Shown here piece after piece: positions 1 through 64,000 of a DNA stretch of 64,000 nt. A model generated the notes under the pieces. It was not told the DNA's origin, made no database searches, and saw only the letters and a list, made by a program, of their open reading frames with translations. The stretch's first letter is position 1. Every line of letters begins with the position of its first letter. The DNA is from Gemmatimonadales bacterium (GTDB taxonomy: Bacteria > Gemmatimonadota > Gemmatimonadetes > Gemmatimonadales > GWC2-71-9), in NCBI GenBank assembly GCA_035488835.1, contig DATHKX010000073.1, positions 30,690-94,689 on the forward strand. Direction: 5' to 3'. The position numbers were made by a program, and so were the translations under genes.

Positions 1-177
1 TCGCCGCGCGACCGGGAGGTACTGCTGTTATGGGATTCGGGACTCTCGTACGAAGAGATCGCCGCGCAGACGGGACTGGCGCGCGGCGCGATCGGGACGA
101 CGCTGTCGCGGGCGCGCCGGCGGTTGGTGCAAGCCTACGAGGCGGGAAAGGCAGGTGAGCATGTCGCACGTGGATGA
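1..177 (+). CDS. ECF (sigma-70 family) sigma factor, C-terminal fragment; the 5' end lies outside the window
   Basis: Frame 1 reads ...REVLLLWDSGLSYEEIAAQTGLARGAIGTTLSRARRRLVQAYEAGK with stop TGA at 175-177. This is a region-4 HTH typical of ECF sigma factors. It overlaps the start of a zf-HC2 anti-sigma gene. Confidence 0.75.
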   Translation, partial: SPRDREVLLLWDSGLSYEEIAAQTGLARGAIGTTLSRARRRLVQAYEAGKAGEHVARG

Positions 178-1246
178 CGGCACACTGCACGCCTATCTCG
201 ACGGCGAGCTGTCGCCGGCGGAGGCGCGGGGCATCGACGCGCACCTCGCCCAGTGTCCCGCCTGCCGCGGGCGGTTCGACGAAGAGCGCGCGCTGATCAC
301 CCGCGCCGGGGAGCTGCTGGCGCTGGCCGCACCACCGGACCGCGAGCTGCCGCCGTTTCGAGCCGGTGACGTGAGGCCGCTCAACCGGCTGTGGTGGCAG
401 GTGCGGTTACCGCTCGCGTGGGCGGCGACCGTCGTCCTGGCGTTGGGAATCGGCTCCTACCTCGGCCGGGGGGTCGAACAGGTCCCGTATGCCCGGACGG
501 CACCGGACACGCAACCCGCGGAACTACGCGCCCTCCAGGCTCCGATCAGCTCCGACCGGGCACAGGGCGCATCCCGCGTGAAGCTGCGGGGCGCCGCCGG
601 GACGCCGCCCGCAGCTCAGCCGCCCGCGCCCGCCCCGGCAGGTCGCCAGGAGGCGGATGGCTTCGCACGGGAGCGCAAAGCGCAAGTGGCCGCCATGCCG
701 CGCGACACAGCGCTGAGCGCTCCCACCCCGGCCCCTGCGCCGCAGGCGGGTATGGCGATTTTCGTGGATGGCCAGTCCGTGTCGAAGGGATCTCCCATCA
801 GCGTCGACAGCGCGCGTGCGCTACTCGGAGCCGATCCCCTCGCGGTCCCCGGTGCACCGATCCGCACGATCTACCGGGCACGCGAAATCGGCTACTCGGC
901 AGTCGTGATCGTCGAGCAAGCGCTCGATTCGAGCACGGTGATCGAGGTGGTGACCGGGCGCCGGTCCCCGTTAGCCCTCGACGAGATCGTTGTCACGGGG
1001 GCGGGGTCCGTGGCAGCACGACCGGACAACGTGGGCGCCGCCGAGCGGGCGCGGGTCGATCGCGCGCGAGTCGCCGATTCGTTCGCCGCGGCTCCGGCCG
1101 CAAAGACGAGCGCCCGACTGGCACCCGTCGAGACGCAGAACCGATTGCTGCGACACCTCGCCGACCTGGAAGTTCGAATCTCGGGCCCGCTGCCGAGCGA
1201 CTCCCTGCAGAAGCTGCTGTGGCTCGTCCAGCCGGTGAAGCCCTAG
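155..1246 (+). CDS. Anti-sigma factor, zf-HC2 type, single-pass membrane protein
   Basis: The N-terminus HAYLDGELSPAEARGIDAHLAQCPACRGRF carries the H-x3-C-x2-C zinc motif. A TM helix follows (LWWQVRLPLAWAATVVLALGIGSYL), then an Ala/Pro-rich extracytoplasmic part. Start is GTG 155 or ATG 161. It overlaps the sigma gene stop. Confidence 0.8.
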   Translation: MSMSHVDDGTLHAYLDGELSPAEARGIDAHLAQCPACRGRFDEERALITRAGELLALAAPPDRELPPFRAGDVRPLNRLWWQVRLPLAWAATVVLALGIGSYLGRGVEQVPYARTAPDTQPAELRALQAPISSDRAQGASRVKLRGAAGTPPAAQPPAPAPAGRQEADGFARERKAQVAAMPRDTALSAPTPAPAPQAGMAIFVDGQSVSKGSPISVDSARALLGADPLAVPGAPIRTIYRAREIGYSAVVIVEQALDSSTVIEVVTGRRSPLALDEIVVTGAGSVAARPDNVGAAERARVDRARVADSFAAAPAAKTSARLAPVETQNRLLRHLADLEVRISGPLPSDSLQKLLWLVQPVKP

Positions 1247-1636
1247 CTACGGCTGGACCGTGATCGTCCCGTGCATGCCGGTCGGCGGAGTGCCGTTCGC
1301 GCCGTGATTCTTGCAATAGAAGTTGTACGTGCCGGCGGTCATGAACTGGTGGGAGACCGTCCCCGTCGCGAGGGCCAGGTCATAGGTGTCCGCCGACCCG
1401 GTCGCGCTCGTGACGGTGTGAGCGCCGCCACCCCCGTTCTCCCATGTCACCGTGGTCCCCGCCGCCACAGTGAGAGTCGCAGGGCTGAACTGCAGACTCG
1501 CGGTCGTACAAATCTTCGCCGAGGTCGGCGTGCAACCGCCCCCGCCTCCCCCGTACGGCGACGTCGAACCGCCACATGCGGCGAGCAGCAGGGCTCCCGC
1601 TGCCCCTAGTGCCAGAGTGATTACGCTCGACCGCAT
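1247..1636 (-). CDS. Cupredoxin (type-1 blue copper) lipoprotein, auracyanin/plastocyanin-like
   Basis: Internal ATG of ORF 1247..1909, preceded by GGAGG. Signal peptide with lipobox LLAAC, then a Gly-rich linker. Copper ligand pattern: His in GGGGAHTVT, and C-x2-H...M in FYCKNHGANGTPPTGMHG. Confidence 0.8.
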   Translation of the reverse strand: MRSSVITLALGAAGALLLAACGGSTSPYGGGGGGCTPTSAKICTTASLQFSPATLTVAAGTTVTWENGGGGAHTVTSATGSADTYDLALATGTVSHQFMTAGTYNFYCKNHGANGTPPTGMHGTITVQP

Positions 1637-1760
1637 GGAACCTCCGGGGTGGTGCGTGGGACGGCGACCGGCTGTATGACCGGTGTTTACTACACTTAGA
1701 AGCACCCGAGGGGTGGTCCCGAGAACTGTCAGAGAATGATGAAGAGCCCCGGATCGAGCG

Positions 1761-2972
1761 CTAGTGGCGCTCGCGCTCCAGCGTGTCGGCCGCGAGCCGA
1801 GGTGAGAGCATCGGGTAGCGGGCCCCGAACCAGCCGAACGAAAGCAGGAACAGCCCACCGAACAGCAGGGTGACGCCGATCTCGGGGAGACCGATCGCCG
1901 GTCCGGCACCGCCGTTGATCGAAGGAACGATCTCGAGATAGCGCTCGAGCCAGATGCCGGTGAGGCTCACGAGGGCGAGCGTCACGAGCGCGGGTGGATA
2001 CTTCTTTGGCCTGACGCCGAGCAGGCCGATGAATGGCACGACGAACACCAGCAGGAACACGGCCACGCCGATCGGCTTCCACGGGCCGAACAGCCGGTAG
2101 AAGATGAAGAACGTCTCCTCGGGCAGGTTGCCGTACCAGATCACCAGGAACTGCGACCACATGAGATAGGCCCAAAACACGCTGAAGCCGAAGCACAGCT
2201 TGGCCAGATCGTGCTGCTGCTTGGCGGAGAACAGTCCGTCGAGTCCCATCCGGCGCCTCACCGCGAGCACCAAGACCGCGAGCGCCATCAGCGCGGCGAG
2301 GAAGCTCCCCATGAAGTAGAACGCCCCGTACAGGTTGCTCACCCACTTGTGGGCGAGCGACATGACGAGCTCGAACGCCAGCAAGCTGTACCCGAAGGCG
2401 TAGCCGACCACGAGCAACGCGGCCTCGCGCATGATCGCGTCCCGGCCTTCGAGCCGGTCGGCGGGCCGCCCGTCGGCGAGCTCGCGGATGTCCGGCGCCA
2501 GGTCGTGCCGCACGAAGCGCCACGACAGCCAGGCGAGGAGCAGGTAGATCAGGCCGTTCCGCACGAAGAAGAACTTGGCCGTGAGCCAGGCGCCCAGGTC
2601 GGGACGCGGCTCGTGCAGCCAGCTGAAGATGTGCGCCCGGCCCACGATCAGCCCCAGATACAGCACCAGCGCGACCCAGAGGAACGCGGCCGCGGCTTCG
2701 GCGAGGCGGATGACGAGCCCCGACCAGTGTCCCTTGGCGAGCTTCTGAGTCGCGGCGAAGACCACCAGTGCCTGCGCCAGCCCGGTCCAGAACATGAAGT
2801 TGACGTGCCAGGCCTGCCACGCGCGCGGCGCTCCGCCCGCCGCGAGTACCCACAGGAACGCGGCCCCTCCGGCGACGGCCAGCAGCGTCCCCCACAGGGT
2901 GAACGCGCCCGCCGGGAACTGGCGCGCCTTCTGGACCAGCTCCGACCGCGGGACGGCCGCGACCGCGCTCAT
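1761..2972 (-). CDS. actF: Alternative complex III subunit ActF (second NrfD-like polytopic membrane subunit)
   Basis: ATG at residue 91 of ORF 1761..3242 (MSAVAAVPRSELVQK...). The protein is polytopic and hydrophobic. It is the last gene of the actABCDEF order, and its start overlaps the actE stop (2969). Confidence 0.8.
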   Translation of the reverse strand: MSAVAAVPRSELVQKARQFPAGAFTLWGTLLAVAGGAAFLWVLAAGGAPRAWQAWHVNFMFWTGLAQALVVFAATQKLAKGHWSGLVIRLAEAAAAFLWVALVLYLGLIVGRAHIFSWLHEPRPDLGAWLTAKFFFVRNGLIYLLLAWLSWRFVRHDLAPDIRELADGRPADRLEGRDAIMREAALLVVGYAFGYSLLAFELVMSLAHKWVSNLYGAFYFMGSFLAALMALAVLVLAVRRRMGLDGLFSAKQQHDLAKLCFGFSVFWAYLMWSQFLVIWYGNLPEETFFIFYRLFGPWKPIGVAVFLLVFVVPFIGLLGVRPKKYPPALVTLALVSLTGIWLERYLEIVPSINGGAGPAIGLPEIGVTLLFGGLFLLSFGWFGARYPMLSPRLAADTLERERH

Positions 2973-3517
2973 CGTCTCCCCCGCGAGCTCACCGCCCCGG
3001 CCTGCAGCGTGCGCACGTAATTCACGACGTCCCAGCGATCGGTGCCGCGGACCTTGTCTCCGTAGATGGGCATGAGCCCCCGGCCCATCACCTGGCCGCT
3101 GACGATCACCGCATAGAGGTAGCCGTCCGTGCGCCGGGCGATCGTGTCGTTCACGAGGGAGCGCACCCCGAAGAAGGGCCCCCCCGCTGCTGACGAGATC
3201 GGGCCGTCCCCCCGGCCCGTCGGGCCGTGGCAGACGAGACAATACGTTTCGTAAACGAACCGCCCGCGGTTGATCGACTCCGACGTGCGGGTTCGCGGAT
3301 TCGCGAGCCGGTCGGCCGTCTGCAAGCTCATGAGCGGCTCCCCACCGGTCACCGGCACGGTGCCCGGGACGGGTGGGATGGGCCGCGCGTACGGCTTGAT
3401 GCTGCGCTGATGCCGCATGGTCGAGAACCAGCCGACGCGGTGCACCACGTCGTCCGGGTTGCAGGCGAGGGCGGCGAGAGCGGCGAGCGCGCCGAGCGCG
3501 GCACGCGGTCTACGCAC
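2969..3517 (-). CDS. actE: Alternative complex III subunit ActE, monohaem cytochrome c lipoprotein
   Basis: GTG start preceded by GGAGGAGG. Signal with lipobox-like LAALAALAC. A single CxxCH (CLVCHGPTGRGDG). Position between actD and actF. Confidence 0.8.
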   Translation of the reverse strand: MRRPRAALGALAALAALACNPDDVVHRVGWFSTMRHQRSIKPYARPIPPVPGTVPVTGGEPLMSLQTADRLANPRTRTSESINRGRFVYETYCLVCHGPTGRGDGPISSAAGGPFFGVRSLVNDTIARRTDGYLYAVIVSGQVMGRGLMPIYGDKVRGTDRWDVVNYVRTLQAGAVSSRGRR

Positions 3518-4055
3518 GGCGCACCTCCTCCGCGCCCGCGCCGCGGAGCAACGATTCGACTTGACCCGCCTGCGCCGGCTCGGCCGGGACGAAGATGCCG
3601 AACTTGTCGTTCGTGAAGCGGGGATCGTAGGCCACCGTCCCCAGCCGCCGCGCGGCGAACAGCGCGTTGAACGCGATGCCAAGAATCGTCGAGAGCGCGC
3701 CGAACAGGATCGTCATTTCGAACATGATGACGACGTACGGCGGGATCGAGCCAATCGGTTTGCCGCCCACCACGAGGGGCCAATCGTACGACATGTATAG
3801 CGTGAGCCAGGCGCCGATCGCGCAACCCGCTATCCCGCCGATCAGCGTGAACATCCGAACGGGGCTCACCGGCTGTTCCAGCGCGTCCTCGATCTCGTGC
3901 CGGGGAATCGGCGAGTACACGGTGAAGTCGGTATGCCCCCCCCGGCGCAGCTGGCCGATCGCGTCGACCGTCGCGTCGAGGTGACCGAACACGGCCAGTA
4001 CGCCCGGCGTCGGCGGCGGGTGGAAGATCGCGGCCAGCGGGTTCGCGAGTTTCAC
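3510..4055 (-). CDS. actD: Alternative complex III subunit ActD (small membrane subunit)
   Basis: GTG start forms a GTGA overlap with the actC stop. Sequence VKLANPLAAIF...GVLAVFGHLDATVDAIGQLRRGGH, followed by two TM helices. Operon position supports the call. Confidence 0.72.
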   Translation of the reverse strand: MKLANPLAAIFHPPPTPGVLAVFGHLDATVDAIGQLRRGGHTDFTVYSPIPRHEIEDALEQPVSPVRMFTLIGGIAGCAIGAWLTLYMSYDWPLVVGGKPIGSIPPYVVIMFEMTILFGALSTILGIAFNALFAARRLGTVAYDPRFTNDKFGIFVPAEPAQAGQVESLLRGAGAEEVRRA

Positions 4056-5401
4056 GACGCCCTCGCCTTTCCGCGCTGCGGGGCGGGCAGGACCTCTTTC
4101 ACCTCCGAGATCGACACCGCCGGGAAGTTCTTCACGAACAACAGGAACCACATGAAGAACCAGCCGAAGCTCCCCGCCATGATGCCCCAGTCGGCCCACG
4201 TCGGGTTATAGGTCGCGTTGGCGAACCGCTCGAACGGCTCGCCGGCGAGCGACTCGACGATGATCACGAAGCGTTCGAACCACATCCCGACGTTCACGAA
4301 AATCGAGATCACGAACAGGGCCTGGATGCTGGTCCGGATGTTCTTGCGCCACAACAGCAGGGGCAGGAACGCGTTGCAGATGATCATCGTCCAGCTCGCC
4401 CACCAGAAGGGGCCGAACGCCCGGTACCAGAACGCGGCCCGCTCGGCGGCGTGACCGCCGAACCACGCCGTGAAATACTCCACGCAGTAGGCGTAGCCCA
4501 CGATCATTCCGGTGAGCAGGCAGAGCTTCGCGAGATTCTCGAAGTGATGAACGGTGATGAGGTCTTCCAGGTGAAACAGTTTCCGGATCGGCACGAGGAG
4601 CGTGATGACCATGGCGACGCCCGAGTAGATCGCGCCCGCGACGAAGTACGGGGCGAAGATCGTCGCGTGCCAGCCCGGCACGATGGCCATCGCGAAGTCC
4701 CAGGACACGACGCTGTGCACCGAGAGCACGAGCGGCGTCGCGAGCGCGGCGAGGTAGAGATAGCCGCGGGTGTAGTGCCGCCATTGCTCATTGGTCCCGC
4801 GCCACCCGAGGGAGGTGATCGCGTACAGCTTCTTGCGCCACCCGGTGGCTACGTCGCGCACCGCCGCGATATCGGGGATCAGGCCCATGATCAGGAACAC
4901 CGTCGAGACGGTGAAATAGGTCCCGATCGCGAATTCGTCCCAGATGAGCGGCGATTTGAAGTTGGGCCACAGGCCGCGCTCGTTGGGATACGGGATCAGC
5001 CAGTAGAAGTACCACTGACGGCCGATGTGAATCAGCGGAAACAGGCCGGCCGTCATCACCGCGAAGACCGTCATCGCCTCGGCCGTGCGGTACACGGCAG
5101 TCCGCCAGCCCGAGCGGAACAGGAAGAGGATCGCCGAAATCAGCGTGCCCGAGTGGGCGATGCCCACCCAGAACACGAAGCACGTGATGTAGACCGCCCA
5201 GTACACCGGATGCGAGTAGCCCGCGAGCCCCAGTCCGTAGCGCAGCAGGAACAACAGGCACACGACGCCCACACCGAGCAACGCGACCGCCAGGGCGAGC
5301 AGGGCGAAGTAGCCCTTGCCCGGATTGCCCAGGGTGCGCGCGATGGTGCGCGTGACGAAGTCGTACGTGACGCCGGTGCGCGGGGCGGACGTGTCGGCCA
5401 T
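4052..5401 (-). CDS. actC: Alternative complex III subunit ActC (NrfD/PsrC-like quinol-interacting membrane subunit)
   Basis: 449-aa polytopic protein with NrfD-like character (WAVYITCFVFWVGIAHSGTLISAILF...). It lies immediately downstream of actB. Confidence 0.9.
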   Translation of the reverse strand: MADTSAPRTGVTYDFVTRTIARTLGNPGKGYFALLALAVALLGVGVVCLLFLLRYGLGLAGYSHPVYWAVYITCFVFWVGIAHSGTLISAILFLFRSGWRTAVYRTAEAMTVFAVMTAGLFPLIHIGRQWYFYWLIPYPNERGLWPNFKSPLIWDEFAIGTYFTVSTVFLIMGLIPDIAAVRDVATGWRKKLYAITSLGWRGTNEQWRHYTRGYLYLAALATPLVLSVHSVVSWDFAMAIVPGWHATIFAPYFVAGAIYSGVAMVITLLVPIRKLFHLEDLITVHHFENLAKLCLLTGMIVGYAYCVEYFTAWFGGHAAERAAFWYRAFGPFWWASWTMIICNAFLPLLLWRKNIRTSIQALFVISIFVNVGMWFERFVIIVESLAGEPFERFANATYNPTWADWGIMAGSFGWFFMWFLLFVKNFPAVSISEVKEVLPAPQRGKARAS

Positions 5402-5405
5402 CGCC

Positions 5406-8390
5406 TCAGGCCTCCGCCAGGTCGCCGTGCACGACCTTCGCGAGGTACGTGACGGCCGGTTGGGTGTTCAGTCCCGCGAGGACGTGGTAGCCGCGGGGGT
5501 CCTGGGCAAGCGCCGCGACGCGCGACGTCTTGTCGTGCAAGTCGCCGAACACGATCGCCTCCGACGGACAGGCCTGCGCGCACGAGGGCGTGATGTCGCC
5601 ATCCTGCACGTTGCGATCCTCGAGGCGCGCCCGGTTCTGCGCGCCGCGGATCCGCTGCACACAGAAGGTGCACTTCTCCATCACGCCCTTCTCCCGCACC
5701 GTGACATCCGGGTTGAGCAGCATGTTCAGCGGGTCCGGCCAACTCTCCCACTCGCCGCCTTGCTCCGCGTAGTTGTACCAGTTGAAGTAGCGGACCTTGT
5801 AGGGACAGTTGTTGGCGCAGTAGCGTGTCCCGACGCAGCGATTGTAGACCTGGCCGTTCAGGCCATCGGGCGTGTGGTAAGCGGCGTACACCGGACACAC
5901 CGGCTCACACGGCGCGTTGCCGCACTGCTGGCACAGCATCGGCGTCACCACGGCGCCCACGGGATGACCCTCGTCGCCGCCGGTGTAGTAGCGCTCGATC
6001 CGGAGCCAGCTCATCTGGCGGCGGCGACTCACCAGCTCCTCGCCCACGGTCGCGAGGTTGTTCTCGGCATAGCATGCCGTCACGCAGGCGGAGCAGCCGG
6101 TGCACTTCGCGAGATCGATCGCCATCGCCCAGCGCGGATGCTCGCCGGCGTAGTTCCCGAGCGACGCCTTCTCGTGCTGCGCCTCCGCCCACGCGTCCAG
6201 CGCCTTGCGGGCGTAGGCCGGCGTCTCCTCCTCCGCGAATGGATGGGCTCCGCGCTTCAGCTCCCGCGCTTTGGCGAGCGGCAGTACTTCGATGATGCCC
6301 CGCCCCTGCTCGCGCGCGTCGCCTTCGACCGTCGCGAGGCGGCGATGCTCGCCGGTCTTCTTGACGGTGACGCCGACGGCGAAGGCGCGCCCGCCGAAGT
6401 CCGCGGGCTTGTCGGACAGGAGCTCGAACGCGTTGAACGAGCGATCCTTGGCATAGCGCCCGTACGCCTTGTGACCCTGCCCGCTCGGCATCGCGAGCAC
6501 GTCGGGTCGCACGCCCGGGGTGATCCACACCGGTGCGCGCACGGCGCCGTACTCAGACTCGAGGAGCAGGATGTCCCCATTGGCGAGCTGCGACTTCGCC
6601 GCGGTCTCCGGATGCACCTCCACCCACCCGTGCCACGTGATTTTCGACACCGGGTCTGGGAGCTCCTGCAACCACGGCTTGTTGGCGCCCCGGCCGTCGT
6701 GGAGCGCGATCGACGGGAAGACGATCAGGAGGTGCTGCTCCGATGCGCCTCCCGCGCCGGCCAAGCCGCCGAGCAGCTGCGCGATTCCGGGAACGAGTCG
6801 CGCGCTCTGCGCCGGCGCGTCGGCATACACTCCACCGCGCTGCACGGCGTCGCTCCAGAAGTCGTCGAACCCCCGGCCGCGGCCGAACCGCTCGTGCAGC
6901 GTCCGCCACCGGGTCTGCAGATACTCCTTGAAGCTGCTCGCGCTGCCGGAAACCTCGAGGAGCACGTCGCCGGTGTGGCGGGCGTTGGGAAACACAGGCT
7001 GCATCACCGGCTGTTGCAGCGCATAGACGCCGGCGCGCGGCCGCGAATCGTTCCACTGCTCGAGCGGGTGCAGGTCCGGCAGTACCAGGTCCGAAGCGGC
7101 AGCCGTCTCGTCCAGGTAGGACGAGAAGCTCACGCGGTAGCCCACCCGACCGAGTGCCTGGGAGAAGGCGGCCGGCAGGGAGTGTGCCGGATTCGCGCCA
7201 TGGACCAGCAGGAGTGCGACCTTCCCTGCGCTCATGTCCCCGACCAGGTCGGTCAATTGTTTGAACGATCCGGCCGCTTCGAGGGCGTGGTTGGGTCCGA
7301 ACTTGACGGTTTTCCCCACCTGCCCCGCCACATAGTTCAACAGATTCACCGACGCCACGAGGAGATGGGCGCCGCTCCCGTACTGCGTCGCCACCCCGCC
7401 CGCCACGGCCAGCCCGCCCTTCGACGCGGCAAACTCACGGGACAGGCGCCGGATATCGCTCACGTCCATGCCGAGGAAGGTGGCCGCCTGCTGGGGCGCG
7501 GGAAGCAGCCGCTCGAGGCCGCGCGCGTCCGCCGGCGTGGGGGCCAGCCGCTCCGCCAGGATGACCTGCGCCATGGCGAGGGCCAGCATGAACTCGCTCC
7601 CCGGCTTGGCCGCGATCCACTCGTCCGCACTCATCCCGGTGAGCGACAGGCGCGGGGCGACCGAGACGAATTTGGCCATCGAGCCGTCTCGTCCACCCTC
7701 GAAGGCGTGCGCGCGGGTGAACCCGTTCTGGTAGCCGACCGGCGAGAGCCAGGTCTCCATGAAATCGGCGCCGAAGGACACGATGTAGCGTGCGTTGGCG
7801 AAGTCGTACCAGGGGATCGCCGGGGTGCCGAACGCGAGGCGGTTGCCCTCGCGCAGCGCCTCGAAGGCGAACGGCTCATAGGTCACGTGGCGACCGCCGA
7901 GCTGTTTCATCCAGGTGTCGACGAGCTCGCCGAACGAGCCGCTCTCGAGCCCGGTGACGAACGCGATCCCCTTGCCGCGCGCCTCCTTCAGCTTCGCCTG
8001 CAGCCGACCGATCGCGTCCTCCCAGGAGAGCTTTTGCCACTCACCGCTCGGACCGCGGGCCATGGGATCGGTCACTCGATCGGGATTGTAGAGTCCCTGA
8101 AGCCCCGCCTGGCCGCGCGAGCAGAGCCGCCCCTGGTTGATCGGCGACTCCGGGTTGCCCTCGAGCTTCACCACGCGACCCTCGCGGACCTTGGCGTGCA
8201 ACCCGCAACCGGCCGCGCATTCGCGGCACGTGGTGGCGTAGTATGTGGCGATCCCGGGGACCTGGTTCTCCGGCGGGACCGTGTAGGGGACGAGGTGCTC
8301 GGTCGGCTCGGCGTGGATGTCGCACGCCGACGCCGCCGCGGCGGCGCCGCCCGTCGCGCCCAGGACTGTCAGGAACCGTCTGCGGTCCAT
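5406..8390 (-). CDS. actB: Alternative complex III subunit ActB (molybdopterin-oxidoreductase-like domain fused to a 4Fe-4S ferredoxin domain)
   Basis: Tat signal MDRRRFLTVLGATGGAAAAASA at residue 42 of ORF 5406..8513. N-terminal Cys cluster TCRECAAGCG...CSRG. C-terminal ferredoxin motifs CTGCSACVTAC, CQQCGNAPCEPVCP, CVGTRYCANNCPYK and CTFCVQR. Confidence 0.92.
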   Translation of the reverse strand: MDRRRFLTVLGATGGAAAAASACDIHAEPTEHLVPYTVPPENQVPGIATYYATTCRECAAGCGLHAKVREGRVVKLEGNPESPINQGRLCSRGQAGLQGLYNPDRVTDPMARGPSGEWQKLSWEDAIGRLQAKLKEARGKGIAFVTGLESGSFGELVDTWMKQLGGRHVTYEPFAFEALREGNRLAFGTPAIPWYDFANARYIVSFGADFMETWLSPVGYQNGFTRAHAFEGGRDGSMAKFVSVAPRLSLTGMSADEWIAAKPGSEFMLALAMAQVILAERLAPTPADARGLERLLPAPQQAATFLGMDVSDIRRLSREFAASKGGLAVAGGVATQYGSGAHLLVASVNLLNYVAGQVGKTVKFGPNHALEAAGSFKQLTDLVGDMSAGKVALLLVHGANPAHSLPAAFSQALGRVGYRVSFSSYLDETAAASDLVLPDLHPLEQWNDSRPRAGVYALQQPVMQPVFPNARHTGDVLLEVSGSASSFKEYLQTRWRTLHERFGRGRGFDDFWSDAVQRGGVYADAPAQSARLVPGIAQLLGGLAGAGGASEQHLLIVFPSIALHDGRGANKPWLQELPDPVSKITWHGWVEVHPETAAKSQLANGDILLLESEYGAVRAPVWITPGVRPDVLAMPSGQGHKAYGRYAKDRSFNAFELLSDKPADFGGRAFAVGVTVKKTGEHRRLATVEGDAREQGRGIIEVLPLAKARELKRGAHPFAEEETPAYARKALDAWAEAQHEKASLGNYAGEHPRWAMAIDLAKCTGCSACVTACYAENNLATVGEELVSRRRQMSWLRIERYYTGGDEGHPVGAVVTPMLCQQCGNAPCEPVCPVYAAYHTPDGLNGQVYNRCVGTRYCANNCPYKVRYFNWYNYAEQGGEWESWPDPLNMLLNPDVTVREKGVMEKCTFCVQRIRGAQNRARLEDRNVQDGDITPSCAQACPSEAIVFGDLHDKTSRVAALAQDPRGYHVLAGLNTQPAVTYLAKVVHGDLAEA

Positions 8391-8400
8391 CGGTCGGGCC

Positions 8401-9012
8401 TCAGTAGTGACACACGGTGCAGTCGCGCGTGACGTTGCGCTGCACGTGGCAGTTGACGCACCAGCCCATCGTGAGCGTGGCGACCTGGTATACCTGCGGC
8501 ATGGTGCGCACATCGCCGTGGCAGTTGATGCAGCTCTCGGTGCCCAAAATCTTGATGTGCCGCTGGTGCGGGAAGCGCACGAAGCCCGGAAGTGCGTGCA
8601 CGCGCGTCCACACGGGCGGCTGCTTGGTGGCCCACGCCTCGCGCACCTTCTTGATCTCGGCCATTTCGGCGCTCCGCGCGGCCGAATCCTGCGCGGGCGT
8701 CACGCTCCCGCCGAGCGGCCGCTTTCCCCCGCCAATAATCTGATGACAGCCGAAGCAGGTCTGTACCGCGGGAATCCCCGGCTCGCTCGAGATGGTCACG
8801 GTGTTGTGACAGTACAAGCAGGGGATCTGGTCCTGACCGGCGTGGACGTCGTGACGAAAGAAGATGGGCTGGCGGGGACCCTTGAGCCGCCCCGTGTCGC
8901 TGATGACGGGAGCCTTGTAGCCAGACGCAGAACCGGTTTGTGCCGCGACCGGGAAGGCGATCGACAGTGCGATCGCGACGCCGGCCCCGACCCTCCCACT
9001 CCTCTTCGTCAT
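8401..9012 (-). CDS. actA: Alternative complex III subunit ActA, pentahaem cytochrome c
   Basis: Signal peptide, then five CxxCH motifs: CLYCH, CFGCH, CINCH, CVNCH, CTVCH. First gene of the act operon. Confidence 0.92.
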   Translation of the reverse strand: MTKRSGRVGAGVAIALSIAFPVAAQTGSASGYKAPVISDTGRLKGPRQPIFFRHDVHAGQDQIPCLYCHNTVTISSEPGIPAVQTCFGCHQIIGGGKRPLGGSVTPAQDSAARSAEMAEIKKVREAWATKQPPVWTRVHALPGFVRFPHQRHIKILGTESCINCHGDVRTMPQVYQVATLTMGWCVNCHVQRNVTRDCTVCHY

Positions 9013-9103
9013 CCAGAGCGCTCGATGGCGAATGGTATCGGTCTGTGTTGTGAAACGGCTTGCGGGCGCCGGAATGTAGCGCCAGCGCTAAACGGGGCAC
9101 AAG

Positions 9104-9137
9104 CCCTGCACGCGCAGGGGCACAGCATGCTGCGCCC
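9104..9137 (-). terminator. Two adjacent GC-rich hairpins downstream of the 9150 stop; possible terminator and/or act-operon operator
   Basis: CCCTGC-acgc-GCAGGG (9104-9119) is a perfect 6-bp stem. GGGCaCAGCATGCTGcGCCC (9118-9137) is a 20-nt near-palindrome. No clear T-tract follows. Confidence 0.35.
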
Positions 9138-9149
9138 GTACCACACCGG

Positions 9150-9620
9150 TCAATCCGGCCGGGCCAGCAACTGATGCTTGAGCTGAATGATGTGGACGAA
9201 GGCGTCGACGGCAGCCAGGTCGGGGAATTCCATCCAGCACCACCGCACGCCGCCCGCGATCTGGCCGTCGCGGATGGCCTGGCGCGACGGCCGCGGGAGG
9301 CCGTCGGTCACCGCGAACTCGCGCTCCTCGCTCTCGGTGAGAATGAACGTGCCCGAGAGACCCGTCTCCATGGGATGGAGGTAGCCGAGCTTGCGCCCGC
9401 CGACCTCGTACATCCAGACCCATTTCCAGGCGGTGCCCATGAACACGACCTGCTCGGTGACGTGCCGGAGCGCGCGCATGCCCTCCCGCGCGCGCTTGAA
9501 CCGTTGCGCGGCGCGCGGCGGCAGATCCTTGAGCGGCGCGTCCGACTTGGGACGCTTGCGCGGGCTGGCGTAGAGATTGGTCGCCCAGTACCCGGCCGGC
9601 TGGTGATCGATGGGAATCAT
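9150..9620 (-). CDS. Hypothetical protein, 156 aa (possibly DUF3788-like; not confidently recognised)
   Basis: ATG at residue 97 of ORF 9150..9908 forms an ATGA overlap with the upstream enolase-family stop (9617). Last gene of the operon. Confidence 0.45.
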   Translation of the reverse strand: MIPIDHQPAGYWATNLYASPRKRPKSDAPLKDLPPRAAQRFKRAREGMRALRHVTEQVVFMGTAWKWVWMYEVGGRKLGYLHPMETGLSGTFILTESEEREFAVTDGLPRPSRQAIRDGQIAGGVRWCWMEFPDLAAVDAFVHIIQLKHQLLARPD

Positions 9621-10759
9621 AGTGGCTCTATATGTAAACCGCGGGTCACCGAACGGAAGCGCCCGGCGTCGAGCAGCCGAGCGATCGAGACGCCCGGCAC
9701 CGCCATGCGGCCGTCCTTGCTCATGCTCAGCTTGATCACGTCGGCACCGCGCCCGAACCAGCGCGCGCTCGGCTCCACGTCCGACGGATAGACGCACGCC
9801 TCGAGCGCCGCGACCGCGATGTCCGCCTGGGAGCCGATCCCGGACTCGGGCATCGTGCCGGCCCAGAGCTGGGCCCCGCATTCCGCGGCCACTCGGCAAA
9901 TGCGGCACGCTTCAGCGAGCCCGCCCACCCGATGCACCTTGAGGTTCCAGACCATGGGGCCGTCGAGCGCCAGGACCTGACGCGCAATTCCTGCGTCCCG
10001 CAGCGTTTCATCGAGGCACACCGGCGTCTTGAGCGCATGCGCCAGCCGCGCGTGGCCCACGAGCTCGTCGGGAGCGAGCGGCTGCTCAATGTACAGGAGG
10101 CCGGCATCGTCCAACGCGCGCAACGCGGGCTCGTGCTCGGGCCAAGTGTACGCGCCGTTCGCGTCCACGGTCAGCGGCACGTCCGTGCCGGCCATTGCTG
10201 CGCGGGCAGCCCGCACCGCGAGGTCATCCCACCCCGGGGCGACCTTGACCTTGACGCGTCGGTAGCCGTGCTGAAGCGCCTCGTACACGCGGCGCGTCAG
10301 GGTCTCGGCGCGGCGATCCTCGGGAATGCCGAGCGCCACGCCGCAGGGAAAGCTCGCCCCAGGGTCGACGCCGAGCCGCTCGGCGACGAGCTGCGGCAGC
10401 CCTGTGCCGCGGCGATGCGCCTCGAGGTCCCACGCCGCGGTCTCGATCCCCGCCCGGGCGAACGGATTGCCGCGCACATTCTCCCGCAGCGCGGCGTCCA
10501 CCGCCTCGGGGGAGTCGAACTCCCGACCGGCGATCCGCGGCGTGAGGACGCGGGTGATGAGATCACGAGCGCTGCCCAGCGTTTCCTCCGAGTAAAACGG
10601 CAGCTCGTCCGGGGCCGCTTCGCCGTAACCCACGTGCCCTTCGCCGTCGTGCAGCACCACGACCACCGACCGGCGCGCGTCGATCCGGCCGCCGGAGATG
10701 ATGAACGGCTCCGCGAACGGCAGCTCGAGCGCGTACAGGTCAACCCGCGCGATGCGCAT
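9617..10759 (-). CDS. Enolase-superfamily enzyme, muconate-lactonizing subgroup (o-succinylbenzoate synthase / N-acylamino-acid racemase-like)
   Basis: Starts MRIARVDLYALELPFAEPF. KxK motif (RVKVKV). Metal ligand contexts TVDANGAY, YIEQPL and CLDETL. Second catalytic Lys in WNLKVHRVGG. Confidence 0.8.
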   Translation of the reverse strand: MRIARVDLYALELPFAEPFIISGGRIDARRSVVVVLHDGEGHVGYGEAAPDELPFYSEETLGSARDLITRVLTPRIAGREFDSPEAVDAALRENVRGNPFARAGIETAAWDLEAHRRGTGLPQLVAERLGVDPGASFPCGVALGIPEDRRAETLTRRVYEALQHGYRRVKVKVAPGWDDLAVRAARAAMAGTDVPLTVDANGAYTWPEHEPALRALDDAGLLYIEQPLAPDELVGHARLAHALKTPVCLDETLRDAGIARQVLALDGPMVWNLKVHRVGGLAEACRICRVAAECGAQLWAGTMPESGIGSQADIAVAALEACVYPSDVEPSARWFGRGADVIKLSMSKDGRMAVPGVSIARLLDAGRFRSVTRGLHIEPL

Positions 10760-11942
10760 GGGCTCGCAGGTCGAGGAAACGGAGCTCGCCGCCGTGCCGC
10801 TCGAGCTCCCCGTGCGCTTCGAGCTCGAGCATCCCCGCAATCAGGCCGTCCCGCGGATGAAACACGAGCGCGTGGAGCGCCCGCTGGGGACGGGAGCCGT
10901 GCGTGGCGGGGTACTCGGAGAGCGGTAGCTGGAAGAAGGTGTGCAACTGGACGCTGTCGCAGCCGCAGCGGGCGTAGTCGAGGATCATGCGGCCGGAGTG
11001 GATGTTGCCGGTGCCGACAAGTTCCGGGATCCCCGCACTTGCGTGCGGGGTCAGTCGTACCACTGACCCCGGGCGCAAGCCCGGGGTTCCCGGGGTCAGT
11101 CGAGTCTCGAGCACCCGGAGATTGCGGTCGCTCAAATCCCAGCCTCCGTAGGCAACGCCTCGCTCGGCGTCGAACAGCCGATTGAATACGACCAGCGTGT
11201 CAGCTCCGGCGCATGCGTCCATCATCTCGACCTGGAACAGGTCATCGAACCGCGCGTTCATGAGCTTCACCGCGACGCGGACCGGGATCGGCGATGCGGC
11301 ATGGATGCGTGCGGGCACCTCGCGCAGCCACCGCAGGATCTGCGGGCGATCGTCGGCGAGCGCGTCGCCCGCCAGCGTGGGCGAGAAGTCCTTTTCCACG
11401 AGGAGCGGCGGCTCCCGCCAGGCGTCCGCCAGCTGCGCGGTCGTGTAGCGGTACTCGCCTTCACTGAACGGCTCCGCGAGTCGCGGCAGGTGGTACTTCA
11501 CCGACGGTACCACCAGAAGCCGGCCGGCTCGCGTGAGGTCCCGTCCGGTCCGCACCAATGTGAGGTAGTCGGTGAAGCTGCGATCCCAGCCGCGCCCCTT
11601 CCACGTGACGGTCCACCCCGCCCGGCCCCGGCCCGCCGGGCGTCGCTCGACCTGCATCTTCGTCTCGTGGATCGCCCACGCCGCCATCGTCCGCGCGCCG
11701 GTCTCGTCCTCGGCGATCACCGTCTTGAGCACCGCGAACGCGAGTCCCGCCGCGGCGTCATCCTCGAGTTGCCCGGCGTTGAGCGACAGCTGGCCCGAGC
11801 CCTTGCCGATGGGATGCGGAACGAGCTCGCCCAAATAGCGGGCGGTGAGATCGATCCGATAGGCCTGGCGCACGTGTGCCGGGAAGTCGCGCGGCAGCTC
11901 CCGCTTGAACCGATCGAAGTCCCGTTCGAGCTTCTCACGCAC
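10740..11942 (-). CDS. TIM-barrel flavoenzyme-like protein, distantly dihydroorotate/dihydropyrimidine dehydrogenase-like
   Basis: 400-aa ORF with HPIGKGSGQLS, VRVAVKLM, GTGNI and GCDSVQLHT segments that recall DHOD-family strands. The similarity is judged by eye only. Confidence 0.45.
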   Translation of the reverse strand: MREKLERDFDRFKRELPRDFPAHVRQAYRIDLTARYLGELVPHPIGKGSGQLSLNAGQLEDDAAAGLAFAVLKTVIAEDETGARTMAAWAIHETKMQVERRPAGRGRAGWTVTWKGRGWDRSFTDYLTLVRTGRDLTRAGRLLVVPSVKYHLPRLAEPFSEGEYRYTTAQLADAWREPPLLVEKDFSPTLAGDALADDRPQILRWLREVPARIHAASPIPVRVAVKLMNARFDDLFQVEMMDACAGADTLVVFNRLFDAERGVAYGGWDLSDRNLRVLETRLTPGTPGLRPGSVVRLTPHASAGIPELVGTGNIHSGRMILDYARCGCDSVQLHTFFQLPLSEYPATHGSRPQRALHALVFHPRDGLIAGMLELEAHGELERHGGELRFLDLRAHAHRAG

Positions 11943-11953
11943 AGGCGGATCGA

Positions 11954-13201
11954 CTAACCTCGAGGCCCTGCCCCGGGGTCAAACCGTGACAGCCGGAACT
12001 CGGGAGGCGCCGCGTTCCCAGCGAGCACCAGGTTCGCGACCAGCTCGCCGACGGCGGGCCCGTGCTTGAAGCCATGCCCCGACCCGCCGCCCACAAGCCA
12101 GGCGTTCGCCGCCGCCGGGTGCCGATCGATGATGAAGTGCTCGTCGGGAGAGTTCTCGTACTGGCACACCCGGGCTTCGACGAGCGGCGCGCCCTTCAAG
12201 CCTGGGAACCGAAACGCGAGATACTCCCGCGCCGCCTTCAGGGCCTCCGGCGAGGGCAGCCGCTCGCCCGTGGTGGGGTCGAACGGAGGGCCACGGGTGT
12301 CGTCGGCGACCTTGAACCCGCGCCACTCGTTGCCGGGAATCCCGTATATGAAACCTCTCCCGTGATCCGCCCACACGGGGAGCGCCTGCTCGGTGAACCG
12401 CACGTCGCCCGGGGGCGTGCCGAAAAAGAAGACCTCCTGGCGGGTGGCGCGGACCCGATCACCAATGACGTCCGGAAACAACTGCCCCAGCCACGGACCG
12501 CATGCGAACACGAACGCGTCGGCCGCGACCGTGCTGCCGTCGGAGAGCTTGATGTCGCGCAACTCGCCGGCGCCGAGACGCGCGCTGGGCTCCACGGCGA
12601 GCTGGCGGTATTCACCGCCTTCGGCGAGGAACCCCTCGAGCACAGCCGCGCAGGCGCGGCGCGCCGTGAGGTAGCCACCATCTTTCTCAAAGATGCTCCA
12701 GCGCACGCGCTCGCAGTTGATTTGCGGGTAACGGCGCGCCGTCTCCGCGCCCGACAGCTCTTCGAACGCCAAGCCGGCTTCCTTGAGCAGGGGCAGCGCC
12801 GCCTTTTCGTACGCGTCATCACTCTCCACTAGCCACAGCACGCCGATGGGATGGTACAATTTCAGGTGCCAGCCCCGCTCGTGCTCCTTCCACAACTGGA
12901 GCGCGCGCGCCGTGAGGTGCGTGTAGATCCCGCGAGGGCCGTAGGTCCCGCGGATCACCCGGGTCTCGCCACCGGAGCTGGCGCGCGAGTTGCCGGGCCC
13001 CCAAGCATCCACCAGCGTGACGCGGGCGCCGCCCCGCAGAAGGTGGAGCGCAGTCCAGCCGCCGAACGCCCCAGCCCCGATCACCACCACGTGTCGTTGC
13101 TTGCTCATCGGAATCCAGTCCTTCAGGAAGGGAGACGTGCCGAGTGCCGTGCTCGCGGCGGTGCAGGACTCGAGGAACGACCGCCTCGGGATGCGCCTCA
13201 C
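11954..13201 (-). CDS. FAD-dependent oxidoreductase, DAO family (D-amino-acid / sarcosine oxidase-like)
   Basis: Rossmann motif VVVIGAGAFGG. The GTG start forms a GTGA overlap with the upstream stop and gives the Tat-like N-terminus RRIPRRSFLE. An alternative ATG at 13108 (MSKQRH) is possible. Confidence 0.85.
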   Translation of the reverse strand: MRRIPRRSFLESCTAASTALGTSPFLKDWIPMSKQRHVVVIGAGAFGGWTALHLLRGGARVTLVDAWGPGNSRASSGGETRVIRGTYGPRGIYTHLTARALQLWKEHERGWHLKLYHPIGVLWLVESDDAYEKAALPLLKEAGLAFEELSGAETARRYPQINCERVRWSIFEKDGGYLTARRACAAVLEGFLAEGGEYRQLAVEPSARLGAGELRDIKLSDGSTVAADAFVFACGPWLGQLFPDVIGDRVRATRQEVFFFGTPPGDVRFTEQALPVWADHGRGFIYGIPGNEWRGFKVADDTRGPPFDPTTGERLPSPEALKAAREYLAFRFPGLKGAPLVEARVCQYENSPDEHFIIDRHPAAANAWLVGGGSGHGFKHGPAVGELVANLVLAGNAAPPEFRLSRFDPGAGPRG

Positions 13202-14079
13202 GCCGGCGTGGCGCGCCGAGTGCGCGCCTCGCGGACCGCGGCGCGCACGACGTCACGGTCGGACGGCGGCAGGCTCGGCCCCCACGGATCGTCGCACGCA
13301 TCGTCCGGGATCACACCGTCGGCCGCCAACGCCCACAGCATCCGGCGGACGTAGCCCTCCACGGGGCCAACGAACGTCGCGCTCGCGAAGCGATCGCACA
13401 CGCCCGACAGGCGGACGAATTTGCCGAAATCCCCCGAGCGGAACGATTCCATCAGCGCGACCTGGAGGTCGGTGAGCGCCGCCCCCATGCCGATCAATGC
13501 CGCTCGCGCTCCCATGGTGAGCGAGTAGCCCAGGAAACGGTCCTCACCGGTGATCAGCAGCTTGTCCGGGTGGTCTCGCATCAGCCCGGCGATCCGCTGA
13601 AACGTCACCACCGAGTCGAGCGTGGCCACCTTGATTCCGATCACGCTGGGGAGGGCGAGGATGCCGTGGAGGGTCTGGTTGTCGTACGCGACGCCGCCGG
13701 CGGCCTCGTACAGATAGAACGCGATCACCGGCAGCTCGCGGCCAAGCGCTGCGTGATACCCGACCGGATCGTCCGCCCGCGGGAAAGCGAGCAGCGCGTT
13801 GGCACCGCCCGCCTTCGCCTCGACCGCCATCTCGACGCTCGTCGCCCCCGCGACGATCTGACTCATCGGTAGCGCCGCCCGCCAAGTCGCGAGCACTCGG
13901 CGCCGCTCGTCACGCGACAGGTGCGGCCCGCGCCCGGTGTGCGACCACACCGCCACGCCAGCGACCTGATGATCCGCCATCCACCGGGCGTACGCCTGTT
14001 GCGCGTCGTCCGCAAGCTCCCGGCCACGGAACGGGACCGGGACGGCAGGGATCAGGCCCCACTCGAAGACGCCGGTCAG
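13198..14079 (-). CDS. Dihydrodipicolinate synthase / N-acetylneuraminate lyase family (class I aldolase-type) enzyme
   Basis: N-terminal GLIPAVPVPF matches the family GxxPAxxTPF strand, and the TIM-barrel length is right. No ATG, GTG or TTG lies within about 40 codons upstream. The only candidate start is CTG 14077-14079, which overlaps the upstream TGA. Confidence 0.65.
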   Translation of the reverse strand: MTGVFEWGLIPAVPVPFRGRELADDAQQAYARWMADHQVAGVAVWSHTGRGPHLSRDERRRVLATWRAALPMSQIVAGATSVEMAVEAKAGGANALLAFPRADDPVGYHAALGRELPVIAFYLYEAAGGVAYDNQTLHGILALPSVIGIKVATLDSVVTFQRIAGLMRDHPDKLLITGEDRFLGYSLTMGARAALIGMGAALTDLQVALMESFRSGDFGKFVRLSGVCDRFASATFVGPVEGYVRRMLWALAADGVIPDDACDDPWGPSLPPSDRDVVRAAVREARTRRATPA

Positions 14080-14849
14080 TGGAGTAGTCCCCCGCGGGCG
14101 TTTTCCGAGTCGATCGCCGCGCGCTGCGGCGGCGCCAGCTCGAGCAGGTCGACCTTCGCCACGCTCGCCTCCGGAATCCGGAGCGGCTGTCCGGTGCCGA
14201 ACACGAACCGGTCGAACCCGATCGTGCCGAGCAGGGTCTCCAGGTGATCTTCCGGGGGACCCCAGATCCAGCTCACGTCCCACCAGAGTCGTGCCGCTTC
14301 CTCGGGGGTCGATCCGAAGTGGACCTCTTCGATGAACCCGCGGTCGGCGTGCGTGATCAACAGCCGCACGTCCTCGTCGCTCCGAATCAAGGCCCGTACC
14401 GCCGCCGCCGGAAGCTCGGCGGCGTGGTCGTTGGGGTGACGCTGGCGCCCGTCCTCGAGGCGCACCGCCATCATCAGTGGCAGGTGCGCCGCGCCGCACG
14501 CCGCGGCCAGGATCCGCATCTCAGGCCCCGTCGGGTCGAGACCGTAGTACAGCGGATCGCACCGCCCGGCCGGGGCACCGCGGTCCGCCGCCTCACCCAG
14601 CGCGCCATCCCAGCCCGCGAGGCCGGGATGCAGCGCCGGCACCGGCTTGAGGCGCGGGTCGCGCGCCACGGTCTCGTACAGCCAAGCGTTCCCCTCCATC
14701 GGCTGGCGCCAGAACAAGCTTGGCACATGGCTCACCCAAGCTTCGTCGATCCCGGCGCGCTCCATGGCGCGCAACAGCCCATCGGAGGACGTACCGGGCA
14801 CCCGCCGATACGGATAGGCGCCGAGGAAGGTGTTGACGTCGATCCGCAT
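14076..14849 (-). CDS. Amidohydrolase-2 (PF04909-like) family metal-dependent hydrolase
   Basis: ATG (MRIDVNTFLGAYPYR...) lies internal to ORF 14076..15683. It overlaps the TAA of the upstream paralogue by 1 nt (TAATG). Confidence 0.72.
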   Translation of the reverse strand: MRIDVNTFLGAYPYRRVPGTSSDGLLRAMERAGIDEAWVSHVPSLFWRQPMEGNAWLYETVARDPRLKPVPALHPGLAGWDGALGEAADRGAPAGRCDPLYYGLDPTGPEMRILAAACGAAHLPLMMAVRLEDGRQRHPNDHAAELPAAAVRALIRSDEDVRLLITHADRGFIEEVHFGSTPEEAARLWWDVSWIWGPPEDHLETLLGTIGFDRFVFGTGQPLRIPEASVAKVDLLELAPPQRAAIDSENARGGLLH

Positions 14850-15649
14850 TAGTCGGCGGGGAACGCGCCGCGCGGGAAGATGCGCGCCGCGTTCCTCCAC
14901 TGCACGAGTTCCAGCTCGGGCGGCGGAAGCAAGCGCTCGAGATAACGCAGCTTGGCCCAGCCGGCGTCCATGGTGAGGTCCGTTCCCCAGAGCAGTCGCT
15001 CCACGCCGGCGGCCTCGAGGCACGCTTCGAGCATGCCGCCGTCCACACCGCTCCCTGAGAGATCGACGTAGACGTTGGGCGTGGCGCGCAGGGCAGCAAG
15101 TGAGTGTTCCCAGTCGCCGCCCCCGCCGATGTGCGCCAGGATGAATCGCACCTGGGGGTGGCGCGCGGCCAAGGCGGCGAGCTCCGGCCCGTCCGATGCT
15201 TCCTGCCCCGGGCGGTCCCCCCTCCGGTTCTGCCACACATGGTGCAGGACCGGAACCCTCCGTTCCCCCGCCAGCTCGCAAATCGGATCGAGCAGGGGGT
15301 CTGTCGCGCGGCGGCTCGCCGCGAGCTTGATCCCCACCATCCCGGCGCCGAGGCAGCGGGCGATCTCGGCGCGCGCGTGGGGCGTGTAGTTTGGGTTCAC
15401 GGTGACGTAGCCGCGGATCAGATTGGGGTGCTCTCGTTCGAGCGCGAGGAGGGCGCTGTTGCCATCCTCCACGTCCCTGGGCGACGGGAAGTACGTCGGC
15501 GATGTCCGACCCCAGCTTCCGAGGATCGAGGCGACGTGGATCGTCACCCCGATCTTGCGCCCCGCCGCCAGCCGGCTGGCATTGCGCTCGCGCCAATCGG
15601 CCCGGGGGCTGGCGGCATGGTAGAAGTGGGCATGGACGTCGATCAACAT
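14849..15649 (-). CDS. Amidohydrolase-2 family metal-dependent hydrolase
   Basis: Starts MLIDVHAHFY (HxH metal motif). Also has VPVLHHV, ILAHIGGG and WGTD segments. First gene of the operon. Confidence 0.8.
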   Translation of the reverse strand: MLIDVHAHFYHAASPRADWRERNASRLAAGRKIGVTIHVASILGSWGRTSPTYFPSPRDVEDGNSALLALEREHPNLIRGYVTVNPNYTPHARAEIARCLGAGMVGIKLAASRRATDPLLDPICELAGERRVPVLHHVWQNRRGDRPGQEASDGPELAALAARHPQVRFILAHIGGGGDWEHSLAALRATPNVYVDLSGSGVDGGMLEACLEAAGVERLLWGTDLTMDAGWAKLRYLERLLPPPELELVQWRNAARIFPRGAFPAD

Positions 15650-15768
15650 GCATCAATCTGAGTAGCAGACGCCAAGACGCCAAGCCGCAACGGGTTCAGA
15701 CTGCCCGCGGCTGGGCGCCTGGCAACCCGTATTGGCGACCTGATCGCTGTTTCCTATGTTGTGTCTCC

Positions 15769-16542
15769 ATGCGCACCCCGCCCCCGAACCCCCCGCGCCC
15801 TCCCGGAGGGCCGCCTCCCCGCGGTCCCACGCCCCCTCCCCGCGGCCCCACGCCCCCCCCGCGCGGCCCCACGCCGCCACGCGGTGGCGCGGCGCCCAAA
15901 GCCGGGCCGCCGCCCCGGCCCCCCGTCAAGCCGCCGGCGGCCAAGCGGGCCGCGCGCAAGCTGCCGGGCTGGCTCGCCCGCGCACAGCGTCTGCTGCTGC
16001 AGCCGACGCAGGAGTGGGCAACGATCGCCGGCGAGTTCACGAGCGCCGGCCCGATCTATATGCGCTACCTCGTTCCCATGGCGGCCATCGGCCCCATAGC
16101 TGCAACCATCGGGGGGGTCGTGTTCGGCGAGCGTGGCAGCCTGCTGACGTTCGGGACCGTCCCGATGAATGCCGGGACCGCGGTACAGGCGGGGGTCCTC
16201 GAGTACGTGCTCAATCTCGTGGGCGTATACGTGCTGGCGATGGCGATCGACGTGATCGCGGGGTCGGTCGGGGGACAGCGGAACCGCGTGCAGGCCCTGA
16301 AGGTCGCGGCGTACGCAAGTACACCGTACTGGCTGGCCAGCGCATTCGCGCTGTTCCCCAGGATCGAGCCGCTGGGAATGCTGGTCGGGCTGTACAGCGT
16401 GCGGCTGTTCGCGCTTGGCCTTGCGCCTTGCATGAAGGTGCCCCGCGACAAGGCGGCTGCCTTAACACTCCTGACGAGCATTGCGGCGGCGTTGATAGTG
16501 CTGGTGATTACCGCGATCATCACCCGCCTGGTCGTGGCTTAA
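15769..16542 (+). CDS. Yip1-domain (YohC/DUF1282-like) polytopic membrane protein with a proline-rich N-terminal tail
   Basis: ATG at residue 90 of ORF 15502..16542. After the Pro-rich tail comes LLLQPTQEWATIAGE, followed by about 5 TM helices. Confidence 0.7.
   Translation: MRTPPPNPPRPPGGPPPRGPTPPPRGPTPPPRGPTPPRGGAAPKAGPPPRPPVKPPAAKRAARKLPGWLARAQRLLLQPTQEWATIAGEFTSAGPIYMRYLVPMAAIGPIAATIGGVVFGERGSLLTFGTVPMNAGTAVQAGVLEYVLNLVGVYVLAMAIDVIAGSVGGQRNRVQALKVAAYASTPYWLASAFALFPRIEPLGMLVGLYSVRLFALGLAPCMKVPRDKAAALTLLTSIAAALIVLVITAIITRLVVA
15814..15876 (+). repeat. Three tandem 21-bp repeats encoding (P)PRGPTP
   Basis: Units: cctccccgcggtcccacgccc / cctccccgcggccccacgccc / cccccgcgcggccccacgccg. They lie in frame within the Yip1 gene. 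Confidence 0.9.
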
Positions 16543-17336
16543 CGCCGCTCCCGGAACGCTGTGCGCGTCACCCCGCCCTCGCGGCCGAGGAGCCACGCGG
16601 CGATGGTGAGTCCTACGATCGCGAACAGGGCGAGCGCGGCGCAGTCGAGCGGCACGGGGAGCTCGCCGCCGTAGCCCGCTCCCGCCCACGCGCCGAGCAG
16701 AGCGTGCTTCAGCAGGTCCACGCCGTACGCGAGGGGGTTCGCGTAGGCGACGGCGCGCAACACGGGACCGAGATGCCGCACGGGATATAAGGCACCCGAC
16801 AAAAAGAGCATCGGGAAGACCACGAAGTTCATGACGCCCGCGAAGTTTTCGATCGACCGGATACTCGCCGCGATTACCACACCGAGCGCGCCCAGCGCCA
16901 GCCCTGAGAGGACGACGGCGACGAGCCCGAGCAGCGCCCCCGCGAGCGTGGGTCGCAGGTGGACCAGCGGGAGCAGCAGCCCCGCCACCACGATTACCTG
17001 AGCGGTAGCGAGCAGCGTCGCGCCCAAGGCCTTGCCCAACGCGACCGTGCTGCGCCGGACCGGCGCGACCAGCATCATGCGGAGCACTCCGGCCTCGCGG
17101 TCGGTCACGGTGGAGAGGGCCGCGAGCAACGAGCCGAACATCACCACCATGCCGAGCAGGCCGGGGGCCATGTAGACGCGGTAGTCGATCTCGTTCCGCC
17201 CCGCGAACACGCCGGCGAACCCCGCGCCGGCAAACACCAGCCACACGAACGGCCGCCCGATGCTCGCCAGCACCCGGCCGCGCTGCCGCAGGAACCGTAG
17301 GAACTCGCGTGCGACGATCCCGTACACCGCGCGCAT
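16539..17336 (-). CDS. ABC-2 type transporter permease
   Basis: ATG (MRAVYGIVAREFLRFLRQ...) at residue 78 of ORF 16539..17567. Six predicted TM helices, ABC-2 exporter-like. It starts 2 nt after the ATPase stop. Confidence 0.8.
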   Translation of the reverse strand: MRAVYGIVAREFLRFLRQRGRVLASIGRPFVWLVFAGAGFAGVFAGRNEIDYRVYMAPGLLGMVVMFGSLLAALSTVTDREAGVLRMMLVAPVRRSTVALGKALGATLLATAQVIVVAGLLLPLVHLRPTLAGALLGLVAVVLSGLALGALGVVIAASIRSIENFAGVMNFVVFPMLFLSGALYPVRHLGPVLRAVAYANPLAYGVDLLKHALLGAWAGAGYGGELPVPLDCAALALFAIVGLTIAAWLLGREGGVTRTAFRERR

Positions 17337-17338
17337 GC

Positions 17339-18091
17339 TCAACCGCCGTCCGCTTCGGCCAGAGGATGGCCGGTGTGCGCGAGGAACACCTCCTCGAGCG
17401 AGCCGACTCCCGCCGCCTGCTTGAGCGCAGCCGGCGTACCGAGGGCGACGAGTCGTCCGTGATCCAACACGGCGACGCGGTCGCACGGCTCGGCCTCCTC
17501 GACGTAGTGCGTCGTCAGGAGCACGGTGAGGCCGGACGCCGCGCGCAGGCCGCGGATCCGGTCCCACAGCGAGCGGCGCGCGCGCGGGTCGAGCCCGGCC
17601 GTGGGCTCGTCGAGAAACAGGATGCGCGGCTCGTGCAGGATGCCCCGAGCGATGTCGGCGGCGCGCCGCATGCCCCCGGAGAGCGTCCGCACCGAGTCAT
17701 CGCGTCGCTCGAGCAGCTCGAACTGGCGCAACAGCGCGTCGATCCGCGGCCGGGAGGCGCGGTCGGGAAGGCTCCACAGGCGCGCGGCGAAACGCAGGTT
17801 TTCCGCGACCGTGAGGTCGCGATCGAGGGTGGTGTCCTGGAACACGAGCCCGATGCTGCGCCGCACGGCGAGGCCGTCCTGCACGACGTCGTGTCCCGCG
17901 ACGCGCGCCGAGCCGCGCGAGGGCGCAAGCAGCGTCGCGAGCAGGTGAACGGTGGTGGTTTTCCCGGCGCCGTTCGGCCCGAGCAGGCCGAAGAACTCCC
18001 CGTCCCTGACCTCGAGGTCGAGCCGATCGAGCGCGCGGAGCGCCCCGAAGTCCTTGCCGAGTCCGCGGGCGACGATCGCGGCGGCGGTCAT
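17339..18091 (-). CDS. ABC transporter ATP-binding protein (DrrA/NodI-like exporter class)
   Basis: Walker A GPNGAGKTT, signature LSGGMRR, Walker B LFLDEPT. The ATG forms an ATGA overlap with the pqqE stop (18088). Confidence 0.9.
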   Translation of the reverse strand: MTAAAIVARGLGKDFGALRALDRLDLEVRDGEFFGLLGPNGAGKTTTVHLLATLLAPSRGSARVAGHDVVQDGLAVRRSIGLVFQDTTLDRDLTVAENLRFAARLWSLPDRASRPRIDALLRQFELLERRDDSVRTLSGGMRRAADIARGILHEPRILFLDEPTAGLDPRARRSLWDRIRGLRAASGLTVLLTTHYVEEAEPCDRVAVLDHGRLVALGTPAALKQAAGVGSLEEVFLAHTGHPLAEADGG

Positions 18092-19200
18092 CCCTTCGCG
18101 GCGAGCGCGCGCGACGCCGGTGCCGCACGATAGGTCCACTCGGCGGCTTCCGCCGCACGCTCCACCTCGGCGACCGCAGCATCGATCAGGTGGCGGTGGG
18201 GCGACAGCGAGCACACCGGATCGGTCAGGCCCGCGTCGCCTGCCACCAGGAACGCCTGGCAGCGGCAGCCCCCGAAGTCCTGGGTTTTGCGCGGACACGA
18301 CCGGCAGGGCTCGGGCATCCAGGCATCACCCCGGAAGCGCGTGAACGCCTCCGAGTGCTCCCAGATCCACTCGAGCGCGTGTTCGCGCACGTTCTCGAAC
18401 GTGAGGGTCGTGATCCGACCGGCCGCGTGGCACGGCCAGACCTCCCCCGCCGGCGTCACGGTCATGTAGGCGCGCGCCCAGCCGCCCATGCACGGCTTGG
18501 GGTACTGCTCGTAGTAGTCGGGGAGCACCCATACGATCTCGAGCTTCGTCCCGAGTCGCGCGCGCTCGCGCTGGACCACGCGCCAGGCCTCATCGAGCTG
18601 AGCCTTGGTTGGCATCAGGGCATCGCGGTTGTGGAGCGCCCAGCCGTAGAACTGCGTGTTGGCGAGCTCGATGCGCTCGGCGCCGAGCGACTCGGCGAGC
18701 CCGATGAGCGCTGCGACCTGATGCAGGTTGCGGCGGTGCAGCACGACGTTGACGGTGAGCGGGAAGCCCAACTCTCGCGTGTAGCGGTAGGCGGCGATCT
18801 TATCGTTGTACGCTGCCGTCCCCGCGACCGCATCCGAGAGCTCGGCGTCCGCCCCCTGAATGCTGATCTGCACGTGGTCGAGCCCCGCCGCTTTCAGCGC
18901 CGCAAGGCGCTCCTTGGTGAGCCGGTAGGCGGATGTGATGAGGGACGTATAGAGACCGAGCCCGTGCGCCTGACGGACCAGCTCCTCCAAATCGGCGCGC
19001 AGGGTCGGCTCGCCACCCGAGAGCCCGAGCTGTAGCACACCCAGCGCCTTGGCTTCGCGGAACACACGGCACCACTCGTCGGTCGAGAGCTCGCGCTTGA
19101 AGCGCGGGCCCGCGAAGTCGAGCGGATTCGAGCAGTAGGGACACTGCAGCGGACACTTGTAGGTCAGCTCGGCCAGGAGCCACAGCGGCTTAGGGTCCAT
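18088..19200 (-). CDS. pqqE: PQQ biosynthesis radical-SAM protein PqqE
   Basis: Starts MDPKPLWLLAELTYKCPLQCPYCSNP (CX3CX2C). C-terminal SPASM-type cysteines are present. Operon position supports the call. Confidence 0.95.
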   Translation of the reverse strand: MDPKPLWLLAELTYKCPLQCPYCSNPLDFAGPRFKRELSTDEWCRVFREAKALGVLQLGLSGGEPTLRADLEELVRQAHGLGLYTSLITSAYRLTKERLAALKAAGLDHVQISIQGADAELSDAVAGTAAYNDKIAAYRYTRELGFPLTVNVVLHRRNLHQVAALIGLAESLGAERIELANTQFYGWALHNRDALMPTKAQLDEAWRVVQRERARLGTKLEIVWVLPDYYEQYPKPCMGGWARAYMTVTPAGEVWPCHAAGRITTLTFENVREHALEWIWEHSEAFTRFRGDAWMPEPCRSCPRKTQDFGGCRCQAFLVAGDAGLTDPVCSLSPHRHLIDAAVAEVERAAEAAEWTYRAAPASRALAAKG

Positions 19201-19474
19201 ACGTCACCAGCCCCTTCGCGGCCAGTCGATCGAGAAACGTCGTAACGTCGCGCTCGACTCCTCCCCCCGGGGAGCCGTACCGCTGCTCCAGCGCTGCCAC
19301 GACGTCAGCAACCGAGCGGACGCCGTCACACAGCACGAGGATCTCTGCGCCGGTCGGATTCAGCGCCACGAGCCCTTCGGGATAGAGGAGGACGTCCCGC
19401 CCGCGCACGTCATCGTGCTGGAGGCGCGCCTTCGGGTGGAGGCGCGGCACGGTCGGCCGTCCTGCCGCGGTCAC
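19190..19474 (-). CDS. pqqD: PQQ biosynthesis peptide chaperone PqqD
   Basis: GTG start forms a GTGA overlap with the pqqC stop. Sequence: LLYPEGLVALNPTGAEILVLCDGVRSVADVVAALEQRY. Confidence 0.85.
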   Translation of the reverse strand: MTAAGRPTVPRLHPKARLQHDDVRGRDVLLYPEGLVALNPTGAEILVLCDGVRSVADVVAALEQRYGSPGGGVERDVTTFLDRLAAKGLVTYGP

Positions 19475-20184
19475 GGCGCGGTCCCGGGGATGGGCCCCCG
19501 CTCCACGGCGTCGAGCAGGCACCACAGCACGTCGCACTTGAACTCGAGGGCGGCGACGGCCCGCTCTTGCTCCTCCGGCGTGCGGAACCGCTCCGTCACG
19601 AGGCCGAGGGCGTACTCCGCATCACGCGGCGCCTGGGTGAGCCGGTTCTTGAAGTACTGCAGCCCCGCGGGATCCACCCACTTGTAGTGGCTCAGCATCG
19701 CCGACAGCCGCTCCTGAACGATCAGCGGCGCGAACATTTCGGTGAGCGAGGCCGCCACCGCCTCGAGCCAAGGCCGGAACCGGCAGAAGCTCACGTACGC
19801 GTCCACGGCGAAGCGCACGCCGGGCAAAAGAAAACGCTGGCCGACCAGATCCTCGCGCTTCACGCCCATCGCCTCGCCCAGCCGCAGCCACGCCTCGATG
19901 CCGCCTTCCTCCCCCGGCCGACCATCGTGATCGATGATCCGCTGGATCCACTGCTGGCGCACCTCCCGCTCGGGGCAGCTCGACAGGATCAGGGCATCCT
20001 TGATGGGGATGCTGATCTGATAGTAGAAGCGGTTCGCCACCCACAGCTGCAGCTCCTGGCGCGACAGCTCGCCCCGGTGCATCCGCTGGTTGAACGGGTG
20101 GAGGTGGTGGTAGCGGCGCTCCAGTACACCCCGCAGACGGCCGACCAGTCCGTCCACCGCCGGTGAGCCTACCTCTACGCTCAC
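19471..20184 (-). CDS. pqqC: Pyrroloquinoline-quinone synthase PqqC
   Basis: HPFNQRMHRGELSRQELQLWVANRFYYQ is the PqqC family signature region. GTG start forms a GTGA overlap with the pqqB stop. Confidence 0.95.
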   Translation of the reverse strand: MSVEVGSPAVDGLVGRLRGVLERRYHHLHPFNQRMHRGELSRQELQLWVANRFYYQISIPIKDALILSSCPEREVRQQWIQRIIDHDGRPGEEGGIEAWLRLGEAMGVKREDLVGQRFLLPGVRFAVDAYVSFCRFRPWLEAVAASLTEMFAPLIVQERLSAMLSHYKWVDPAGLQYFKNRLTQAPRDAEYALGLVTERFRTPEEQERAVAALEFKCDVLWCLLDAVERGPIPGTAP

Positions 20185-21095
20185 AGCTCGAACTCCATCG
20201 CGTCCTCTCCTACCTCGATGCCCGCCGTCTCGACCCGCGCCCGCTCCGCGGAGCTGCGACACAGGATCGGATTGGTGTTGTTGATGTGGACGAGCACCAC
20301 CCGCTTGGCGTCGAGGCGCGGCAGCAGCTCCAGGCTGCCACCGGGGCCGCCAACCGGGAGATGGCCCATCTCGCGCGCCGTCGGCGCGTCGGCTCCCCCG
20401 CCGGCCGCACCGAGCTCGTCGTCCGACCAGAACGTGCCGTCGAACAACAGGAGATCCGCTCCGCCGGCGACTCGCCGCACGGCGTCATCCATCGCCCCGG
20501 CCGTCGGGACGTAGGCGAGCGTTCCGCCGGTGCGCTCGTCCGTGAGCCGCAGGCCGACGTCGAAGGCCTGAGCCGGCGCGGCGCGGGCGTAGCGCGGCGG
20601 GCGCCGGGCCACCGCCGTCGCTGAGCAGCAGATCCCGAGTGGGCTGCCAGTGCGGTCGGTGAGGGCGATCGGACGGCCCTCCTCGAGGGCCCGCGCGTCG
20701 ACACCTGAGTAGGCGGAGAGCACACGATAAAGCGGCCACTCGTCGCCGAGCAGCGCCGTCACGCCCGCCGGGGCGTACACCGGCAGCCGGTCGGCGCTCT
20801 CCCGCAGCAACAGGAGGCCGAGAGTGTGGTCGATCTCGCCATCGGTAAGCACGACCGCCCGGACGGGCGTCGCGCGGGAGCCGGAAGGGGGCCAGAGAGA
20901 GCGATGGGCAGCGAGCTGGATGCGAAGATCGGGCGAGGCATTCAGGAGAACCCAGCGCGCGCCGTCGGCGCTGACCGCCACCGACGACTGAGTCCGGCCG
21001 CGGCCGTCCTGTCGGGCTTCCGTGCAGTTACGGCAGCCGCAATTCCATTGCGGGACTCCACCACCCGCCGCCGAGCCGAGGATGATAACGCGCAT
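20181..21095 (-). CDS. pqqB: PQQ biosynthesis protein PqqB (metallo-beta-lactamase fold)
   Basis: Starts MRVIILGSAAGGGVPQWNCGCRNC, a typical PqqB N-terminus. Confidence 0.95.
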   Translation of the reverse strand: MRVIILGSAAGGGVPQWNCGCRNCTEARQDGRGRTQSSVAVSADGARWVLLNASPDLRIQLAAHRSLWPPSGSRATPVRAVVLTDGEIDHTLGLLLLRESADRLPVYAPAGVTALLGDEWPLYRVLSAYSGVDARALEEGRPIALTDRTGSPLGICCSATAVARRPPRYARAAPAQAFDVGLRLTDERTGGTLAYVPTAGAMDDAVRRVAGGADLLLFDGTFWSDDELGAAGGGADAPTAREMGHLPVGGPGGSLELLPRLDAKRVVLVHINNTNPILCRSSAERARVETAGIEVGEDAMEFEL

Positions 21096-21103
21096 TGAAC
21101 AAA

Positions 21104-21128
21104 GGGGCCGGGTTCGTCACCCGGCCCC
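21104..21128 (-). promoter_or_regulatory. Perfect 9-bp stem-loop in the pqqA-pqqB spacer
   Basis: GGGGCCGGG-ttcgtca-CCCGGCCCC, located between the pqqA stop (21152) and the pqqB start (21095). Confidence 0.55.
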
Positions 21129-21151
21129 TCGTTAAGCCGTATCCGCTTGGT

Positions 21152-21226
21152 TCAGGCGTTGCCGGCGTACGCGCCGACTTCCATCCCCAGCTCCACGACC
21201 TCAAATTCAGGCTTCGTCCACGTCAT
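21152..21226 (-). CDS. pqqA: PQQ precursor peptide PqqA (24 aa)
   Basis: Not in the ORF track. The minus strand reads GGAGGAAGAGCCA ATG ACG TGG ACG AAG CCT GAA TTT GAG GTC GTG GAG CTG GGG ATG GAA GTC GGC GCG TAC GCC GGC AAC GCC TGA, giving MTWTKPEFEVVELGMEVGAYAGNA. It has the conserved WxKP and E-x3-Y. Confidence 0.9.
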   Translation of the reverse strand: MTWTKPEFEVVELGMEVGAYAGNA

Positions 21227-21285
21227 TGGCTCTTCCTCCGGGGTAAATCGTGGTCAACCACTACGAGCGCTCGCCATCACACCTA

Positions 21286-21301
21286 CGCACGTGACGTGCC
21301 A
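21286..21301 (-). promoter_or_regulatory. Candidate sigma-54 (-24/-12) promoter of pqqA
   Basis: Minus strand reads TGGCACgtcacGTGCg against the consensus TGGCAC-N5-TTGCW. The GG and GC are correctly spaced. It lies 60 nt upstream of the pqqA ATG. Confidence 0.5.
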
Positions 21302-21406
21302 CCTGTCGGCCGCAAGTTCGTAAAACCCAACGCACACGGATGTCGACACTTAACGCGTACACCCGCCAGTGCTGTCCCCCGCTGACGAGGCAGTGCGGTG
21401 AGTCAT

Positions 21407-21425
21407 TTCACCCAACGTGGGTGAA
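21407..21425. promoter_or_regulatory. Perfect palindrome TTCACCCA-ACG-TGGGTGAA: candidate enhancer-binding-protein site or terminator hairpin
   Basis: 8+3+8 inverted repeat about 105-125 nt upstream of the sigma-54-like element. An extra CACCCAAC half-site lies at 21428-21435. The palindrome begins 18 nt past the response-regulator stop. Confidence 0.4.
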
Positions 21426-21442
21426 TACACCCAACCCGTGCA

Positions 21443-22846
21443 TCAAGGCTGCAGGCCGAACTTCTTGAGACGATAGCGCAGCGTGTCGCGCGAGATTCCG
21501 AGACGCTGCGCGGCCTTCGTTTGGTTTCCGCCGGCCTCGCGCATCGCGCGCTCGATCATGGCCTTCTCCCAGTGAGCGAGATCGACGCCCTGTGGCGGCA
21601 GCGCCGGTGCACCGGCGGCCGCGTCGGCTTCGGCCGGCGGGTTGTGGTGCGCCGCCACCGCGTTGTGGTCGGGGCTCGTGAGCGAGAGGTGCTCCACGTC
21701 CAGCATCGGACCCCGGCTCCACAGCACCGCCCGCTCGATCACGTGGCTGAGCTCGCGGACGTTGCCGGGCCACGGATACGACAGCAACATCTCGCGCGCC
21801 GGCGCGCTGATCTCTCGCACCGTCTTTCCGTACTTGGCATTGAGGAGTCGCAAGTAGTGGTCGGTGAGAAGCAGCACGTCCTCACCCCGCTCCCGCAACG
21901 GCGGCATGACCAGGACGATCACCGCGAGGCGGAAATAGAGATCGCGGCGGAATCGCTCACGGCTCGCTTCGCGCTCGAGATCGCGGTTCGTCGCAGCGAT
22001 AATGCGCACATCGACCTTGCGCTCGCGGACACTCCCGACGCGCCGCACCGTCCGCTCCTCGATGGCCCGCAGCAGCTTGCCCTGCACCGAGAGATCCACG
22101 TCGCCGATCTCGTCGAGGAACAGAAACCCACCCTCGGCGGCTTCGACCAGACCGGTCTTCGACTCCTTGGCATCCGTGAACGCGCCGCGCTCGTAGCCGA
22201 ACAGCTCCGCCTCCATGAGGTTTGCCGGGAGGGCCGTACAGTTGACCTCGATGAACGGCTTGGATGCGCGAGGGCCGGCGGCGTGGATGGCGTGCGCGAG
22301 GATACCCTTCCCGGTGCCCGTCTCGCCCGTCAGCAGCACAGGCGGCGTGTCCTCCAGCGCGGCGATCTGGCGCGCCCGCTCGAGCACCGCATGGACGGCG
22401 GGCGACTCGCCCACCATGGTCGCAAACCCGACGTCCCGCGTCGCGCGGCGGCGGTAGTACGACAGCTCCTGCTTGAGCAGTCGGTTCTCGCGAGCGCGGT
22501 CGGCCAGGAGCTTCAGCTCCTCGAGGTCCACCGGCTTTTTGACGTAGTCGAAGGCGCCGAGCTTGACGGCCTCGACGGCGCCCTCGATGGAGCCGTAGGC
22601 CGTCAGCATGATCACGGGGAGCACGGGATCGAACTCGCGGATCCGCTTCAGGAGATCGATGCCGCTCATCCCGGGGAGCCGCACGTCCGCAAAGACGACA
22701 TCCGGCTGGAGGCTTTCGAGCAGCTCGAGCGCCTTCTCGCCGGAGGCCGCCACCTCAGCTTCGAAGCCGTGGTCCGCCAGGAACGCCTTGGCCGACCGGG
22801 CCAGGGTCTGCTCGTCATCCACGATCAGCACGGTCGAGCCGTTCAT
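21443..22846 (-). CDS. Sigma-54-dependent response regulator (NtrC family: REC, AAA+ and Fis-type HTH domains)
   Basis: Receiver domain VLIVDDE...DVVFADVRLPGMSG. Walker A GETGTGKG. Sigma-54 contact loop GAFTDA. Walker B FLDEIG. C-terminal HTH AAQRLGISRDTLRYRLKKFGL. Confidence 0.92.
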   Translation of the reverse strand: MNGSTVLIVDDEQTLARSAKAFLADHGFEAEVAASGEKALELLESLQPDVVFADVRLPGMSGIDLLKRIREFDPVLPVIMLTAYGSIEGAVEAVKLGAFDYVKKPVDLEELKLLADRARENRLLKQELSYYRRRATRDVGFATMVGESPAVHAVLERARQIAALEDTPPVLLTGETGTGKGILAHAIHAAGPRASKPFIEVNCTALPANLMEAELFGYERGAFTDAKESKTGLVEAAEGGFLFLDEIGDVDLSVQGKLLRAIEERTVRRVGSVRERKVDVRIIAATNRDLEREASRERFRRDLYFRLAVIVLVMPPLRERGEDVLLLTDHYLRLLNAKYGKTVREISAPAREMLLSYPWPGNVRELSHVIERAVLWSRGPMLDVEHLSLTSPDHNAVAAHHNPPAEADAAAGAPALPPQGVDLAHWEKAMIERAMREAGGNQTKAAQRLGISRDTLRYRLKKFGLQP

Positions 22847-24327
22847 GAGAGACTCCGCACTGGCGTCGGCGCGGTGTCGCCACTGGCAACGGGCAGCCAG
22901 ATGCGCACCGTCGTGCCGTGGCCGATCCGACTGGCGATCTCCAGGCGGCCGCCGGTTTCCTCGACGTAGCGCTTCGCGATGGCCAGGCCCAGGCCCGTTC
23001 CCTCGGGTCGGGTCGTGAAGAACGGCTCACACAAATTGGGCAGGATCTCCGCCGCAATTCCCGGCCCCGAATCGGTGATCTCGAGCAACACCCCGTCGGC
23101 GCCTCCCTCACCGTTCTGAGATTGGGCCGCGATCTCGAGCCGTCCACCGTCCGACATGGCGTCGAGCGCGTTGGAAATGATCTCGGTCAACGCCTGCTCC
23201 AACCGCATAGGATCGACCCGGATTTCGCGCAGTGTCGGGGGAACGGCCAGCCCCAGCTCGACGCGGCGTTGGCCCAGTAGCTCGGTGAAACCGGAGAGCG
23301 CGCCGTCCACGAGTGATCGTACACTCTCCCGCAGCGGACGGAAGGGAGCGGGGCGCGAGAAGGTCAACAGGTGGGCGATCCGGTTATCGAGACGATCGAC
23401 CTGCTCGATGATCGCGTTCAGCGGTTCGCGCGCGGCGGGGCCCTCGACGCGGTGCTGCGCAAGCTGCGCCGCAGCACGCAGGCTCGCGAGTGGATTCCGG
23501 AGGCCGTGGGCCACCCCCGCGGCCATCTGGCCGATGGAGGCCAGCTTCTCGGACTGTACCAGCTGCGCGTGGGATTGGCGGAGCTGCTCGGTCATCTGCG
23601 CGAAGGCGCGTGCCAGGTCGCCGATCTCGTCCGCGGAGCGCGGCTCGATCGCGTGGTCCAGGTCGCCCGCGCCGACGACGGCCATCGCGTGCCGCAGCTC
23701 GTTGAGGGGACGCGCCAGGCTGCGGGAGATGATCCACGACGCGGTCAAACCGGCAACCAGGGCGAGCAGGATGATCGACCAGAGAACGCGTCGCTCCGTC
23801 GCCACAATGGTAGCCACCTGGGAAAACGCGCGCTGCACGCTGTACTCGCGGGCCTGGCGGTAGATCTCCCGGTTCACCTCCGCCAGGGCGGGCTGCAGGC
23901 GCTCCACGAGCTCTTGCCGTGCGGTGAGGTAGGCCGCCTCGCGCTGCCCGGAGTCGTACAGCTTGAACACGCGTCCCGCGACGTCTCGGATGTCGGTCTC
24001 GATTTTGCGAACGCCGTCCGCGAGCTTCAGATCCCCGGAGGGAAGTCCCGCCGCCCAACGATCAAGCCAGAAGTCCACGACCTGTTCGGTGAGTGGGAAT
24101 TCCTTCTTGGCCGCGGGATCTCCGCTCAAGTAGCGCCAGACCACCTGGGTCTGGTTGAACATCGCGTCTTCGACTTCGGCGTACGTGCGGGAGTGGGCGA
24201 GGCGCTGGCCGAGCGCCTCGAGCGTCCCGCCCTCGAGCGCGTTGGTGCGAATCGCCTGGATTCCCACGAACAGCGTGGGGAGGACCATGAGGGAGAAGCC
24301 GAGCAGCAGCTTGCGTTGGAGGGTCAC
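22843..24327 (-). CDS. Sensor histidine kinase (two TM helices, HAMP, HisKA, HATPase)
   Basis: H-box AAGVAHGLRNPLASL. G-boxes DSGPGI and GTGLGLAIAKR. Its stop forms an ATGA overlap with the regulator start. Confidence 0.87.
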   Translation of the reverse strand: MTLQRKLLLGFSLMVLPTLFVGIQAIRTNALEGGTLEALGQRLAHSRTYAEVEDAMFNQTQVVWRYLSGDPAAKKEFPLTEQVVDFWLDRWAAGLPSGDLKLADGVRKIETDIRDVAGRVFKLYDSGQREAAYLTARQELVERLQPALAEVNREIYRQAREYSVQRAFSQVATIVATERRVLWSIILLALVAGLTASWIISRSLARPLNELRHAMAVVGAGDLDHAIEPRSADEIGDLARAFAQMTEQLRQSHAQLVQSEKLASIGQMAAGVAHGLRNPLASLRAAAQLAQHRVEGPAAREPLNAIIEQVDRLDNRIAHLLTFSRPAPFRPLRESVRSLVDGALSGFTELLGQRRVELGLAVPPTLREIRVDPMRLEQALTEIISNALDAMSDGGRLEIAAQSQNGEGGADGVLLEITDSGPGIAAEILPNLCEPFFTTRPEGTGLGLAIAKRYVEETGGRLEIASRIGHGTTVRIWLPVASGDTAPTPVRSLS

Positions 24328-24359
24328 AGGGACATCGTCGTGGGGCTCATGGTTCGAAG

Positions 24360-25532
24360 CTAGGCTCCGTCGGTAGCCTGCGCGAGCACCTCATCGAGCG
24401 TCTCCAGCGTTCGGTCGACCGTCTCCTCATCATGCGCCAACGACACGAAGTTGTACGCGGTCCGCTTGAATAATAGGCCACGCGCCGCACACCTCCGCGC
24501 CACATCCCGCGAGATATTCTCGCTCGCAAAATGGAGAAAGCACATCTCCGCGATCCCGCCGACGCCCGTCACCACGTCGGCGTGCTTGCGGTGCAGGCGA
24601 TGGAGCCCATGCAGCAATCGCGTGCCCATCCGGTGCAGGTGCCCGCACACATCCTCATGCGCGAATACTTCCAGCGTCGCCTGCGCCGCGGCGAGCGCCA
24701 CACTCTCGGTCGCGAGCGTGGACGAGATCCACGTGCGGGCAACGCCGGCCATCAGGTCCGCTCGTCCACCCACCACCGCGAGCGGAAACCCGTTCGCCAT
24801 GGCCTTACCCAGCGCCACGAGATCGGGCCGCACGCCATAACGCTCGGCGGCGCCGCCGATCGCCAGCCGGAACGCGGTCTTGATCTCGTCGAACACGAGC
24901 ACCGCGCCCACCCGGGTCGCCTCCTCGCGCACCACCTCGAGCCACTCGCGCGTGGGCTCGATCACGACCACCGGCTCGACGACGACCACGGCGAGGCGGT
25001 CGCCCGTTTCGCGGATCAGGCGCCGGGTGCCATCGACATCGTTGAAGGGGATCTCGCCGTACAGTGCCCGAGTCGCCGCGGGCACTCCTTCCCCTCCCTG
25101 CGACCAGTCGAGCCAGCCATGATATCCGCAGCCGAGCACCCGCTCGCGTCCCGTCGCCACGCGGGCGAGCCGGACCGCCGCCGCCACGGCCTCCGCACCC
25201 GTCTTCAAGAACCGCATCTGCTCGAGCCACGGGATCCGCATGGCGAGCGCATCGGCCAGCTCTTCCTCGAGCACCGGCGGCAGCGGCCCGACGACGCCGG
25301 CCGCGATCGCCTGCTCGGCAGCGCGGTTCACGTCCGGGTGGCCGTAGCCGAGCGCCACCGCGCCGAGTGCCATCACGTAGTCGAGGTACTCGCGGCCCTC
25401 GGCATCCCACACGCGGCACCCCGCCGCGCGCGTCATGCGCGTCGGCAGTCCCGCGTCCAGGTCGGCGCCGAACAGCGCGTCGGGCCGCTTGCTACCGGTC
25501 GACGTGAAGCCGGGAACGCGCCAGTCGCTCAC
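24360..25532 (-). CDS. Class-III (PLP) aminotransferase / glutamate-1-semialdehyde aminomutase-like
   Basis: Segments STGSKRP, GYGHP, GAEAVAAAVRLAR, FDEIKTAFR, and the lysine context LGKAMANGFPL. Confidence 0.82.
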   Translation of the reverse strand: MSDWRVPGFTSTGSKRPDALFGADLDAGLPTRMTRAAGCRVWDAEGREYLDYVMALGAVALGYGHPDVNRAAEQAIAAGVVGPLPPVLEEELADALAMRIPWLEQMRFLKTGAEAVAAAVRLARVATGRERVLGCGYHGWLDWSQGGEGVPAATRALYGEIPFNDVDGTRRLIRETGDRLAVVVVEPVVVIEPTREWLEVVREEATRVGAVLVFDEIKTAFRLAIGGAAERYGVRPDLVALGKAMANGFPLAVVGGRADLMAGVARTWISSTLATESVALAAAQATLEVFAHEDVCGHLHRMGTRLLHGLHRLHRKHADVVTGVGGIAEMCFLHFASENISRDVARRCAARGLLFKRTAYNFVSLAHDEETVDRTLETLDEVLAQATDGA

Positions 25533-26238
25533 CGTATTTCAGCACCTCGATAGCCATCGCCCGCAACAGTTTCGCCTCGCGCTCGTCGAGCGGCGTGCGA
25601 TGAATCACTTCACGCAGCGTCCGCATCACGCCCTCGGCTTGACGCGTCTTGAAGAAATCGATGGCGCGGAGCGCCGCCTCGGCATCCGCGAACAGCCGCT
25701 CCAGGTCGTTCACCGTCGCCGGCGGGCCGTCGCGCCGCGGCGCCTTGAACGGCCGATCCTCGTCGCCGCGCGCCAGCGCCAGCTCGTACAACATGAGCAC
25801 GACGGCGTGCGCGAGGTTGAGGGAAGGATACGCGGAGCTCGTGGGAATGTTCACGACGCGGTGGCAGCGATCGAGCGCCTCATTGGGTAGCCCCTTGTCC
25901 TCCCGCCCGAACAGCAGCGCGACTGGGCCGGCTTCCGCACGCGCCAGAATCTCGGCGGCCGCTTCCCGCGGGCGCTGCAGATTGCGCTTGGCCGTGCGGC
26001 CTCGCGCCGTGAAGCCCACCACGTGCACGCAGTCGAGCAGCGCGTCCTCCAGGCGATCGAACCGGGCTACACGCGCCAGCACGTCCTGCGTCTGGTGCGC
26101 GATGCCCTCCACCCGATAGGCGTCGTACTCGCGCGGGCTCACCAGGCGGAGGTCGCGCAAGCCGAAATTCTTCAGCGCGCGCACCACATGGGCGATATTG
26201 ACGAGATCCTGGGGCTCGTGCAGAACGACGACGATCAT
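25492..26238 (-). CDS. trmJ: SpoU/TrmH-class tRNA 2'-O-methyltransferase, TrmJ-like
   Basis: ATG (MIVVVLHEPQDLVNIAHVVRALKNFGLRDLRLVSP) at residue 77 of ORF 25492..26466. Also has LLFGREDKGLPNEAL and VNIPT...SLNLAHAV. ATGA overlap with the upstream stop. Confidence 0.8.
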   Translation of the reverse strand: MIVVVLHEPQDLVNIAHVVRALKNFGLRDLRLVSPREYDAYRVEGIAHQTQDVLARVARFDRLEDALLDCVHVVGFTARGRTAKRNLQRPREAAAEILARAEAGPVALLFGREDKGLPNEALDRCHRVVNIPTSSAYPSLNLAHAVVLMLYELALARGDEDRPFKAPRRDGPPATVNDLERLFADAEAALRAIDFFKTRQAEGVMRTLREVIHRTPLDEREAKLLRAMAIEVLKYGERLARSRLHVDR

Positions 26239-28997
26239 CCGACCAACTCCAGCACCCCGAACCGCTCCGGGTCCTGCCGGTCGCCCCGCAAGAACACCCA
26301 CCCGTTGCCTCCGCTCCAGACCAGCTGCCCGGCGCGTCGCGTGCGGCCCGGCAGCATCTCGTTCACGAGCAGGTCGAAGCGCAGCCGTCCGCCGACATGC
26401 GCACGCTGCCACTCCGGCCAGGCGATGCCGAGCGTCACGGTGTACCCGCGGTCGGTACGCCGCCACGCGCCCCGCACGCTGCGCGGATCAGACGACGTCT
26501 CGCTGGTTGCCCGCACCCGCAGCGCGCGCGCGTCATTCTCGGGGACCACGAGGTATCCGACCGACCCGTCCCCATTCCCTCCGCGCTCATCTCCCGCGAC
26601 GTACACCTGCAGACCATCCGAATGGATGTCGTCCGGCTCGTTGTCGAGTCGCAGCGGTGGCGCGCCGCCCGGTCGGATGCACAGCTCGGGTTTCACGACG
26701 TCGATCGCCAGGTAGAGCGCGTCGTCGTCCCAGGCGGCGTGGGCGACCGCGGCAAACTCGTCGGGGCCCGCGTACGGCTCCTCGCTACGCCGATACTGAT
26801 CCTCCAGCTCGAGCCTGAGCGGCTCGCTCGTATCGAATCCGTCGAGCGTCCCGTCGAGCGGCGGGGGCGTGGCCACTCGGAGCGCGGCGCCGATGGCGGG
26901 TGTCGGCTTATCGAGCGCGAGCAGTGGCGCGAGCGGCGGCTCCGGCGCGCGCGCGCCCGCTAGCCGAATCCGTCCTGAGCTCGTCGTGATCTCCCAGCCG
27001 AGGGCCGTCGTGGCGTGGCGGTGGACGCCCTGCTCGGCCGTCTCAACCTCGATCACGCTCCCCTGCACGCGCACCGCGCGCACCAAGGCGGCGTTTCCAA
27101 CCGGCTCCAGAACCGTCACGCAGCGGGCACTCCGGCCGGTGGCGCGCACGACGTAGAACGTCTCCCGCGTCCCGTCTCCCGGCCGGCCAGGCGCTTCTGC
27201 TCGCACCAGCTCGCCGTCGAACGAGAGGAACGCCCTCAGCGCGCGCGGGCCGGCGGCCAGCTCGAGCCCGATGGGCCCCGCGCCTTCCGGGACGAGGCGC
27301 TCGACCCGCGATACGAAGTCATCCGCCAGATCGCCAGGCATCCACGTCCCCCGTTCCACGCCCCCCGTCCCGTGAAAATGCCATGGCAGCTCGAGCGTGT
27401 GCTCGGCGCGACTCGCCAGCTCCACCACATCGACCAGGTACCCCGGGCCGGAAACGACGGTGCGCGTAATCTCGCCATAGCGGCCGCGTACCCAGGCCCA
27501 CTCGCCCGAGGTGTCGAACGTCTCGCACACCGCGTCCCCCGGGGATTGGGACGCGCCGTCCAGCCGTGGCGCATTGTGCGCCAGCGTGGAGCGGTACCAG
27601 AACAGGTCGTGCGAGACATAGGAGCCCGTGCCAGGATCGGCCAGCCAGTGCACGCCATCCGCGTGCAGCGTGAGGTGCAACCGGTCGGGGTGCCCATGCC
27701 CGCCTCCGTACGGGCCGCACTCGAGGCTCACGTAGCGACTACCCGCGCGCAGCACCGCGAGACCTTGAGACTCGAGCAGGAGACTGCCGGGAACCCAGGG
27801 GGGTGCATCGGACGGAAGCTCAGGGAGCATCTCCAGCACCGACCACCAAGACAACGTGCGACGGGAAACAGGAAACGGGACACGTGGCAGCGGTGCATCA
27901 TGCAGATAGGACTCGAACAGTTCCGGCCGCGGCGCCGGCGCCTGGGACACCGCAGCGAGCCAACCCTCGAGCTCCCGTTTTCCGTTTCCCGTTTCCCGTT
28001 TCCCGAGATTCGCGAGCCCGACCTCCCACAGCTCGAGATACGCCGGTTGTGCCAAGGAAACCCCGAACCGCGAATCCTTCCGCGCGGGGAACGTGAAGTC
28101 GGGCAACGCCGTGCGCGCTGGCGCGAGCAGCGCCGCGCGAACGCGCGCCGCGAGCTTGGGCTCGGCAAAGATGTCCACGCCCGCAAGACGCGCCCACGCC
28201 GCGCCCGTCAGAAGCCCCCGCAGCGCGAAGAGGTGGTAGTTCTCTCCCTCGTACCACATCCCGTCCCGTCCGAAGCCGCGCAACAGATGCTCGAGCAGCC
28301 CGCTGGGACCTTCGATCGCGCGCTTGGCCAGGTCCTCGTCCTCGAACCAGCCGGCGATCGCGGCTAGGCCAGCGTTGTTCCAGGTCTGGCGGTTCGAGAA
28401 CCCCTCGTCGAACTCGCCGATCAGGTTCGCCGCCTCGTCGGCCACCCGGCTCACGTCCTGCGCCGTGGCGTCCTCGAGCCTGCCGCTGGCGCGCAGCAGC
28501 GCGGCCGCCGCGAGGTAGTTGCCGATCCAGATGGATTCGAGGTACGTGGAGAAGAACAACCGACTGGGCCCCAGCACGTTGTCCCGGTTGGGGTACTGCC
28601 AATAGGTCCGGCCGTACGCCCGAAGAATCTCGGTGGCCCGTGCGCCGGCCGCGTCATTGCCGTCCAGCGCCGCCAGCGTCGCCAGGTGCGCAGCGCGCTC
28701 TGCGAGCCACAAATGTTGGTAGCGAGCCCAATGACGGTCGTGCCGCTCCCCCGTGAGAGTTTTGCCGCACCGAGGGCAGCGGTGCTCGGTCGGGTTCCAC
28801 GGGTCGAAGACGAGAGCGGCGCCGTCCTCGGGGCACACGCCGCCGTCGGTCGAGAGCAGCGCCTTCGATTCCGGCACGGGCGGGAGTCGGGCCAGCAGCG
28901 GCGCCGCGCGCTCGGTGAGGTGCGCGAGCAGCGCCGCGAGATCCGGCGCCGCGGCGATCTTCTCCCGGCGCGCCGCGAGCTGCTCCGCCGTCACCAT
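26235..28997 (-). CDS. Heparinase II/III-like (polysaccharide-lyase-fold) protein with an N-terminal Cys4 ribbon and a C-terminal CBM9/DOMON-like domain; no signal peptide seen
   Basis: Real start is MVTAEQL (residue 267 of the 1186-aa ORF; ATGGTGA overlap with the kinase stop). CPEDG...CPRCG ribbon. GGGHGHPDRLHLTLHADG matches the heparinase II/III C-domain motif. The C-terminus LDGFDTSEP...AWDDDALYLAIDV is CBM9-like. Confidence 0.72.
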   Translation of the reverse strand: MVTAEQLAARREKIAAAPDLAALLAHLTERAAPLLARLPPVPESKALLSTDGGVCPEDGAALVFDPWNPTEHRCPRCGKTLTGERHDRHWARYQHLWLAERAAHLATLAALDGNDAAGARATEILRAYGRTYWQYPNRDNVLGPSRLFFSTYLESIWIGNYLAAAALLRASGRLEDATAQDVSRVADEAANLIGEFDEGFSNRQTWNNAGLAAIAGWFEDEDLAKRAIEGPSGLLEHLLRGFGRDGMWYEGENYHLFALRGLLTGAAWARLAGVDIFAEPKLAARVRAALLAPARTALPDFTFPARKDSRFGVSLAQPAYLELWEVGLANLGKRETGNGKRELEGWLAAVSQAPAPRPELFESYLHDAPLPRVPFPVSRRTLSWWSVLEMLPELPSDAPPWVPGSLLLESQGLAVLRAGSRYVSLECGPYGGGHGHPDRLHLTLHADGVHWLADPGTGSYVSHDLFWYRSTLAHNAPRLDGASQSPGDAVCETFDTSGEWAWVRGRYGEITRTVVSGPGYLVDVVELASRAEHTLELPWHFHGTGGVERGTWMPGDLADDFVSRVERLVPEGAGPIGLELAAGPRALRAFLSFDGELVRAEAPGRPGDGTRETFYVVRATGRSARCVTVLEPVGNAALVRAVRVQGSVIEVETAEQGVHRHATTALGWEITTSSGRIRLAGARAPEPPLAPLLALDKPTPAIGAALRVATPPPLDGTLDGFDTSEPLRLELEDQYRRSEEPYAGPDEFAAVAHAAWDDDALYLAIDVVKPELCIRPGGAPPLRLDNEPDDIHSDGLQVYVAGDERGGNGDGSVGYLVVPENDARALRVRATSETSSDPRSVRGAWRRTDRGYTVTLGIAWPEWQRAHVGGRLRFDLLVNEMLPGRTRRAGQLVWSGGNGWVFLRGDRQDPERFGVLELVG
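27975..28002 (-). repeat. Four tandem heptamers (plus strand CCGTTTY; coding strand RAAACGG) inside the lyase-like CDS
   Basis: Plus strand reads ccgtttt ccgtttc ccgtttc ccgtttc. On the coding strand this encodes LGKRETGNGKRE. Confidence 0.9.
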
Positions 28998-30019
28998 GCG
29001 CGGACCCCTTCGAGCGCCCACCGCACCGGGAGGACCGTCGCACCGGCGGCGCGCGCGGCGGCGATCGCGGGCGCGGGATCGTCCCCCGTGACGAAAAACA
29101 TCGAGCCTCCCGCCCCGGACCCCGCCGCCTTCCCGCCCAGCGTGCCCACGGTCTTCAACGCGCTCTCGAGCCCGGCCATTTCGGTCGTGCGCATTCCCGG
29201 ATCGAGCGTCTGCTGATGCATCCAGTTCTCCGAAAGCAGGGCCGCCACGCGGGCGACATCTCCCGCCCGCAACGCCTCCGCCATCGCGGCGGCCACGTCC
29301 TTCATCGCTCGCAACGCGCCCGCGACGCGCGGATCGCCGCGCTCGTACGCGGCCATCACGCGTGCGATCGTCGCGCCCGAGACGCGCGACCGGCCGGTGT
29401 AGCACAGCACGATCCGACGCTCGAGCGCCGTCGCGAACGCCGGATCGAGCGTGATCGGCTCGATCCCGACGTCCGGATCGCGGAACGTAAGCCGCTGAAA
29501 GCCGCCGAGCGCCGCGGCGAACTGATCCTGCTTGCCGCCGGGGATCTTCGCCTCGACGGTCTCGAGATACCACGCCTGCTCGGCGATCTCGCGCCCGGTC
29601 AACCGCTCCGCGCGCGCCTGCGCCAGGGCCGCGACGAGCGCCACGTCCATGGCTCCGGAGCTGCCGAGTCCCGATCCCGGCGGCGCGTCGCAGCGCGTCG
29701 TGATCGTGCACGCCGCCTGCACCGGGAGCATGCGCAGAGCGGCCTTCAGGAGATCGAGCCGGCCGTCGAGCACCAGGCCGCCGGAGTCCGCACACTCGAG
29801 CTCCTCACCCAAGTCTTCGGAGACGAGCCGGATCAGGCGTCCGCCGAGCCGCACCGCGACCCGCGCCGTGAGCTCGATCGCCGCATTTACGACCACGCCG
29901 CCCTCGCGCGCCGAGAACGGCGGGACATCGGTCCAGCCGCCGGCAAAGTCGAGGCGCACGGGGGCCATCCCGTGGAATTCAGTCGGCCGGTCGGGCGCTC
30001 TCACGGTGCCGGCCGCCAC
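28991..30019 (-). CDS. GHMP-family sugar kinase
   Basis: APVRLDFAGGWTDV, the GHMP motif II PPGSGLGSSGA, and GKAAGSGAGGSMFF. Start is GTG 30019 (overlaps the binding-protein stop) or ATG 29968. Confidence 0.8.
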   Translation of the reverse strand: MAAGTVRAPDRPTEFHGMAPVRLDFAGGWTDVPPFSAREGGVVVNAAIELTARVAVRLGGRLIRLVSEDLGEELECADSGGLVLDGRLDLLKAALRMLPVQAACTITTRCDAPPGSGLGSSGAMDVALVAALAQARAERLTGREIAEQAWYLETVEAKIPGGKQDQFAAALGGFQRLTFRDPDVGIEPITLDPAFATALERRIVLCYTGRSRVSGATIARVMAAYERGDPRVAGALRAMKDVAAAMAEALRAGDVARVAALLSENWMHQQTLDPGMRTTEMAGLESALKTVGTLGGKAAGSGAGGSMFFVTGDDPAPAIAAARAAGATVLPVRWALEGVRAW

Positions 30020-31440
30020 CCGGCGACGGTCGGCAACTCTCCGCGCACGTCCATCCGCACGCCGCTCACCCGGCGGTTCATCCCCTGCACGCCCCGCGCG
30101 TGGTAGAGGAACGCGACGGGGAGCGAATCCCGGAACAGGCGCTGCGCCCGCGCGGGGTCGGCGGCGGGGTGCACCCCCGCGAGGTCGGCGAGCGTCGTCA
30201 GGTAGCCGAGTCCCGGATCGCCCGGCGTGCCAACCACCGCGGCCGCGAAGTCCCGCTGCCGGCTGTTCACCCGCGCGAGGAACGCCGTGAGTTCGAGCTG
30301 CCGGATTGCGACGTCGAAGCCCACGGCAGCGAGCCGGGCCTGAATCATCTGCTCGAGCGCCGCTTCACCGCTCCCGACGGTGAGCAGCTCGAACGCGATG
30401 CGACGGCCGCCCAGCAATCGCCGCGCGGAGTCCGGGGCTGTGGGAACGGGACGCACCGGGACATAGCCGGGAACATCCGGTGGCACCGGGCCGTCCGCGA
30501 CCGAGCCGAAGCCGTACAGGTAGCCGTCCACGATCTCGCGGCGATCGAGCGCGAGCGCAACGGCGAGCCGCATGCGGGGATCGTCGAACGGCGGCCGGCG
30601 CGTGTTGAAGACGATCCCGTACGGCATGATCAGCGGGTAGTCGAGCACCGTCAGCGCGGGGTTCTTGCGGACGAACGCGGCGTGCGCGGGCTGGATGCCG
30701 GCGAAATCGACCTCGCCCGCCGTGAGCGCGGCGAGCTTGGTCGTCGGCTCATCCACGACGACGACGAGGAACCGCTCGAGTGCCGGCGGTCCGCCGAGGG
30801 CGGCTGGGAAGTCGGGGTTGGCGGCGAACACCCAGCGGCGGCCCGGCTCGTGTGCCACGAAGCGGAACGGCCCGTTTCCGACCGGGTGCTCGTTCCAGGC
30901 GGCGCGTCGCAGCTCCGTTCGGGGAATCGAGTCGAGCAGGCGGGCGGGGAGGATGGCGAGGTCGGTGAGCACGTCCGGAATCGAAGTCTGCGGGCGACTG
31001 AACCGCACCACCACGGTCGAGTCATCCGGGTCGTTCACGAACGCCACGTCCGCGAAGTCGTTCAGGCGCGCGTACCCGGTCGCAGCGTCGCGGGCGGCGG
31101 AGATCGTCCAGGCGACGTCGCGCGCGGTCGTCGGCGTGCCATCGTGCCAGCGGACACCCGGCTGCAGTCGAAAGGTCAGCGCGCGGTTATCCGCGGACCA
31201 TGTCCACGAGCGCGCGAGGTAAGGCCGGGGCACCAGCGCCGAGTCGTAGCGCACCAGCGTCATGAGCAGCACGTAGCGCTCCACCTGCTTGGCGAGCGGG
31301 AGCACGGTGAGCAGGGGGTTCACGCTCGGGAGGTCGGCGCCCGAAGCGTAGACCACCGTGCGACCCCGGTGTGCGGCTCCCTGCCCGCACGCCGCGATCA
31401 CCATCCCCCCGGTCACCAGCCACAGCGCTCGTTGCCGCAC
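30001..31440 (-). CDS. ABC transporter substrate-binding protein, family 5 (Dpp/Opp-type)
   Basis: Signal/lipobox MVIAAC. Length and segments (VRWHDGTPTTARDVAWT, PVGNGPF) are typical of SBP family 5. Confidence 0.85.
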   Translation of the reverse strand: MRQRALWLVTGGMVIAACGQGAAHRGRTVVYASGADLPSVNPLLTVLPLAKQVERYVLLMTLVRYDSALVPRPYLARSWTWSADNRALTFRLQPGVRWHDGTPTTARDVAWTISAARDAATGYARLNDFADVAFVNDPDDSTVVVRFSRPQTSIPDVLTDLAILPARLLDSIPRTELRRAAWNEHPVGNGPFRFVAHEPGRRWVFAANPDFPAALGGPPALERFLVVVVDEPTTKLAALTAGEVDFAGIQPAHAAFVRKNPALTVLDYPLIMPYGIVFNTRRPPFDDPRMRLAVALALDRREIVDGYLYGFGSVADGPVPPDVPGYVPVRPVPTAPDSARRLLGGRRIAFELLTVGSGEAALEQMIQARLAAVGFDVAIRQLELTAFLARVNSRQRDFAAAVVGTPGDPGLGYLTTLADLAGVHPAADPARAQRLFRDSLPVAFLYHARGVQGMNRRVSGVRMDVRGELPTVAGWRPAP

Positions 31441-31485
31441 GCTCGGATTCTAGCGGGGCCCCGCGGGTCGCGCGAGATTCGGCGT

Positions 31486-32460
31486 ATGCTCACCCACCTC
31501 GGGACCCGCGCCCTGGCCGGGGCCATCGTCGTCACCGGGGTCGTCACGCTCACGTTCCTGCTGGTGCGGCTCGCGCCGGGGGACCCTGTGGAGCGCTTGC
31601 TCGGGCCGACCGCCACACCCACGCAGCTCGCGGCCCAACGCCGCGCCCTCGGCCTCGATCGACCCCTCGCCGCGCAGTACGCCATCTGGCTCGGCCGCTT
31701 CGCCCGTGGAGACTGGGGCCGGAGCATCGCTACGGGCCGCCCGGTGCGTGCCCTGCTGGGCGATGCGGTGCCCGCCACGCTCGCGCTCGTGGGCACCTCA
31801 CTCGTCTTGAGCTACCTGCTCGGCCTCGCAGTCGGGGCCTGGCAGTCCGGCGCGGGGCCGCGCGTCGACACGGCGCTCTCCATCACCACCGTCACGCTGT
31901 TCGCGCTGCCGGGATATTGGCTCGGGCTCATGCTCGTGATGGCATTCACGTACTGGGCGCACTGGCTCCCCGCATTCGGCGCGGCCGGCCTCGACGCCGA
32001 CGGGCTCACGGGCTGGAGCCGCATCGCCGATCGACTACGCCACTTCGCGCTACCACTCGCCACACTCACGCTGATCGGCGTCGGCGGAGCCGCGCGGTTC
32101 GTACGCGGCGCGATGCGTGACGTCATGAGGCAGCCGTTCGTAACGACCGCGGCGGCGAAGGGGCTCTCGCCGTTTCAAGTCATGCGGCGGCACGTTGCCC
32201 GAAACGCGTTCATCCCGGTGATCACGCTGATCGGACTGTCGTTGCCCGCGCTGTTCTCCGGTGCAGTGCTGGTGGAGGCCGTGTTCGCATGGCCCGGCGT
32301 GGGCCGGCGCCTCGTCGAGGCGGTCCAGGCCCGCGACTACCCCGTGGTCATGGCAGCCACCGCGGTTACCGCCGTGTTGGTCGTCGCGGGAAACCTGCTG
32401 ACCGACGTGGGCGTCGCGTGGATCGACCCCCGCATACGGCGTGGAAGGGGCGACACGTGA
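31486..32460 (+). CDS. ABC transporter permease, DppB/OppB-like
   Basis: ATG internal to ORF 30100..32460 (MLTHLGTRALAGAIVVTGVVTLTFLLVRLAPGDP). BPD_transp_1 topology. Confidence 0.9.
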   Translation: MLTHLGTRALAGAIVVTGVVTLTFLLVRLAPGDPVERLLGPTATPTQLAAQRRALGLDRPLAAQYAIWLGRFARGDWGRSIATGRPVRALLGDAVPATLALVGTSLVLSYLLGLAVGAWQSGAGPRVDTALSITTVTLFALPGYWLGLMLVMAFTYWAHWLPAFGAAGLDADGLTGWSRIADRLRHFALPLATLTLIGVGGAARFVRGAMRDVMRQPFVTTAAAKGLSPFQVMRRHVARNAFIPVITLIGLSLPALFSGAVLVEAVFAWPGVGRRLVEAVQARDYPVVMAATAVTAVLVVAGNLLTDVGVAWIDPRIRRGRGDT

Positions 32461-33305
32461 GGAGACTGTGGCGGGACCGCCGGACCGCGTTCGGCGTGGC
32501 GGTGCTCGCGATCGTGACCGGCGCGGCGGTCGCGGGGCCGCTCGTCTCGACCGGCAGTCCCACGGCGCAGCACGACATCGTGGCGACGCGGTTTCTGCGG
32601 CCCCTCGTCACGGACCACTCCGGCAGCTTCCATCCGCTGGGCACCGACCGCTTCGGGCGTGACGTGTGGACGCGGCTGGTCTACGGCGCGCGGGTCTCAC
32701 TCGCCGTCGGGGCGCTCGCCGTGCTGCTGTCGGTCATGATCGGCGTGCTGGTGGGCGGAGTAGCAGGCTTCTGGCCGGGCCCCGTGCGGACGTCGCTGCT
32801 CGCGCTCACGGACTTCGCCCTCGCGCTGCCGCGCGTCGTACTACTGCTGCTGCTCGCGGCCATGGCCCGGCCGAGCGCCGCGCTGGTCATCGTGGTGCTG
32901 GGTCTCACCGGCTGGATGTCGGTGGCGCGACTGGTGCACGGGGAGGTGCGCTCGCTCGCCGCCCGCCCGTTCGTCGAGGGAGCCGTCGCGCTCGGGGTGC
33001 CGCGGGGTCGCGTGCTGGTGCGCCACATCCTCCCCAACGCCCTCACGCCCGTGATCGTCTCGGCGGCGCTCGGCCTGGGGAATGCGATCGGGCTCGAAGC
33101 CAGCCTGTCGTTCCTGGGGCTCGGCGTCCAGCCGCCGACACCGTCGTGGGGCAACATGATCGCATCGGGACGGGACACACTGGTCAATGCCCCATGGGTC
33201 GCGGCGGCGCCGGGGATCGCGCTGGTGCTGGTGGTCGTGGCCTGCACGTTGCTGGGGGACGCCCTGCAGGATGCGCTGGACCCTAGGTCGTCGCGAGCTC
33301 CTTGA
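32457..33305 (+). CDS. ABC transporter permease, DppC/OppC-like
   Basis: GTG start forms a GTGA overlap with the dppB-like stop. HPLGTDRFGRDVWTRLVYGARVSL is a typical DppC N-terminal motif. Confidence 0.9.
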   Translation: MRRLWRDRRTAFGVAVLAIVTGAAVAGPLVSTGSPTAQHDIVATRFLRPLVTDHSGSFHPLGTDRFGRDVWTRLVYGARVSLAVGALAVLLSVMIGVLVGGVAGFWPGPVRTSLLALTDFALALPRVVLLLLLAAMARPSAALVIVVLGLTGWMSVARLVHGEVRSLAARPFVEGAVALGVPRGRVLVRHILPNALTPVIVSAALGLGNAIGLEASLSFLGLGVQPPTPSWGNMIASGRDTLVNAPWVAAAPGIALVLVVVACTLLGDALQDALDPRSSRAP

Positions 33306-33942
33306 GTACGGCCTCGTTGAGCTCGTGGCCTCCATCGAACGGAATCTCCCTGTAGGGAATTTCGTGCTGGCGGAGCCGCCCCGTGATCCCGTCGACGACC
33401 TTCGGCGTCATGAACTGGTCCGCCCGGCCGTACACGAGCGACACACGGGCCGACCTGAGTCGTCCCGCGGCCGGCTCGAGCGTGAGGTCCAAGTCAGGCG
33501 GAAACTCGCCGCCCCACAATGTGAGACGATCGATCTGAGCGTTCCCCAGTGCCGCCCAGCGGCTGACCGTGGAGGCTCCTTGAGAATATCCCAGTGCGTG
33601 CAGGGTCACGTGCGCGCGAGCGAGGGACCCGAACACGTCCGCGTATACGGCATCGAGGTACCGCACGTAGTCATCGATCTCGGCGAGCCGATCCTCCCGC
33701 GTCATCCAGCTCGCGCCGACGCGCCGCTCCGTGGGACTCTCGCTCAGGTAGAACCGGGACAGGCCCTCCGGCGCCACGAGGTAACGCCGCCCGTCGTCGA
33801 GCACGCGCAGCTTCTCCAGGAATCGACCTGCGAGCTGACCATATCCGTGGCACGCAAACCAGACCTCCCCCACCCCCCGCGAGCTGTCGCCCAGGGTGAA
33901 GTAGCGTGCGCTACGAGTCACTCCGATGTGGTGCTCCTGCAT
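33283..33942 (-). CDS. Alpha/beta hydrolase (carboxylesterase/phospholipase-like)
   Basis: ATG (MQEHHIG...) at residue 26 of ORF 33283..34017. Nucleophile elbow GYSQG. The upstream 25 codons of the ORF are translation of a repeat element. Confidence 0.7.
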   Translation of the reverse strand: MQEHHIGVTRSARYFTLGDSSRGVGEVWFACHGYGQLAGRFLEKLRVLDDGRRYLVAPEGLSRFYLSESPTERRVGASWMTREDRLAEIDDYVRYLDAVYADVFGSLARAHVTLHALGYSQGASTVSRWAALGNAQIDRLTLWGGEFPPDLDLTLEPAAGRLRSARVSLVYGRADQFMTPKVVDGITGRLRQHEIPYREIPFDGGHELNEAVLKELATT

Positions 33943-33954
33943 CTTCCCACCCCC

Positions 33955-34024
33955 AATGCGGAATGCGGAGTGCGGAATCGACATCCACCCTTCAATTCCG
34001 CATTCCGAATTCCGCATTCCGCAC
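33955..34024. repeat. Imperfect inverted repeat (hairpin) built from tandem 7-nt units CGGAATG
   Basis: Left arm aatgcggaatgcggagtgcggaat (33955-33978). Loop cgacatccacccttca. Right arm attccgcattccgaattccgcattccgcac (33995-34024). The right arm abuts the TAA stop (34025-34027) of the GH38 gene. Confidence 0.8.
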
Positions 34025-36664
34025 TTAGGTCACTAAGATGGTCACGACCTCATGCGGCTCGGCGACGAATCGCACCGTCTTGCCCCGCCCCTCGAGCACC
34101 AGGGCGACCGACTCCCGCTCGTCGGCGCGTACCCGATGGGCACTCTTCACGCTCTCACCGAATCGCCACGCCCCCGCCGCCTTCCGACCGGTCGCGTTGT
34201 AGCACCGCAGCACCAGCGGCGACCCCTGCTGCGCGGGCTTCACCGCCGACAGCACGAGCCCCGATCCTTCCAGCGCGATGTCGACCGCCGTCGGCGCGAG
34301 CTCCACGGCATCGCGCAGCCAGAACCCGCGCAGCGGCAGGAACGCGTCTTCCCAGAGCGACGGGAGCGCGTCGCCGCGCTCCAGCTCGGCTTGCGACACC
34401 GGCGTGATGGCCAGCTCGACCCGACTCCGCCCCGGGCACTGCGCCAGCGGTGTGGATAGGGGCCAGCCCGCGTGGCCCGGCCGGGTGGGGAGGTCGCCAC
34501 GCGACAGCTCGCCCACCGCGCGCAGCAGGGTGACCAGCAGGTCTCCCCGACCCGTCCACTCGTACTCGAAAAAGCCCGGCGCGAACAGCGCGAGTCCACG
34601 CGCTCCGGAGGCCGCCGCCGCGAACCCGTGCGCCGGAGCCGTGCGGACCGGCGTCTCGAGCGGGTAGTCCGCCGGATCGATGGTGACCGGCGGCCGCGCC
34701 ACGGTGCCGAACGCCGTCCCCGCGAGGGCCGCCGCGCCCGCGAGACCAACGGGCAAGCGGGCGCGGACGCGGTGCCAGGCCGCCTGATTATCGATGTCGA
34801 GGATGCAGCGGACCATGGGGCTGTCGGCGTACAGGATGACGACGAGCCGTATCCCCACGCGTCGCCCGATCTCGAGCCGGGCTTCGAGCGCCGCCACGAG
34901 AGGCCCCGCTGCCAATCGCCTGACTTTAATGGGACCCGTCGCGCGCGCGAGCCGGTCCCCCGTCGGCGGGCAGTAGGTGTACGTATCCCCGGCATCACCG
35001 CCGTCCTCGATGCGCAGCAGGTCCGTAAAGCGCTGTCCGCTGCGCCGGTCGTGCAGCGCGAGCGCACCCGTCGGCTCGAGCGCGACCTCGATCCAATGGT
35101 TGATGAGCGAGCGTCCTTTGACGAGCGCGCCTTCGGCTGGAGGACGAGTACCGCCCGTCGCCGTCGCACCGGCGGCCAGGCCGGCGACGGCCAGCCCCAG
35201 TCCAGGCACCGTGGGTGCCCGGAACGCGATGCGCACCTCGTCTACCTCGTCCTGGTCCGGGTAATGGTGCGCCGCGTCGAGCCGCTCCATCCCGATCCGC
35301 CGGTCGAGCACCTGCACGGGAACCATGCGGCCATCCGAGGTCGCGAGCGCGAACGGCCGGTAGCCCGGCCCTTCCCGCGGGACCCGATCCCCGCGCGGAC
35401 CGACCAGCACGTCGCGCCGGAACAGCGTGACGTCGGCGATCATGACCCCGCGGCGGGGACGGGCCGCGGGATTCCAGACCACGAGCGTGGGCGACGCTGA
35501 CGCCGCGCGGCCGCGCGCTGCGTCGGGATCGTGGTGCACGAGGTCGTGCACGCTGCCCCGCACCACCTCCCGCGCCAGGGCCTCGACGCTCGTGAGCCGG
35601 GCGTCGACCGCGCGCGCGACGTCGTCGCCCGCGCAGCCCGCGATGGCATCATGGAACTGGCAGCGCACCAATGCGCGCCACGCGAGCTCGAGTACCGGCC
35701 GCCGGTCGCGTCCTCCCGCGCGCCGCGCCAGCGCCGCGAGCGGCTCGGCGAGGCGCACGACCGCGAGCTCGGCCGCGGAATACCGCCGCTTGAGCGGTGC
35801 CCGCGTCCCGTGCACGCCCTGGAGCGTCCACGCGTAGCGATAGGACCAGCGCAGCTCTCCTGCGAGGGGCGCCGGCTTCGCGCCGTCCGCCGCGGCTTGA
35901 AAGAATTCATCGAGCCGTGATACGCGGAACGCGCTCTGCGGGTCGAGCTCCGCGAGCAGGTCGCGGAGCCGCGGCACGTCCGGATGCGCCGCGTGGTGAT
36001 CGGCGCCGATGAACACGGGGATGTGCTTGCCAGTGGCGCGTTGGACCAGCTCACCCCGCACCGGAGCCCAGGCGGCAAACAGGCGCTCGGCATCGGCGGG
36101 CAGCGCGGCCCCGATCTCGTACCCCGCGCGCGGCAGGTGCCACAGCACGACTTCCTTGTCGTCGAGCCCGCGCCAGCGGTAGAGGTCGCGTTCCTGACCC
36201 ACCTCGCCCCCCAAACCGCGCCACACCACGCCGTAGCGGATCCCAAACTCGCGCGCCAGCGTCGGCCAGGCGGGAGGATGCCCGAAGGCATCGGGGGAGT
36301 ACAGCACGTCGAGGCGCCCGCCCAACCGCTCCGCGTCCGCGGCGCCGAGCAGGAGGTTCCGCACCAGCCCTTCGCCCGACGGGATCTGCTCGTCGGCGAG
36401 CACGTACCACGGCCCCACCTGCAGCCGGCCCGTCTTCACGAGCGCCCGGACGTCGCCTTCACGGTCCGGCCGGGCCCGCAAGTAATCCTCGAGCAGCACC
36501 GTCTGCCCGTCCAGCAAAAAGCTGCGGTACCCCGGGTTCGCCAGCAGCCGCTCCATGAGATCGTCGGTGACCGCCACGAGGCGGGCCTGGAGCGCGGCGC
36601 GCGGCAGATACCACTCGCGGTCCCAGTGGGTGTGCGGGATCAGATGAAAGATCAGCCCGGTCAT
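34025..36664 (-). CDS. Glycoside hydrolase family 38 alpha-mannosidase (no signal peptide)
   Basis: Starts MTGLIFHLIPHTHWDREWY (GH38 N-domain motif) at residue 87 of ORF 34025..36922. About 880 aa. Confidence 0.85.
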   Translation of the reverse strand: MTGLIFHLIPHTHWDREWYLPRAALQARLVAVTDDLMERLLANPGYRSFLLDGQTVLLEDYLRARPDREGDVRALVKTGRLQVGPWYVLADEQIPSGEGLVRNLLLGAADAERLGGRLDVLYSPDAFGHPPAWPTLAREFGIRYGVVWRGLGGEVGQERDLYRWRGLDDKEVVLWHLPRAGYEIGAALPADAERLFAAWAPVRGELVQRATGKHIPVFIGADHHAAHPDVPRLRDLLAELDPQSAFRVSRLDEFFQAAADGAKPAPLAGELRWSYRYAWTLQGVHGTRAPLKRRYSAAELAVVRLAEPLAALARRAGGRDRRPVLELAWRALVRCQFHDAIAGCAGDDVARAVDARLTSVEALAREVVRGSVHDLVHHDPDAARGRAASASPTLVVWNPAARPRRGVMIADVTLFRRDVLVGPRGDRVPREGPGYRPFALATSDGRMVPVQVLDRRIGMERLDAAHHYPDQDEVDEVRIAFRAPTVPGLGLAVAGLAAGATATGGTRPPAEGALVKGRSLINHWIEVALEPTGALALHDRRSGQRFTDLLRIEDGGDAGDTYTYCPPTGDRLARATGPIKVRRLAAGPLVAALEARLEIGRRVGIRLVVILYADSPMVRCILDIDNQAAWHRVRARLPVGLAGAAALAGTAFGTVARPPVTIDPADYPLETPVRTAPAHGFAAAASGARGLALFAPGFFEYEWTGRGDLLVTLLRAVGELSRGDLPTRPGHAGWPLSTPLAQCPGRSRVELAITPVSQAELERGDALPSLWEDAFLPLRGFWLRDAVELAPTAVDIALEGSGLVLSAVKPAQQGSPLVLRCYNATGRKAAGAWRFGESVKSAHRVRADERESVALVLEGRGKTVRFVAEPHEVVTILVT

Positions 36665-36683
36665 CGCGCCTAAGGCTAAGGGG

Positions 36684-39056
36684 ATGCCGGGAGTCCCGCG
36701 AGCGGCCATATTGCGACTCATGCTCAAGCGCTCCCTGCTCGCGCTGCCCGCCATCGCCGGCGCGGCGCTCCTCGCCACGCGTCTCGTCCCGGGCTCGTTG
36801 CCGGACGGGTCCACGCTGCTCCCCTCCGGCTGGCGTATTCGACCGGCCGGCCGCGCCGTCCCCGTCGGCACGCTCCCCTTGAACCTCGTGACGCTCTCCG
36901 ACGGGTCCGTCCTCGTCACCAACGACGGCTACGGCGAGAACAGTCTGATGCGTATCGACCCGGTGCGCGCCCACGTCGTGTGGCGCGTGCCGTTGCCCGC
37001 GGCGTGGCTCGGCCTGGCGCGTACGGGCCGGGACTGGCGCGACACCGTGTGGGCGAGCGGGGGCACGACCAATCGGGTGTATCGCTTCGCGTGGCAGGGC
37101 GGCGCGTCGTGGATCCGGGACAGCGTGGCGCTCGCCGATTCCGGCGCGAAGCTCTACGCCGCTGGCCTCGCGCCGCTTCCGCGGCAGGGGCTGGTGGCGG
37201 TGGTCGGCAACCTGAGCGATTCGGTCTACTTCATCGACGCCGCCACGCTCGAGCGCCGGGGGGCGGTGGCGGTGGGCCACCGGCCGTACACCGCGGTCGC
37301 CGGCGGGAGCACCCTTTACGTCAGCGACTGGGGCGACTCGACCGTCTCCGTCATCGACCTGTCCGTCAGTCCGCCGGTCCGCCGGTCCGCCCTCTTCGTC
37401 GGGCCCCATCCCTCCGCCCTGGCCCTGCGCGGCTCGGAGCTGTTCGTCGCGCTCGCGGGAGCGAACGGCGTGGCGCGGGTCGATCTCACGACGGGCAAGG
37501 TGCGCGAGCAGCTCACGGTCGCGCTCGCGCCGCACGCGCCTCCGGGGAGCGATCCCAACGCGCTCGCCTTCTCTCCCGACGGCCGCACGCTGTACGTGGC
37601 GATGGCCGGGAACAACGCGGTGGCCGTGGTGCGCCTCGGTCCAAAGGGAATGCGCGTCGCCGGCCTCATCCCCGCCGGGTGGTATCCCAGCGCCGTCGCC
37701 GCCTCGGCGGATGGGCGCACCCTCTACGTCGCGAACGGAAAGGGTAACGGCTCCGGCGCGAATTCGGACGGCACGTACATCGGCAACGTCATCAGCGGCT
37801 CCGTGTCCATCATCCCGGTTCCCGACTCCGCGGGGCTGCGGCGATACACGAGTCAGGTGTACGCCTTGAGTCCGTTTTCCAATGCGCGTCTTGGTGCGGC
37901 CGTCCGATCCTCTGACCGTCCGCCCGAGCTCAAGCACGTGGTCTATATCATCCGGGAGAACCGGACCTACGATCAGGTGTTGGGGGACGTCGCGCGCGGC
38001 AACGGCGATGCGCGCCTCGCGATCTTCGACAACGCGGTAACGCCAAACGCGCACGCAATCGCTGCTCGCTGGGTGTTGTTCGACAACTTCTACGTGAACG
38101 GCGAGGTCTCGGCCGACGGCCACGAATGGACCGACCGGGCGTTCGCGAGCGACTACAACGAGAAGACGTGGCCCCAGATCTACTCGGATCGGCGCGAGTG
38201 GGACTTGACCAGCGGAGAGGACCTCGCCAACCCCGGCGGGACCTACCTGTGGGACGCCGCGCAGCGGCAAGGACTCTGGGTGGTCAACTTCGGTGAGATG
38301 ACCCAGTCAGACGACGGCGACTCGACCGCCGCGCGCACGGGCCGCACTGACATCCCGGGCCTGAAGAACATCACGGCCGCGAACTATCCCGGCTTCGTGC
38401 TCGCCATCGCGGACACGACACGCGCGCGGCTGTTCGCCGACTCGGTCGCGAGCTGGGACCGGCAAGACCGGTTCCCGGACCTGGTAATCGTGTGGCTGCC
38501 GCGCGACCACACCCTCGGCCGCCGCGCGTCACAGCCCACGCCCCGAGCCATGGTGGCCGACAACGATCTCGCGCTCGGGCTGATCGTGGAGCGCCTCTCG
38601 CAATCCCGTGCGTGGCCATCGCTCGCGGCCTTCGTCCTCGAAGACGACGCGCAGAATGGCCCCGACCACGTGGACGCGCACCGCTCGGTTCTCCTGGTCG
38701 CGTCCCCCTATGCCCGCCGCGACGCCGTCGACAGCACGTTCTACACGACCGCCTCAGTGCTGCGCTCCATCGAGCAGATCCTCGGCCTCGCGCCGCTGAG
38801 CCAGTACGACGCCGGCGCCACGCCTCTGTGGAACGCCTTCACCCGACGCCCCGACTCGATGTCCTTTTCCCATTTGCCGAACACGTGGCCCCTTCACGAG
38901 CTCAACTCCAGTGCGTTCCGTTCTCGCATCCCGAGCCGAGATCTGGCGGGGGCGGATGAAGCGGACGAGATGGAGTTGAATCGCGAGATTTGGGAGAGCG
39001 TGCGGCCGGGGGAGCGCATGCCGGCGCCCCGAAGCGCCATGCTACAGGGACGCTAG
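36684..39056 (+). CDS. Bifunctional YncE-like beta-propeller / phosphoesterase (PlcN/AcpA family) secreted protein
   Basis: Signal peptide, then YVTN-type repeats (LYVSDWGDSTVSVIDL, LYVAMAGNNAVAVV, LYVANGKGNG). The phosphoesterase motif follows: HVVYIIRENRTYDQVLGD. An alternative start at 36720 is possible. Confidence 0.75.
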   Translation: MPGVPRAAILRLMLKRSLLALPAIAGAALLATRLVPGSLPDGSTLLPSGWRIRPAGRAVPVGTLPLNLVTLSDGSVLVTNDGYGENSLMRIDPVRAHVVWRVPLPAAWLGLARTGRDWRDTVWASGGTTNRVYRFAWQGGASWIRDSVALADSGAKLYAAGLAPLPRQGLVAVVGNLSDSVYFIDAATLERRGAVAVGHRPYTAVAGGSTLYVSDWGDSTVSVIDLSVSPPVRRSALFVGPHPSALALRGSELFVALAGANGVARVDLTTGKVREQLTVALAPHAPPGSDPNALAFSPDGRTLYVAMAGNNAVAVVRLGPKGMRVAGLIPAGWYPSAVAASADGRTLYVANGKGNGSGANSDGTYIGNVISGSVSIIPVPDSAGLRRYTSQVYALSPFSNARLGAAVRSSDRPPELKHVVYIIRENRTYDQVLGDVARGNGDARLAIFDNAVTPNAHAIAARWVLFDNFYVNGEVSADGHEWTDRAFASDYNEKTWPQIYSDRREWDLTSGEDLANPGGTYLWDAAQRQGLWVVNFGEMTQSDDGDSTAARTGRTDIPGLKNITAANYPGFVLAIADTTRARLFADSVASWDRQDRFPDLVIVWLPRDHTLGRRASQPTPRAMVADNDLALGLIVERLSQSRAWPSLAAFVLEDDAQNGPDHVDAHRSVLLVASPYARRDAVDSTFYTTASVLRSIEQILGLAPLSQYDAGATPLWNAFTRRPDSMSFSHLPNTWPLHELNSSAFRSRIPSRDLAGADEADEMELNREIWESVRPGERMPAPRSAMLQGR

Positions 39057-40352
39057 CCCGCTCACGTCCTCGGGCCGCCGCAGGTGGACATGGGCCACGC
39101 GGCGCCCCCGGGCGAGCAGCGCCCGAATGTCGCCCCGCGCCTGCGCGCGCTTCAGCCGGCCGAACGTGGTACCCATTTCCGGGATGTCGGCATCCTCCGC
39201 GTCGTCCGCGGTCACCACCAGGAACAGCCCCGTGTTCGGCCCGCCCTTGTGCAGCTGGCCCGTGGAGTGGAGGTAACGCGGGCCGAACCCGAGTGTGGTC
39301 GCGCAGCCCAGGCCGCGGGCCCAGGCCGCGCGCACGGCTTGCAGCCGGGCCGCGATGTCGGGCGTGGGCGGGAGGTAGGCGAGGATGGCGAGATAGTCTC
39401 CCGGCCGGGCGGCCCGGCGCAGGGATTCCGGGGTGAGCGTCGGTAGGGGCGCCTCCTCCCCACCCCGACGCGCCAGCTCGGTGCGCGCCAGCGCTTTCGC
39501 CTCCTCCACGTCGGGCTGGTCGAAGGCGTTCACACCCAGACGGGTGCACAGCTCCCAGGTGGTGTACCCCCACGCCAGGAACTCCGCGCCCAGCAAGAGC
39601 GGATCGGCGGGGAAGTCGCTCACGATCTGACCGTCGGGACGTGGAGCCGTGATCGGGTCATCGACCACGGGGACGACGCCGCGTCCGTCTTTCCCGGTGC
39701 TCTCCGCCACGAGCTGCTCGATCCAGTCGGCCAGTCGCGCCACCGCCGTCGGCGGCCGAAGCACCAGCTTGTCGCGCCCCGCGAGCGCCCCCTCGGCGAG
39801 CCGTGCCCCGCGCGACCGCGCCGCGTCCGTGTCGACGGCGAGCGCCCGCTCGAGGAGATCGCGGCCGTTCACCCCGAGCAGCGCGGCGGGCAGCATCCCG
39901 ACCACGGTGAGGGCGGCGAACCGGCCGCCCACGTCCGGTGGATGGGGCAACACGGCGCGGAATCCGCGCTCCCGCGCGAGAGCCTCGAGCGGGCTCCCCG
40001 GATCGGTGATCGCCACGAAGCGCGCCGGCTCGGCACGCGCGGCAAGATAGTGGTAGAACGCGAGCGTTTCGACGGTGCTGCCGGACTTGCTGCAGACGAT
40101 CAACAGCGTGCGGTCGAACTCCGCCGCGCGCGCCACCGCGATCACAGCGCTCGGGTCGGTGCTATCGAGCACGGACAGGGACGGATTCGCGAAGCTCGAC
40201 GCGAGCACGGCCGGCGCGAGGCTCGACCCACCCATCCCGCACACGACGGTGCGGGTCAGGCCGTCGTGCCTCGCCGCGTCGGCGAAGCGCACGAGATCGT
40301 CCCATTGCGCGAGCGAGGCGCGCGGCGCGGTCGTCCAGGCCATACGGTCCAT
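39042..40352 (-). CDS. pgi: Glucose-6-phosphate isomerase (short SIS-domain type)
   Basis: VVCGMGGSSLAP, CSKSGSTVET and GGRFAALTVVG. Start is ATG 40352 or 40397. The 3' end overlaps the convergent gene by 15 nt. Confidence 0.82.
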   Translation of the reverse strand: MDRMAWTTAPRASLAQWDDLVRFADAARHDGLTRTVVCGMGGSSLAPAVLASSFANPSLSVLDSTDPSAVIAVARAAEFDRTLLIVCSKSGSTVETLAFYHYLAARAEPARFVAITDPGSPLEALARERGFRAVLPHPPDVGGRFAALTVVGMLPAALLGVNGRDLLERALAVDTDAARSRGARLAEGALAGRDKLVLRPPTAVARLADWIEQLVAESTGKDGRGVVPVVDDPITAPRPDGQIVSDFPADPLLLGAEFLAWGYTTWELCTRLGVNAFDQPDVEEAKALARTELARRGGEEAPLPTLTPESLRRAARPGDYLAILAYLPPTPDIAARLQAVRAAWARGLGCATTLGFGPRYLHSTGQLHKGGPNTGLFLVVTADDAEDADIPEMGTTFGRLKRAQARGDIRALLARGRRVAHVHLRRPEDVSGLASL

Positions 40353-40419
40353 ACGGCCGCGAAACTTAACGCCCTCGCGGCCGGTGGCGCGCACCATTAG
40401 GTTAGCCCCAAGGTCGCTC

Positions 40420-42945
40420 GTGCCTTCCCTTACCCGGCAGACTCGCGCGCTGGTGGCGATCGCCGCCGGATCCTTCCTCGCGATCGTTCTGGCCTACTCG
40501 CTCGTCCCGGCGTCTCGCAAGGCGCTGGTGTCCGATGTGTCCGGGATGTGGGCGATGCTGTACGCGATCGCCTGTTGCGCCGTCGCCGCACGCCGCCACC
40601 CCTCCGCCGATCAGCGGCGCGCCTGGGTATGGGTCGGCGCCGGGTGCGTCCTGTTCCTGGCGGGCCAGCTCGTCTGGAGTTACTACGAGCTGATCCGCCG
40701 CGTGACGCCGCCCTACCCCTCCCTCGCGGACGCGGGCTACCTGGGCGTCTACGTTTGCTTCCTCGTGGCAGTGACGAAGCTGGTCGAGGCCGAGCCGCGC
40801 CGTCGATTCGACCACGAGCTGCTGATCGACACCGTGCTCGTCACACTCACGGCGGGCGCGCTGGCCTACGAGTTCCTCCTCAAGCCCCTCTTCGCCCTGG
40901 CGGGCAGCGTCCCGGCGCTTCTCACGAGCATCGCCTGGTCGATCGGCGGCATCGGCGTGCTCTGGCTGATCCTGGTGGAGCTGCTGCGCCACACTCGGGT
41001 TCCCCTGGCCGCGGCGGGCGTCGTGACCGCGCTGGGGCTCTTGTGCGTCACCAACGTCGTATACGCCACGGCCGCGCTCCGGGGCACGTTCCACGTGGGC
41101 GGTTTCCCCGATCTCGGTTGGGACGCAGGCTTGTTGCTGCTCGCCGCTGCCGCGGCCGTGGCGCCCGCCTCCCCGCCGACGACGGGGGCCGGTGCGCGCG
41201 CCATCTCGGGCAACGTGGCGCGCATCGCGGCGCTCGTGATCGGGCTCGCCGGCATCGGCGCGGTGGCGATCAGAGACGCGTTGTCCCCCGAGCCCGACAC
41301 GGGGAGCGCCGTACTCATCGCGCTGGCCGTCGTGATCATCGGGTTGCGATTGGTCCATTCCACGCGCGCCGACCGGCGCTACGCGACGCTGCTCGAGAAC
41401 GAGGTCGCGAGCCAGACCCGATCGCTCATGGACTCGCTCGCGGCCACCGCCGCCGCGGAGCGCAATCTGCGGCTCCTCATGAACGCCGTGCCCGATTCGA
41501 TCGTGGTGGTCGACCGCGAGGGGCGCATCCTCGAATCGAACGGGCCCACCCGCGTGATGGGTGCGCTCTCCGGGCCGCCGGAAAACCGCAGCATCTTCGA
41601 GTTCCTGGACGCCGGCGCGACGGCGGTCGTCCGGGAGAAGCTGGCCGCGACGTTTCGTGGGGAGATCCAACGCTTTGAGATTCCCTTCTCGCGCGACGAC
41701 GGAACCCACGGGGTTGCCGCCGCGCTGTACGCCCCCATCCGCGAAGCCAGCCGGATCACCAGAGTCTTGATCCTGGCGCGCGACATCACCGAGCAGAAGC
41801 GCAACGAGTCCCAGTTCCAGCAGGCCGAGAAGCTCGCCGCCATGGGACAGCTCGTGAGCGGCGTGGCCCACGAAATCAACAACCCGGCGGCGATCATCTC
41901 CGGCTTCGCGCAGACGCTGCTGCTGGACGAATTGAAGTCCGAGCACCGCGAGATGCTGCAGATGATGTACGACGAAGCGACGCGCATCGGACGCATCACG
42001 TCCAATCTTCTGGCGTTCGCCCGTGCCGGCAGCAACCAGCGCGCCCTCGTGGACATGAACGACATCGCGCGCCGCACGTTTGCCCTGCGCTCCTACCACC
42101 TCTCGACGCTCAACATCGCGGTCTCCCTCGACCTCGACTCCAGTGAGCCGAAGATCTGGGCCGACGCCTCCGAGCTCCAGCAATTGATCCTCAACCTGCT
42201 CATCAACGCGGAGCAGGCGCTCGTGACCGTCGAGGGACCGCGCGCGATCGACGTGCGGACTCGCGCCGACGAGGGCGAGGCCCGACTCGAGATCGCCGAC
42301 TCCGGACCCGGTGTTCCGGCCGAGATCCAGAGCAAGATCTTCGACCCGTTCTTCACCACCAAACCCGAGGGCGTTGGCACGGGCCTCGGGCTCTCCATCT
42401 GCTATGGGATCGCCCGAGAGCACGGCGGCCGCCTCTGGGTGGAGTCGGAGCCCGGGCACGGGGCGCGCTTCGGGGTCACACTGCCCCGCGACCCGCGCGA
42501 GGAATCCCGACCCGAGCCCAAGACGCCGGACGTCGCGCCGGCCGCCGGCGAACTCACGGTGCTCGTGGTGGACGACGAGACCGCACTCCGCAGCGCGCTA
42601 CTGCGGTTCCTCGGCCGCCGCGGCATCCGAGGTGAGGGCGTCTCGGACGGCGCCGAGGCGCTGCGCGTGCTGCAACAGCGCGACTTCGACGTGATCATCT
42701 CCGACGTGCGCATGCCCGGGATGAGCGGGCGGGAGTTGCTCGAGCGGCTCCAGCGGGATCGGCCGGATCTCGTCCCGCGCGTCGTGTTCAGCACGGGCGA
42801 CACGTTCGCACCAGACACCGCGGCCCTCCTGAAAGAGTCGGGGGTGCCGACGGTGACCAAACCGTTCGACTTCGCGATGCTCGAGAGGGTGATCCGGGAT
42901 GTCGTTACCCGCGTCGCGGCGGGGCGGCCCAGGACGTCCGGGTGA
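40420..42945 (+). CDS. Hybrid sensor histidine kinase (polytopic membrane sensor, PAS, HisKA, HATPase, REC)
   Basis: GTG at residue 116 of ORF 40075..42945. About 9 TM helices. H-box SGVAHEINNPAA. G-box GVGTGLGLSICYGI. Receiver domain VLVVDDE...DVIISDVRMPGMSG...KPF. Confidence 0.85.
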   Translation: MPSLTRQTRALVAIAAGSFLAIVLAYSLVPASRKALVSDVSGMWAMLYAIACCAVAARRHPSADQRRAWVWVGAGCVLFLAGQLVWSYYELIRRVTPPYPSLADAGYLGVYVCFLVAVTKLVEAEPRRRFDHELLIDTVLVTLTAGALAYEFLLKPLFALAGSVPALLTSIAWSIGGIGVLWLILVELLRHTRVPLAAAGVVTALGLLCVTNVVYATAALRGTFHVGGFPDLGWDAGLLLLAAAAAVAPASPPTTGAGARAISGNVARIAALVIGLAGIGAVAIRDALSPEPDTGSAVLIALAVVIIGLRLVHSTRADRRYATLLENEVASQTRSLMDSLAATAAAERNLRLLMNAVPDSIVVVDREGRILESNGPTRVMGALSGPPENRSIFEFLDAGATAVVREKLAATFRGEIQRFEIPFSRDDGTHGVAAALYAPIREASRITRVLILARDITEQKRNESQFQQAEKLAAMGQLVSGVAHEINNPAAIISGFAQTLLLDELKSEHREMLQMMYDEATRIGRITSNLLAFARAGSNQRALVDMNDIARRTFALRSYHLSTLNIAVSLDLDSSEPKIWADASELQQLILNLLINAEQALVTVEGPRAIDVRTRADEGEARLEIADSGPGVPAEIQSKIFDPFFTTKPEGVGTGLGLSICYGIAREHGGRLWVESEPGHGARFGVTLPRDPREESRPEPKTPDVAPAAGELTVLVVDDETALRSALLRFLGRRGIRGEGVSDGAEALRVLQQRDFDVIISDVRMPGMSGRELLERLQRDRPDLVPRVVFSTGDTFAPDTAALLKESGVPTVTKPFDFAMLERVIRDVVTRVAAGRPRTSG

Positions 42946-42975
42946 CGACCTCCCCGGCCCCCGGTCCCGGTCCGT

Positions 42976-43452
42976 CTACTCGACCCGCGTAGAGAGGAGT
43001 CGGTAGACTCCGTACACCGCTCCGGCCAGGAGCAAGGCGAGCGCGAGCAGGATAGCCAGGAGCCAGCCGAGCCTGCGCCGCGAGTCCCCGAGTCGGCGCG
43101 CCACCGGCATCTCAGGCGCTGTGCCGAGGCCTTCGACAATCAGCGTGGGTCCGCCGCGTCCGAGGGTTATCCGGTCGCCGAGCCGGACGGGCACGGCCGC
43201 GGCGACCGGCTCGTCGTTCAGGAAGGTTCCATGCTTCGACCCGGCGTCGCGCACCGACAGGCCGCCTGACGTGCCCACGGTGAGCTCCGCGTGGATGCGG
43301 GACACGATACCCTCGGGCGCGTCGACCGGCTGGACCTCACACTCGTGCCCCCGCCCGATCCGGATGCGCACGCCCCGCGCCTCGTAATGCCGCCCAGTCC
43401 CCGCGTCGAGCAGGGTGATGCCGTACGCCCGCGCTCCGGGCCGATCGGTCAC
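42976..43452 (-). CDS. FHA-domain protein with a C-terminal membrane anchor
   Basis: FHA core IRIGRGHECEVQP...VSRIHAELTV...LSVRDAGSKHGTFLND. TM helix WLLAILLALALLLAGAVYGVY. Start is GTG 43452 (GAGG located 8 nt upstream) or GTG 43461. Confidence 0.75.
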   Translation of the reverse strand: MTDRPGARAYGITLLDAGTGRHYEARGVRIRIGRGHECEVQPVDAPEGIVSRIHAELTVGTSGGLSVRDAGSKHGTFLNDEPVAAAVPVRLGDRITLGRGGPTLIVEGLGTAPEMPVARRLGDSRRRLGWLLAILLALALLLAGAVYGVYRLLSTRVE

Positions 43453-43462
43453 GGCTGCCACC

Positions 43463-43714
43463 TCAGTTGGGACGCTGCGCGACTCCCCTGGCGCGGCGAT
43501 CGGGCACGAGGCGGCGTGGTACCAGGGAGCGCCGCACCGCCCGGCGGCGCTCGCCGCCCCCACGCCGCTGAAGGCCGGCGCGGCGCTCGCTGGGCACCGG
43601 GGTGTCCGCCGTCCGCCGATCGGTCGGCTCCCGCCGATCGACGCCGGAGCGACGGTCGTCCAACTGACGCCGGTCGCCCCGGGTGCGGCGGTCGGGGAGC
43701 GGTTCGTAACCCAT
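43463..43714 (-). CDS. Arg/Asp-rich repeat miniprotein (83 aa), function unknown
   Basis: Begins MGYEPLPDRRTRGDRRQLDDRRSGVDRREPTDRR... with five DRR units encoded by different codons. Third-codon positions are GC-rich. GAGAGGG lies 5 nt before the ATG. The stop lies 1-10 nt before the FHA gene start. Confidence 0.42.
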   Translation of the reverse strand: MGYEPLPDRRTRGDRRQLDDRRSGVDRREPTDRRTADTPVPSERRAGLQRRGGGERRRAVRRSLVPRRLVPDRRARGVAQRPN

Positions 43715-43800
43715 GGCGCCCTCTCGCTGGCGGCGGGTGGGCGGCAAACTTATCGGCCGGCGGGAGCCCCGGCTAGGGTGATGCTAGCTTTGAGCACGTC

Positions 43801-44865
43801 ATGGACAACCTGGCTCATACCCTCGTTGGCGCCGCGCTGGGTCGCGCCGTCGGCGGTCGCGAGCTGCCCGCGTCCGGATGGATCGGCGCGATCGCCGGGA
43901 ATGCCCCGGACTGGGCCGAGCTGCTGTTGAAGCCGGGCTTGTGGACCCGCCCGGCCGGGGGCGAGTACCTGATCTATCATCGCGGGATCACGCACTCCTT
44001 TGTCGGGGCTGCGGTCGAGATCGTTGCGCTGACCGGTGTGATTGCCGTCTTGTCGCGCTTGTGGGCCCGCCGCGCGGGTGTGCCGCCCCCGCCCTGGCGC
44101 TGGGTCGCCGCGTGCGTCACCGCGACCGTCGTGAGTCACCTCTACCTCGACTGGCAGGGATCCTACGGCTTACGACCGTTCCTTCCCTGGAGCGCGCAGT
44201 GGTACTATGCCGATTGGGTCGCGATCGTGGATCCGTTCTTCTGGGTGGTGCCGCTCGTGGCGCTCGCGTGGGGCGCACGGCGACACTGGGCTCCGGCGCT
44301 CGTGTACCTCATCACGCTCATCGGAGTCATGACGCTGGTGGTGTGGCGTCGCGACCTCGTTGTGTGGTGGGTCCAGCTCGCGATGGTCGGGTGCGCAGCG
44401 GTCGGCGTGATGGGCTGGACCCGCCATTGGTTCGGTGTCGCGGGCCGGCGCCGCGCCGCGGCGTACGGCCTGGTCGTGCTCGCCGCCTACGCCGCCGCGA
44501 GCGCCGGAGTGAGCGTCGCGGCCAAAGCACAGGCTCGCGGCGCCGCGATCCAGCGGTTCGGACCCGACGCGCGCTGGGCGGCGCTCACGAGCGTGGGGCG
44601 TCCTTTCCGCTGGGAAGCGCTGTTCGCTTCGACGGACAGCGTCGCGGGACGCGGGTGGGCCGTGGCCCGGCACCTCGACCTTCCCCCGGTGCGCGCGGCG
44701 CTCATCACCTCGCAGGGCCACGCGATCGCGCAATTCGCCCGGTTTCTCGCGGCGGCGGTGGATTCGAGCGACGGCAGTGTGCGGGTGTCGCTGTGGGATG
44801 TGCGCTACCACGCACCGGGGTCGGGCGCCCCCGGCTGGGCCACAGTGCAGGTCCGGCTCCGCTGA
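43801..44865 (+). CDS. Membrane-bound metal-dependent hydrolase, YdjM/DUF457-like
   Basis: Starts MDNLAHTLVGAALGRA, then HRGITHS, then multiple TM helices. Confidence 0.68.
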   Translation: MDNLAHTLVGAALGRAVGGRELPASGWIGAIAGNAPDWAELLLKPGLWTRPAGGEYLIYHRGITHSFVGAAVEIVALTGVIAVLSRLWARRAGVPPPPWRWVAACVTATVVSHLYLDWQGSYGLRPFLPWSAQWYYADWVAIVDPFFWVVPLVALAWGARRHWAPALVYLITLIGVMTLVVWRRDLVVWWVQLAMVGCAAVGVMGWTRHWFGVAGRRRAAAYGLVVLAAYAAASAGVSVAAKAQARGAAIQRFGPDARWAALTSVGRPFRWEALFASTDSVAGRGWAVARHLDLPPVRAALITSQGHAIAQFARFLAAAVDSSDGSVRVSLWDVRYHAPGSGAPGWATVQVRLR

Positions 44866-44887
44866 CGCGGTTAGATTGGGCGGCGCG

Positions 44888-46594
44888 ATGAACCACCCGA
44901 CCCCCCCTGCCGACTTGCTGGACGACGTCGTCCGCACGCTCACGCCGGCGTTCCGCTTGGACCAGCGGGTCGCCGCCGCGCCCGAGCGCGCTGTGTACCA
45001 CGCGTGGGACCGTGTGCTCAAACGCTCGGTCGCTTTGCACGTGCACCTGGCGCCCGACTCTCCGGGGCGCGCCTGGTTCCTGCGCGAGACCGAAACGCTC
45101 GCGGCCCTCGACCACCCGGCGATTCGCCATGTCTACGCCGCCGGTCTGGAGGGCACGTTCGCATACCGCACCGCCAACTGGGTCGAGGGAGAGAGCCTTG
45201 CCCAGGCACTACGCCGGGGGCCGCGCGCGATCCCCATGGCTCACGCGCTGGTGCGCGACCTGCTCGGCGCAGCCGAGCACGCTCACGCCCGCGGCGTCAT
45301 TCTGCGGCGCATCGTCCCGCTGACGCTCATGCTCGAGCTTACAGGTCGGGCGGTGATCACGGACCTCCGCTACTGCAATTGGTGTCTCCCGAATGTGCCG
45401 CCGGAAGAGCAGGGCGCGGGCGGCGCCTTCGTCGCGCCTGAAGTGCGAGCCGGAAACCCCGGCGAGCCCGCGAGCGACGTGTACGGCGTGGCCGCCCTCG
45501 TCTACTACGTCCTGACGGGTCAGGAGCCGGATCTGGATCCCGCCCGCATCACGCCACCGCGCCAGCTGCGGCCCGCGGTACCGGCGGCCCTGGAGCGGGT
45601 GCTGTTGCGCGCGCTTCAGGCCGCGCCGGGCGACCGCTACTACACGGCGACAGAGATGCTCGAGGACTTCGTGAGCGACGCGGGCGTGTTTCAGGAGCCG
45701 GCGGCGGCACCGCAGGTGGCGGAGGCGGGGTTCGAGCGCCGCCTGCGGCGCGCGCTTGGCGACGACTACGAGCTGCTCGAGGAGATCGGGACGGGCGGTT
45801 TCGGCCGGGTGTATCGCGCGCGCGACCTGGGGCTCGAGCGGGACGTCGCGATGAAGGTCCTCCACCCCTCGCTCACGACCGATCCCTCGGTGATGGAGCG
45901 GTTCCGGCGTGAGGCACAGCTCGCGGGCGGGCTCCGCCACCCGAGCATCGTCAGCATCTACGACATCAGGAGCCGGGCGGGGCTGCAGTGGTACACCATG
46001 GAGCTCGTGCCGGGAACGAACCTGGCGCAGCTCGTCCACAAACACGGACCGCTCTCGCTCGATCAGACGGTCCGCCTGGTCGATCAGGGGCTGTCGGCGC
46101 TCGAGCACGCGCACGCGCTCGGCCTGGTGCACCGGGACTTGAAGCCCGAGAACATGCTGATCGAGCCGGACGGCCGGCTGCGCATCACGGACTTCGGGCT
46201 GGCGCTCGCGCTGCGCGGGGACTCCCGGTTCGGCGGCGCCAGCTCCCGCAGCGGCACGCCGCAGTTCGCCGCGCCGGAGCAGCTCCTGGGCGAGCCGGTG
46301 GACCAGCGCGCCGACCTGTACTCGCTCGCTGCCACGGCCTACTTCGCTCTGTTGGGCCGCCCGCCCTACGAGGGACCCACCCCCGAAGCGATTCTGGCGC
46401 GCCAAACCACAGAGGACCCGCCGTCCCTCCATGACGCGCGCAAGGAAGTGCCGCGGGAGCTGGAGGACGTGCTGCGCAAGGCGCTGGCGAGTGAGCCGGC
46501 CGCACGCTATCCGACCGCCACCGCTTTCCGCGACGCGCTGCGGCGGTCGCGCGGCCTCTTGTTCCGGCTGCGCGCGCTGCTCTGGGGAAAGTGA
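44888..46594 (+). CDS. Tandem pseudokinase / Ser-Thr protein kinase (Hanks type), soluble
   Basis: ATG at residue 38 of ORF 44777..46594. Domain 2 has all catalytic motifs: GTGGFGRVY, VAMKVL, HRDLKPEN, DFG, APE. Domain 1 is kinase-like but has AAAPERA for the G-loop, VALHV for VAxK, ILRRIVPLT for HRDLKPxN and TDL for DFG. Confidence 0.85.
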   Translation: MNHPTPPADLLDDVVRTLTPAFRLDQRVAAAPERAVYHAWDRVLKRSVALHVHLAPDSPGRAWFLRETETLAALDHPAIRHVYAAGLEGTFAYRTANWVEGESLAQALRRGPRAIPMAHALVRDLLGAAEHAHARGVILRRIVPLTLMLELTGRAVITDLRYCNWCLPNVPPEEQGAGGAFVAPEVRAGNPGEPASDVYGVAALVYYVLTGQEPDLDPARITPPRQLRPAVPAALERVLLRALQAAPGDRYYTATEMLEDFVSDAGVFQEPAAAPQVAEAGFERRLRRALGDDYELLEEIGTGGFGRVYRARDLGLERDVAMKVLHPSLTTDPSVMERFRREAQLAGGLRHPSIVSIYDIRSRAGLQWYTMELVPGTNLAQLVHKHGPLSLDQTVRLVDQGLSALEHAHALGLVHRDLKPENMLIEPDGRLRITDFGLALALRGDSRFGGASSRSGTPQFAAPEQLLGEPVDQRADLYSLAATAYFALLGRPPYEGPTPEAILARQTTEDPPSLHDARKEVPRELEDVLRKALASEPAARYPTATAFRDALRRSRGLLFRLRALLWGK

Positions 46595-46610
46595 TGCCGG
46601 GGCAGCGGCC

Positions 46611-47642
46611 CTAACGCCAGCGGAAGATCTGCAGCGCTACCACGAAGCTCACGACCCCCCACGCCGTCACGATGCCCAGCGGGGCGCCGAGCTCGCTCAG
46701 CCGGCTGCCGTCGATCATCACGGCGCGGAGCGCGTCGTTCAGCGCCGTGAGTGGCAGGGCCTTCACGAACGGCTGCATCGCGTCGGGGAAGCGGGCGTAC
46801 GAGAAAAACGTGCCCGACACAATCCACATCGGGAGCATCACGAGGTTCATCAGTCCGGAGACCGCCTCGATGGTGCGGGCGCGGCTCGCCACCAGCATGC
46901 CGAGCCCGGCGAACGAGAGGGCGCCGAGCACCGTGATCATCGCGACCGCACCGAACGAACCGCGGACCCCCACGTGGAACACCCACCAGCCGAAGCCTAC
47001 GAGCGCCGCTACCTCGAGGAACAGGAATACGAGCCGGGACAGAATGAACGAGAGGAGGTAGTGACTCCGGCGCATCGGGGTCGCCATGAAACGCTTGAGC
47101 AGCTTCTTGGTGCGGGCCTGCACGACCGAGAATCCGACGCCCCACAGCCCGCTCCCCATGAGATTCATACCGAGCAGGCCGGGGATGAGGAAGTCGATGT
47201 AGCGCGAGCCCGGCTCGGTGACCCGCTGGTCTGAGACGCGCGCCGGATCGGCGCGGCCACGAGCGCGCTGCACGACTTCGTCCGCTTCGAGCCGGGCCAG
47301 CCGGCTCTCGGTACGGGTCGAGTCGTAGCGGTACACCACCGGATCGCCCGGCACCACGAGCAGCGCGACGCGACCGGTGCGAAGCTGGAGCCGCGCCTCA
47401 CCCGAGTCGAGCAGCGCCGCCGTGAGCCCGGGCGCGCGGGCCAGCGCGGCCGCCACCGCGCTGTCCCCCGCTCCGCGGAGCACCGCGACCCGCAGCTCGC
47501 CCGGCCCCCGGTTCCGAAACGCGATCCCGAGCGCGAACGCCAGGACGATCGGGAACCCGAACACCCAGAAGATCGCTTCGGGCTCGCGATAGAACTCCCG
47601 CATGCGCGCGAGGGTCAGCTGGACGAGCGGATGGTCACGCAT
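46611..47642 (-). CDS. ABC-2 type transporter permease with a large N-terminal extracytoplasmic loop
   Basis: ATG (MRDHPLVQLTLARMREFYREPEA) at residue 89 of ORF 46611..47906. It overlaps the ATPase stop by 8 nt. Confidence 0.8.
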   Translation of the reverse strand: MRDHPLVQLTLARMREFYREPEAIFWVFGFPIVLAFALGIAFRNRGPGELRVAVLRGAGDSAVAAALARAPGLTAALLDSGEARLQLRTGRVALLVVPGDPVVYRYDSTRTESRLARLEADEVVQRARGRADPARVSDQRVTEPGSRYIDFLIPGLLGMNLMGSGLWGVGFSVVQARTKKLLKRFMATPMRRSHYLLSFILSRLVFLFLEVAALVGFGWWVFHVGVRGSFGAVAMITVLGALSFAGLGMLVASRARTIEAVSGLMNLVMLPMWIVSGTFFSYARFPDAMQPFVKALPLTALNDALRAVMIDGSRLSELGAPLGIVTAWGVVSFVVALQIFRWR

Positions 47643-48576
47643 CGCGCAGCTGCCGGCCGGTGAGCGATACGAAGACGTCCTCGAGGGTGGCGTGGTGGGT
47701 GGCGAGCAGCGAAAGCTCGGCGCCCCGCCGCTCCAGGAGCCCAAGCAGCGCGGGCACGGCGCGATGCACCTCGGCCACCGTGAGGGCAGTGCGATCGAGC
47801 CCCGGGCGCACCGCGCGCACGCCCGGCAGCGCGGCCAGCTCCGAGGGGCTGGGCGCGCGCGTCGCGCCATCCGCCAGGGCGAACTCCACGACGTGTTCGG
47901 CACCAAGGGTGGCGATCAGGGAGCGGGGCGTCCCGAGCGCGATGACCTTGCCATGGTCCATGATGGCGACCCGGTCGCACAGACGCTCGGCCTCTTCCAT
48001 ATAGTGCGTGGTGAGCAAGACGGTGCCGCCCGCCGCGCGAAAGTGGCCGATCACCTCCCACAACTGACGGCGCGACTGCGGGTCGAGGCCCGTGGTGGGC
48101 TCGTCGAGGAACAGGAGCTCGGGCTTGGAGACGAGCGCGCACGCCACCGCGAGACGCTGCTTCTGGCCGCCCGAGAGCTTGCCCACCCACGCGGCACGCT
48201 TCTCCTCGAGCCCCACCAGGCCGAGTACTTCCTCTACAGAGTGTGACGCCCGGTAGAAGCTGCGGAACAGGCGAACGGTCTCTTCGACCGTGAGTTTCTC
48301 GGCGAGTTGCGTATCCTGCAGCTGAATCCCCAGGCGCTCGCGTAGCGCGCGGGCGTTCGCGCCCCCCGTCCAACGCATCCCGAGGACTTCGACTTCGCCC
48401 CGGTCGGGTGCCGTGAGCCCTTCGAGGATCTCGATGGTGGTCGTCTTCCCCGCCCCGTTGGGCCCCAGCAGACCGAAGCACTCCCGTGCGTTGATCGTGA
48501 GATCGAGCCCCGCGACCGCGACGACGTCCGCGTATCGCTTCGCGAGCCCGGCACAGCGGATGGGAGGGGCGGGCAA
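47635..48576 (-). CDS. ABC transporter ATP-binding protein (DrrA-like exporter class)
   Basis: Walker A GPNGAGKTT, signature LSGGQKQR, Walker B LFLDEPT. Confidence 0.9.
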   Translation of the reverse strand: MPAPPIRCAGLAKRYADVVAVAGLDLTINARECFGLLGPNGAGKTTTIEILEGLTAPDRGEVEVLGMRWTGGANARALRERLGIQLQDTQLAEKLTVEETVRLFRSFYRASHSVEEVLGLVGLEEKRAAWVGKLSGGQKQRLAVACALVSKPELLFLDEPTTGLDPQSRRQLWEVIGHFRAAGGTVLLTTHYMEEAERLCDRVAIMDHGKVIALGTPRSLIATLGAEHVVEFALADGATRAPSPSELAALPGVRAVRPGLDRTALTVAEVHRAVPALLGLLERRGAELSLLATHHATLEDVFVSLTGRQLRDA

Positions 48577-48578
48577 GG

Positions 48579-48950
48579 TCAGGCCGGCTTCTTCGGCTCC
48601 GGTGGCGTCGTGGCCTGCTTCATCGCGGCATCGAGCTGCATGTAGAGGCTATTCACCGAATCGGCGAGCGCGCGGACCTTCATATTGATTCCACCGCCGC
48701 GGCCGGCCATGACCGACATGGTGCCGGCGACGTCGGCGATCGTCCCGACGTTCGCGGTGAGCGCCCGTTGCCGCATCTGGGATGCTTCGTTTGCGATCTT
48801 CTCGCTCAGCTGCTGAATGGTGCGCGTCTGGCCAGCCCGGTTCCCCTCGAGCTCGGTGACGAGGCGGTTCAGGTGATCGGCGGCGCGCCGAAACTCCTCG
48901 ATCTCCTCGATGCGCCGGAGCTGGTCGGCGGTGAGCTTCTGGTGCGCCAC
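48579..48950 (-). CDS. Hypothetical coiled-coil protein (123 aa)
   Basis: ORF with heptad-like charged helices (LRRIEEIEEFRRAADHLNRLVTELE). Its stop lies 2 nt before the ABC ATPase start. No family recognised. Confidence 0.5.
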   Translation of the reverse strand: MAHQKLTADQLRRIEEIEEFRRAADHLNRLVTELEGNRAGQTRTIQQLSEKIANEASQMRQRALTANVGTIADVAGTMSVMAGRGGGINMKVRALADSVNSLYMQLDAAMKQATTPPEPKKPA

Positions 48951-48957
48951 CCTCGCC

Positions 48958-50523
48958 TCAATTCTCCGCGCCGAGCGCTTCGGTCAGGACGCGCCCGTCC
49001 AAGGGCTCTGCGGGGGTGAGGTCGAGCAGCCGAGCCAATGTCGGCGCGATGTCCACGGTGTTGACCCGCCCACTGTACACGCCGCGCTGGATCCCGGGGC
49101 CCCACAGGATCAGCGGCACGTGCGCATCCAGCTCGGTCGGCTGACCGTGCATCGCGATGAAGACGTTCGCAGGACTCCAGATCGAGTACGGCTTGAGCGT
49201 CGCGACGAGCTCCACGCCGCCATCCGGCGCCACCTGGTGCATCCAGCGGCGCACCACTGGATCGGCCGTGTCTTTGGCGCTGAGATCGACCGGGCGGTCC
49301 ACCCTAGCCACGCCGGCCAGCGCCCGCAGCCGGGTCGCCACATCCGCGACCACGCTGTCCACATTCACACCCTGCGCCACCAGCGTGGCGCGATCCGGAA
49401 CCATCAGCATCCCGCTCTCGAACTGGACCCAGTCGCCGCCGCCGGCGCGCTGGTCGAGCGCAGCGTTCACGCTCCGGATGATCGTGTCGGGGATCACGCG
49501 CACCGCTCCCGGGTGTCCCATGGTGCGAGAGCGCTCGGGGAACGGGGTCACTCCGTGGTCGGCGGTCAGTACCACGAGCACGTTGTTTCTGCCGTAGCGC
49601 ACAAACAGCTGCTCGAGGAACCGGCCGAGATACCGGTCCAGCCGCACCACCTGGTCGTGGATCTCACGCGAATCGGGGCCGTACGCGTGACCGACGTAGT
49701 CGGTCGTGGACAAGCTCACGGCGAGCAAGTCCGTCGCGCCGCGCCCGCCGAGTTGCAGGGCGCGGACCCCCTCGAGGGCGAACGCAAGGGTGAGCGAATC
49801 CATCGTCGGTGTCGCGACGAAGGCGAACGCCGCCTCGGCGCTGTCGGCCGGGAGACGGTGGGGGAACACGACCTCCCGCCCTTGGTTCTCGTAGGCGACG
49901 CTGTCCGGCTCGGGGTATTCCCGCTCCGGGAGGAAGAGCGTCCACTGTGTCCCCGCCGCGCGGAAGGGAATGCGCTGCCCGTTGAATACCCGGACCCACG
50001 TCGGGAGCGAATCAGCGTAGTACCGGCTCGTGGTGAAGTAGCCCCCAGAATACCAGTACACGTGCTCTTTGGCCCGGCCGATCGGCAGAATCGCGCCGCG
50101 GTCCTTCCCGGAAATCGAGAGCGCGCGCGCCCCGGAGTCCGCGGCCTTCAGCCAGTCAAAGAACTCGGTCCCGCGAAACCGGGCGGGGGACGCACCGGCG
50201 CCGTTGACGCCGATCAGCGGCGCAGCCTGATCCTGCACACCCGCGAGGTTGCGGGTGATGCCGGTGTGCACCGGCCAGCGCCCTGACAGAATTGTCGAAT
50301 GCCCCGGAGCGGTCTCGGTGACCGCGTGGTCCTGGTAGGCGTCGGTGAACGAGGCGCCGGTCTTCAGGAGCATGGCGAACCCGCCCTTGAGCTGCGGCCG
50401 GTAGCGCTCCAGGTAGTCGGGGCGTAGCTGGTCGACGGTGATCACCACGACGAGCCGGGGCTTGGGGGCAGGCGCGCTTCCCACACCGAGGCCCGCGAGC
50501 AGCAGAAAGAGGGGTCGAATCAT
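48958..50523 (-). CDS. Alkaline phosphatase / nucleotide pyrophosphatase family (PafA-like), secreted
   Basis: Signal peptide. VVVITVDQLRPDYL, and the nucleophile context TETAPGHSTILSG. Confidence 0.85.
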   Translation of the reverse strand: MIRPLFLLLAGLGVGSAPAPKPRLVVVITVDQLRPDYLERYRPQLKGGFAMLLKTGASFTDAYQDHAVTETAPGHSTILSGRWPVHTGITRNLAGVQDQAAPLIGVNGAGASPARFRGTEFFDWLKAADSGARALSISGKDRGAILPIGRAKEHVYWYSGGYFTTSRYYADSLPTWVRVFNGQRIPFRAAGTQWTLFLPEREYPEPDSVAYENQGREVVFPHRLPADSAEAAFAFVATPTMDSLTLAFALEGVRALQLGGRGATDLLAVSLSTTDYVGHAYGPDSREIHDQVVRLDRYLGRFLEQLFVRYGRNNVLVVLTADHGVTPFPERSRTMGHPGAVRVIPDTIIRSVNAALDQRAGGGDWVQFESGMLMVPDRATLVAQGVNVDSVVADVATRLRALAGVARVDRPVDLSAKDTADPVVRRWMHQVAPDGGVELVATLKPYSIWSPANVFIAMHGQPTELDAHVPLILWGPGIQRGVYSGRVNTVDIAPTLARLLDLTPAEPLDGRVLTEALGAEN

Positions 50524-50536
50524 GGGCGAAAGCTAG

Positions 50537-51760
50537 TCAGGCGGTGGCGGCTACTGGAGCCTCCCGCCGCTCCCGGAAGGCCATGAGCCCGGCCACGGCC
50601 ACGATGGCGGCTGCGAGCAGGAACGGGACGCCGTGCCCGAGCCCGTCGAAGGCCAGGGTCGCTCCAACGGGCCCCACGATGCTCATGATCCCGCGGAACG
50701 TTTGCTGCGCGCCCATGACCAGACCGAGCTCATGCTTGGCGGTGCGCCGACTCACGAGCGACGTGGACGCGGGGAACAGCAAGGCGGTCCCGACCGGCAC
50801 CAGAATGAGGAACACGATGAAGAGCACCATCCCCGGGGCTCCCGGCGTCAACGCCGCCGGCAGTGGCATCAGGGCCAGGCCCAGCCCGAGCAGCACGGTG
50901 CCGATCTGCATCGTGCGTACCTCGCCGAATCGATCGTTGAACCATCCGACGAGCCAGATGCGCATCAGGACACCCACGATCCCGAAGATGGGGAAGAAGT
51001 ATCCGATCGTGTCCTCGGTGACCGCGTACGTGTCCTTCAGGTACAACGCGAGGACGCCGATGACCACGTTCAACGCCAGCATCCCGACCACGTAGATCCA
51101 GATCACTCGATGCGCCGGCGTCGCCGGTTGTCGCATGATGTCCCACAGGGCCTGGCGCACGGACCGACTTTCCGTCGGCGAGACCTGCCGCCCGCTGAGC
51201 GTGGTCGTGCGACCATTCGAGACATTCGACTCCGGCAGCCATCTCCAGGCGAAATAGACGTTGATCAACACGAGGGCCGCCGCCACGACGCCCGGCACTT
51301 CGGTGCCGAACCGGTGCGCCACCGAACCGATGATCGGCCCGATGACGACGCCCGCGCTGGTCGCCGCGGACAGCCATCCCAGGGCCTTCGCCCGCTCGGC
51401 GGGCGCCATGGTGTCCGCCACGTACGCTTGCGCGACGCCGGTGGTCCCACCTCCCAGTCCCTGAACGATGCGGGACGCGAACAGCAGCCACAACGAATTG
51501 GCGAACCCGAAGATCAGATACGCGAACGCGGAGCCTGCGAGGCCGATGATCAGCGCCGGCCGGCGACCGTAGCGATCGGAGACCTTGCCCCACACGGGCG
51601 AGGAGACGAGCTGTGCAACCGCGAAGGACGCGATCAACGGCCCGACCATCCACTCCGGTGCATGGAGCCGCAACGCGTAAAAGGCCATGAGGGGAGCGAC
51701 CAGCATGAGCCCCATCATGTCCACGAAGCAAACCGCCATGAGCACCGACAAGCGCCTCAT
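50537..51760 (-). CDS. MFS transporter
   Basis: 12-TM pattern. Motif A-like GKVSDRYGRRPALIIG. ATGA overlap with the upstream permease stop. Confidence 0.85.
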   Translation of the reverse strand: MRRLSVLMAVCFVDMMGLMLVAPLMAFYALRLHAPEWMVGPLIASFAVAQLVSSPVWGKVSDRYGRRPALIIGLAGSAFAYLIFGFANSLWLLFASRIVQGLGGGTTGVAQAYVADTMAPAERAKALGWLSAATSAGVVIGPIIGSVAHRFGTEVPGVVAAALVLINVYFAWRWLPESNVSNGRTTTLSGRQVSPTESRSVRQALWDIMRQPATPAHRVIWIYVVGMLALNVVIGVLALYLKDTYAVTEDTIGYFFPIFGIVGVLMRIWLVGWFNDRFGEVRTMQIGTVLLGLGLALMPLPAALTPGAPGMVLFIVFLILVPVGTALLFPASTSLVSRRTAKHELGLVMGAQQTFRGIMSIVGPVGATLAFDGLGHGVPFLLAAAIVAVAGLMAFRERREAPVAATA

Positions 51761-53385
51761 CGTCTCGCTCCCACGCCGAGGACCAGAGCGCTCAGCACCA
51801 TCAGGATCACGCCGAACCCCGCCGCCACGCCCAGCTCCGACACGCGGAGGCTCGACATGATCTCGATCGAGATGGGCCGATTGTCGGGCGTGTAGAGGAC
51901 GATGGACGCCACAAAGTCGCCGAGCGCCGCGACGAACGCGAGGCTGCCGCCTGCGGCGAGCGCCGGCTTGAGGAGCGGCAGCGTCACCCGGCGGAACGTG
52001 GCCCAGCGCCCGGCACCGAGGCTCGCCGCCGCCTCGTCGAGCGCCGGGTCGAGTTGCCGGTACCCCGCCAGCACGGCGCGCCCGGTCACCGGAAGGTTGC
52101 GCACGAGGTAAGCGAGCGGCAGCAGCACCGTCGTCCCCACCAGCACCCAGCGCAGCGTGAGCGGGTCGTGTTTACTGAACGTCGTCAAGAGCGCCAGGGC
52201 GAACACCGTCCCGGGGAGGGCCCAGGGCAGCGCGAGGAGGACTTCGATCGGACCGCGGAACTGCCACGGCCGCCGCCTTCCGACGAGTATGCCGGCGACG
52301 AGCGCCACAGCGACCGCCGCAGCGGTGCTCGCCGCCGCCATCCATACCGAATTCACGAGCGGCCGCAGCCGCTCGGCCTCGCTGAACAACCGCCGATAGT
52401 TCACGAGCGAGAGCACCGGTGGCAGAGTCTCGGTCGTCCAGGTGCCGTAGGGGACGAGCGAGACGAGCACGAGCGTCAGGTGCGGCAGCAGGAGCACGAC
52501 GGCGAAGACCCACCCAGCCGTCGTGGCGAACGTGCGGACGCCGGCCCGGCGAATCGGCCGGCGGCGCGGGGCGGTCCCCTTGCCGAGCGCCGTGAGAATG
52601 TCGTCGCCCTCGGTGCGACGGAGCAGCGCGAATCCGAGGACCGCCACCAGCGCGAGCGCCACGGTCTCGACCATCGCCAGGGGCAGCTCGCCGTTGAGCT
52701 TGGTGGCGACGATCTGCGTGGTCATCACGCGAAACCCGCCGCCGAACACATACGGGGCGCTGAACGAGCCCACGGCGGTCATGAACACGAGCAACGCCGC
52801 CCCCGCGAGCGAGGGACGCAGGAGCGGTAGCGTCACCCGGCGGAGCGTCTCCCATCGCCCGGCGCCGAGCGCCTGGGCCGCCTCCAGCATCGAGGCGTCG
52901 AGCTTCGCGAGCCCGGCGCGGGTGAACAGGTAGAAGTACACGTACATCGAGTAGGCGTGCACCAGCAGGATCGCCCCCGCCCCCTGCAGCCGCCACGGCG
53001 CCTGCTCGAGGCCGAGCAGGCGCTGGACCGCGCGCGCCACGAATCCCGACTCACCGTACAAGAACAGGAACGCGATCACGCCGACGAATGGCGGCAACAC
53101 GGCGGGGAGGGCGATGAGCGAGCCGAGGGTCCTTCGGCCCGGGAACTCCAGCCACTCGAACAGAAACGCGAGCGGCACGCCGATCGCGGCGGCGAGCGCC
53201 ACGCTCGCCACGGAAATCCAGACGCTGGCCCACAGCACGCGCCACTCGCCGGGACGCGATACGAAGGCCGCGAGCGCATCGCCTTCCGCGGCATCGTGCA
53301 CGACGATCGCGATCGGGTACAGCACGAGCCACGCGAGCAGCAGGGTGAACGCCGCGCGAGCCGCGAGGCCCAGCCGCGCGTTCAC
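51757..53385 (-). CDS. ABC transporter permease, duplicated-domain FbpB/ThiP type
   Basis: 542 aa with two BPD_transp_1 halves (…LEAAQALGAGRWETLRRVTLPLL… and …DEAAASLGAGRWATFRRVTLPLL…). Confidence 0.85.
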   Translation of the reverse strand: MNARLGLAARAAFTLLLAWLVLYPIAIVVHDAAEGDALAAFVSRPGEWRVLWASVWISVASVALAAAIGVPLAFLFEWLEFPGRRTLGSLIALPAVLPPFVGVIAFLFLYGESGFVARAVQRLLGLEQAPWRLQGAGAILLVHAYSMYVYFYLFTRAGLAKLDASMLEAAQALGAGRWETLRRVTLPLLRPSLAGAALLVFMTAVGSFSAPYVFGGGFRVMTTQIVATKLNGELPLAMVETVALALVAVLGFALLRRTEGDDILTALGKGTAPRRRPIRRAGVRTFATTAGWVFAVVLLLPHLTLVLVSLVPYGTWTTETLPPVLSLVNYRRLFSEAERLRPLVNSVWMAAASTAAAVAVALVAGILVGRRRPWQFRGPIEVLLALPWALPGTVFALALLTTFSKHDPLTLRWVLVGTTVLLPLAYLVRNLPVTGRAVLAGYRQLDPALDEAAASLGAGRWATFRRVTLPLLKPALAAGGSLAFVAALGDFVASIVLYTPDNRPISIEIMSSLRVSELGVAAGFGVILMVLSALVLGVGARR

Positions 53386-54353
53386 GCGCGCTCCTCGGGG
53401 AACGTCAGGACCCGCACCGCTTCGAGGTACACGCGGTCACCCACCCGCGCCGCCTCCGGCCGGGCCAGCACCTCGAGTCGATCGCCCGGCTCCGTCTCGA
53501 CCAGGTAGAAGGCGGCGGCGCCCGTATACCGCCGCTCCCGCACGACGCCCGGCACGCCGGCATCCGCCAGCGTGAGCCGCTCGGGCCGGACCACGAGCAC
53601 CTCACCGGGGCCCGCCCCGAGGATCTGGGCCAGCTTTCCGCGCAGCACGTTGGCCCGGCCCACGAACGTGGCGACGAACAGGCTCGCCGGTTGCTCGTAC
53701 AGCTCGTCGGCCGTGGCGAGCTGCTCGAGCCGCCCGGCTCGGAGCACCGCCACCCGGTCGCCCAGATCGAACGCCTCCTCCTGCTCGTGGGTGACGAAGA
53801 TGGTCGTGATCCCGACCCGTTTGATGAGCGCCCGCAGCTCGCGCCGCGTGCGCTCGCGCAGGCTCGGGTCCAGGTTCGACAGCGGCTCGTCCAAGAGCAG
53901 CACGCGCGGCTCGGGCGCGAGTGCCCGCGCCAGCGCCACGCGCTGCTGCTGCCCCCCCGAGAGCTCCTGCACGCGCCGCCGCTCGAACCCCTCGAGACCC
54001 ACGAGCGCGAGTACCTCCGCCACCTTGGGGTCGTTCGTCCTCCGTCCCGTGAGCCCAAAGGCGACATTCTCCCCCACATCGAGGTGGGGAAACAACGCGT
54101 AATGCTGGAACACCATCCCGCAGCGCCGCCGTGCGGGCGGCACCGCCGTCACGTCTTCTCCCGCGAGTACGATCCGACCGGCGTCGGGAGCCTCGAACCC
54201 GCCCAGCAGGCGCAGGACCGTGGTCTTACCACTGCCGGAGGGGCCGAGCAGGACGAGGATCTCGCCGCGCGGGATTTCGAGCGACAGCGGGCCGACGGCC
54301 ACGGTGTGCGACCACTGTTTGCGCACTTCATCCAGGGTGACGAACGCGCTCAT
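53382..54353 (-). CDS. ABC transporter ATP-binding protein (FbpC/PotA-like importer class)
   Basis: ATG (MSAFVTLDEV) internal to ORF 53382..55448, forming an ATGA overlap with the binding-protein stop. GPSGSGKTT, LSGGQQQRVALARAL, LLLDEPLS. Confidence 0.9.
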   Translation of the reverse strand: MSAFVTLDEVRKQWSHTVAVGPLSLEIPRGEILVLLGPSGSGKTTVLRLLGGFEAPDAGRIVLAGEDVTAVPPARRRCGMVFQHYALFPHLDVGENVAFGLTGRRTNDPKVAEVLALVGLEGFERRRVQELSGGQQQRVALARALAPEPRVLLLDEPLSNLDPSLRERTRRELRALIKRVGITTIFVTHEQEEAFDLGDRVAVLRAGRLEQLATADELYEQPASLFVATFVGRANVLRGKLAQILGAGPGEVLVVRPERLTLADAGVPGVVRERRYTGAAAFYLVETEPGDRLEVLARPEAARVGDRVYLEAVRVLTFPEERA

Positions 54354-55483
54354 CGCCCGTGGCCCCGCACGGTCTGATCCCAATAGCGCATCCAGTCCGC
54401 TCCCCGTTCGGCGAGCAGGTCCCAGTCCACGGTGGCGACTTGCATGACGCGCCGGACCTCGCGCGCCCACGGCGGCAGCGAGTCCACCGGGAGATCGAGC
54501 CGCGCGGGCAACCGGTACGCTTCGCGGGTGGCCGCCAGCTGCGCGGCGACGCTGCCGACGTACTCGACGAACGCCCGCGCCTGAGCGCGGTGGCGCGCGT
54601 TCCGCACCACGGCGATCGCGTCCTCGATCACCGGCGTGCCGCTGTTCGGAAACACGTAGCCCAGCGGCAGCCCGTCGCGCCTGCTGAGGAGAATGTCCGG
54701 CAGGTCCCAGATCGTCACCAACCCTTCCTGGCGCACGATCTTCTGGTCGAGGAGCGGACCGTTCAACACGTATTCCTTGGTCTGGGCGTCGAGCCGCCGC
54801 AGCCACTGGAACCCCGCGGCCGTGTCGTGCGTCTGCTGCAGGCCGCGCTCGATGATCATGCCCCACACGGCACGCATGGTGCCGGAGGCGAGCGGGTCGC
54901 GGATCAGGATCTTGCCCTTCCACCGGGGATCGAGCAGGTCGTCCCAATCCCGCGGGGCCTCGTCCGACTTCACCGCCTGCTCCGCGTACACGATCACCGC
55001 GGGCGTTTCGTAGGCGGCGTAGTACAAGTCGCGGGGCCCGCGGCCGTGCGGCTCGATGACCTCCGCCCAGCTCGGCCGGAACGGCTCGAGCAACGAGTCG
55101 CCCGCGCCCTGAGCGAAGATGGTCGCGGGGCCGCCGAACCAGACGTCCGCCTGCGGGTTGGCGCGCTCGGAGCGCAGCCGGTCGTACACCTCCTGCGAGC
55201 CCATGTCGAGCCAACGCACGTCGACGTCGGGGTGGAGCTGCTCGAAGCGCCGCTCCAACAGGGTGAGGAGATCGCGGCCGTGGGGGGAGTAGATCACGAG
55301 CGGCGTGCGGCCGTCGCCCTGGCAGCCAATCGAAACGAGTGCGAGTAGCGCGACGCCGAGGAGTGAACGCGGAACGCGGAAGGCGGAACGCGGAACAACC
55401 GGGCCGGGTTCGGTCCTCGGCGCTGGCCCCACTGCTCGGCGGCCGCACGCTCTGTTCCGCGTTCCGCCTTCCGCCTTCCGCAT
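54350..55483 (-). CDS. ABC transporter periplasmic substrate-binding lipoprotein (Fe3+/thiamine/AEP-type, family 1)
   Basis: Lipobox LLALVSIGC, then LVIYSPHGRDLL...VWFGGP. The only in-frame starts upstream of the signal peptide are ATG 55483 and GTG 55432, and both lie inside a repeat element. The start is therefore uncertain. Confidence 0.75.
   Translation of the reverse strand: MRKAEGGTRNRACGRRAVGPAPRTEPGPVVPRSAFRVPRSLLGVALLALVSIGCQGDGRTPLVIYSPHGRDLLTLLERRFEQLHPDVDVRWLDMGSQEVYDRLRSERANPQADVWFGGPATIFAQGAGDSLLEPFRPSWAEVIEPHGRGPRDLYYAAYETPAVIVYAEQAVKSDEAPRDWDDLLDPRWKGKILIRDPLASGTMRAVWGMIIERGLQQTHDTAAGFQWLRRLDAQTKEYVLNGPLLDQKIVRQEGLVTIWDLPDILLSRRDGLPLGYVFPNSGTPVIEDAIAVVRNARHRAQARAFVEYVGSVAAQLAATREAYRLPARLDLPVDSLPPWAREVRRVMQVATVDWDLLAERGADWMRYWDQTVRGHGR
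55365..55482. repeat. Long inverted repeat built from tandem 7-nt units CGGAA(C/G)G, with a 57-nt loop
   Basis: Left arm gaacgcggaacgcggaaggcggaacgcggaac (55365-55396). Right arm gttccgcgttccgccttccgccttccgca (55454-55482). The inner 21 nt are perfectly complementary. The right arm abuts the TAA (55484-55486) of the upstream gene. Confidence 0.85.
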
Positions 55484-57958
55484 TTATCGCTTGCCCAGCG
55501 CCAGGAGGTTGGCGAAGAGGCGATAGGCGCCGGGGACGCCTGCAGGGAGTTGCCTGAAGAAGCTCAGCCCGGTGTACACATACGTGCCCTTGCCGAGCGC
55601 GGCCTCGAGCAGGCCACCCTGGAGAGGCGGCTCACCGGGATCGTGCATCTCGAGCAGCGGCGTGTAGGCGGGATCCCAATCGTGCGCGAAGTACAGTCCG
55701 CGCTCCTGTACCCAGCCTCGCCAATCGTCGGGCCCGATGTCGTTCGGGACGTGAAACGCGCTGCTGGCGGAATCCAGCACCGTGACCGGCGCAGTCTCGT
55801 CCGTCACGCGGTCGTGCGGGCGCGCGATCGAGAGGCGGTACGGCGCGAAGCCGCCGTTCACAAACGGGTATTGCTGGTACTGGACGATCATGAGGCCGCC
55901 CGCGCGGACGTAGTCCAGGAGCCGCCCGTTGCTCGCGACGAGGGCGGGCTCGGTCTCGTACGCCCGGCTTCCGATCACGATCGCGTCGTACCGGGAAAGA
56001 TCGCCGCGGGCGAGCGTGTCGGGACCGAGCAGCTCGATCGGGACGCCCACCGCTTGCAGCGCCTCGGGGACCCGATCGGACGCGCCCCGCACATAGCCGA
56101 CGCGTGTCAGCGCCGGCAGCGAGATGCGCGCCGCGCGGAGCTCGGCGGTCGAGGCGTGGACCACCGCGCGGGGCCGGATATGCGGGTAGTCGATGAGCAC
56201 GAGCGCTCCGTCGCTCCGCTGGCGCCCTCCCCCGAGCGCGGCGGCCTTGAGCTCGTACACTCCGGGCCGGACCCCCGCCGGCGGCGTGACCGTGACGGAG
56301 AGGCTCTTCGACTCGTCCTCTCGCTCGAACGAGAGGCTATCCGGTCGGAGGGCCGTCCAGCCCGGCGGCGCCGTCACGACGACCTGGGCGACGGCGGGCC
56401 CGCGCGCGCGGTTGGTCACCGTGATCGTGAAGTGCCGGAGGCCTCCGGCCGCCCCGTCCACTGGCCAGACGACGAGCTCCGGGGCCACGGCGACATCGAA
56501 CGGTCGGGTCACGAACAGCGGGCGCCGCACCTCGCCGGTGCGCTGATCCCGATAGCGGTACACCACCTCGCGGGACAGCGTCAGCGCCTGGCCGGCGATC
56601 GTAAGGCGTACGGTCATCTGAACCGGCGGGGGCTCGAACGGCAATCCCCGCCACGCGGGCGGCACGCCGCTCCAGTCGTACAGGGCGCCGACTAACGGCC
56701 GCCGCAGGAAGTACGCTTGCGACCGTGGCGCATCGGTCGCCACGGTCACGGCGAAGCGACGCGTGGCGAGGGTTCCCGTCGGCACGGGGGAGCTCAGAGC
56801 GTCCAGCCGCTCGACCTTCCAGCCCGCCGGCGCCGCCACCTCGATCCCCTCGAGCGTCAGCCTCGCGTCCCCGGCGTTCCACACGCTCGTCTCCACCTGG
56901 ACGCGCTCTGCCGGAATGACGACGCCGTCGTCGGCGAAGCCGTCGATCACCACGCCCGCTGCGGCCGCGAGCGCCTCCTGGAGCACCGCTTGTTGCCCCG
57001 AATCCGCGTCGCCCAGCTCACGCAGGGCGCGCCCGAGCAGCGGAGCAATCGCGTCAGGCCGCGTCGGGTTGAGCTGCGCGCGCGCCGAATCGATCAAGCC
57101 GGCGTAGCGGGCCTTGCCCGGGAACAGCGTATCCACCCCGGCGAACAGCCCATCCCCGTCCCTCGCGCCCCGCGCCGCGTCCCGCCACTCCACAAACGCG
57201 AGCCGACCGATCCTCGGCCCGGGTTGCTCGAGCTGCCCCTCGTCCTGCGAGCGGTGCTGGCTCCGGCCCGCCATCGCGATCTGGTGGTAGGACCGGCCCG
57301 CCACCGGGTCGAGCACGCCCGCGTCGAGCCGCAGCGTGGCACTGGCGGTGTCGAAGTAGAGAGAGCGGTACAGCTTCACCGGCCCCCAGCTCGAGTCGCG
57401 CAGCGCCTCGAACGCTTGGCGCGCGACGAGGCCGGCCACTTGATGCTGGCCGTGGCCGTCACGCGGCGTGCCCGAGAAAACGGACACGATAACCTGGGGG
57501 CGGAACCGGCGCACGACCTCGAGCACGTCCCTGAGGACGGAGTCGCGGGGCCAGAAGCGCAACGCCTCGTCGAGCGTCTTGGAATACCCGAAGTCGTACG
57601 CGCGCGTAAAGAACTGGCGGGCGCCGTCGATCCGCCGGGCGGCGAGCAGCTCTTCCGAGCGGATGATGCCGAGCTCGGGGCCGAGCTCGGGACCGATGAG
57701 GTTCTGCCCGCCCTCGCCGCGGCTGAGCGACAGGTAGGCGACCTGCGCGCCCATCCCCCGGGCGAACAGGGCGACCAGGTCCGAGTACTCGTCGTCGGGG
57801 TGAGCGCCGATCATCAGCACCCGCTTGTTGGCGCCGAGCTGCTTGAGCGCGCCCGCCAACACCGCGACGCCGCCGGTGCCGGGTGGAGCGAACTGCCCCA
57901 CGGCGGACCCGACGGCGCCGAACAACAGAGCTAGGCTAGTCCCGAGCGCGCGCCGCAC
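55484..57958 (-). CDS. Large secreted PIG-L/LmbE-family deacetylase with a C-terminal class-I glutamine-amidotransferase-like (ThuA-like) domain
   Basis: GTG start (VRRALGTSLALLFGAVGSAVGQ signal) overlaps the upstream TAG by 1 nt. IGAHPDDE and SRGEGGQN motifs. The C-terminus contains YDAIVIGSRAYE...GGLMIVQYQQ. Confidence 0.78.
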   Translation of the reverse strand: MRRALGTSLALLFGAVGSAVGQFAPPGTGGVAVLAGALKQLGANKRVLMIGAHPDDEYSDLVALFARGMGAQVAYLSLSRGEGGQNLIGPELGPELGIIRSEELLAARRIDGARQFFTRAYDFGYSKTLDEALRFWPRDSVLRDVLEVVRRFRPQVIVSVFSGTPRDGHGQHQVAGLVARQAFEALRDSSWGPVKLYRSLYFDTASATLRLDAGVLDPVAGRSYHQIAMAGRSQHRSQDEGQLEQPGPRIGRLAFVEWRDAARGARDGDGLFAGVDTLFPGKARYAGLIDSARAQLNPTRPDAIAPLLGRALRELGDADSGQQAVLQEALAAAAGVVIDGFADDGVVIPAERVQVETSVWNAGDARLTLEGIEVAAPAGWKVERLDALSSPVPTGTLATRRFAVTVATDAPRSQAYFLRRPLVGALYDWSGVPPAWRGLPFEPPPVQMTVRLTIAGQALTLSREVVYRYRDQRTGEVRRPLFVTRPFDVAVAPELVVWPVDGAAGGLRHFTITVTNRARGPAVAQVVVTAPPGWTALRPDSLSFEREDESKSLSVTVTPPAGVRPGVYELKAAALGGGRQRSDGALVLIDYPHIRPRAVVHASTAELRAARISLPALTRVGYVRGASDRVPEALQAVGVPIELLGPDTLARGDLSRYDAIVIGSRAYETEPALVASNGRLLDYVRAGGLMIVQYQQYPFVNGGFAPYRLSIARPHDRVTDETAPVTVLDSASSAFHVPNDIGPDDWRGWVQERGLYFAHDWDPAYTPLLEMHDPGEPPLQGGLLEAALGKGTYVYTGLSFFRQLPAGVPGAYRLFANLLALGKR

Positions 57959-59256
57959 TATGGCGAAACATAAGTGACCCCGCCCTTCATAACGAATCGC
58001 ACGCGCGACAGTTCCGCGACGTCCTTCAAGGGGTCCCCCGCCACCGCGACCAGGTCCGCGTACGCGCCGGCGGTGACGACACCCAGGTCCCGTTGCCCCA
58101 GCAGCTCGGCCGCGAGCGACGTCCCCGATTTGATCGCCTGCATCGGCGTCATGCCGTACTGCACGTAGTACTCGAACTCTTTCGCCTGATTGAGCTCGGT
58201 CCAGGGGAATCCGCCGACGTCCGTTCCTAACACGATCCGGACGCCTTTCTTGACCCCCCTGGTGAACGCCCGGCGCTGGTGCTCCACCATCGGTCCCCAC
58301 ACGCCGCCGCGCGGCCCCGCGACGTAGTAGGCCACCGTCACCGTCGGCACCCAATACACTCCCTTCGCGACGAGGACGTCGAGCAGGGAGTCCGTCATGC
58401 CGTCGCCGTGCTCGATGGTGTTCACGCCGGCGCGGAGCGCCGCCGCGATTCCGTCCGACCCGATCGCGTGGGCCGCCACCCTGCGCCCCAGGCGGTGCGC
58501 CTCGTCCACGATCGCGCGTGCCTCGTCGTCCGTGAAATTGACCCAGCTGTGCAGCACCGAGTCGGGAGTGAAATAGTAGCGGCGGTCGGAGTAGTACTTG
58601 ATCCAGTCGGCGCCGTGGGCCACCTGCTGGCGCACGGCGAGGCGCGCGCCCTCCACGCCATCCACCGGCTGGACGCCGTGGGGCAGCTCCAGCTCCCAGT
58701 TGTCAGAGACGATCGGGTACATGCCAGTGGGCGCCATGGCGCGGGTGGAGGCGAAGATGTGGGGGCCGGGGATCTCTCCGCGGTCCACGGCGCGCTTCAC
58801 GTCGACGTCTGCGTACATCGCGCCCTCGGTCTCGAGGTCGCGGATCGCGGTGAATCCGTGCTCGAGCGCGATGCGGGCGTTGCGGGCGGCGAGGATCGCG
58901 CGGTACGGCGTCGACTCGTACAGCAGCTGATCATTGTAGGCCTGGGCCGTCGAGTCGCCCTGGAGCAACAGATGGGTGTGCGCGTCGATGAAGCCCGGGA
59001 GCACCGTCATCTGCCACAGATCGATCACACGGGCGCCCCGCGCCTGCGCCTGGACCTGCGCCAGCGGGCCGACCGCCTTGATCCGATCTCCCTCGATCAG
59101 GATGCCGACGCCCGATTGCGGTCCGTCGGACCGACCGTCGATCAGGCGACCGGCCTTGATGAGGACGGGCGACGCCGTCTGGACGGGCCGGGGCGCCTGC
59201 GCCCGGGCGGGCGTCGCGACGGCGAGCGTGGCGAACAGGACGAAACTGGGATGCAT
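57958..59256 (-). CDS. Amidohydrolase-family metallo-hydrolase (imidazolonepropionase / Xaa-Pro dipeptidase-like), secreted
   Basis: Signal peptide. GFIDAHTHLLL, AAHAIG and EHGD segments. Confidence 0.85.
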   Translation of the reverse strand: MHPSFVLFATLAVATPARAQAPRPVQTASPVLIKAGRLIDGRSDGPQSGVGILIEGDRIKAVGPLAQVQAQARGARVIDLWQMTVLPGFIDAHTHLLLQGDSTAQAYNDQLLYESTPYRAILAARNARIALEHGFTAIRDLETEGAMYADVDVKRAVDRGEIPGPHIFASTRAMAPTGMYPIVSDNWELELPHGVQPVDGVEGARLAVRQQVAHGADWIKYYSDRRYYFTPDSVLHSWVNFTDDEARAIVDEAHRLGRRVAAHAIGSDGIAAALRAGVNTIEHGDGMTDSLLDVLVAKGVYWVPTVTVAYYVAGPRGGVWGPMVEHQRRAFTRGVKKGVRIVLGTDVGGFPWTELNQAKEFEYYVQYGMTPMQAIKSGTSLAAELLGQRDLGVVTAGAYADLVAVAGDPLKDVAELSRVRFVMKGGVTYVSP

Positions 59257-59344
59257 CGCGGTCTCCTTGAGGGGCGAGGCGAATCTTCTCGTGACCGCTT
59301 CCGTGTCAAGCCTTACATTGGGGCACTCCCCAACGGAGGCAACC

Positions 59345-60238
59345 GTGGCCGTCCGCGTGACCTGCCAGTGCGGGACGTCGTACGAGCTGAAGGATGAGTT
59401 CGCCGGACGATTGGTGAAGTGCCCCCAGTGCGGGCGAGAGAACCGGGTCCCGGGCGTCGTGCCAGCGGGCGCCGTGAAGCCTCAGGCGGATCCGGTGTTC
59501 GACCGCGACGTCTTCCTCCTGCGGCAGCAGCTCCTGCGGATCTCCGAGAAATACGACGTGGCGGACGAGCAGGGGAAGAAGATCGTGTTCGTCGAGCGCC
59601 CGGCGCACCTGCTGCGCAACCTCGGAGCGCTGCTCGCGGCGCTTGCCGCGGCGACTGTCGTGGGGGTGGGGTTCGGGATGCTCTCCGATATGGCCAAGGG
59701 CACCGCGTTCGAGGGCGTCCTGGTCGCGCTCGCGGTGATCGGCGCTCTCGTCGCCCTGATCGCCGTCGGGGTCGGCCTGTCCGCCAAGCGGCATGTGACC
59801 TTCTATCGCGATCAGACGAAGCGTGACAAGCTGCTCGACGTGCTGCAGGACCGAAAGTGGCAGCCGATCACGGCCACCTACACGGTGCGCGACCGGTCGG
59901 GGCGCACGATGGCGCTCCTGTGGAAGAACTATCTGTACAACATCATCCGGAAGCGCTGGTACGTGAAAGCGCCGGACGGCACGACCCTGTACGTCGCGAA
60001 GGAAGACTCCGTCATCCTCTCGCTGTTGCGCCGGCTGCTGGGGCCGCTGTTCGGCCTGCTGCGGACCAATTTCATCATCGTGCGCAGCGGCTCGGAGGAC
60101 GTCGTGGGCGAGTTCAACCGCAAGTTCACGCTCCTCGACCGTTACGTGCTGGATCTCAAGGCAGACCGAGCCCGCGAGCTCGACCGCCGCGTGGCACTCG
60201 CACTCGGCGTCATGCTCGACACCGGTGAGCGACGGTGA
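59345..60238 (+). CDS. Zinc-ribbon / two-TM / scramblase-LURP-one-like (Tubby C-terminal-like fold) protein
   Basis: GTG preceded by GGAGG, 5 nt upstream. N-terminal ribbon CQCG...CPQCG. Two TM helices. The C-terminal beta-rich region (YTVRDRSGRTMALLWKNYLYNIIRKRWYVKAPDG...FIIVRSGSEDVVGEFNRKFTLLDRYVLDL) looks LURP-one/scramblase-like. Confidence 0.62.
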   Translation: MAVRVTCQCGTSYELKDEFAGRLVKCPQCGRENRVPGVVPAGAVKPQADPVFDRDVFLLRQQLLRISEKYDVADEQGKKIVFVERPAHLLRNLGALLAALAAATVVGVGFGMLSDMAKGTAFEGVLVALAVIGALVALIAVGVGLSAKRHVTFYRDQTKRDKLLDVLQDRKWQPITATYTVRDRSGRTMALLWKNYLYNIIRKRWYVKAPDGTTLYVAKEDSVILSLLRRLLGPLFGLLRTNFIIVRSGSEDVVGEFNRKFTLLDRYVLDLKADRARELDRRVALALGVMLDTGERR

Positions 60239-60909
60239 GCGACGAGCGGGAAAAGCCGATCGTCATCACCCCCGACATGCTCGCGACGGGGACCGACACC
60301 CGTGTGGATTTCGAGCGCGGCATGCGCACGGCCCCGCCGCTCATCCTCGTGCTCATCGCGGCGAACGTGGCTCTGTTCGGTTGGGAGCTCGCCGTCGGGG
60401 CGCTCGCCAGCCGTGAAAGCATCGTCGAGGCAGGCGCCCTGGTGCGCGACCGCGTGCTCGCCGGGGAGTGGTGGCGCCTCGAGAGCGCCACCTTCCTGCA
60501 CGCCGGCTGGGACCACCTGCTCGGCAATTGCCTGGTGCTGTACGTGGTGGGGATGGCCTGCGAGCACGCGTTCGGCTTCGTGCGGACGGCCGTCGTGTAC
60601 TTCACCAGCGGCCTCACGGGCTCGGTCCTCTCCGGCGCCCTGTCGCCCGGACCGTCGGTCGGCGCTTCCGGCGCGATCTTCGGGGTCCTGGCCGCCGTGG
60701 TCGTCGTCCTGTACCGCCACCAGACGCGCTTCTACTTGCGGGACAAGCGGATCGGCTTCGTGCTCCTGGTGTGGGCGGCGTACCAGATCTCGACGGGCCT
60801 CCTGAACCCCTACATCGACAACTACGGACACCTCGGAGGATTCGCGGGCGGCGCGACCGCCGCCTTGCTGCTCGAGCCGAGCCTCTTGTCGGGGAGCCCC
60901 ACAGGGTAG
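60235..60909 (+). CDS. Rhomboid-family intramembrane serine protease
   Basis: GTG start forms a GTGA overlap with the upstream stop. WRLESATFLHAGWDHLLGN, catalytic GASGAIFG, and HLGGFAGG. Confidence 0.85.
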   Translation: MSDEREKPIVITPDMLATGTDTRVDFERGMRTAPPLILVLIAANVALFGWELAVGALASRESIVEAGALVRDRVLAGEWWRLESATFLHAGWDHLLGNCLVLYVVGMACEHAFGFVRTAVVYFTSGLTGSVLSGALSPGPSVGASGAIFGVLAAVVVVLYRHQTRFYLRDKRIGFVLLVWAAYQISTGLLNPYIDNYGHLGGFAGGATAALLLEPSLLSGSPTG

Positions 60910-60918
60910 ATTGGGGCC

Positions 60919-62802
60919 ATGGCCACGACCGCCAGAGCACCCGAGGGTAAGGTCAGCGCCGCCGAGGCGCGCGAAGTCGCCGAGGCCGCGCGCGAGCAGG
61001 AGTGGGTCGCACCGAGCTTCGTGCGCGACCTGTTCCTCGGGACGTTCCGCCTCGACCTCATCCATCCCTACCCCGAGCAGGATCCCGAAGAGGTGCGACG
61101 GGCGCAGCCGTTCCTCGAAAAACTCGAGCGGCTGCTCCGCGAGCAGGTCGACTCGGACCGCATCGACCGCGAGGGCGAGATCCCCGACGCCGTGATCCAG
61201 GGCTTGCGCGACCTGGGAGCGTTCGGGATCAAGATCCCGCGTGAGTACGGCGGGCTGGGTCTCTCGCAGCTGTCGTACATGAAGGCCATCGAGCTGGTCT
61301 CGTCGATCGACGGCTCGGTCACCGCGCTCCTCTCGGCGCATCAGTCGATCGGCGTGCCCCAACCATTGAAGCTGTTCGGCACCGACGCTCAGAAAAAGAA
61401 ATACCTCCCGCGCCTCGCGAAGGGCGCGATCTCGGCGTTCGCGCTGACGGAGCCGGGGGTCGGCTCCGACCCCGCCGCGATGGAGACGACGGCCGTGCCC
61501 ACGCCGGACGGCCAGGGGTGGCTGCTCAATGGCGAGAAGCTGTGGTGCACCAACGGCACTAAGGCGGAGCTGCTCGTCGTGATCGCGCGCACGCCGTCCA
61601 AGGTCGTGAACGGCAAGGAAAAGCGGCAGATCACGGCGTTCATCGTCGAGACCGCGTGGCCGGGCGTGAAGGTCGAGCACCGCTGCCACTTCATGGGCCT
61701 GAAGGCGATCTACAACGGCGTGATGCGCTTCACCAACGTCCGCGTGCCCAACGAGAACGTGCTGTGGGAGGTTGGCAAGGGCTTGAAGCTGGGCCTGATC
61801 ACGCTCAATACGGGACGGCTCACGCTTCCCATCTCCTCGGTCGCCGCCGGGAAGCGCTGTCTCGAGATCTCCCGCCAGTGGGCGAGCGAGCGGGTGCAGT
61901 GGGGTCGGGCCATCGGCAAGCACGACGCGATCGCCCAAAAAATCGGCGCCATGGCGGCGAACACGTTCGCCATGGAAGCGGTGGCGGAGCTGTGCGGCGC
62001 GATGGCGGACCGCGGCGGCTACGATATCCGGCTCGAGGCCGCGATCGCCAAGCTGTACAACTCCGAGGGTGGATGGCGCATCATCGACGACACCGTGCAG
62101 ATCCGGGGCGGCCGCGGCTACGAGACCGCCGACTCGCTCCGGGCCCGGGGCGAGAAGCCCGTGCCGGTCGAGCGCATCATGCGCGACTTCCGCATCAACC
62201 TGATCTTCGAAGGATCGAGCGAGATCATGCATCTGTTCATCGCCCGCGAGGCGGTGGACAAGCACCTGCAGGTGGCGGGCGATGTGGTGATGCCGGGCAA
62301 GACGCTCGGCGAGCGCCTGCGCGGGCTGGTGCGCGCGGCGCTGTTCTACGGGTGGTGGTATCCGTCGCGCTGGCTCGGCTGGGGGTTCTGGCCCAAGTAC
62401 GCCGGGTTCGGACCGCTCGCGCCACACCTGCGCTACGTGGAGCGGGCCGCCCGGCGCCTCGCGCGCGGGGTGTTCCACGCGATGATGCGGTTCGGGCCCA
62501 AACTCGAGTATCGCCAGGCGGTCCTGTTCCGGCTGGTGGACGTGGGCGCTGAGCTGTTCGCCATGGCCGCGACGTGCGCGCGGGCGCAGTGGCTCTCGAA
62601 GAGCGACCCCGCGGCCGGCCGCCGCGCCGTGGACCTCGCGGATTTGTTCTGCCGTCAGGCGCGCGGGCGCGTCGAGGCGAAGTTCCACGAGCTCTCGCAC
62701 AACGCCGACACGCGAGCCTATCGGCTGGCCCAGGAAGTGCTGCAAAGCGAGCACCGGTGGCTCGAGCGTGGGATGGTCGAGCTATCAGACCCCCAGACCT
62801 GA
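60919..62802 (+). CDS. Long-form acyl-CoA dehydrogenase
   Basis: [20 protein letters not shown] and QIRGGRGYE segments, plus a C-terminal helical extension. Confidence 0.9.
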
Positions 62803-62809
62803 GGTAACC

Positions 62810-64000
62810 ATGCAACATCCGGTGAACCGACGCACCTTCCTCGAAGGCGCGGCGGCGGGCGCCGCGGCGCTCGCCTGGCCGGGCCGGACGCCCCTGGCGT
62901 CCCGCGGCCTCGACGACATTCAAACGGAGATCGAACGGCGTCACCAGGAGGCGGTCGCACGGCTGCAGCAGTGGATCCATCAGCCGTCCATCGCCGCGGA
63001 GAATAACGGGGTCACCGAAGGCTGTGATCTCACGATGCAGCTCTTGCGCGACGCCGGATTCAACCAGGTCACGAAGCTGCCCACCGACGGCCAGCCGGGG
63101 ATCTTCGCGACGCTCGACGCGGGCGCTCCGCGCACGCTGGGCGTCTATTTCATGTATGACGTGAAGCAAGTGGATCCCTCGGAATGGTCCTCGCCGCCGT
63201 GGGCTGCGTCGCTCGTCGAGAAACCGGGCCTGGGCACCGTGCTGGTCGGCCGGGGTGCCGTGAACCAAAAGGGCCCCGAAGCGTCGTTCCTCGCCGCACT
63301 CCACGCCGTCCGCGGTGCGGGCCGGAAACTCCCCGTGAACCTGGTGCTCGTGGCCGAAGGCGAGGAGGAGATCGGCTCGCCGCACTTCGCCCAGATCGTG
63401 CGCCGACCGGAGGTGCTCGCCGCGCTGCGGAACTCGATCGGCATCTTCATGCCTTCGGCCGCGCAGGAGCTCGACGGCAAGGTGATCATGACCCTCGGCG
63501 CCAAGGGCGTGATCGAGGTGGAGCTCGTCTCGAGCGGCGAGCGCTGGGGCCGGGGGCCGCAGCGCGACATCCACTCGAGCAACAAGGCGCGGGTGGACAG
63601 CCCGGCGTGGCACCTGGTCGAAGCCCTCGCGACCCTCGTCTCTCCCGACGGCAACGATCCCGCGATCGACGGGTTCGCCGACAAGGCGCGACCGCTCTCT
63701 CCATCGGAGAAGGCCATGATCGCGGAAGCGGCCAACCGTCTCGATGAGCAGGTGACCAAGCGCCAGATGGGCGTCGACCACTGGGTGCACGACGTGAGCT
63801 GGCGCGAGGCGCTCGAGCTCCTGATGTCGCGCCCCACCGTCAACATCGAAGGCCTCGTGGGCGGGTACACCGGGCCCGGTGGCAAGACCATCCTCCCGCA
63901 CCGGGCGGTCGCCAAACTCGACCTGCGACTCGTCCCCGACATGACGGCGGCCGAGGCACTCGCCGCCCTCAAGGCGCATCTGGCGAAACGCGGCTTCGGG
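62810..64000 (+). CDS. M20-family metallopeptidase/dipeptidase with a Tat-type signal; the 3' end lies outside the window
   Basis: Not in the ORF track because it is truncated. GAGG lies 5 nt before the ATG. Starts MQHPVNRRTFLEGAAAGAAALA. Also has GRGAVNQKGP and VAEGEEEIGSPHF. The frame stays open to position 64000. Confidence 0.85.
   Translation, partial: MQHPVNRRTFLEGAAAGAAALAWPGRTPLASRGLDDIQTEIERRHQEAVARLQQWIHQPSIAAENNGVTEGCDLTMQLLRDAGFNQVTKLPTDGQPGIFATLDAGAPRTLGVYFMYDVKQVDPSEWSSPPWAASLVEKPGLGTVLVGRGAVNQKGPEASFLAALHAVRGAGRKLPVNLVLVAEGEEEIGSPHFAQIVRRPEVLAALRNSIGIFMPSAAQELDGKVIMTLGAKGVIEVELVSSGERWGRGPQRDIHSSNKARVDSPAWHLVEALATLVSPDGNDPAIDGFADKARPLSPSEKAMIAEAANRLDEQVTKRQMGVDHWVHDVSWREALELLMSRPTVNIEGLVGGYTGPGGKTILPHRAVAKLDLRLVPDMTAAEALAALKAHLAKRGFG

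What the first reader, a model, noticed from the sequence alone, without database searches (positions are those of the whole stretch)
16539..18091. ABC-2 exporter translationally coupled to pqqE: candidate PQQ (or PqqA-derived product) exporter
The ABC ATPase start codon overlaps the pqqE stop (ATGA at 18088-18091). The ABC-2 permease follows 2 nt after the ATPase stop. The operon therefore reads pqqA-B-C-D-E-ATPase-permease.

PQQ is made in the cytoplasm but used by periplasmic quinoproteins. As far as I know, the export route is not established. Canonical pqq operons carry pqqF/G/H/M-type accessory genes rather than a transporter.

The ATPase is of the DrrA/NodI exporter class. That fits an efflux role.
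Basis: inference. Interest (0 to 1): 0.6.

Follow-up and report, generated by a model that had tools for sequence, protein, structure and literature searches.

The report
ABC exporter fused into PQQ operon
In this soil bacterium (phylum Gemmatimonadota), the genes that make the redox cofactor PQQ are followed, with overlapping start and stop codons, by a two-gene ABC export pump, an arrangement kept in at least two phyla, which makes the pump a testable but unproven candidate for the unknown step that carries PQQ out of the cytoplasm.

Summary
On the minus strand the window reads pqqA-B-C-D-E, then an ABC ATPase (17339-18091) and an ABC-2 permease (16539-17336). The ATPase start overlaps the pqqE stop (ATGA). 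The permease starts 2 nt after the ATPase stop. A convergent gene closes the operon.

The linkage is not peculiar to this genome. The same pqqE-ATPase-permease order, mostly with the same 4-nt overlap, occurs in:
- two deeply diverged Gemmatimonadota clades;
- Actinomycetota, including Solirubrobacterales, where the permease is a fused tandem;
- further unlabelled lineages.

It followed pqqE in 16 of 60 informative metagenomic pqqE loci. Divergence of the transporter tracks divergence of PqqE (r = 0.90-0.94).

The pump is a DrrAB-like type V exporter with no binding protein. It is not a member of the PedBC/LutEF lanthanide-uptake family, which is its nearest named permease relative.

PQQ export is the best reading (about 0.45) but it is inferred, not shown. 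Three results count against a simple story:
- one close relative keeps intact pqqBCDE but lacks the pump;
- most pqq operons have no such pump;
- other lineages carry cation-exporter-type genes (MntP, CaCA) in the same position.

I found no description of this linkage in the searchable literature.

The parts
21286..21301 (-). sigma-54-type promoter-like element TGGCACGTCACGTGCG, about 60 nt upstream of the pqqA start codon
   Evidence: It is the only match in the 64-kb window; 0.03 matches are expected by chance. It lies just downstream of a sigma-54-dependent response regulator gene.
21152..21226 (-). pqqA, the 24-aa precursor peptide MTWTKPEFEVVELGMEVGAYAGNA
   Evidence: Translation. Homologous W-x-K-P...E-x3-Y peptides lie upstream of pqqB or pqqC in all linked loci checked.
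21102..21130 (-). GC-rich 12-bp hairpin followed by UUUGUU, between pqqA and pqqB; likely a partial terminator or attenuator
   Evidence: Folding the 60-nt stretch gives -31.6 kcal/mol, z = -5.1, with 0 of 200 shuffles as stable. The strict terminator scan did not call it.
20181..21095 (-). pqqB
   Evidence: TIGR02108 scores 352.6 bits against a cut-off of 245.
19471..20184 (-). pqqC (GTG start overlapping the pqqB stop, GTGA)
   Evidence: TIGR02111 scores 316.5 bits against a cut-off of 240. Junction read.
19190..19474 (-). pqqD (GTG start overlapping the pqqC stop)
   Evidence: TIGR03859 scores 82.1 bits against a cut-off of 46. Junction read.
18088..19200 (-). pqqE, radical SAM/SPASM enzyme
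   Evidence: TIGR02109 scores 530.5 bits against a cut-off of 381.
17339..18091 (-). ABC ATPase, 250 aa, DrrA-like; the start codon overlaps the pqqE stop (ATGA); it lacks the C-terminal ~60 aa found in most relatives
   Evidence: Sequence and motifs. drrA TIGR01188 scores 287 bits (cut-off 312) and PQQ_ABC_ATP TIGR03864 scores 245 bits (cut-off 302). Relatives are 304-326 aa long.
16539..17336 (-). ABC-2 (type V) permease, 265 aa; starts 2 nt after the ATPase stop
   Evidence: Sequence. Pfam ABC2_membrane scores 127 bits. PedC TIGR03861 scores 165 bits (cut-off 241) and drrB scores 159 bits (cut-off 223). The AlphaFold model has pLDDT 82, and its best solved matches are KpsM, ABCG2 and ABCG25.
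15769..16542 (+). convergent Yip1-family membrane protein gene with a proline-rich N-terminus; its stop shares TTAA with the permease stop and marks the operon end
   Evidence: ORF. The syntenic gene is annotated PF04893 Yip1 in relatives. Junction read.
21443..22846 (-). sigma-54-dependent response regulator directly upstream of pqqA
   Evidence: Pfam hits to Response_reg, Sigma54_activat and HTH_8. The same gene sits before pqq in relatives L001, L166 and L167.
22843..24327 (-). HAMP/HisKA sensor histidine kinase, overlapping the regulator gene
   Evidence: Pfam hits to HAMP, HisKA and HATPase_c.

Best explanation
The two genes encode a homodimeric type V (ABC-2) ATP-driven exporter: two 250-aa ATPase subunits and two 265-aa six-helix permease subunits, with no binding protein. 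It is made from the same mRNA as PqqB-E. It is probably made by ribosomes that terminate pqqE and restart on the overlapping ATG, so the pump would appear whenever PQQ is made. The whole unit is probably switched on from a sigma-54-type promoter by the adjacent two-component system. A hairpin after pqqA probably keeps the precursor peptide in excess.

The most likely job is to move finished PQQ (a 330-Da planar tricarboxylate) from the cytoplasm, where PqqC makes it, to the outer face of the cytoplasmic membrane, where quinoproteins bind it.

Shown: the anatomy, the exporter class, the conserved linkage and the co-divergence with PqqE. Inferred: co-transcription, re-initiation, the sigma-54 control and the substrate.
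For: 1. Every junction from pqqB to the permease is an overlap or a 2-nt gap, with no promoter-like or terminator-like site inside.

2. The same pqqE-ATPase-permease order is found in many places:
- Gemmatimonadales relatives (L001-5, L013, L015, L017, L020, L026);
- a divergent Gemmatimonadota genome (L009);
- Actinomycetota (L011, L023-25);
- a second Gemmatimonadales clade whose permease is only 41% identical and whose downstream genes differ (L095, L166, L167);
- unlabelled lineages (L102, L105, L114, L135, L153, L158).
The 4-nt overlap itself is kept in most of them.

3. The pump followed pqqE in 16 of 60 metagenomic pqqE loci that had at least 1 kb of downstream sequence.

4. Pairwise divergence of PqqE correlates with that of the ATPase (r = 0.90) and the permease (r = 0.94). 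The Mantel test gave 0 of 2000 permutations as high. Among 12 deep representatives r = 0.78 and 0.86. The module is therefore inherited together.

5. Similarly distant homologues in Thermodesulfobacteriota, Nitrospirota, Dormibacterota and others have no pqq genes nearby and no suggestive context. The linkage is therefore specific to this group of pumps.

6. The exporter features are present:
- intact ATPase motifs;
- no binding-protein gene in the operon;
- a fold that matches exporters, including ABCG2 and ABCG25, which carry small anionic organic molecules;
- a DrrA-type ATPase.

7. The product must cross the membrane. In the Solirubrobacterales locus L024 a PQQ-dependent dehydrogenase with a lipoprotein signal (…TLAAC) is encoded divergently from the same operon. 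In L011 a cytochrome c gene follows the permease.

8. No PQQ exporter is established (PMC12124388, PMC7391723).
Against: - No substrate evidence of any kind was obtained.
- L086, a close relative (PqqE 90% identical, pqqB-E intact), goes from pqqE straight to the convergent Yip1 gene. The pump is cleanly absent there.
- 44 of 60 pqqE loci, and the classical proteobacterial operons, have no such pump, so PQQ can leave the cytoplasm some other way.
- Other lineages carry MntP-family or CaCA-family genes (cation-exporter types), or a TonB-dependent receptor gene, at the same position after pqqE. This could point to metal supply rather than cofactor export.
- The best NCBIfam hit of the permease is PedC, of the lanthanide-uptake system.
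- A neighbour-joining tree does not support the pqq-linked pumps as a single clade (17 of 100 bootstraps).
- No quinoprotein gene lies in this window.
Confidence: 0.45

Rival explanations
1. The pump handles a metal cofactor. Like its nearest named permease relatives PedBC/LutEF, it would act on the metal that quinoproteins need (a lanthanide or Ca2+), or on a metal chelate, rather than on PQQ itself.
For: - The top NCBIfam hit of the permease is PedC TIGR03861.
- The pqq-linked permeases share residues with PedC-type permeases that other DrrB-like homologues lack, for example in the ENFAGxMNFVxFP stretch.
- PedA1A2BC and LutAEF mutants are defective in lanthanide-dependent growth and uptake (PMC6839425, PMC7391723).
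- In other lineages the slot after pqqE holds MntP-family or CaCA-family genes, which are cation-exporter types.
- PedBC-type pairs sit beside pqq operons in several Proteobacteria (L039, L059, L069, L076 and others).
Against: - Both proteins fall well below the PedB/PedC cut-offs (245 against 302 bits; 165 against 241 bits). Genuine members score 292-415 bits.
- The binding protein (TIGR03863) and the beta-propeller (TIGR03866) that complete the Ped/Lut system in L036 are absent from the operon.
- The ATPase is closer to DrrA-type exporters. It is 46-63% identical to the DrrA-like ATPases of the other loci and 37-46% identical to Ped-type ATPases.
- The Ped-type clade sits on a separate long branch.
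Confidence: 0.15
2. The pump clears by-products or protects the cell. It would export the leftover PqqA peptide fragments or a reactive quinone intermediate, as ABC-2 exporters do in many peptide natural-product gene clusters, and not the finished cofactor.
For: - PQQ is made from a ribosomal peptide by a radical SAM enzyme.
- The permease has weak similarity to the SagH permease of the streptolysin S cluster (E = 1.5e-13).
- It is general knowledge, not tested here, that such gene clusters commonly end with ABC-2 exporter or immunity genes.
- In L024 an M19 dipeptidase gene overlaps the end of the permease gene, which points to peptide processing in the same unit.
Against: - Peptide remnants are normally degraded in the cytoplasm.
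- There is no evidence of toxicity.
- Most PQQ producers, and the close relative L086, manage without the pump.
Confidence: 0.12
3. The pump is a general efflux pump that hitch-hikes. It would be a DrrAB-like drug or lipid-type exporter that became fixed behind pqqE in an ancestor and travels with the operon without acting on PQQ.
For: - The family is large and versatile: 7078 representative proteins match at E <= 0.001.
- Close homologues elsewhere show no cofactor context.
- The pump is dispensable in L086.
- A second ABC-2 pair lies elsewhere in the window (46611-48648).
Against: - Overlapping codons are retained across at least two phyla and several deep lineages.
- The pump co-diverges with PqqE (r = 0.9).
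- The linkage persists while the flanking genes, the regulators and even the position of pqqB change.
All three are hard to reconcile with a neutral passenger.
Confidence: 0.2

Closest known systems
DrrAB-type ABC-2 exporters (NCBIfam TIGR01188 drrA / TIGR01247 drrB; daunorubicin resistance pump of Streptomyces)
   Same: - It has one ATPase gene and one six-helix ABC-2 permease gene, with no binding protein.
- drrA is the best ATPase hit (287 bits).
- Linked relatives L011 and L023 pass the drrA cut-off (315 and 318 bits against 312).
   Different: - The window's ATPase (287 against 312 bits) and permease (159 against 223 bits) fall below the cut-offs.
- The ATPase lacks the C-terminal ~60-aa domain.
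- It is embedded in a cofactor operon, not an antibiotic gene cluster.
PedA1A2BC of Pseudomonas putida and LutAEF of Methylorubrum extorquens (TIGR03863/03866/03864/03861), the ABC system needed for lanthanide-dependent growth
   Same: - It is an ABC-2 permease with a short (~240-aa) ATPase.
- It is genomically associated with PQQ systems.
- PedC is the best permease hit (165 bits).
- Several signature residues are shared.
   Different: - The scores are far below the cut-offs.
- It has no binding protein and no beta-propeller partner.
- It lies after pqqE, not in a dehydrogenase gene cluster.
- Ped/Lut is interpreted as an importer (PMC6839425, PMC7391723).
META1p2359 of M. extorquens AM1, a fused ABC transporter proposed (untested) as a PQQ exporter
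   Same: Both are ABC transporters without a binding protein that have been put forward for PQQ export on indirect grounds (PMC7391723).
   Different: - META1p2359 has fused ATPase and membrane domains.
- It was identified by a methanol-growth phenotype, not by linkage to pqq.
Solved type V ABC exporters: KpsMT, ABCG2, ABCG25, ABCH-9C, NosFY
   Same: The predicted permease fold matches them (Foldseek probability 1.00, TM-score 0.6-0.7). ABCG2 and ABCG25 export small anionic organic molecules.
   Different: Sequence identity is only 13-23%. The similarity defines the fold class and says nothing about the substrate.
PqqU (YncD), the TonB-dependent outer-membrane PQQ importer
   Same: It is the only PQQ transporter with direct evidence (PMC12124388).
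   Different: It works in the opposite direction, in a different membrane, and is an unrelated protein. A TonB-dependent receptor gene overlaps the pqqE stop in one metagenomic locus (L110).

Membership tests
ABC-2 / type V ABC exporter | Permease matches the ABC-2 membrane domain and has the six-helix type V fold | tested here: met
   PF01061 scores 127 bits. The AlphaFold model has pLDDT 82 and pTM 0.83, and its top PDB matches are KpsM, ABCG2, ABCG25 and NosY.
ABC-2 / type V ABC exporter | Separate ATPase with intact Walker A, signature and Walker B motifs | tested here: met
   GPNGAGKT, LSGG and ILFLDE are present. PF00005 scores 109.5 bits.
ABC-2 / type V ABC exporter | No substrate-binding protein gene in the unit | tested here: met
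   The operon runs from pqqA to the permease and is closed by a convergent gene. The same holds in relatives.
DrrAB subfamily (TIGR01188 / TIGR01247) | ATPase reaches the curated score (312.45 bits), which requires the C-terminal domain | tested here: not met
   It scores 287 bits and aligns only to profile positions 1-218 of 302. Relatives with full-length ATPases do pass (L011 315 bits, L023 318 bits).
DrrAB subfamily (TIGR01188 / TIGR01247) | Permease reaches the curated score (223 bits) | tested here: not met
   It scores 159.4 bits.
PedBC / LutEF system (TIGR03864, TIGR03861, with TIGR03863 and TIGR03866) | ATPase and permease reach the curated scores (302 and 241 bits) | tested here: not met
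   They score 244.9 and 164.9 bits. Genuine proteobacterial permeases score 342-415 bits and their ATPases 292-297 bits.
PedBC / LutEF system (TIGR03864, TIGR03861, with TIGR03863 and TIGR03866) | Adjacent periplasmic binding protein and YVTN beta-propeller genes | tested here: not met
   Both are present in L036 (426 and 507 bits). They are absent from the window's operon, and no such domain appeared among the window ORFs scanned.
PQQ biosynthesis operon pqqABCDE | PqqB, C, D and E pass the equivalog cut-offs, and PqqA has the conserved Glu-x3-Tyr | tested here: met
   The scores are 352.6, 316.5, 82.1 and 530.5 bits against cut-offs of 245, 240, 46 and 381. The PqqA peptide is shown.
PQQ exporter (no family defined) | Binds PQQ and transports it across the cytoplasmic membrane | not testable with these tools
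   This needs genetics or biochemistry. Only gene linkage, co-divergence and exporter class were obtained.

The most novel reading that the evidence does not exclude
This pump is the missing cytoplasmic-membrane exporter of PQQ. It would be an old, co-inherited part of the pqq module in Gemmatimonadota, Actinomycetota and other soil lineages, replaced in other bacteria by unrelated membrane proteins at the same operon position.

A further and much less likely extension follows from its kinship with the PedBC/LutEF 'lanthanide importer' permeases. That kinship hints that this whole branch of ABC-2 transporters handles PQQ or PQQ-metal complexes.
Probability: 0.4. Interest if true: 0.75.

Novelty: new variant of a known kind. 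Interest (0 to 1): 0.6.

Why it matters
PQQ is made in the cytoplasm but works outside it. No protein has been shown to carry it across the cytoplasmic membrane. The literature offers only an outdated attribution to soluble PqqB and an untested guess about another ABC protein.

A pump that is codon-coupled to pqqE, co-inherited with it across phyla, and absent in a natural variant gives a concrete two-gene candidate. It can be tested by heterologous co-expression or by biochemistry.

If it is confirmed, three things follow:
- it would close a gap in a textbook cofactor pathway;
- it would help engineer PQQ overproduction and secretion;
- it would give a genomic marker for PQQ producers in abundant, poorly cultured soil phyla.

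If it is refuted, the conserved linkage still needs an explanation, for example metal handling for quinoproteins.

Tried and rejected
- An eight-sequence permease alignment was too diverse for the genome scan. A four-sequence one worked.
- One NCBIfam call failed because of a stop codon in my coordinates for L069.
- I spent a protein search on an ORF in L153 that reads from the permease straight into a TolC-like gene. The hits were dominated by TolC proteins and gave only a tentative Pyrinomonadaceae (Acidobacteriota) label.
- I tested whether the pqq-linked pumps form a single clade. Neighbour-joining on the ATPase, the permease and both together did not support it (3-17 of 100 bootstraps), although the groups are neighbours in the tree. 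No maximum-likelihood program was available.
- I looked for residues specific to pqq-linked permeases that might suggest an anion-binding cavity. Arg160 is enriched (87% against 3%). However, the set is dominated by related sequences and the list is mostly hydrophobic, so I draw no conclusion.
- The strict terminator scan found nothing in 16000-21700, although folding shows a strong hairpin after pqqA.
- I looked for quinoprotein genes in the window and found none.
- The two most relevant reviews and surveys of pqq gene neighbourhoods (PMC3334298, PMC7736144) are not held, so I cannot exclude that the linkage was noted there.
- Full-text searches combining PQQ with ABC-2 and Gemmatimonadota, with genes downstream of pqqE, or with PQQ export or transport returned nothing on this arrangement.
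Full report
**What is in the window**

All relevant genes are on the minus strand. Read 5' to 3' they are:

| Feature | Coordinates |
|---|---|
| HAMP/HisKA sensor kinase | 22843-24327 |
| sigma-54-dependent response regulator | 21443-22846 |
| sigma-54-type promoter-like element | 21286-21301 |
| pqqA | 21152-21226 |
| strong hairpin | 21102-21130 |
| pqqB | 20181-21095 |
| pqqC | 19471-20184 |
| pqqD | 19190-19474 |
| pqqE | 18088-19200 |
| ABC ATPase | 17339-18091 |
| ABC-2 permease | 16539-17336 |

The evidence for these features is as follows.
- The promoter-like element reads TGGCACGTCACGTGCG. It is the only match in 64 kb, against 0.03 expected by chance.
- pqqA encodes MTWTKPEFEVVELGMEVGAYAGNA.
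- The hairpin stretch folds at -31.6 kcal/mol with z = -5.1.
- PqqB, C, D and E all exceed their NCBIfam equivalog cut-offs.
- The junctions are GTGA (B/C), GTGA (C/D), an 11-nt overlap (D/E), ATGA (E/ATPase) and a 2-nt gap (ATPase/permease).
- A convergent Yip1-family gene (15769-16542, plus strand) shares a TTAA stop with the permease, so the operon ends there.
- No promoter-like or terminator-like site lies between pqqE and the end of the permease.

**What the two proteins are**

- The ATPase has intact Walker A, signature and Walker B motifs.
- Its best family hit is drrA (TIGR01188) at 287 bits, below the 312 cut-off. It aligns only to the first 218 of 302 profile positions, because it lacks a C-terminal ~60-aa domain.
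- Its second hit is the 'PQQ-dependent alcohol dehydrogenase system' ATPase TIGR03864, at 245 bits against a cut-off of 302.
- The permease matches Pfam ABC2_membrane.
- At family level the permease is split almost evenly between PedC (TIGR03861, 165 bits against 241) and DrrB (TIGR01247, 159 bits against 223).
- An AlphaFold model of the permease (pLDDT 82, pTM 0.83) matches solved type V ABC exporters: KpsM, ABCG2, ABCG25, ABCH-9C and NosY, with TM-scores of 0.6-0.7. A profile search of PDB sequences finds the same proteins weakly.
- There is no binding-protein gene in the operon.

The pump is thus a DrrAB-like exporter that sits between two curated families and belongs to neither by their own thresholds.

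**Organism**

The closest permeases (64-94% identical) that carry names are from Gemmatimonadota/Gemmatimonadales metagenome-assembled genomes. The window is 70% G+C.

**Is the linkage conserved?**

Yes. I tested this in both directions.

*Starting from the permease.* A scan of one genome per species returned 80 loci from many phyla. I searched them with the window's Pqq proteins.

- pqqB-C-D-E-ATPase-permease, in that order, is present in every close Gemmatimonadota locus (L001-5, L013, L015, L017, L020, L026).
- It is present in a divergent Gemmatimonadota genome (L009; permease 51% identical).
- It is present in four Actinomycetota genomes (L011; Solirubrobacterales L023 and L024; L025). 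In L023-25 the permease is a fused tandem of about 570 aa.
- The pqqE/ATPase junction is a 4-nt overlap in all of these except L011, where the gap is 20 nt.
- Similarly distant homologues in Thermodesulfobacteriota ('Deltaproteobacteria'), Nitrospirota, Dormibacterota and other groups have no pqq genes within 10 kb. The neighbours I examined there (PhoBR, rsmI, a transposase) are uninformative.

*Starting from PqqE.* A metagenome scan returned 80 pqqE loci of 47-64% identity to the L009 query.

- Among the 60 loci with at least 1 kb downstream, 16 have the ATPase and permease directly after pqqE.
- The junctions are 4-nt overlaps in 11 of the 20 positive loci, an 11-nt overlap in one, gaps of 3-16 nt in six, and gaps of 148 and 411 nt in two.
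- One group of positives (L095, L102, L105, L114) belongs to a second, abundant Gemmatimonadales clade whose permease is only 41% identical to the window's.
- Two long contigs of that clade (L166, L167) show sensor kinase, sigma-54 regulator, pqqA-B-C-D-E, ATPase (307-314 aa) and permease with the same overlaps but different downstream genes.
- A further group (L153, L156, L161) may be Acidobacteriota, judged only from the names of a neighbouring gene's homologues.
- pqqA peptides with the conserved motif are present in all 12 linked loci I checked, upstream of pqqB or, in L001, of pqqC.

*Co-divergence.* Across 29 linked loci, pairwise divergence of PqqE correlates with that of the ATPase (r = 0.90) and the permease (r = 0.94). 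The Mantel test gave 0 of 2000 permutations as high. With 12 deep representatives r = 0.78 and 0.86.

The pump therefore travels with pqqE as one module. Meanwhile the flanks, the regulators (absent in L004 and L005) and even the position of pqqB (moved upstream of the kinase in L001) change.

**Relation to the known PQQ-associated ABC system**

The proteobacterial loci in the scan are genuine PedBC/LutEF members.
- Their permeases score 342-415 bits on TIGR03861.
- In Enterovibrio (L036) the binding protein TIGR03863 and the beta-propeller TIGR03866 lie next to them.
- This system is required for lanthanide-dependent growth in P. putida, and for lanthanide uptake into the cytoplasm in M. extorquens (PMC6839425, PMC7391723, review PMC12997753).
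- Some of these pairs lie near pqq operons but in a different order. In L039 and L059, for example, the pair lies directly upstream of pqqB-E, and L039 has no binding-protein gene beside it.
- In a neighbour-joining tree the Ped-type clade sits on a separate long branch.
- In the same tree the pqq-linked pumps lie next to each other at the base of the DrrB-like group. Their monophyly is not supported, however (17 of 100 bootstraps).

The window's pump is nonetheless a different thing from the known one.

**How it most likely works**

- *Shown:* a binding-protein-less type V ABC exporter is encoded in codon overlap with pqqE and is inherited with it.
- *Inferred:* it is transcribed with pqqB-E from the sigma-54-type promoter. 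It is translated by termination and re-initiation at ATGA. It exports the pathway's product.

PQQ must reach the outer face of the membrane. In Solirubrobacterales locus L024 a PQQ-dependent dehydrogenase with a lipoprotein signal peptide is encoded divergently from the operon. In L011 a cytochrome c gene follows the permease.

The literature I could search names no exporter.
- PMC12124388 states only that PQQ is transported to the periplasm.
- PMC7391723 speculates about a different, fused ABC protein.
- PMC4263746 and PMC11503474 repeat the old attribution to PqqB.

I put PQQ export at about 0.45.

**What argues against a simple story**

1. L086 is a close relative, with PqqE 90% identical and pqqB, C, D and E intact. 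There pqqE is followed 4 nt later by the end of the convergent Yip1 gene, and the 1.55-kb pump is cleanly missing. Given the distribution, this is most simply a deletion. Either way, the operon persists without the pump.
2. Three-quarters of the sampled pqqE loci lack the pump.
3. In other lineages the gene that overlaps or abuts the pqqE stop is something else:
   - an MntP-family protein in L118, L123 and L134 (4-nt overlap) and L119, with MntP-family genes also nearby in L109, L115, L128 and L108;
   - a CaCA-family exchanger in L100, with one nearby in L140;
   - a TonB-dependent receptor in L110.
   A recurring membrane transporter at this position fits a 'missing export step' filled by different proteins. 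But MntP and CaCA are cation-exporter families, so it fits supply of the quinoprotein metal equally well.
4. The best family hit of the permease, and several shared residues, point to the lanthanide-linked PedC family.

The rivals are therefore a metal-related role (0.15), export of peptide remnants or reactive intermediates (0.12) and a hitch-hiking general efflux pump (0.20).

**Novelty and verdict**

The parts are ordinary. The arrangement, and what it implies, are not described in any paper I could search. Two key surveys were not available.

I rate it a new variant of a known kind: a DrrAB-like exporter recruited into, and co-evolving with, a cofactor biosynthesis operon. Interest is 0.6, because it turns a long-standing open question into a two-gene experiment. 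The function remains unproven, and a natural pump-less variant shows that the pump is not essential to the operon.

Noticed in passing
L086:2828-4691 (metagenome contig Ga0070713_100014399): A close relative (PqqE 90% identical, pqqB-E intact) lacks the ATPase and permease altogether. The pqqE stop is followed 4 nt later by the end of the convergent Yip1 gene. This is a natural pump-less variant of the same locus.
   Followed up: partly
L118:3873-4412, L123:7119-7658, L134:5114-5644, L119:7142-7720; also L109, L115, L128, L108: In other, unlabelled lineages an MntP-family (PF02659) small membrane protein gene overlaps or abuts the pqqE stop. Both of its LSLDN motifs are intact. This is a second recurrent pairing of pqqE with a membrane protein.
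   Followed up: partly
L100:3495-4553 (also L140, opposite strand); L110:7095-9179: A CaCA-family (Na_Ca_ex) gene starts 14 nt after pqqE in L100. A TonB-dependent receptor gene overlaps the pqqE stop by 4 nt in L110.
   Followed up: no
window 21286-21301 (-), with 21443-24327 (-): A sigma-54-type promoter-like element (TGGCACG-N4-GTGC) lies upstream of pqqA and just downstream of a sensor kinase / sigma-54 regulator pair. It is unique in the window. The kinase-regulator pair precedes pqq in both Gemmatimonadales clades (L001, L166, L167) but is absent in L004 and L005.
   Followed up: partly
window 21102-21130 (-): A 12-bp GC-rich hairpin followed by UUUGUU lies between pqqA and pqqB (z = -5.1). 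It could act as a partial terminator that gives excess pqqA transcript. The strict terminator scan missed it.
   Followed up: partly
window 17339-18091 (-): The ATPase is only 250 aa long. Its counterparts in L009, Actinomycetota and the second Gemmatimonadales clade are 304-326 aa, with a DrrA-type C-terminal domain. The window's clade has lost that domain, and the gene ends just after an LEEVFL motif.
   Followed up: partly
L023:9965-11683, L024:9977-11680, L025:9977-11680, L132:4755-6458: In Solirubrobacterales-type Actinomycetota the permease is a single ~570-aa protein made of two tandem ABC-2 permease halves (a built-in heterodimer), with one ATPase gene.
   Followed up: no
L024:11644-12675, L024:3357-5000 (-), L011:6174-6911: In L024 an M19 membrane dipeptidase gene overlaps the end of the fused permease gene. 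It may be a PqqA-processing peptidase. A PQQ-dependent dehydrogenase with a lipoprotein signal is encoded divergently upstream. In L011 a cytochrome c gene follows the permease.
   Followed up: partly
L001:3031-3948 compared with window 20181-21095: In one group of relatives pqqB has moved upstream of the kinase/regulator pair, leaving pqqA-C-D-E-ATPase-permease. The pump stays with pqqE while pqqB does not.
   Followed up: no
L039:9246-14002, L059: In two alphaproteobacterial genomes a genuine PedBC-type ATPase/permease pair (permease 342 bits on TIGR03861) lies directly upstream of pqqB-E. In L039, the only one of the two whose neighbours I scanned, there is no adjacent binding-protein gene.
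   Followed up: partly
L153:2491-4650: The permease reading frame continues without a stop into a TolC/CzcC-like outer-membrane protein gene. Homologues of that gene are often fused to, or followed by, an RND pump. This could be a real fusion, a chance open frame or a sequencing error.
   Followed up: no
window 46611-48648 (-): A second, unrelated ABC ATPase plus ABC-2 permease pair (the permease ORF is about 430 aa) lies elsewhere in the window.
   Followed up: no
window 3510-9087 (-): Genes of an alternative complex III type lie here: ActD, an NrfD-like membrane subunit, a molybdopterin/4Fe-4S subunit and multihaem cytochromes. They keep their synteny with the pqq locus in relatives (L001, L004).
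   Followed up: no
window 15769-16000 (+): The convergent Yip1-family gene begins with a proline-rich repeat (PPRGPTPPPRGPTPPPRGPTPP).
   Followed up: no
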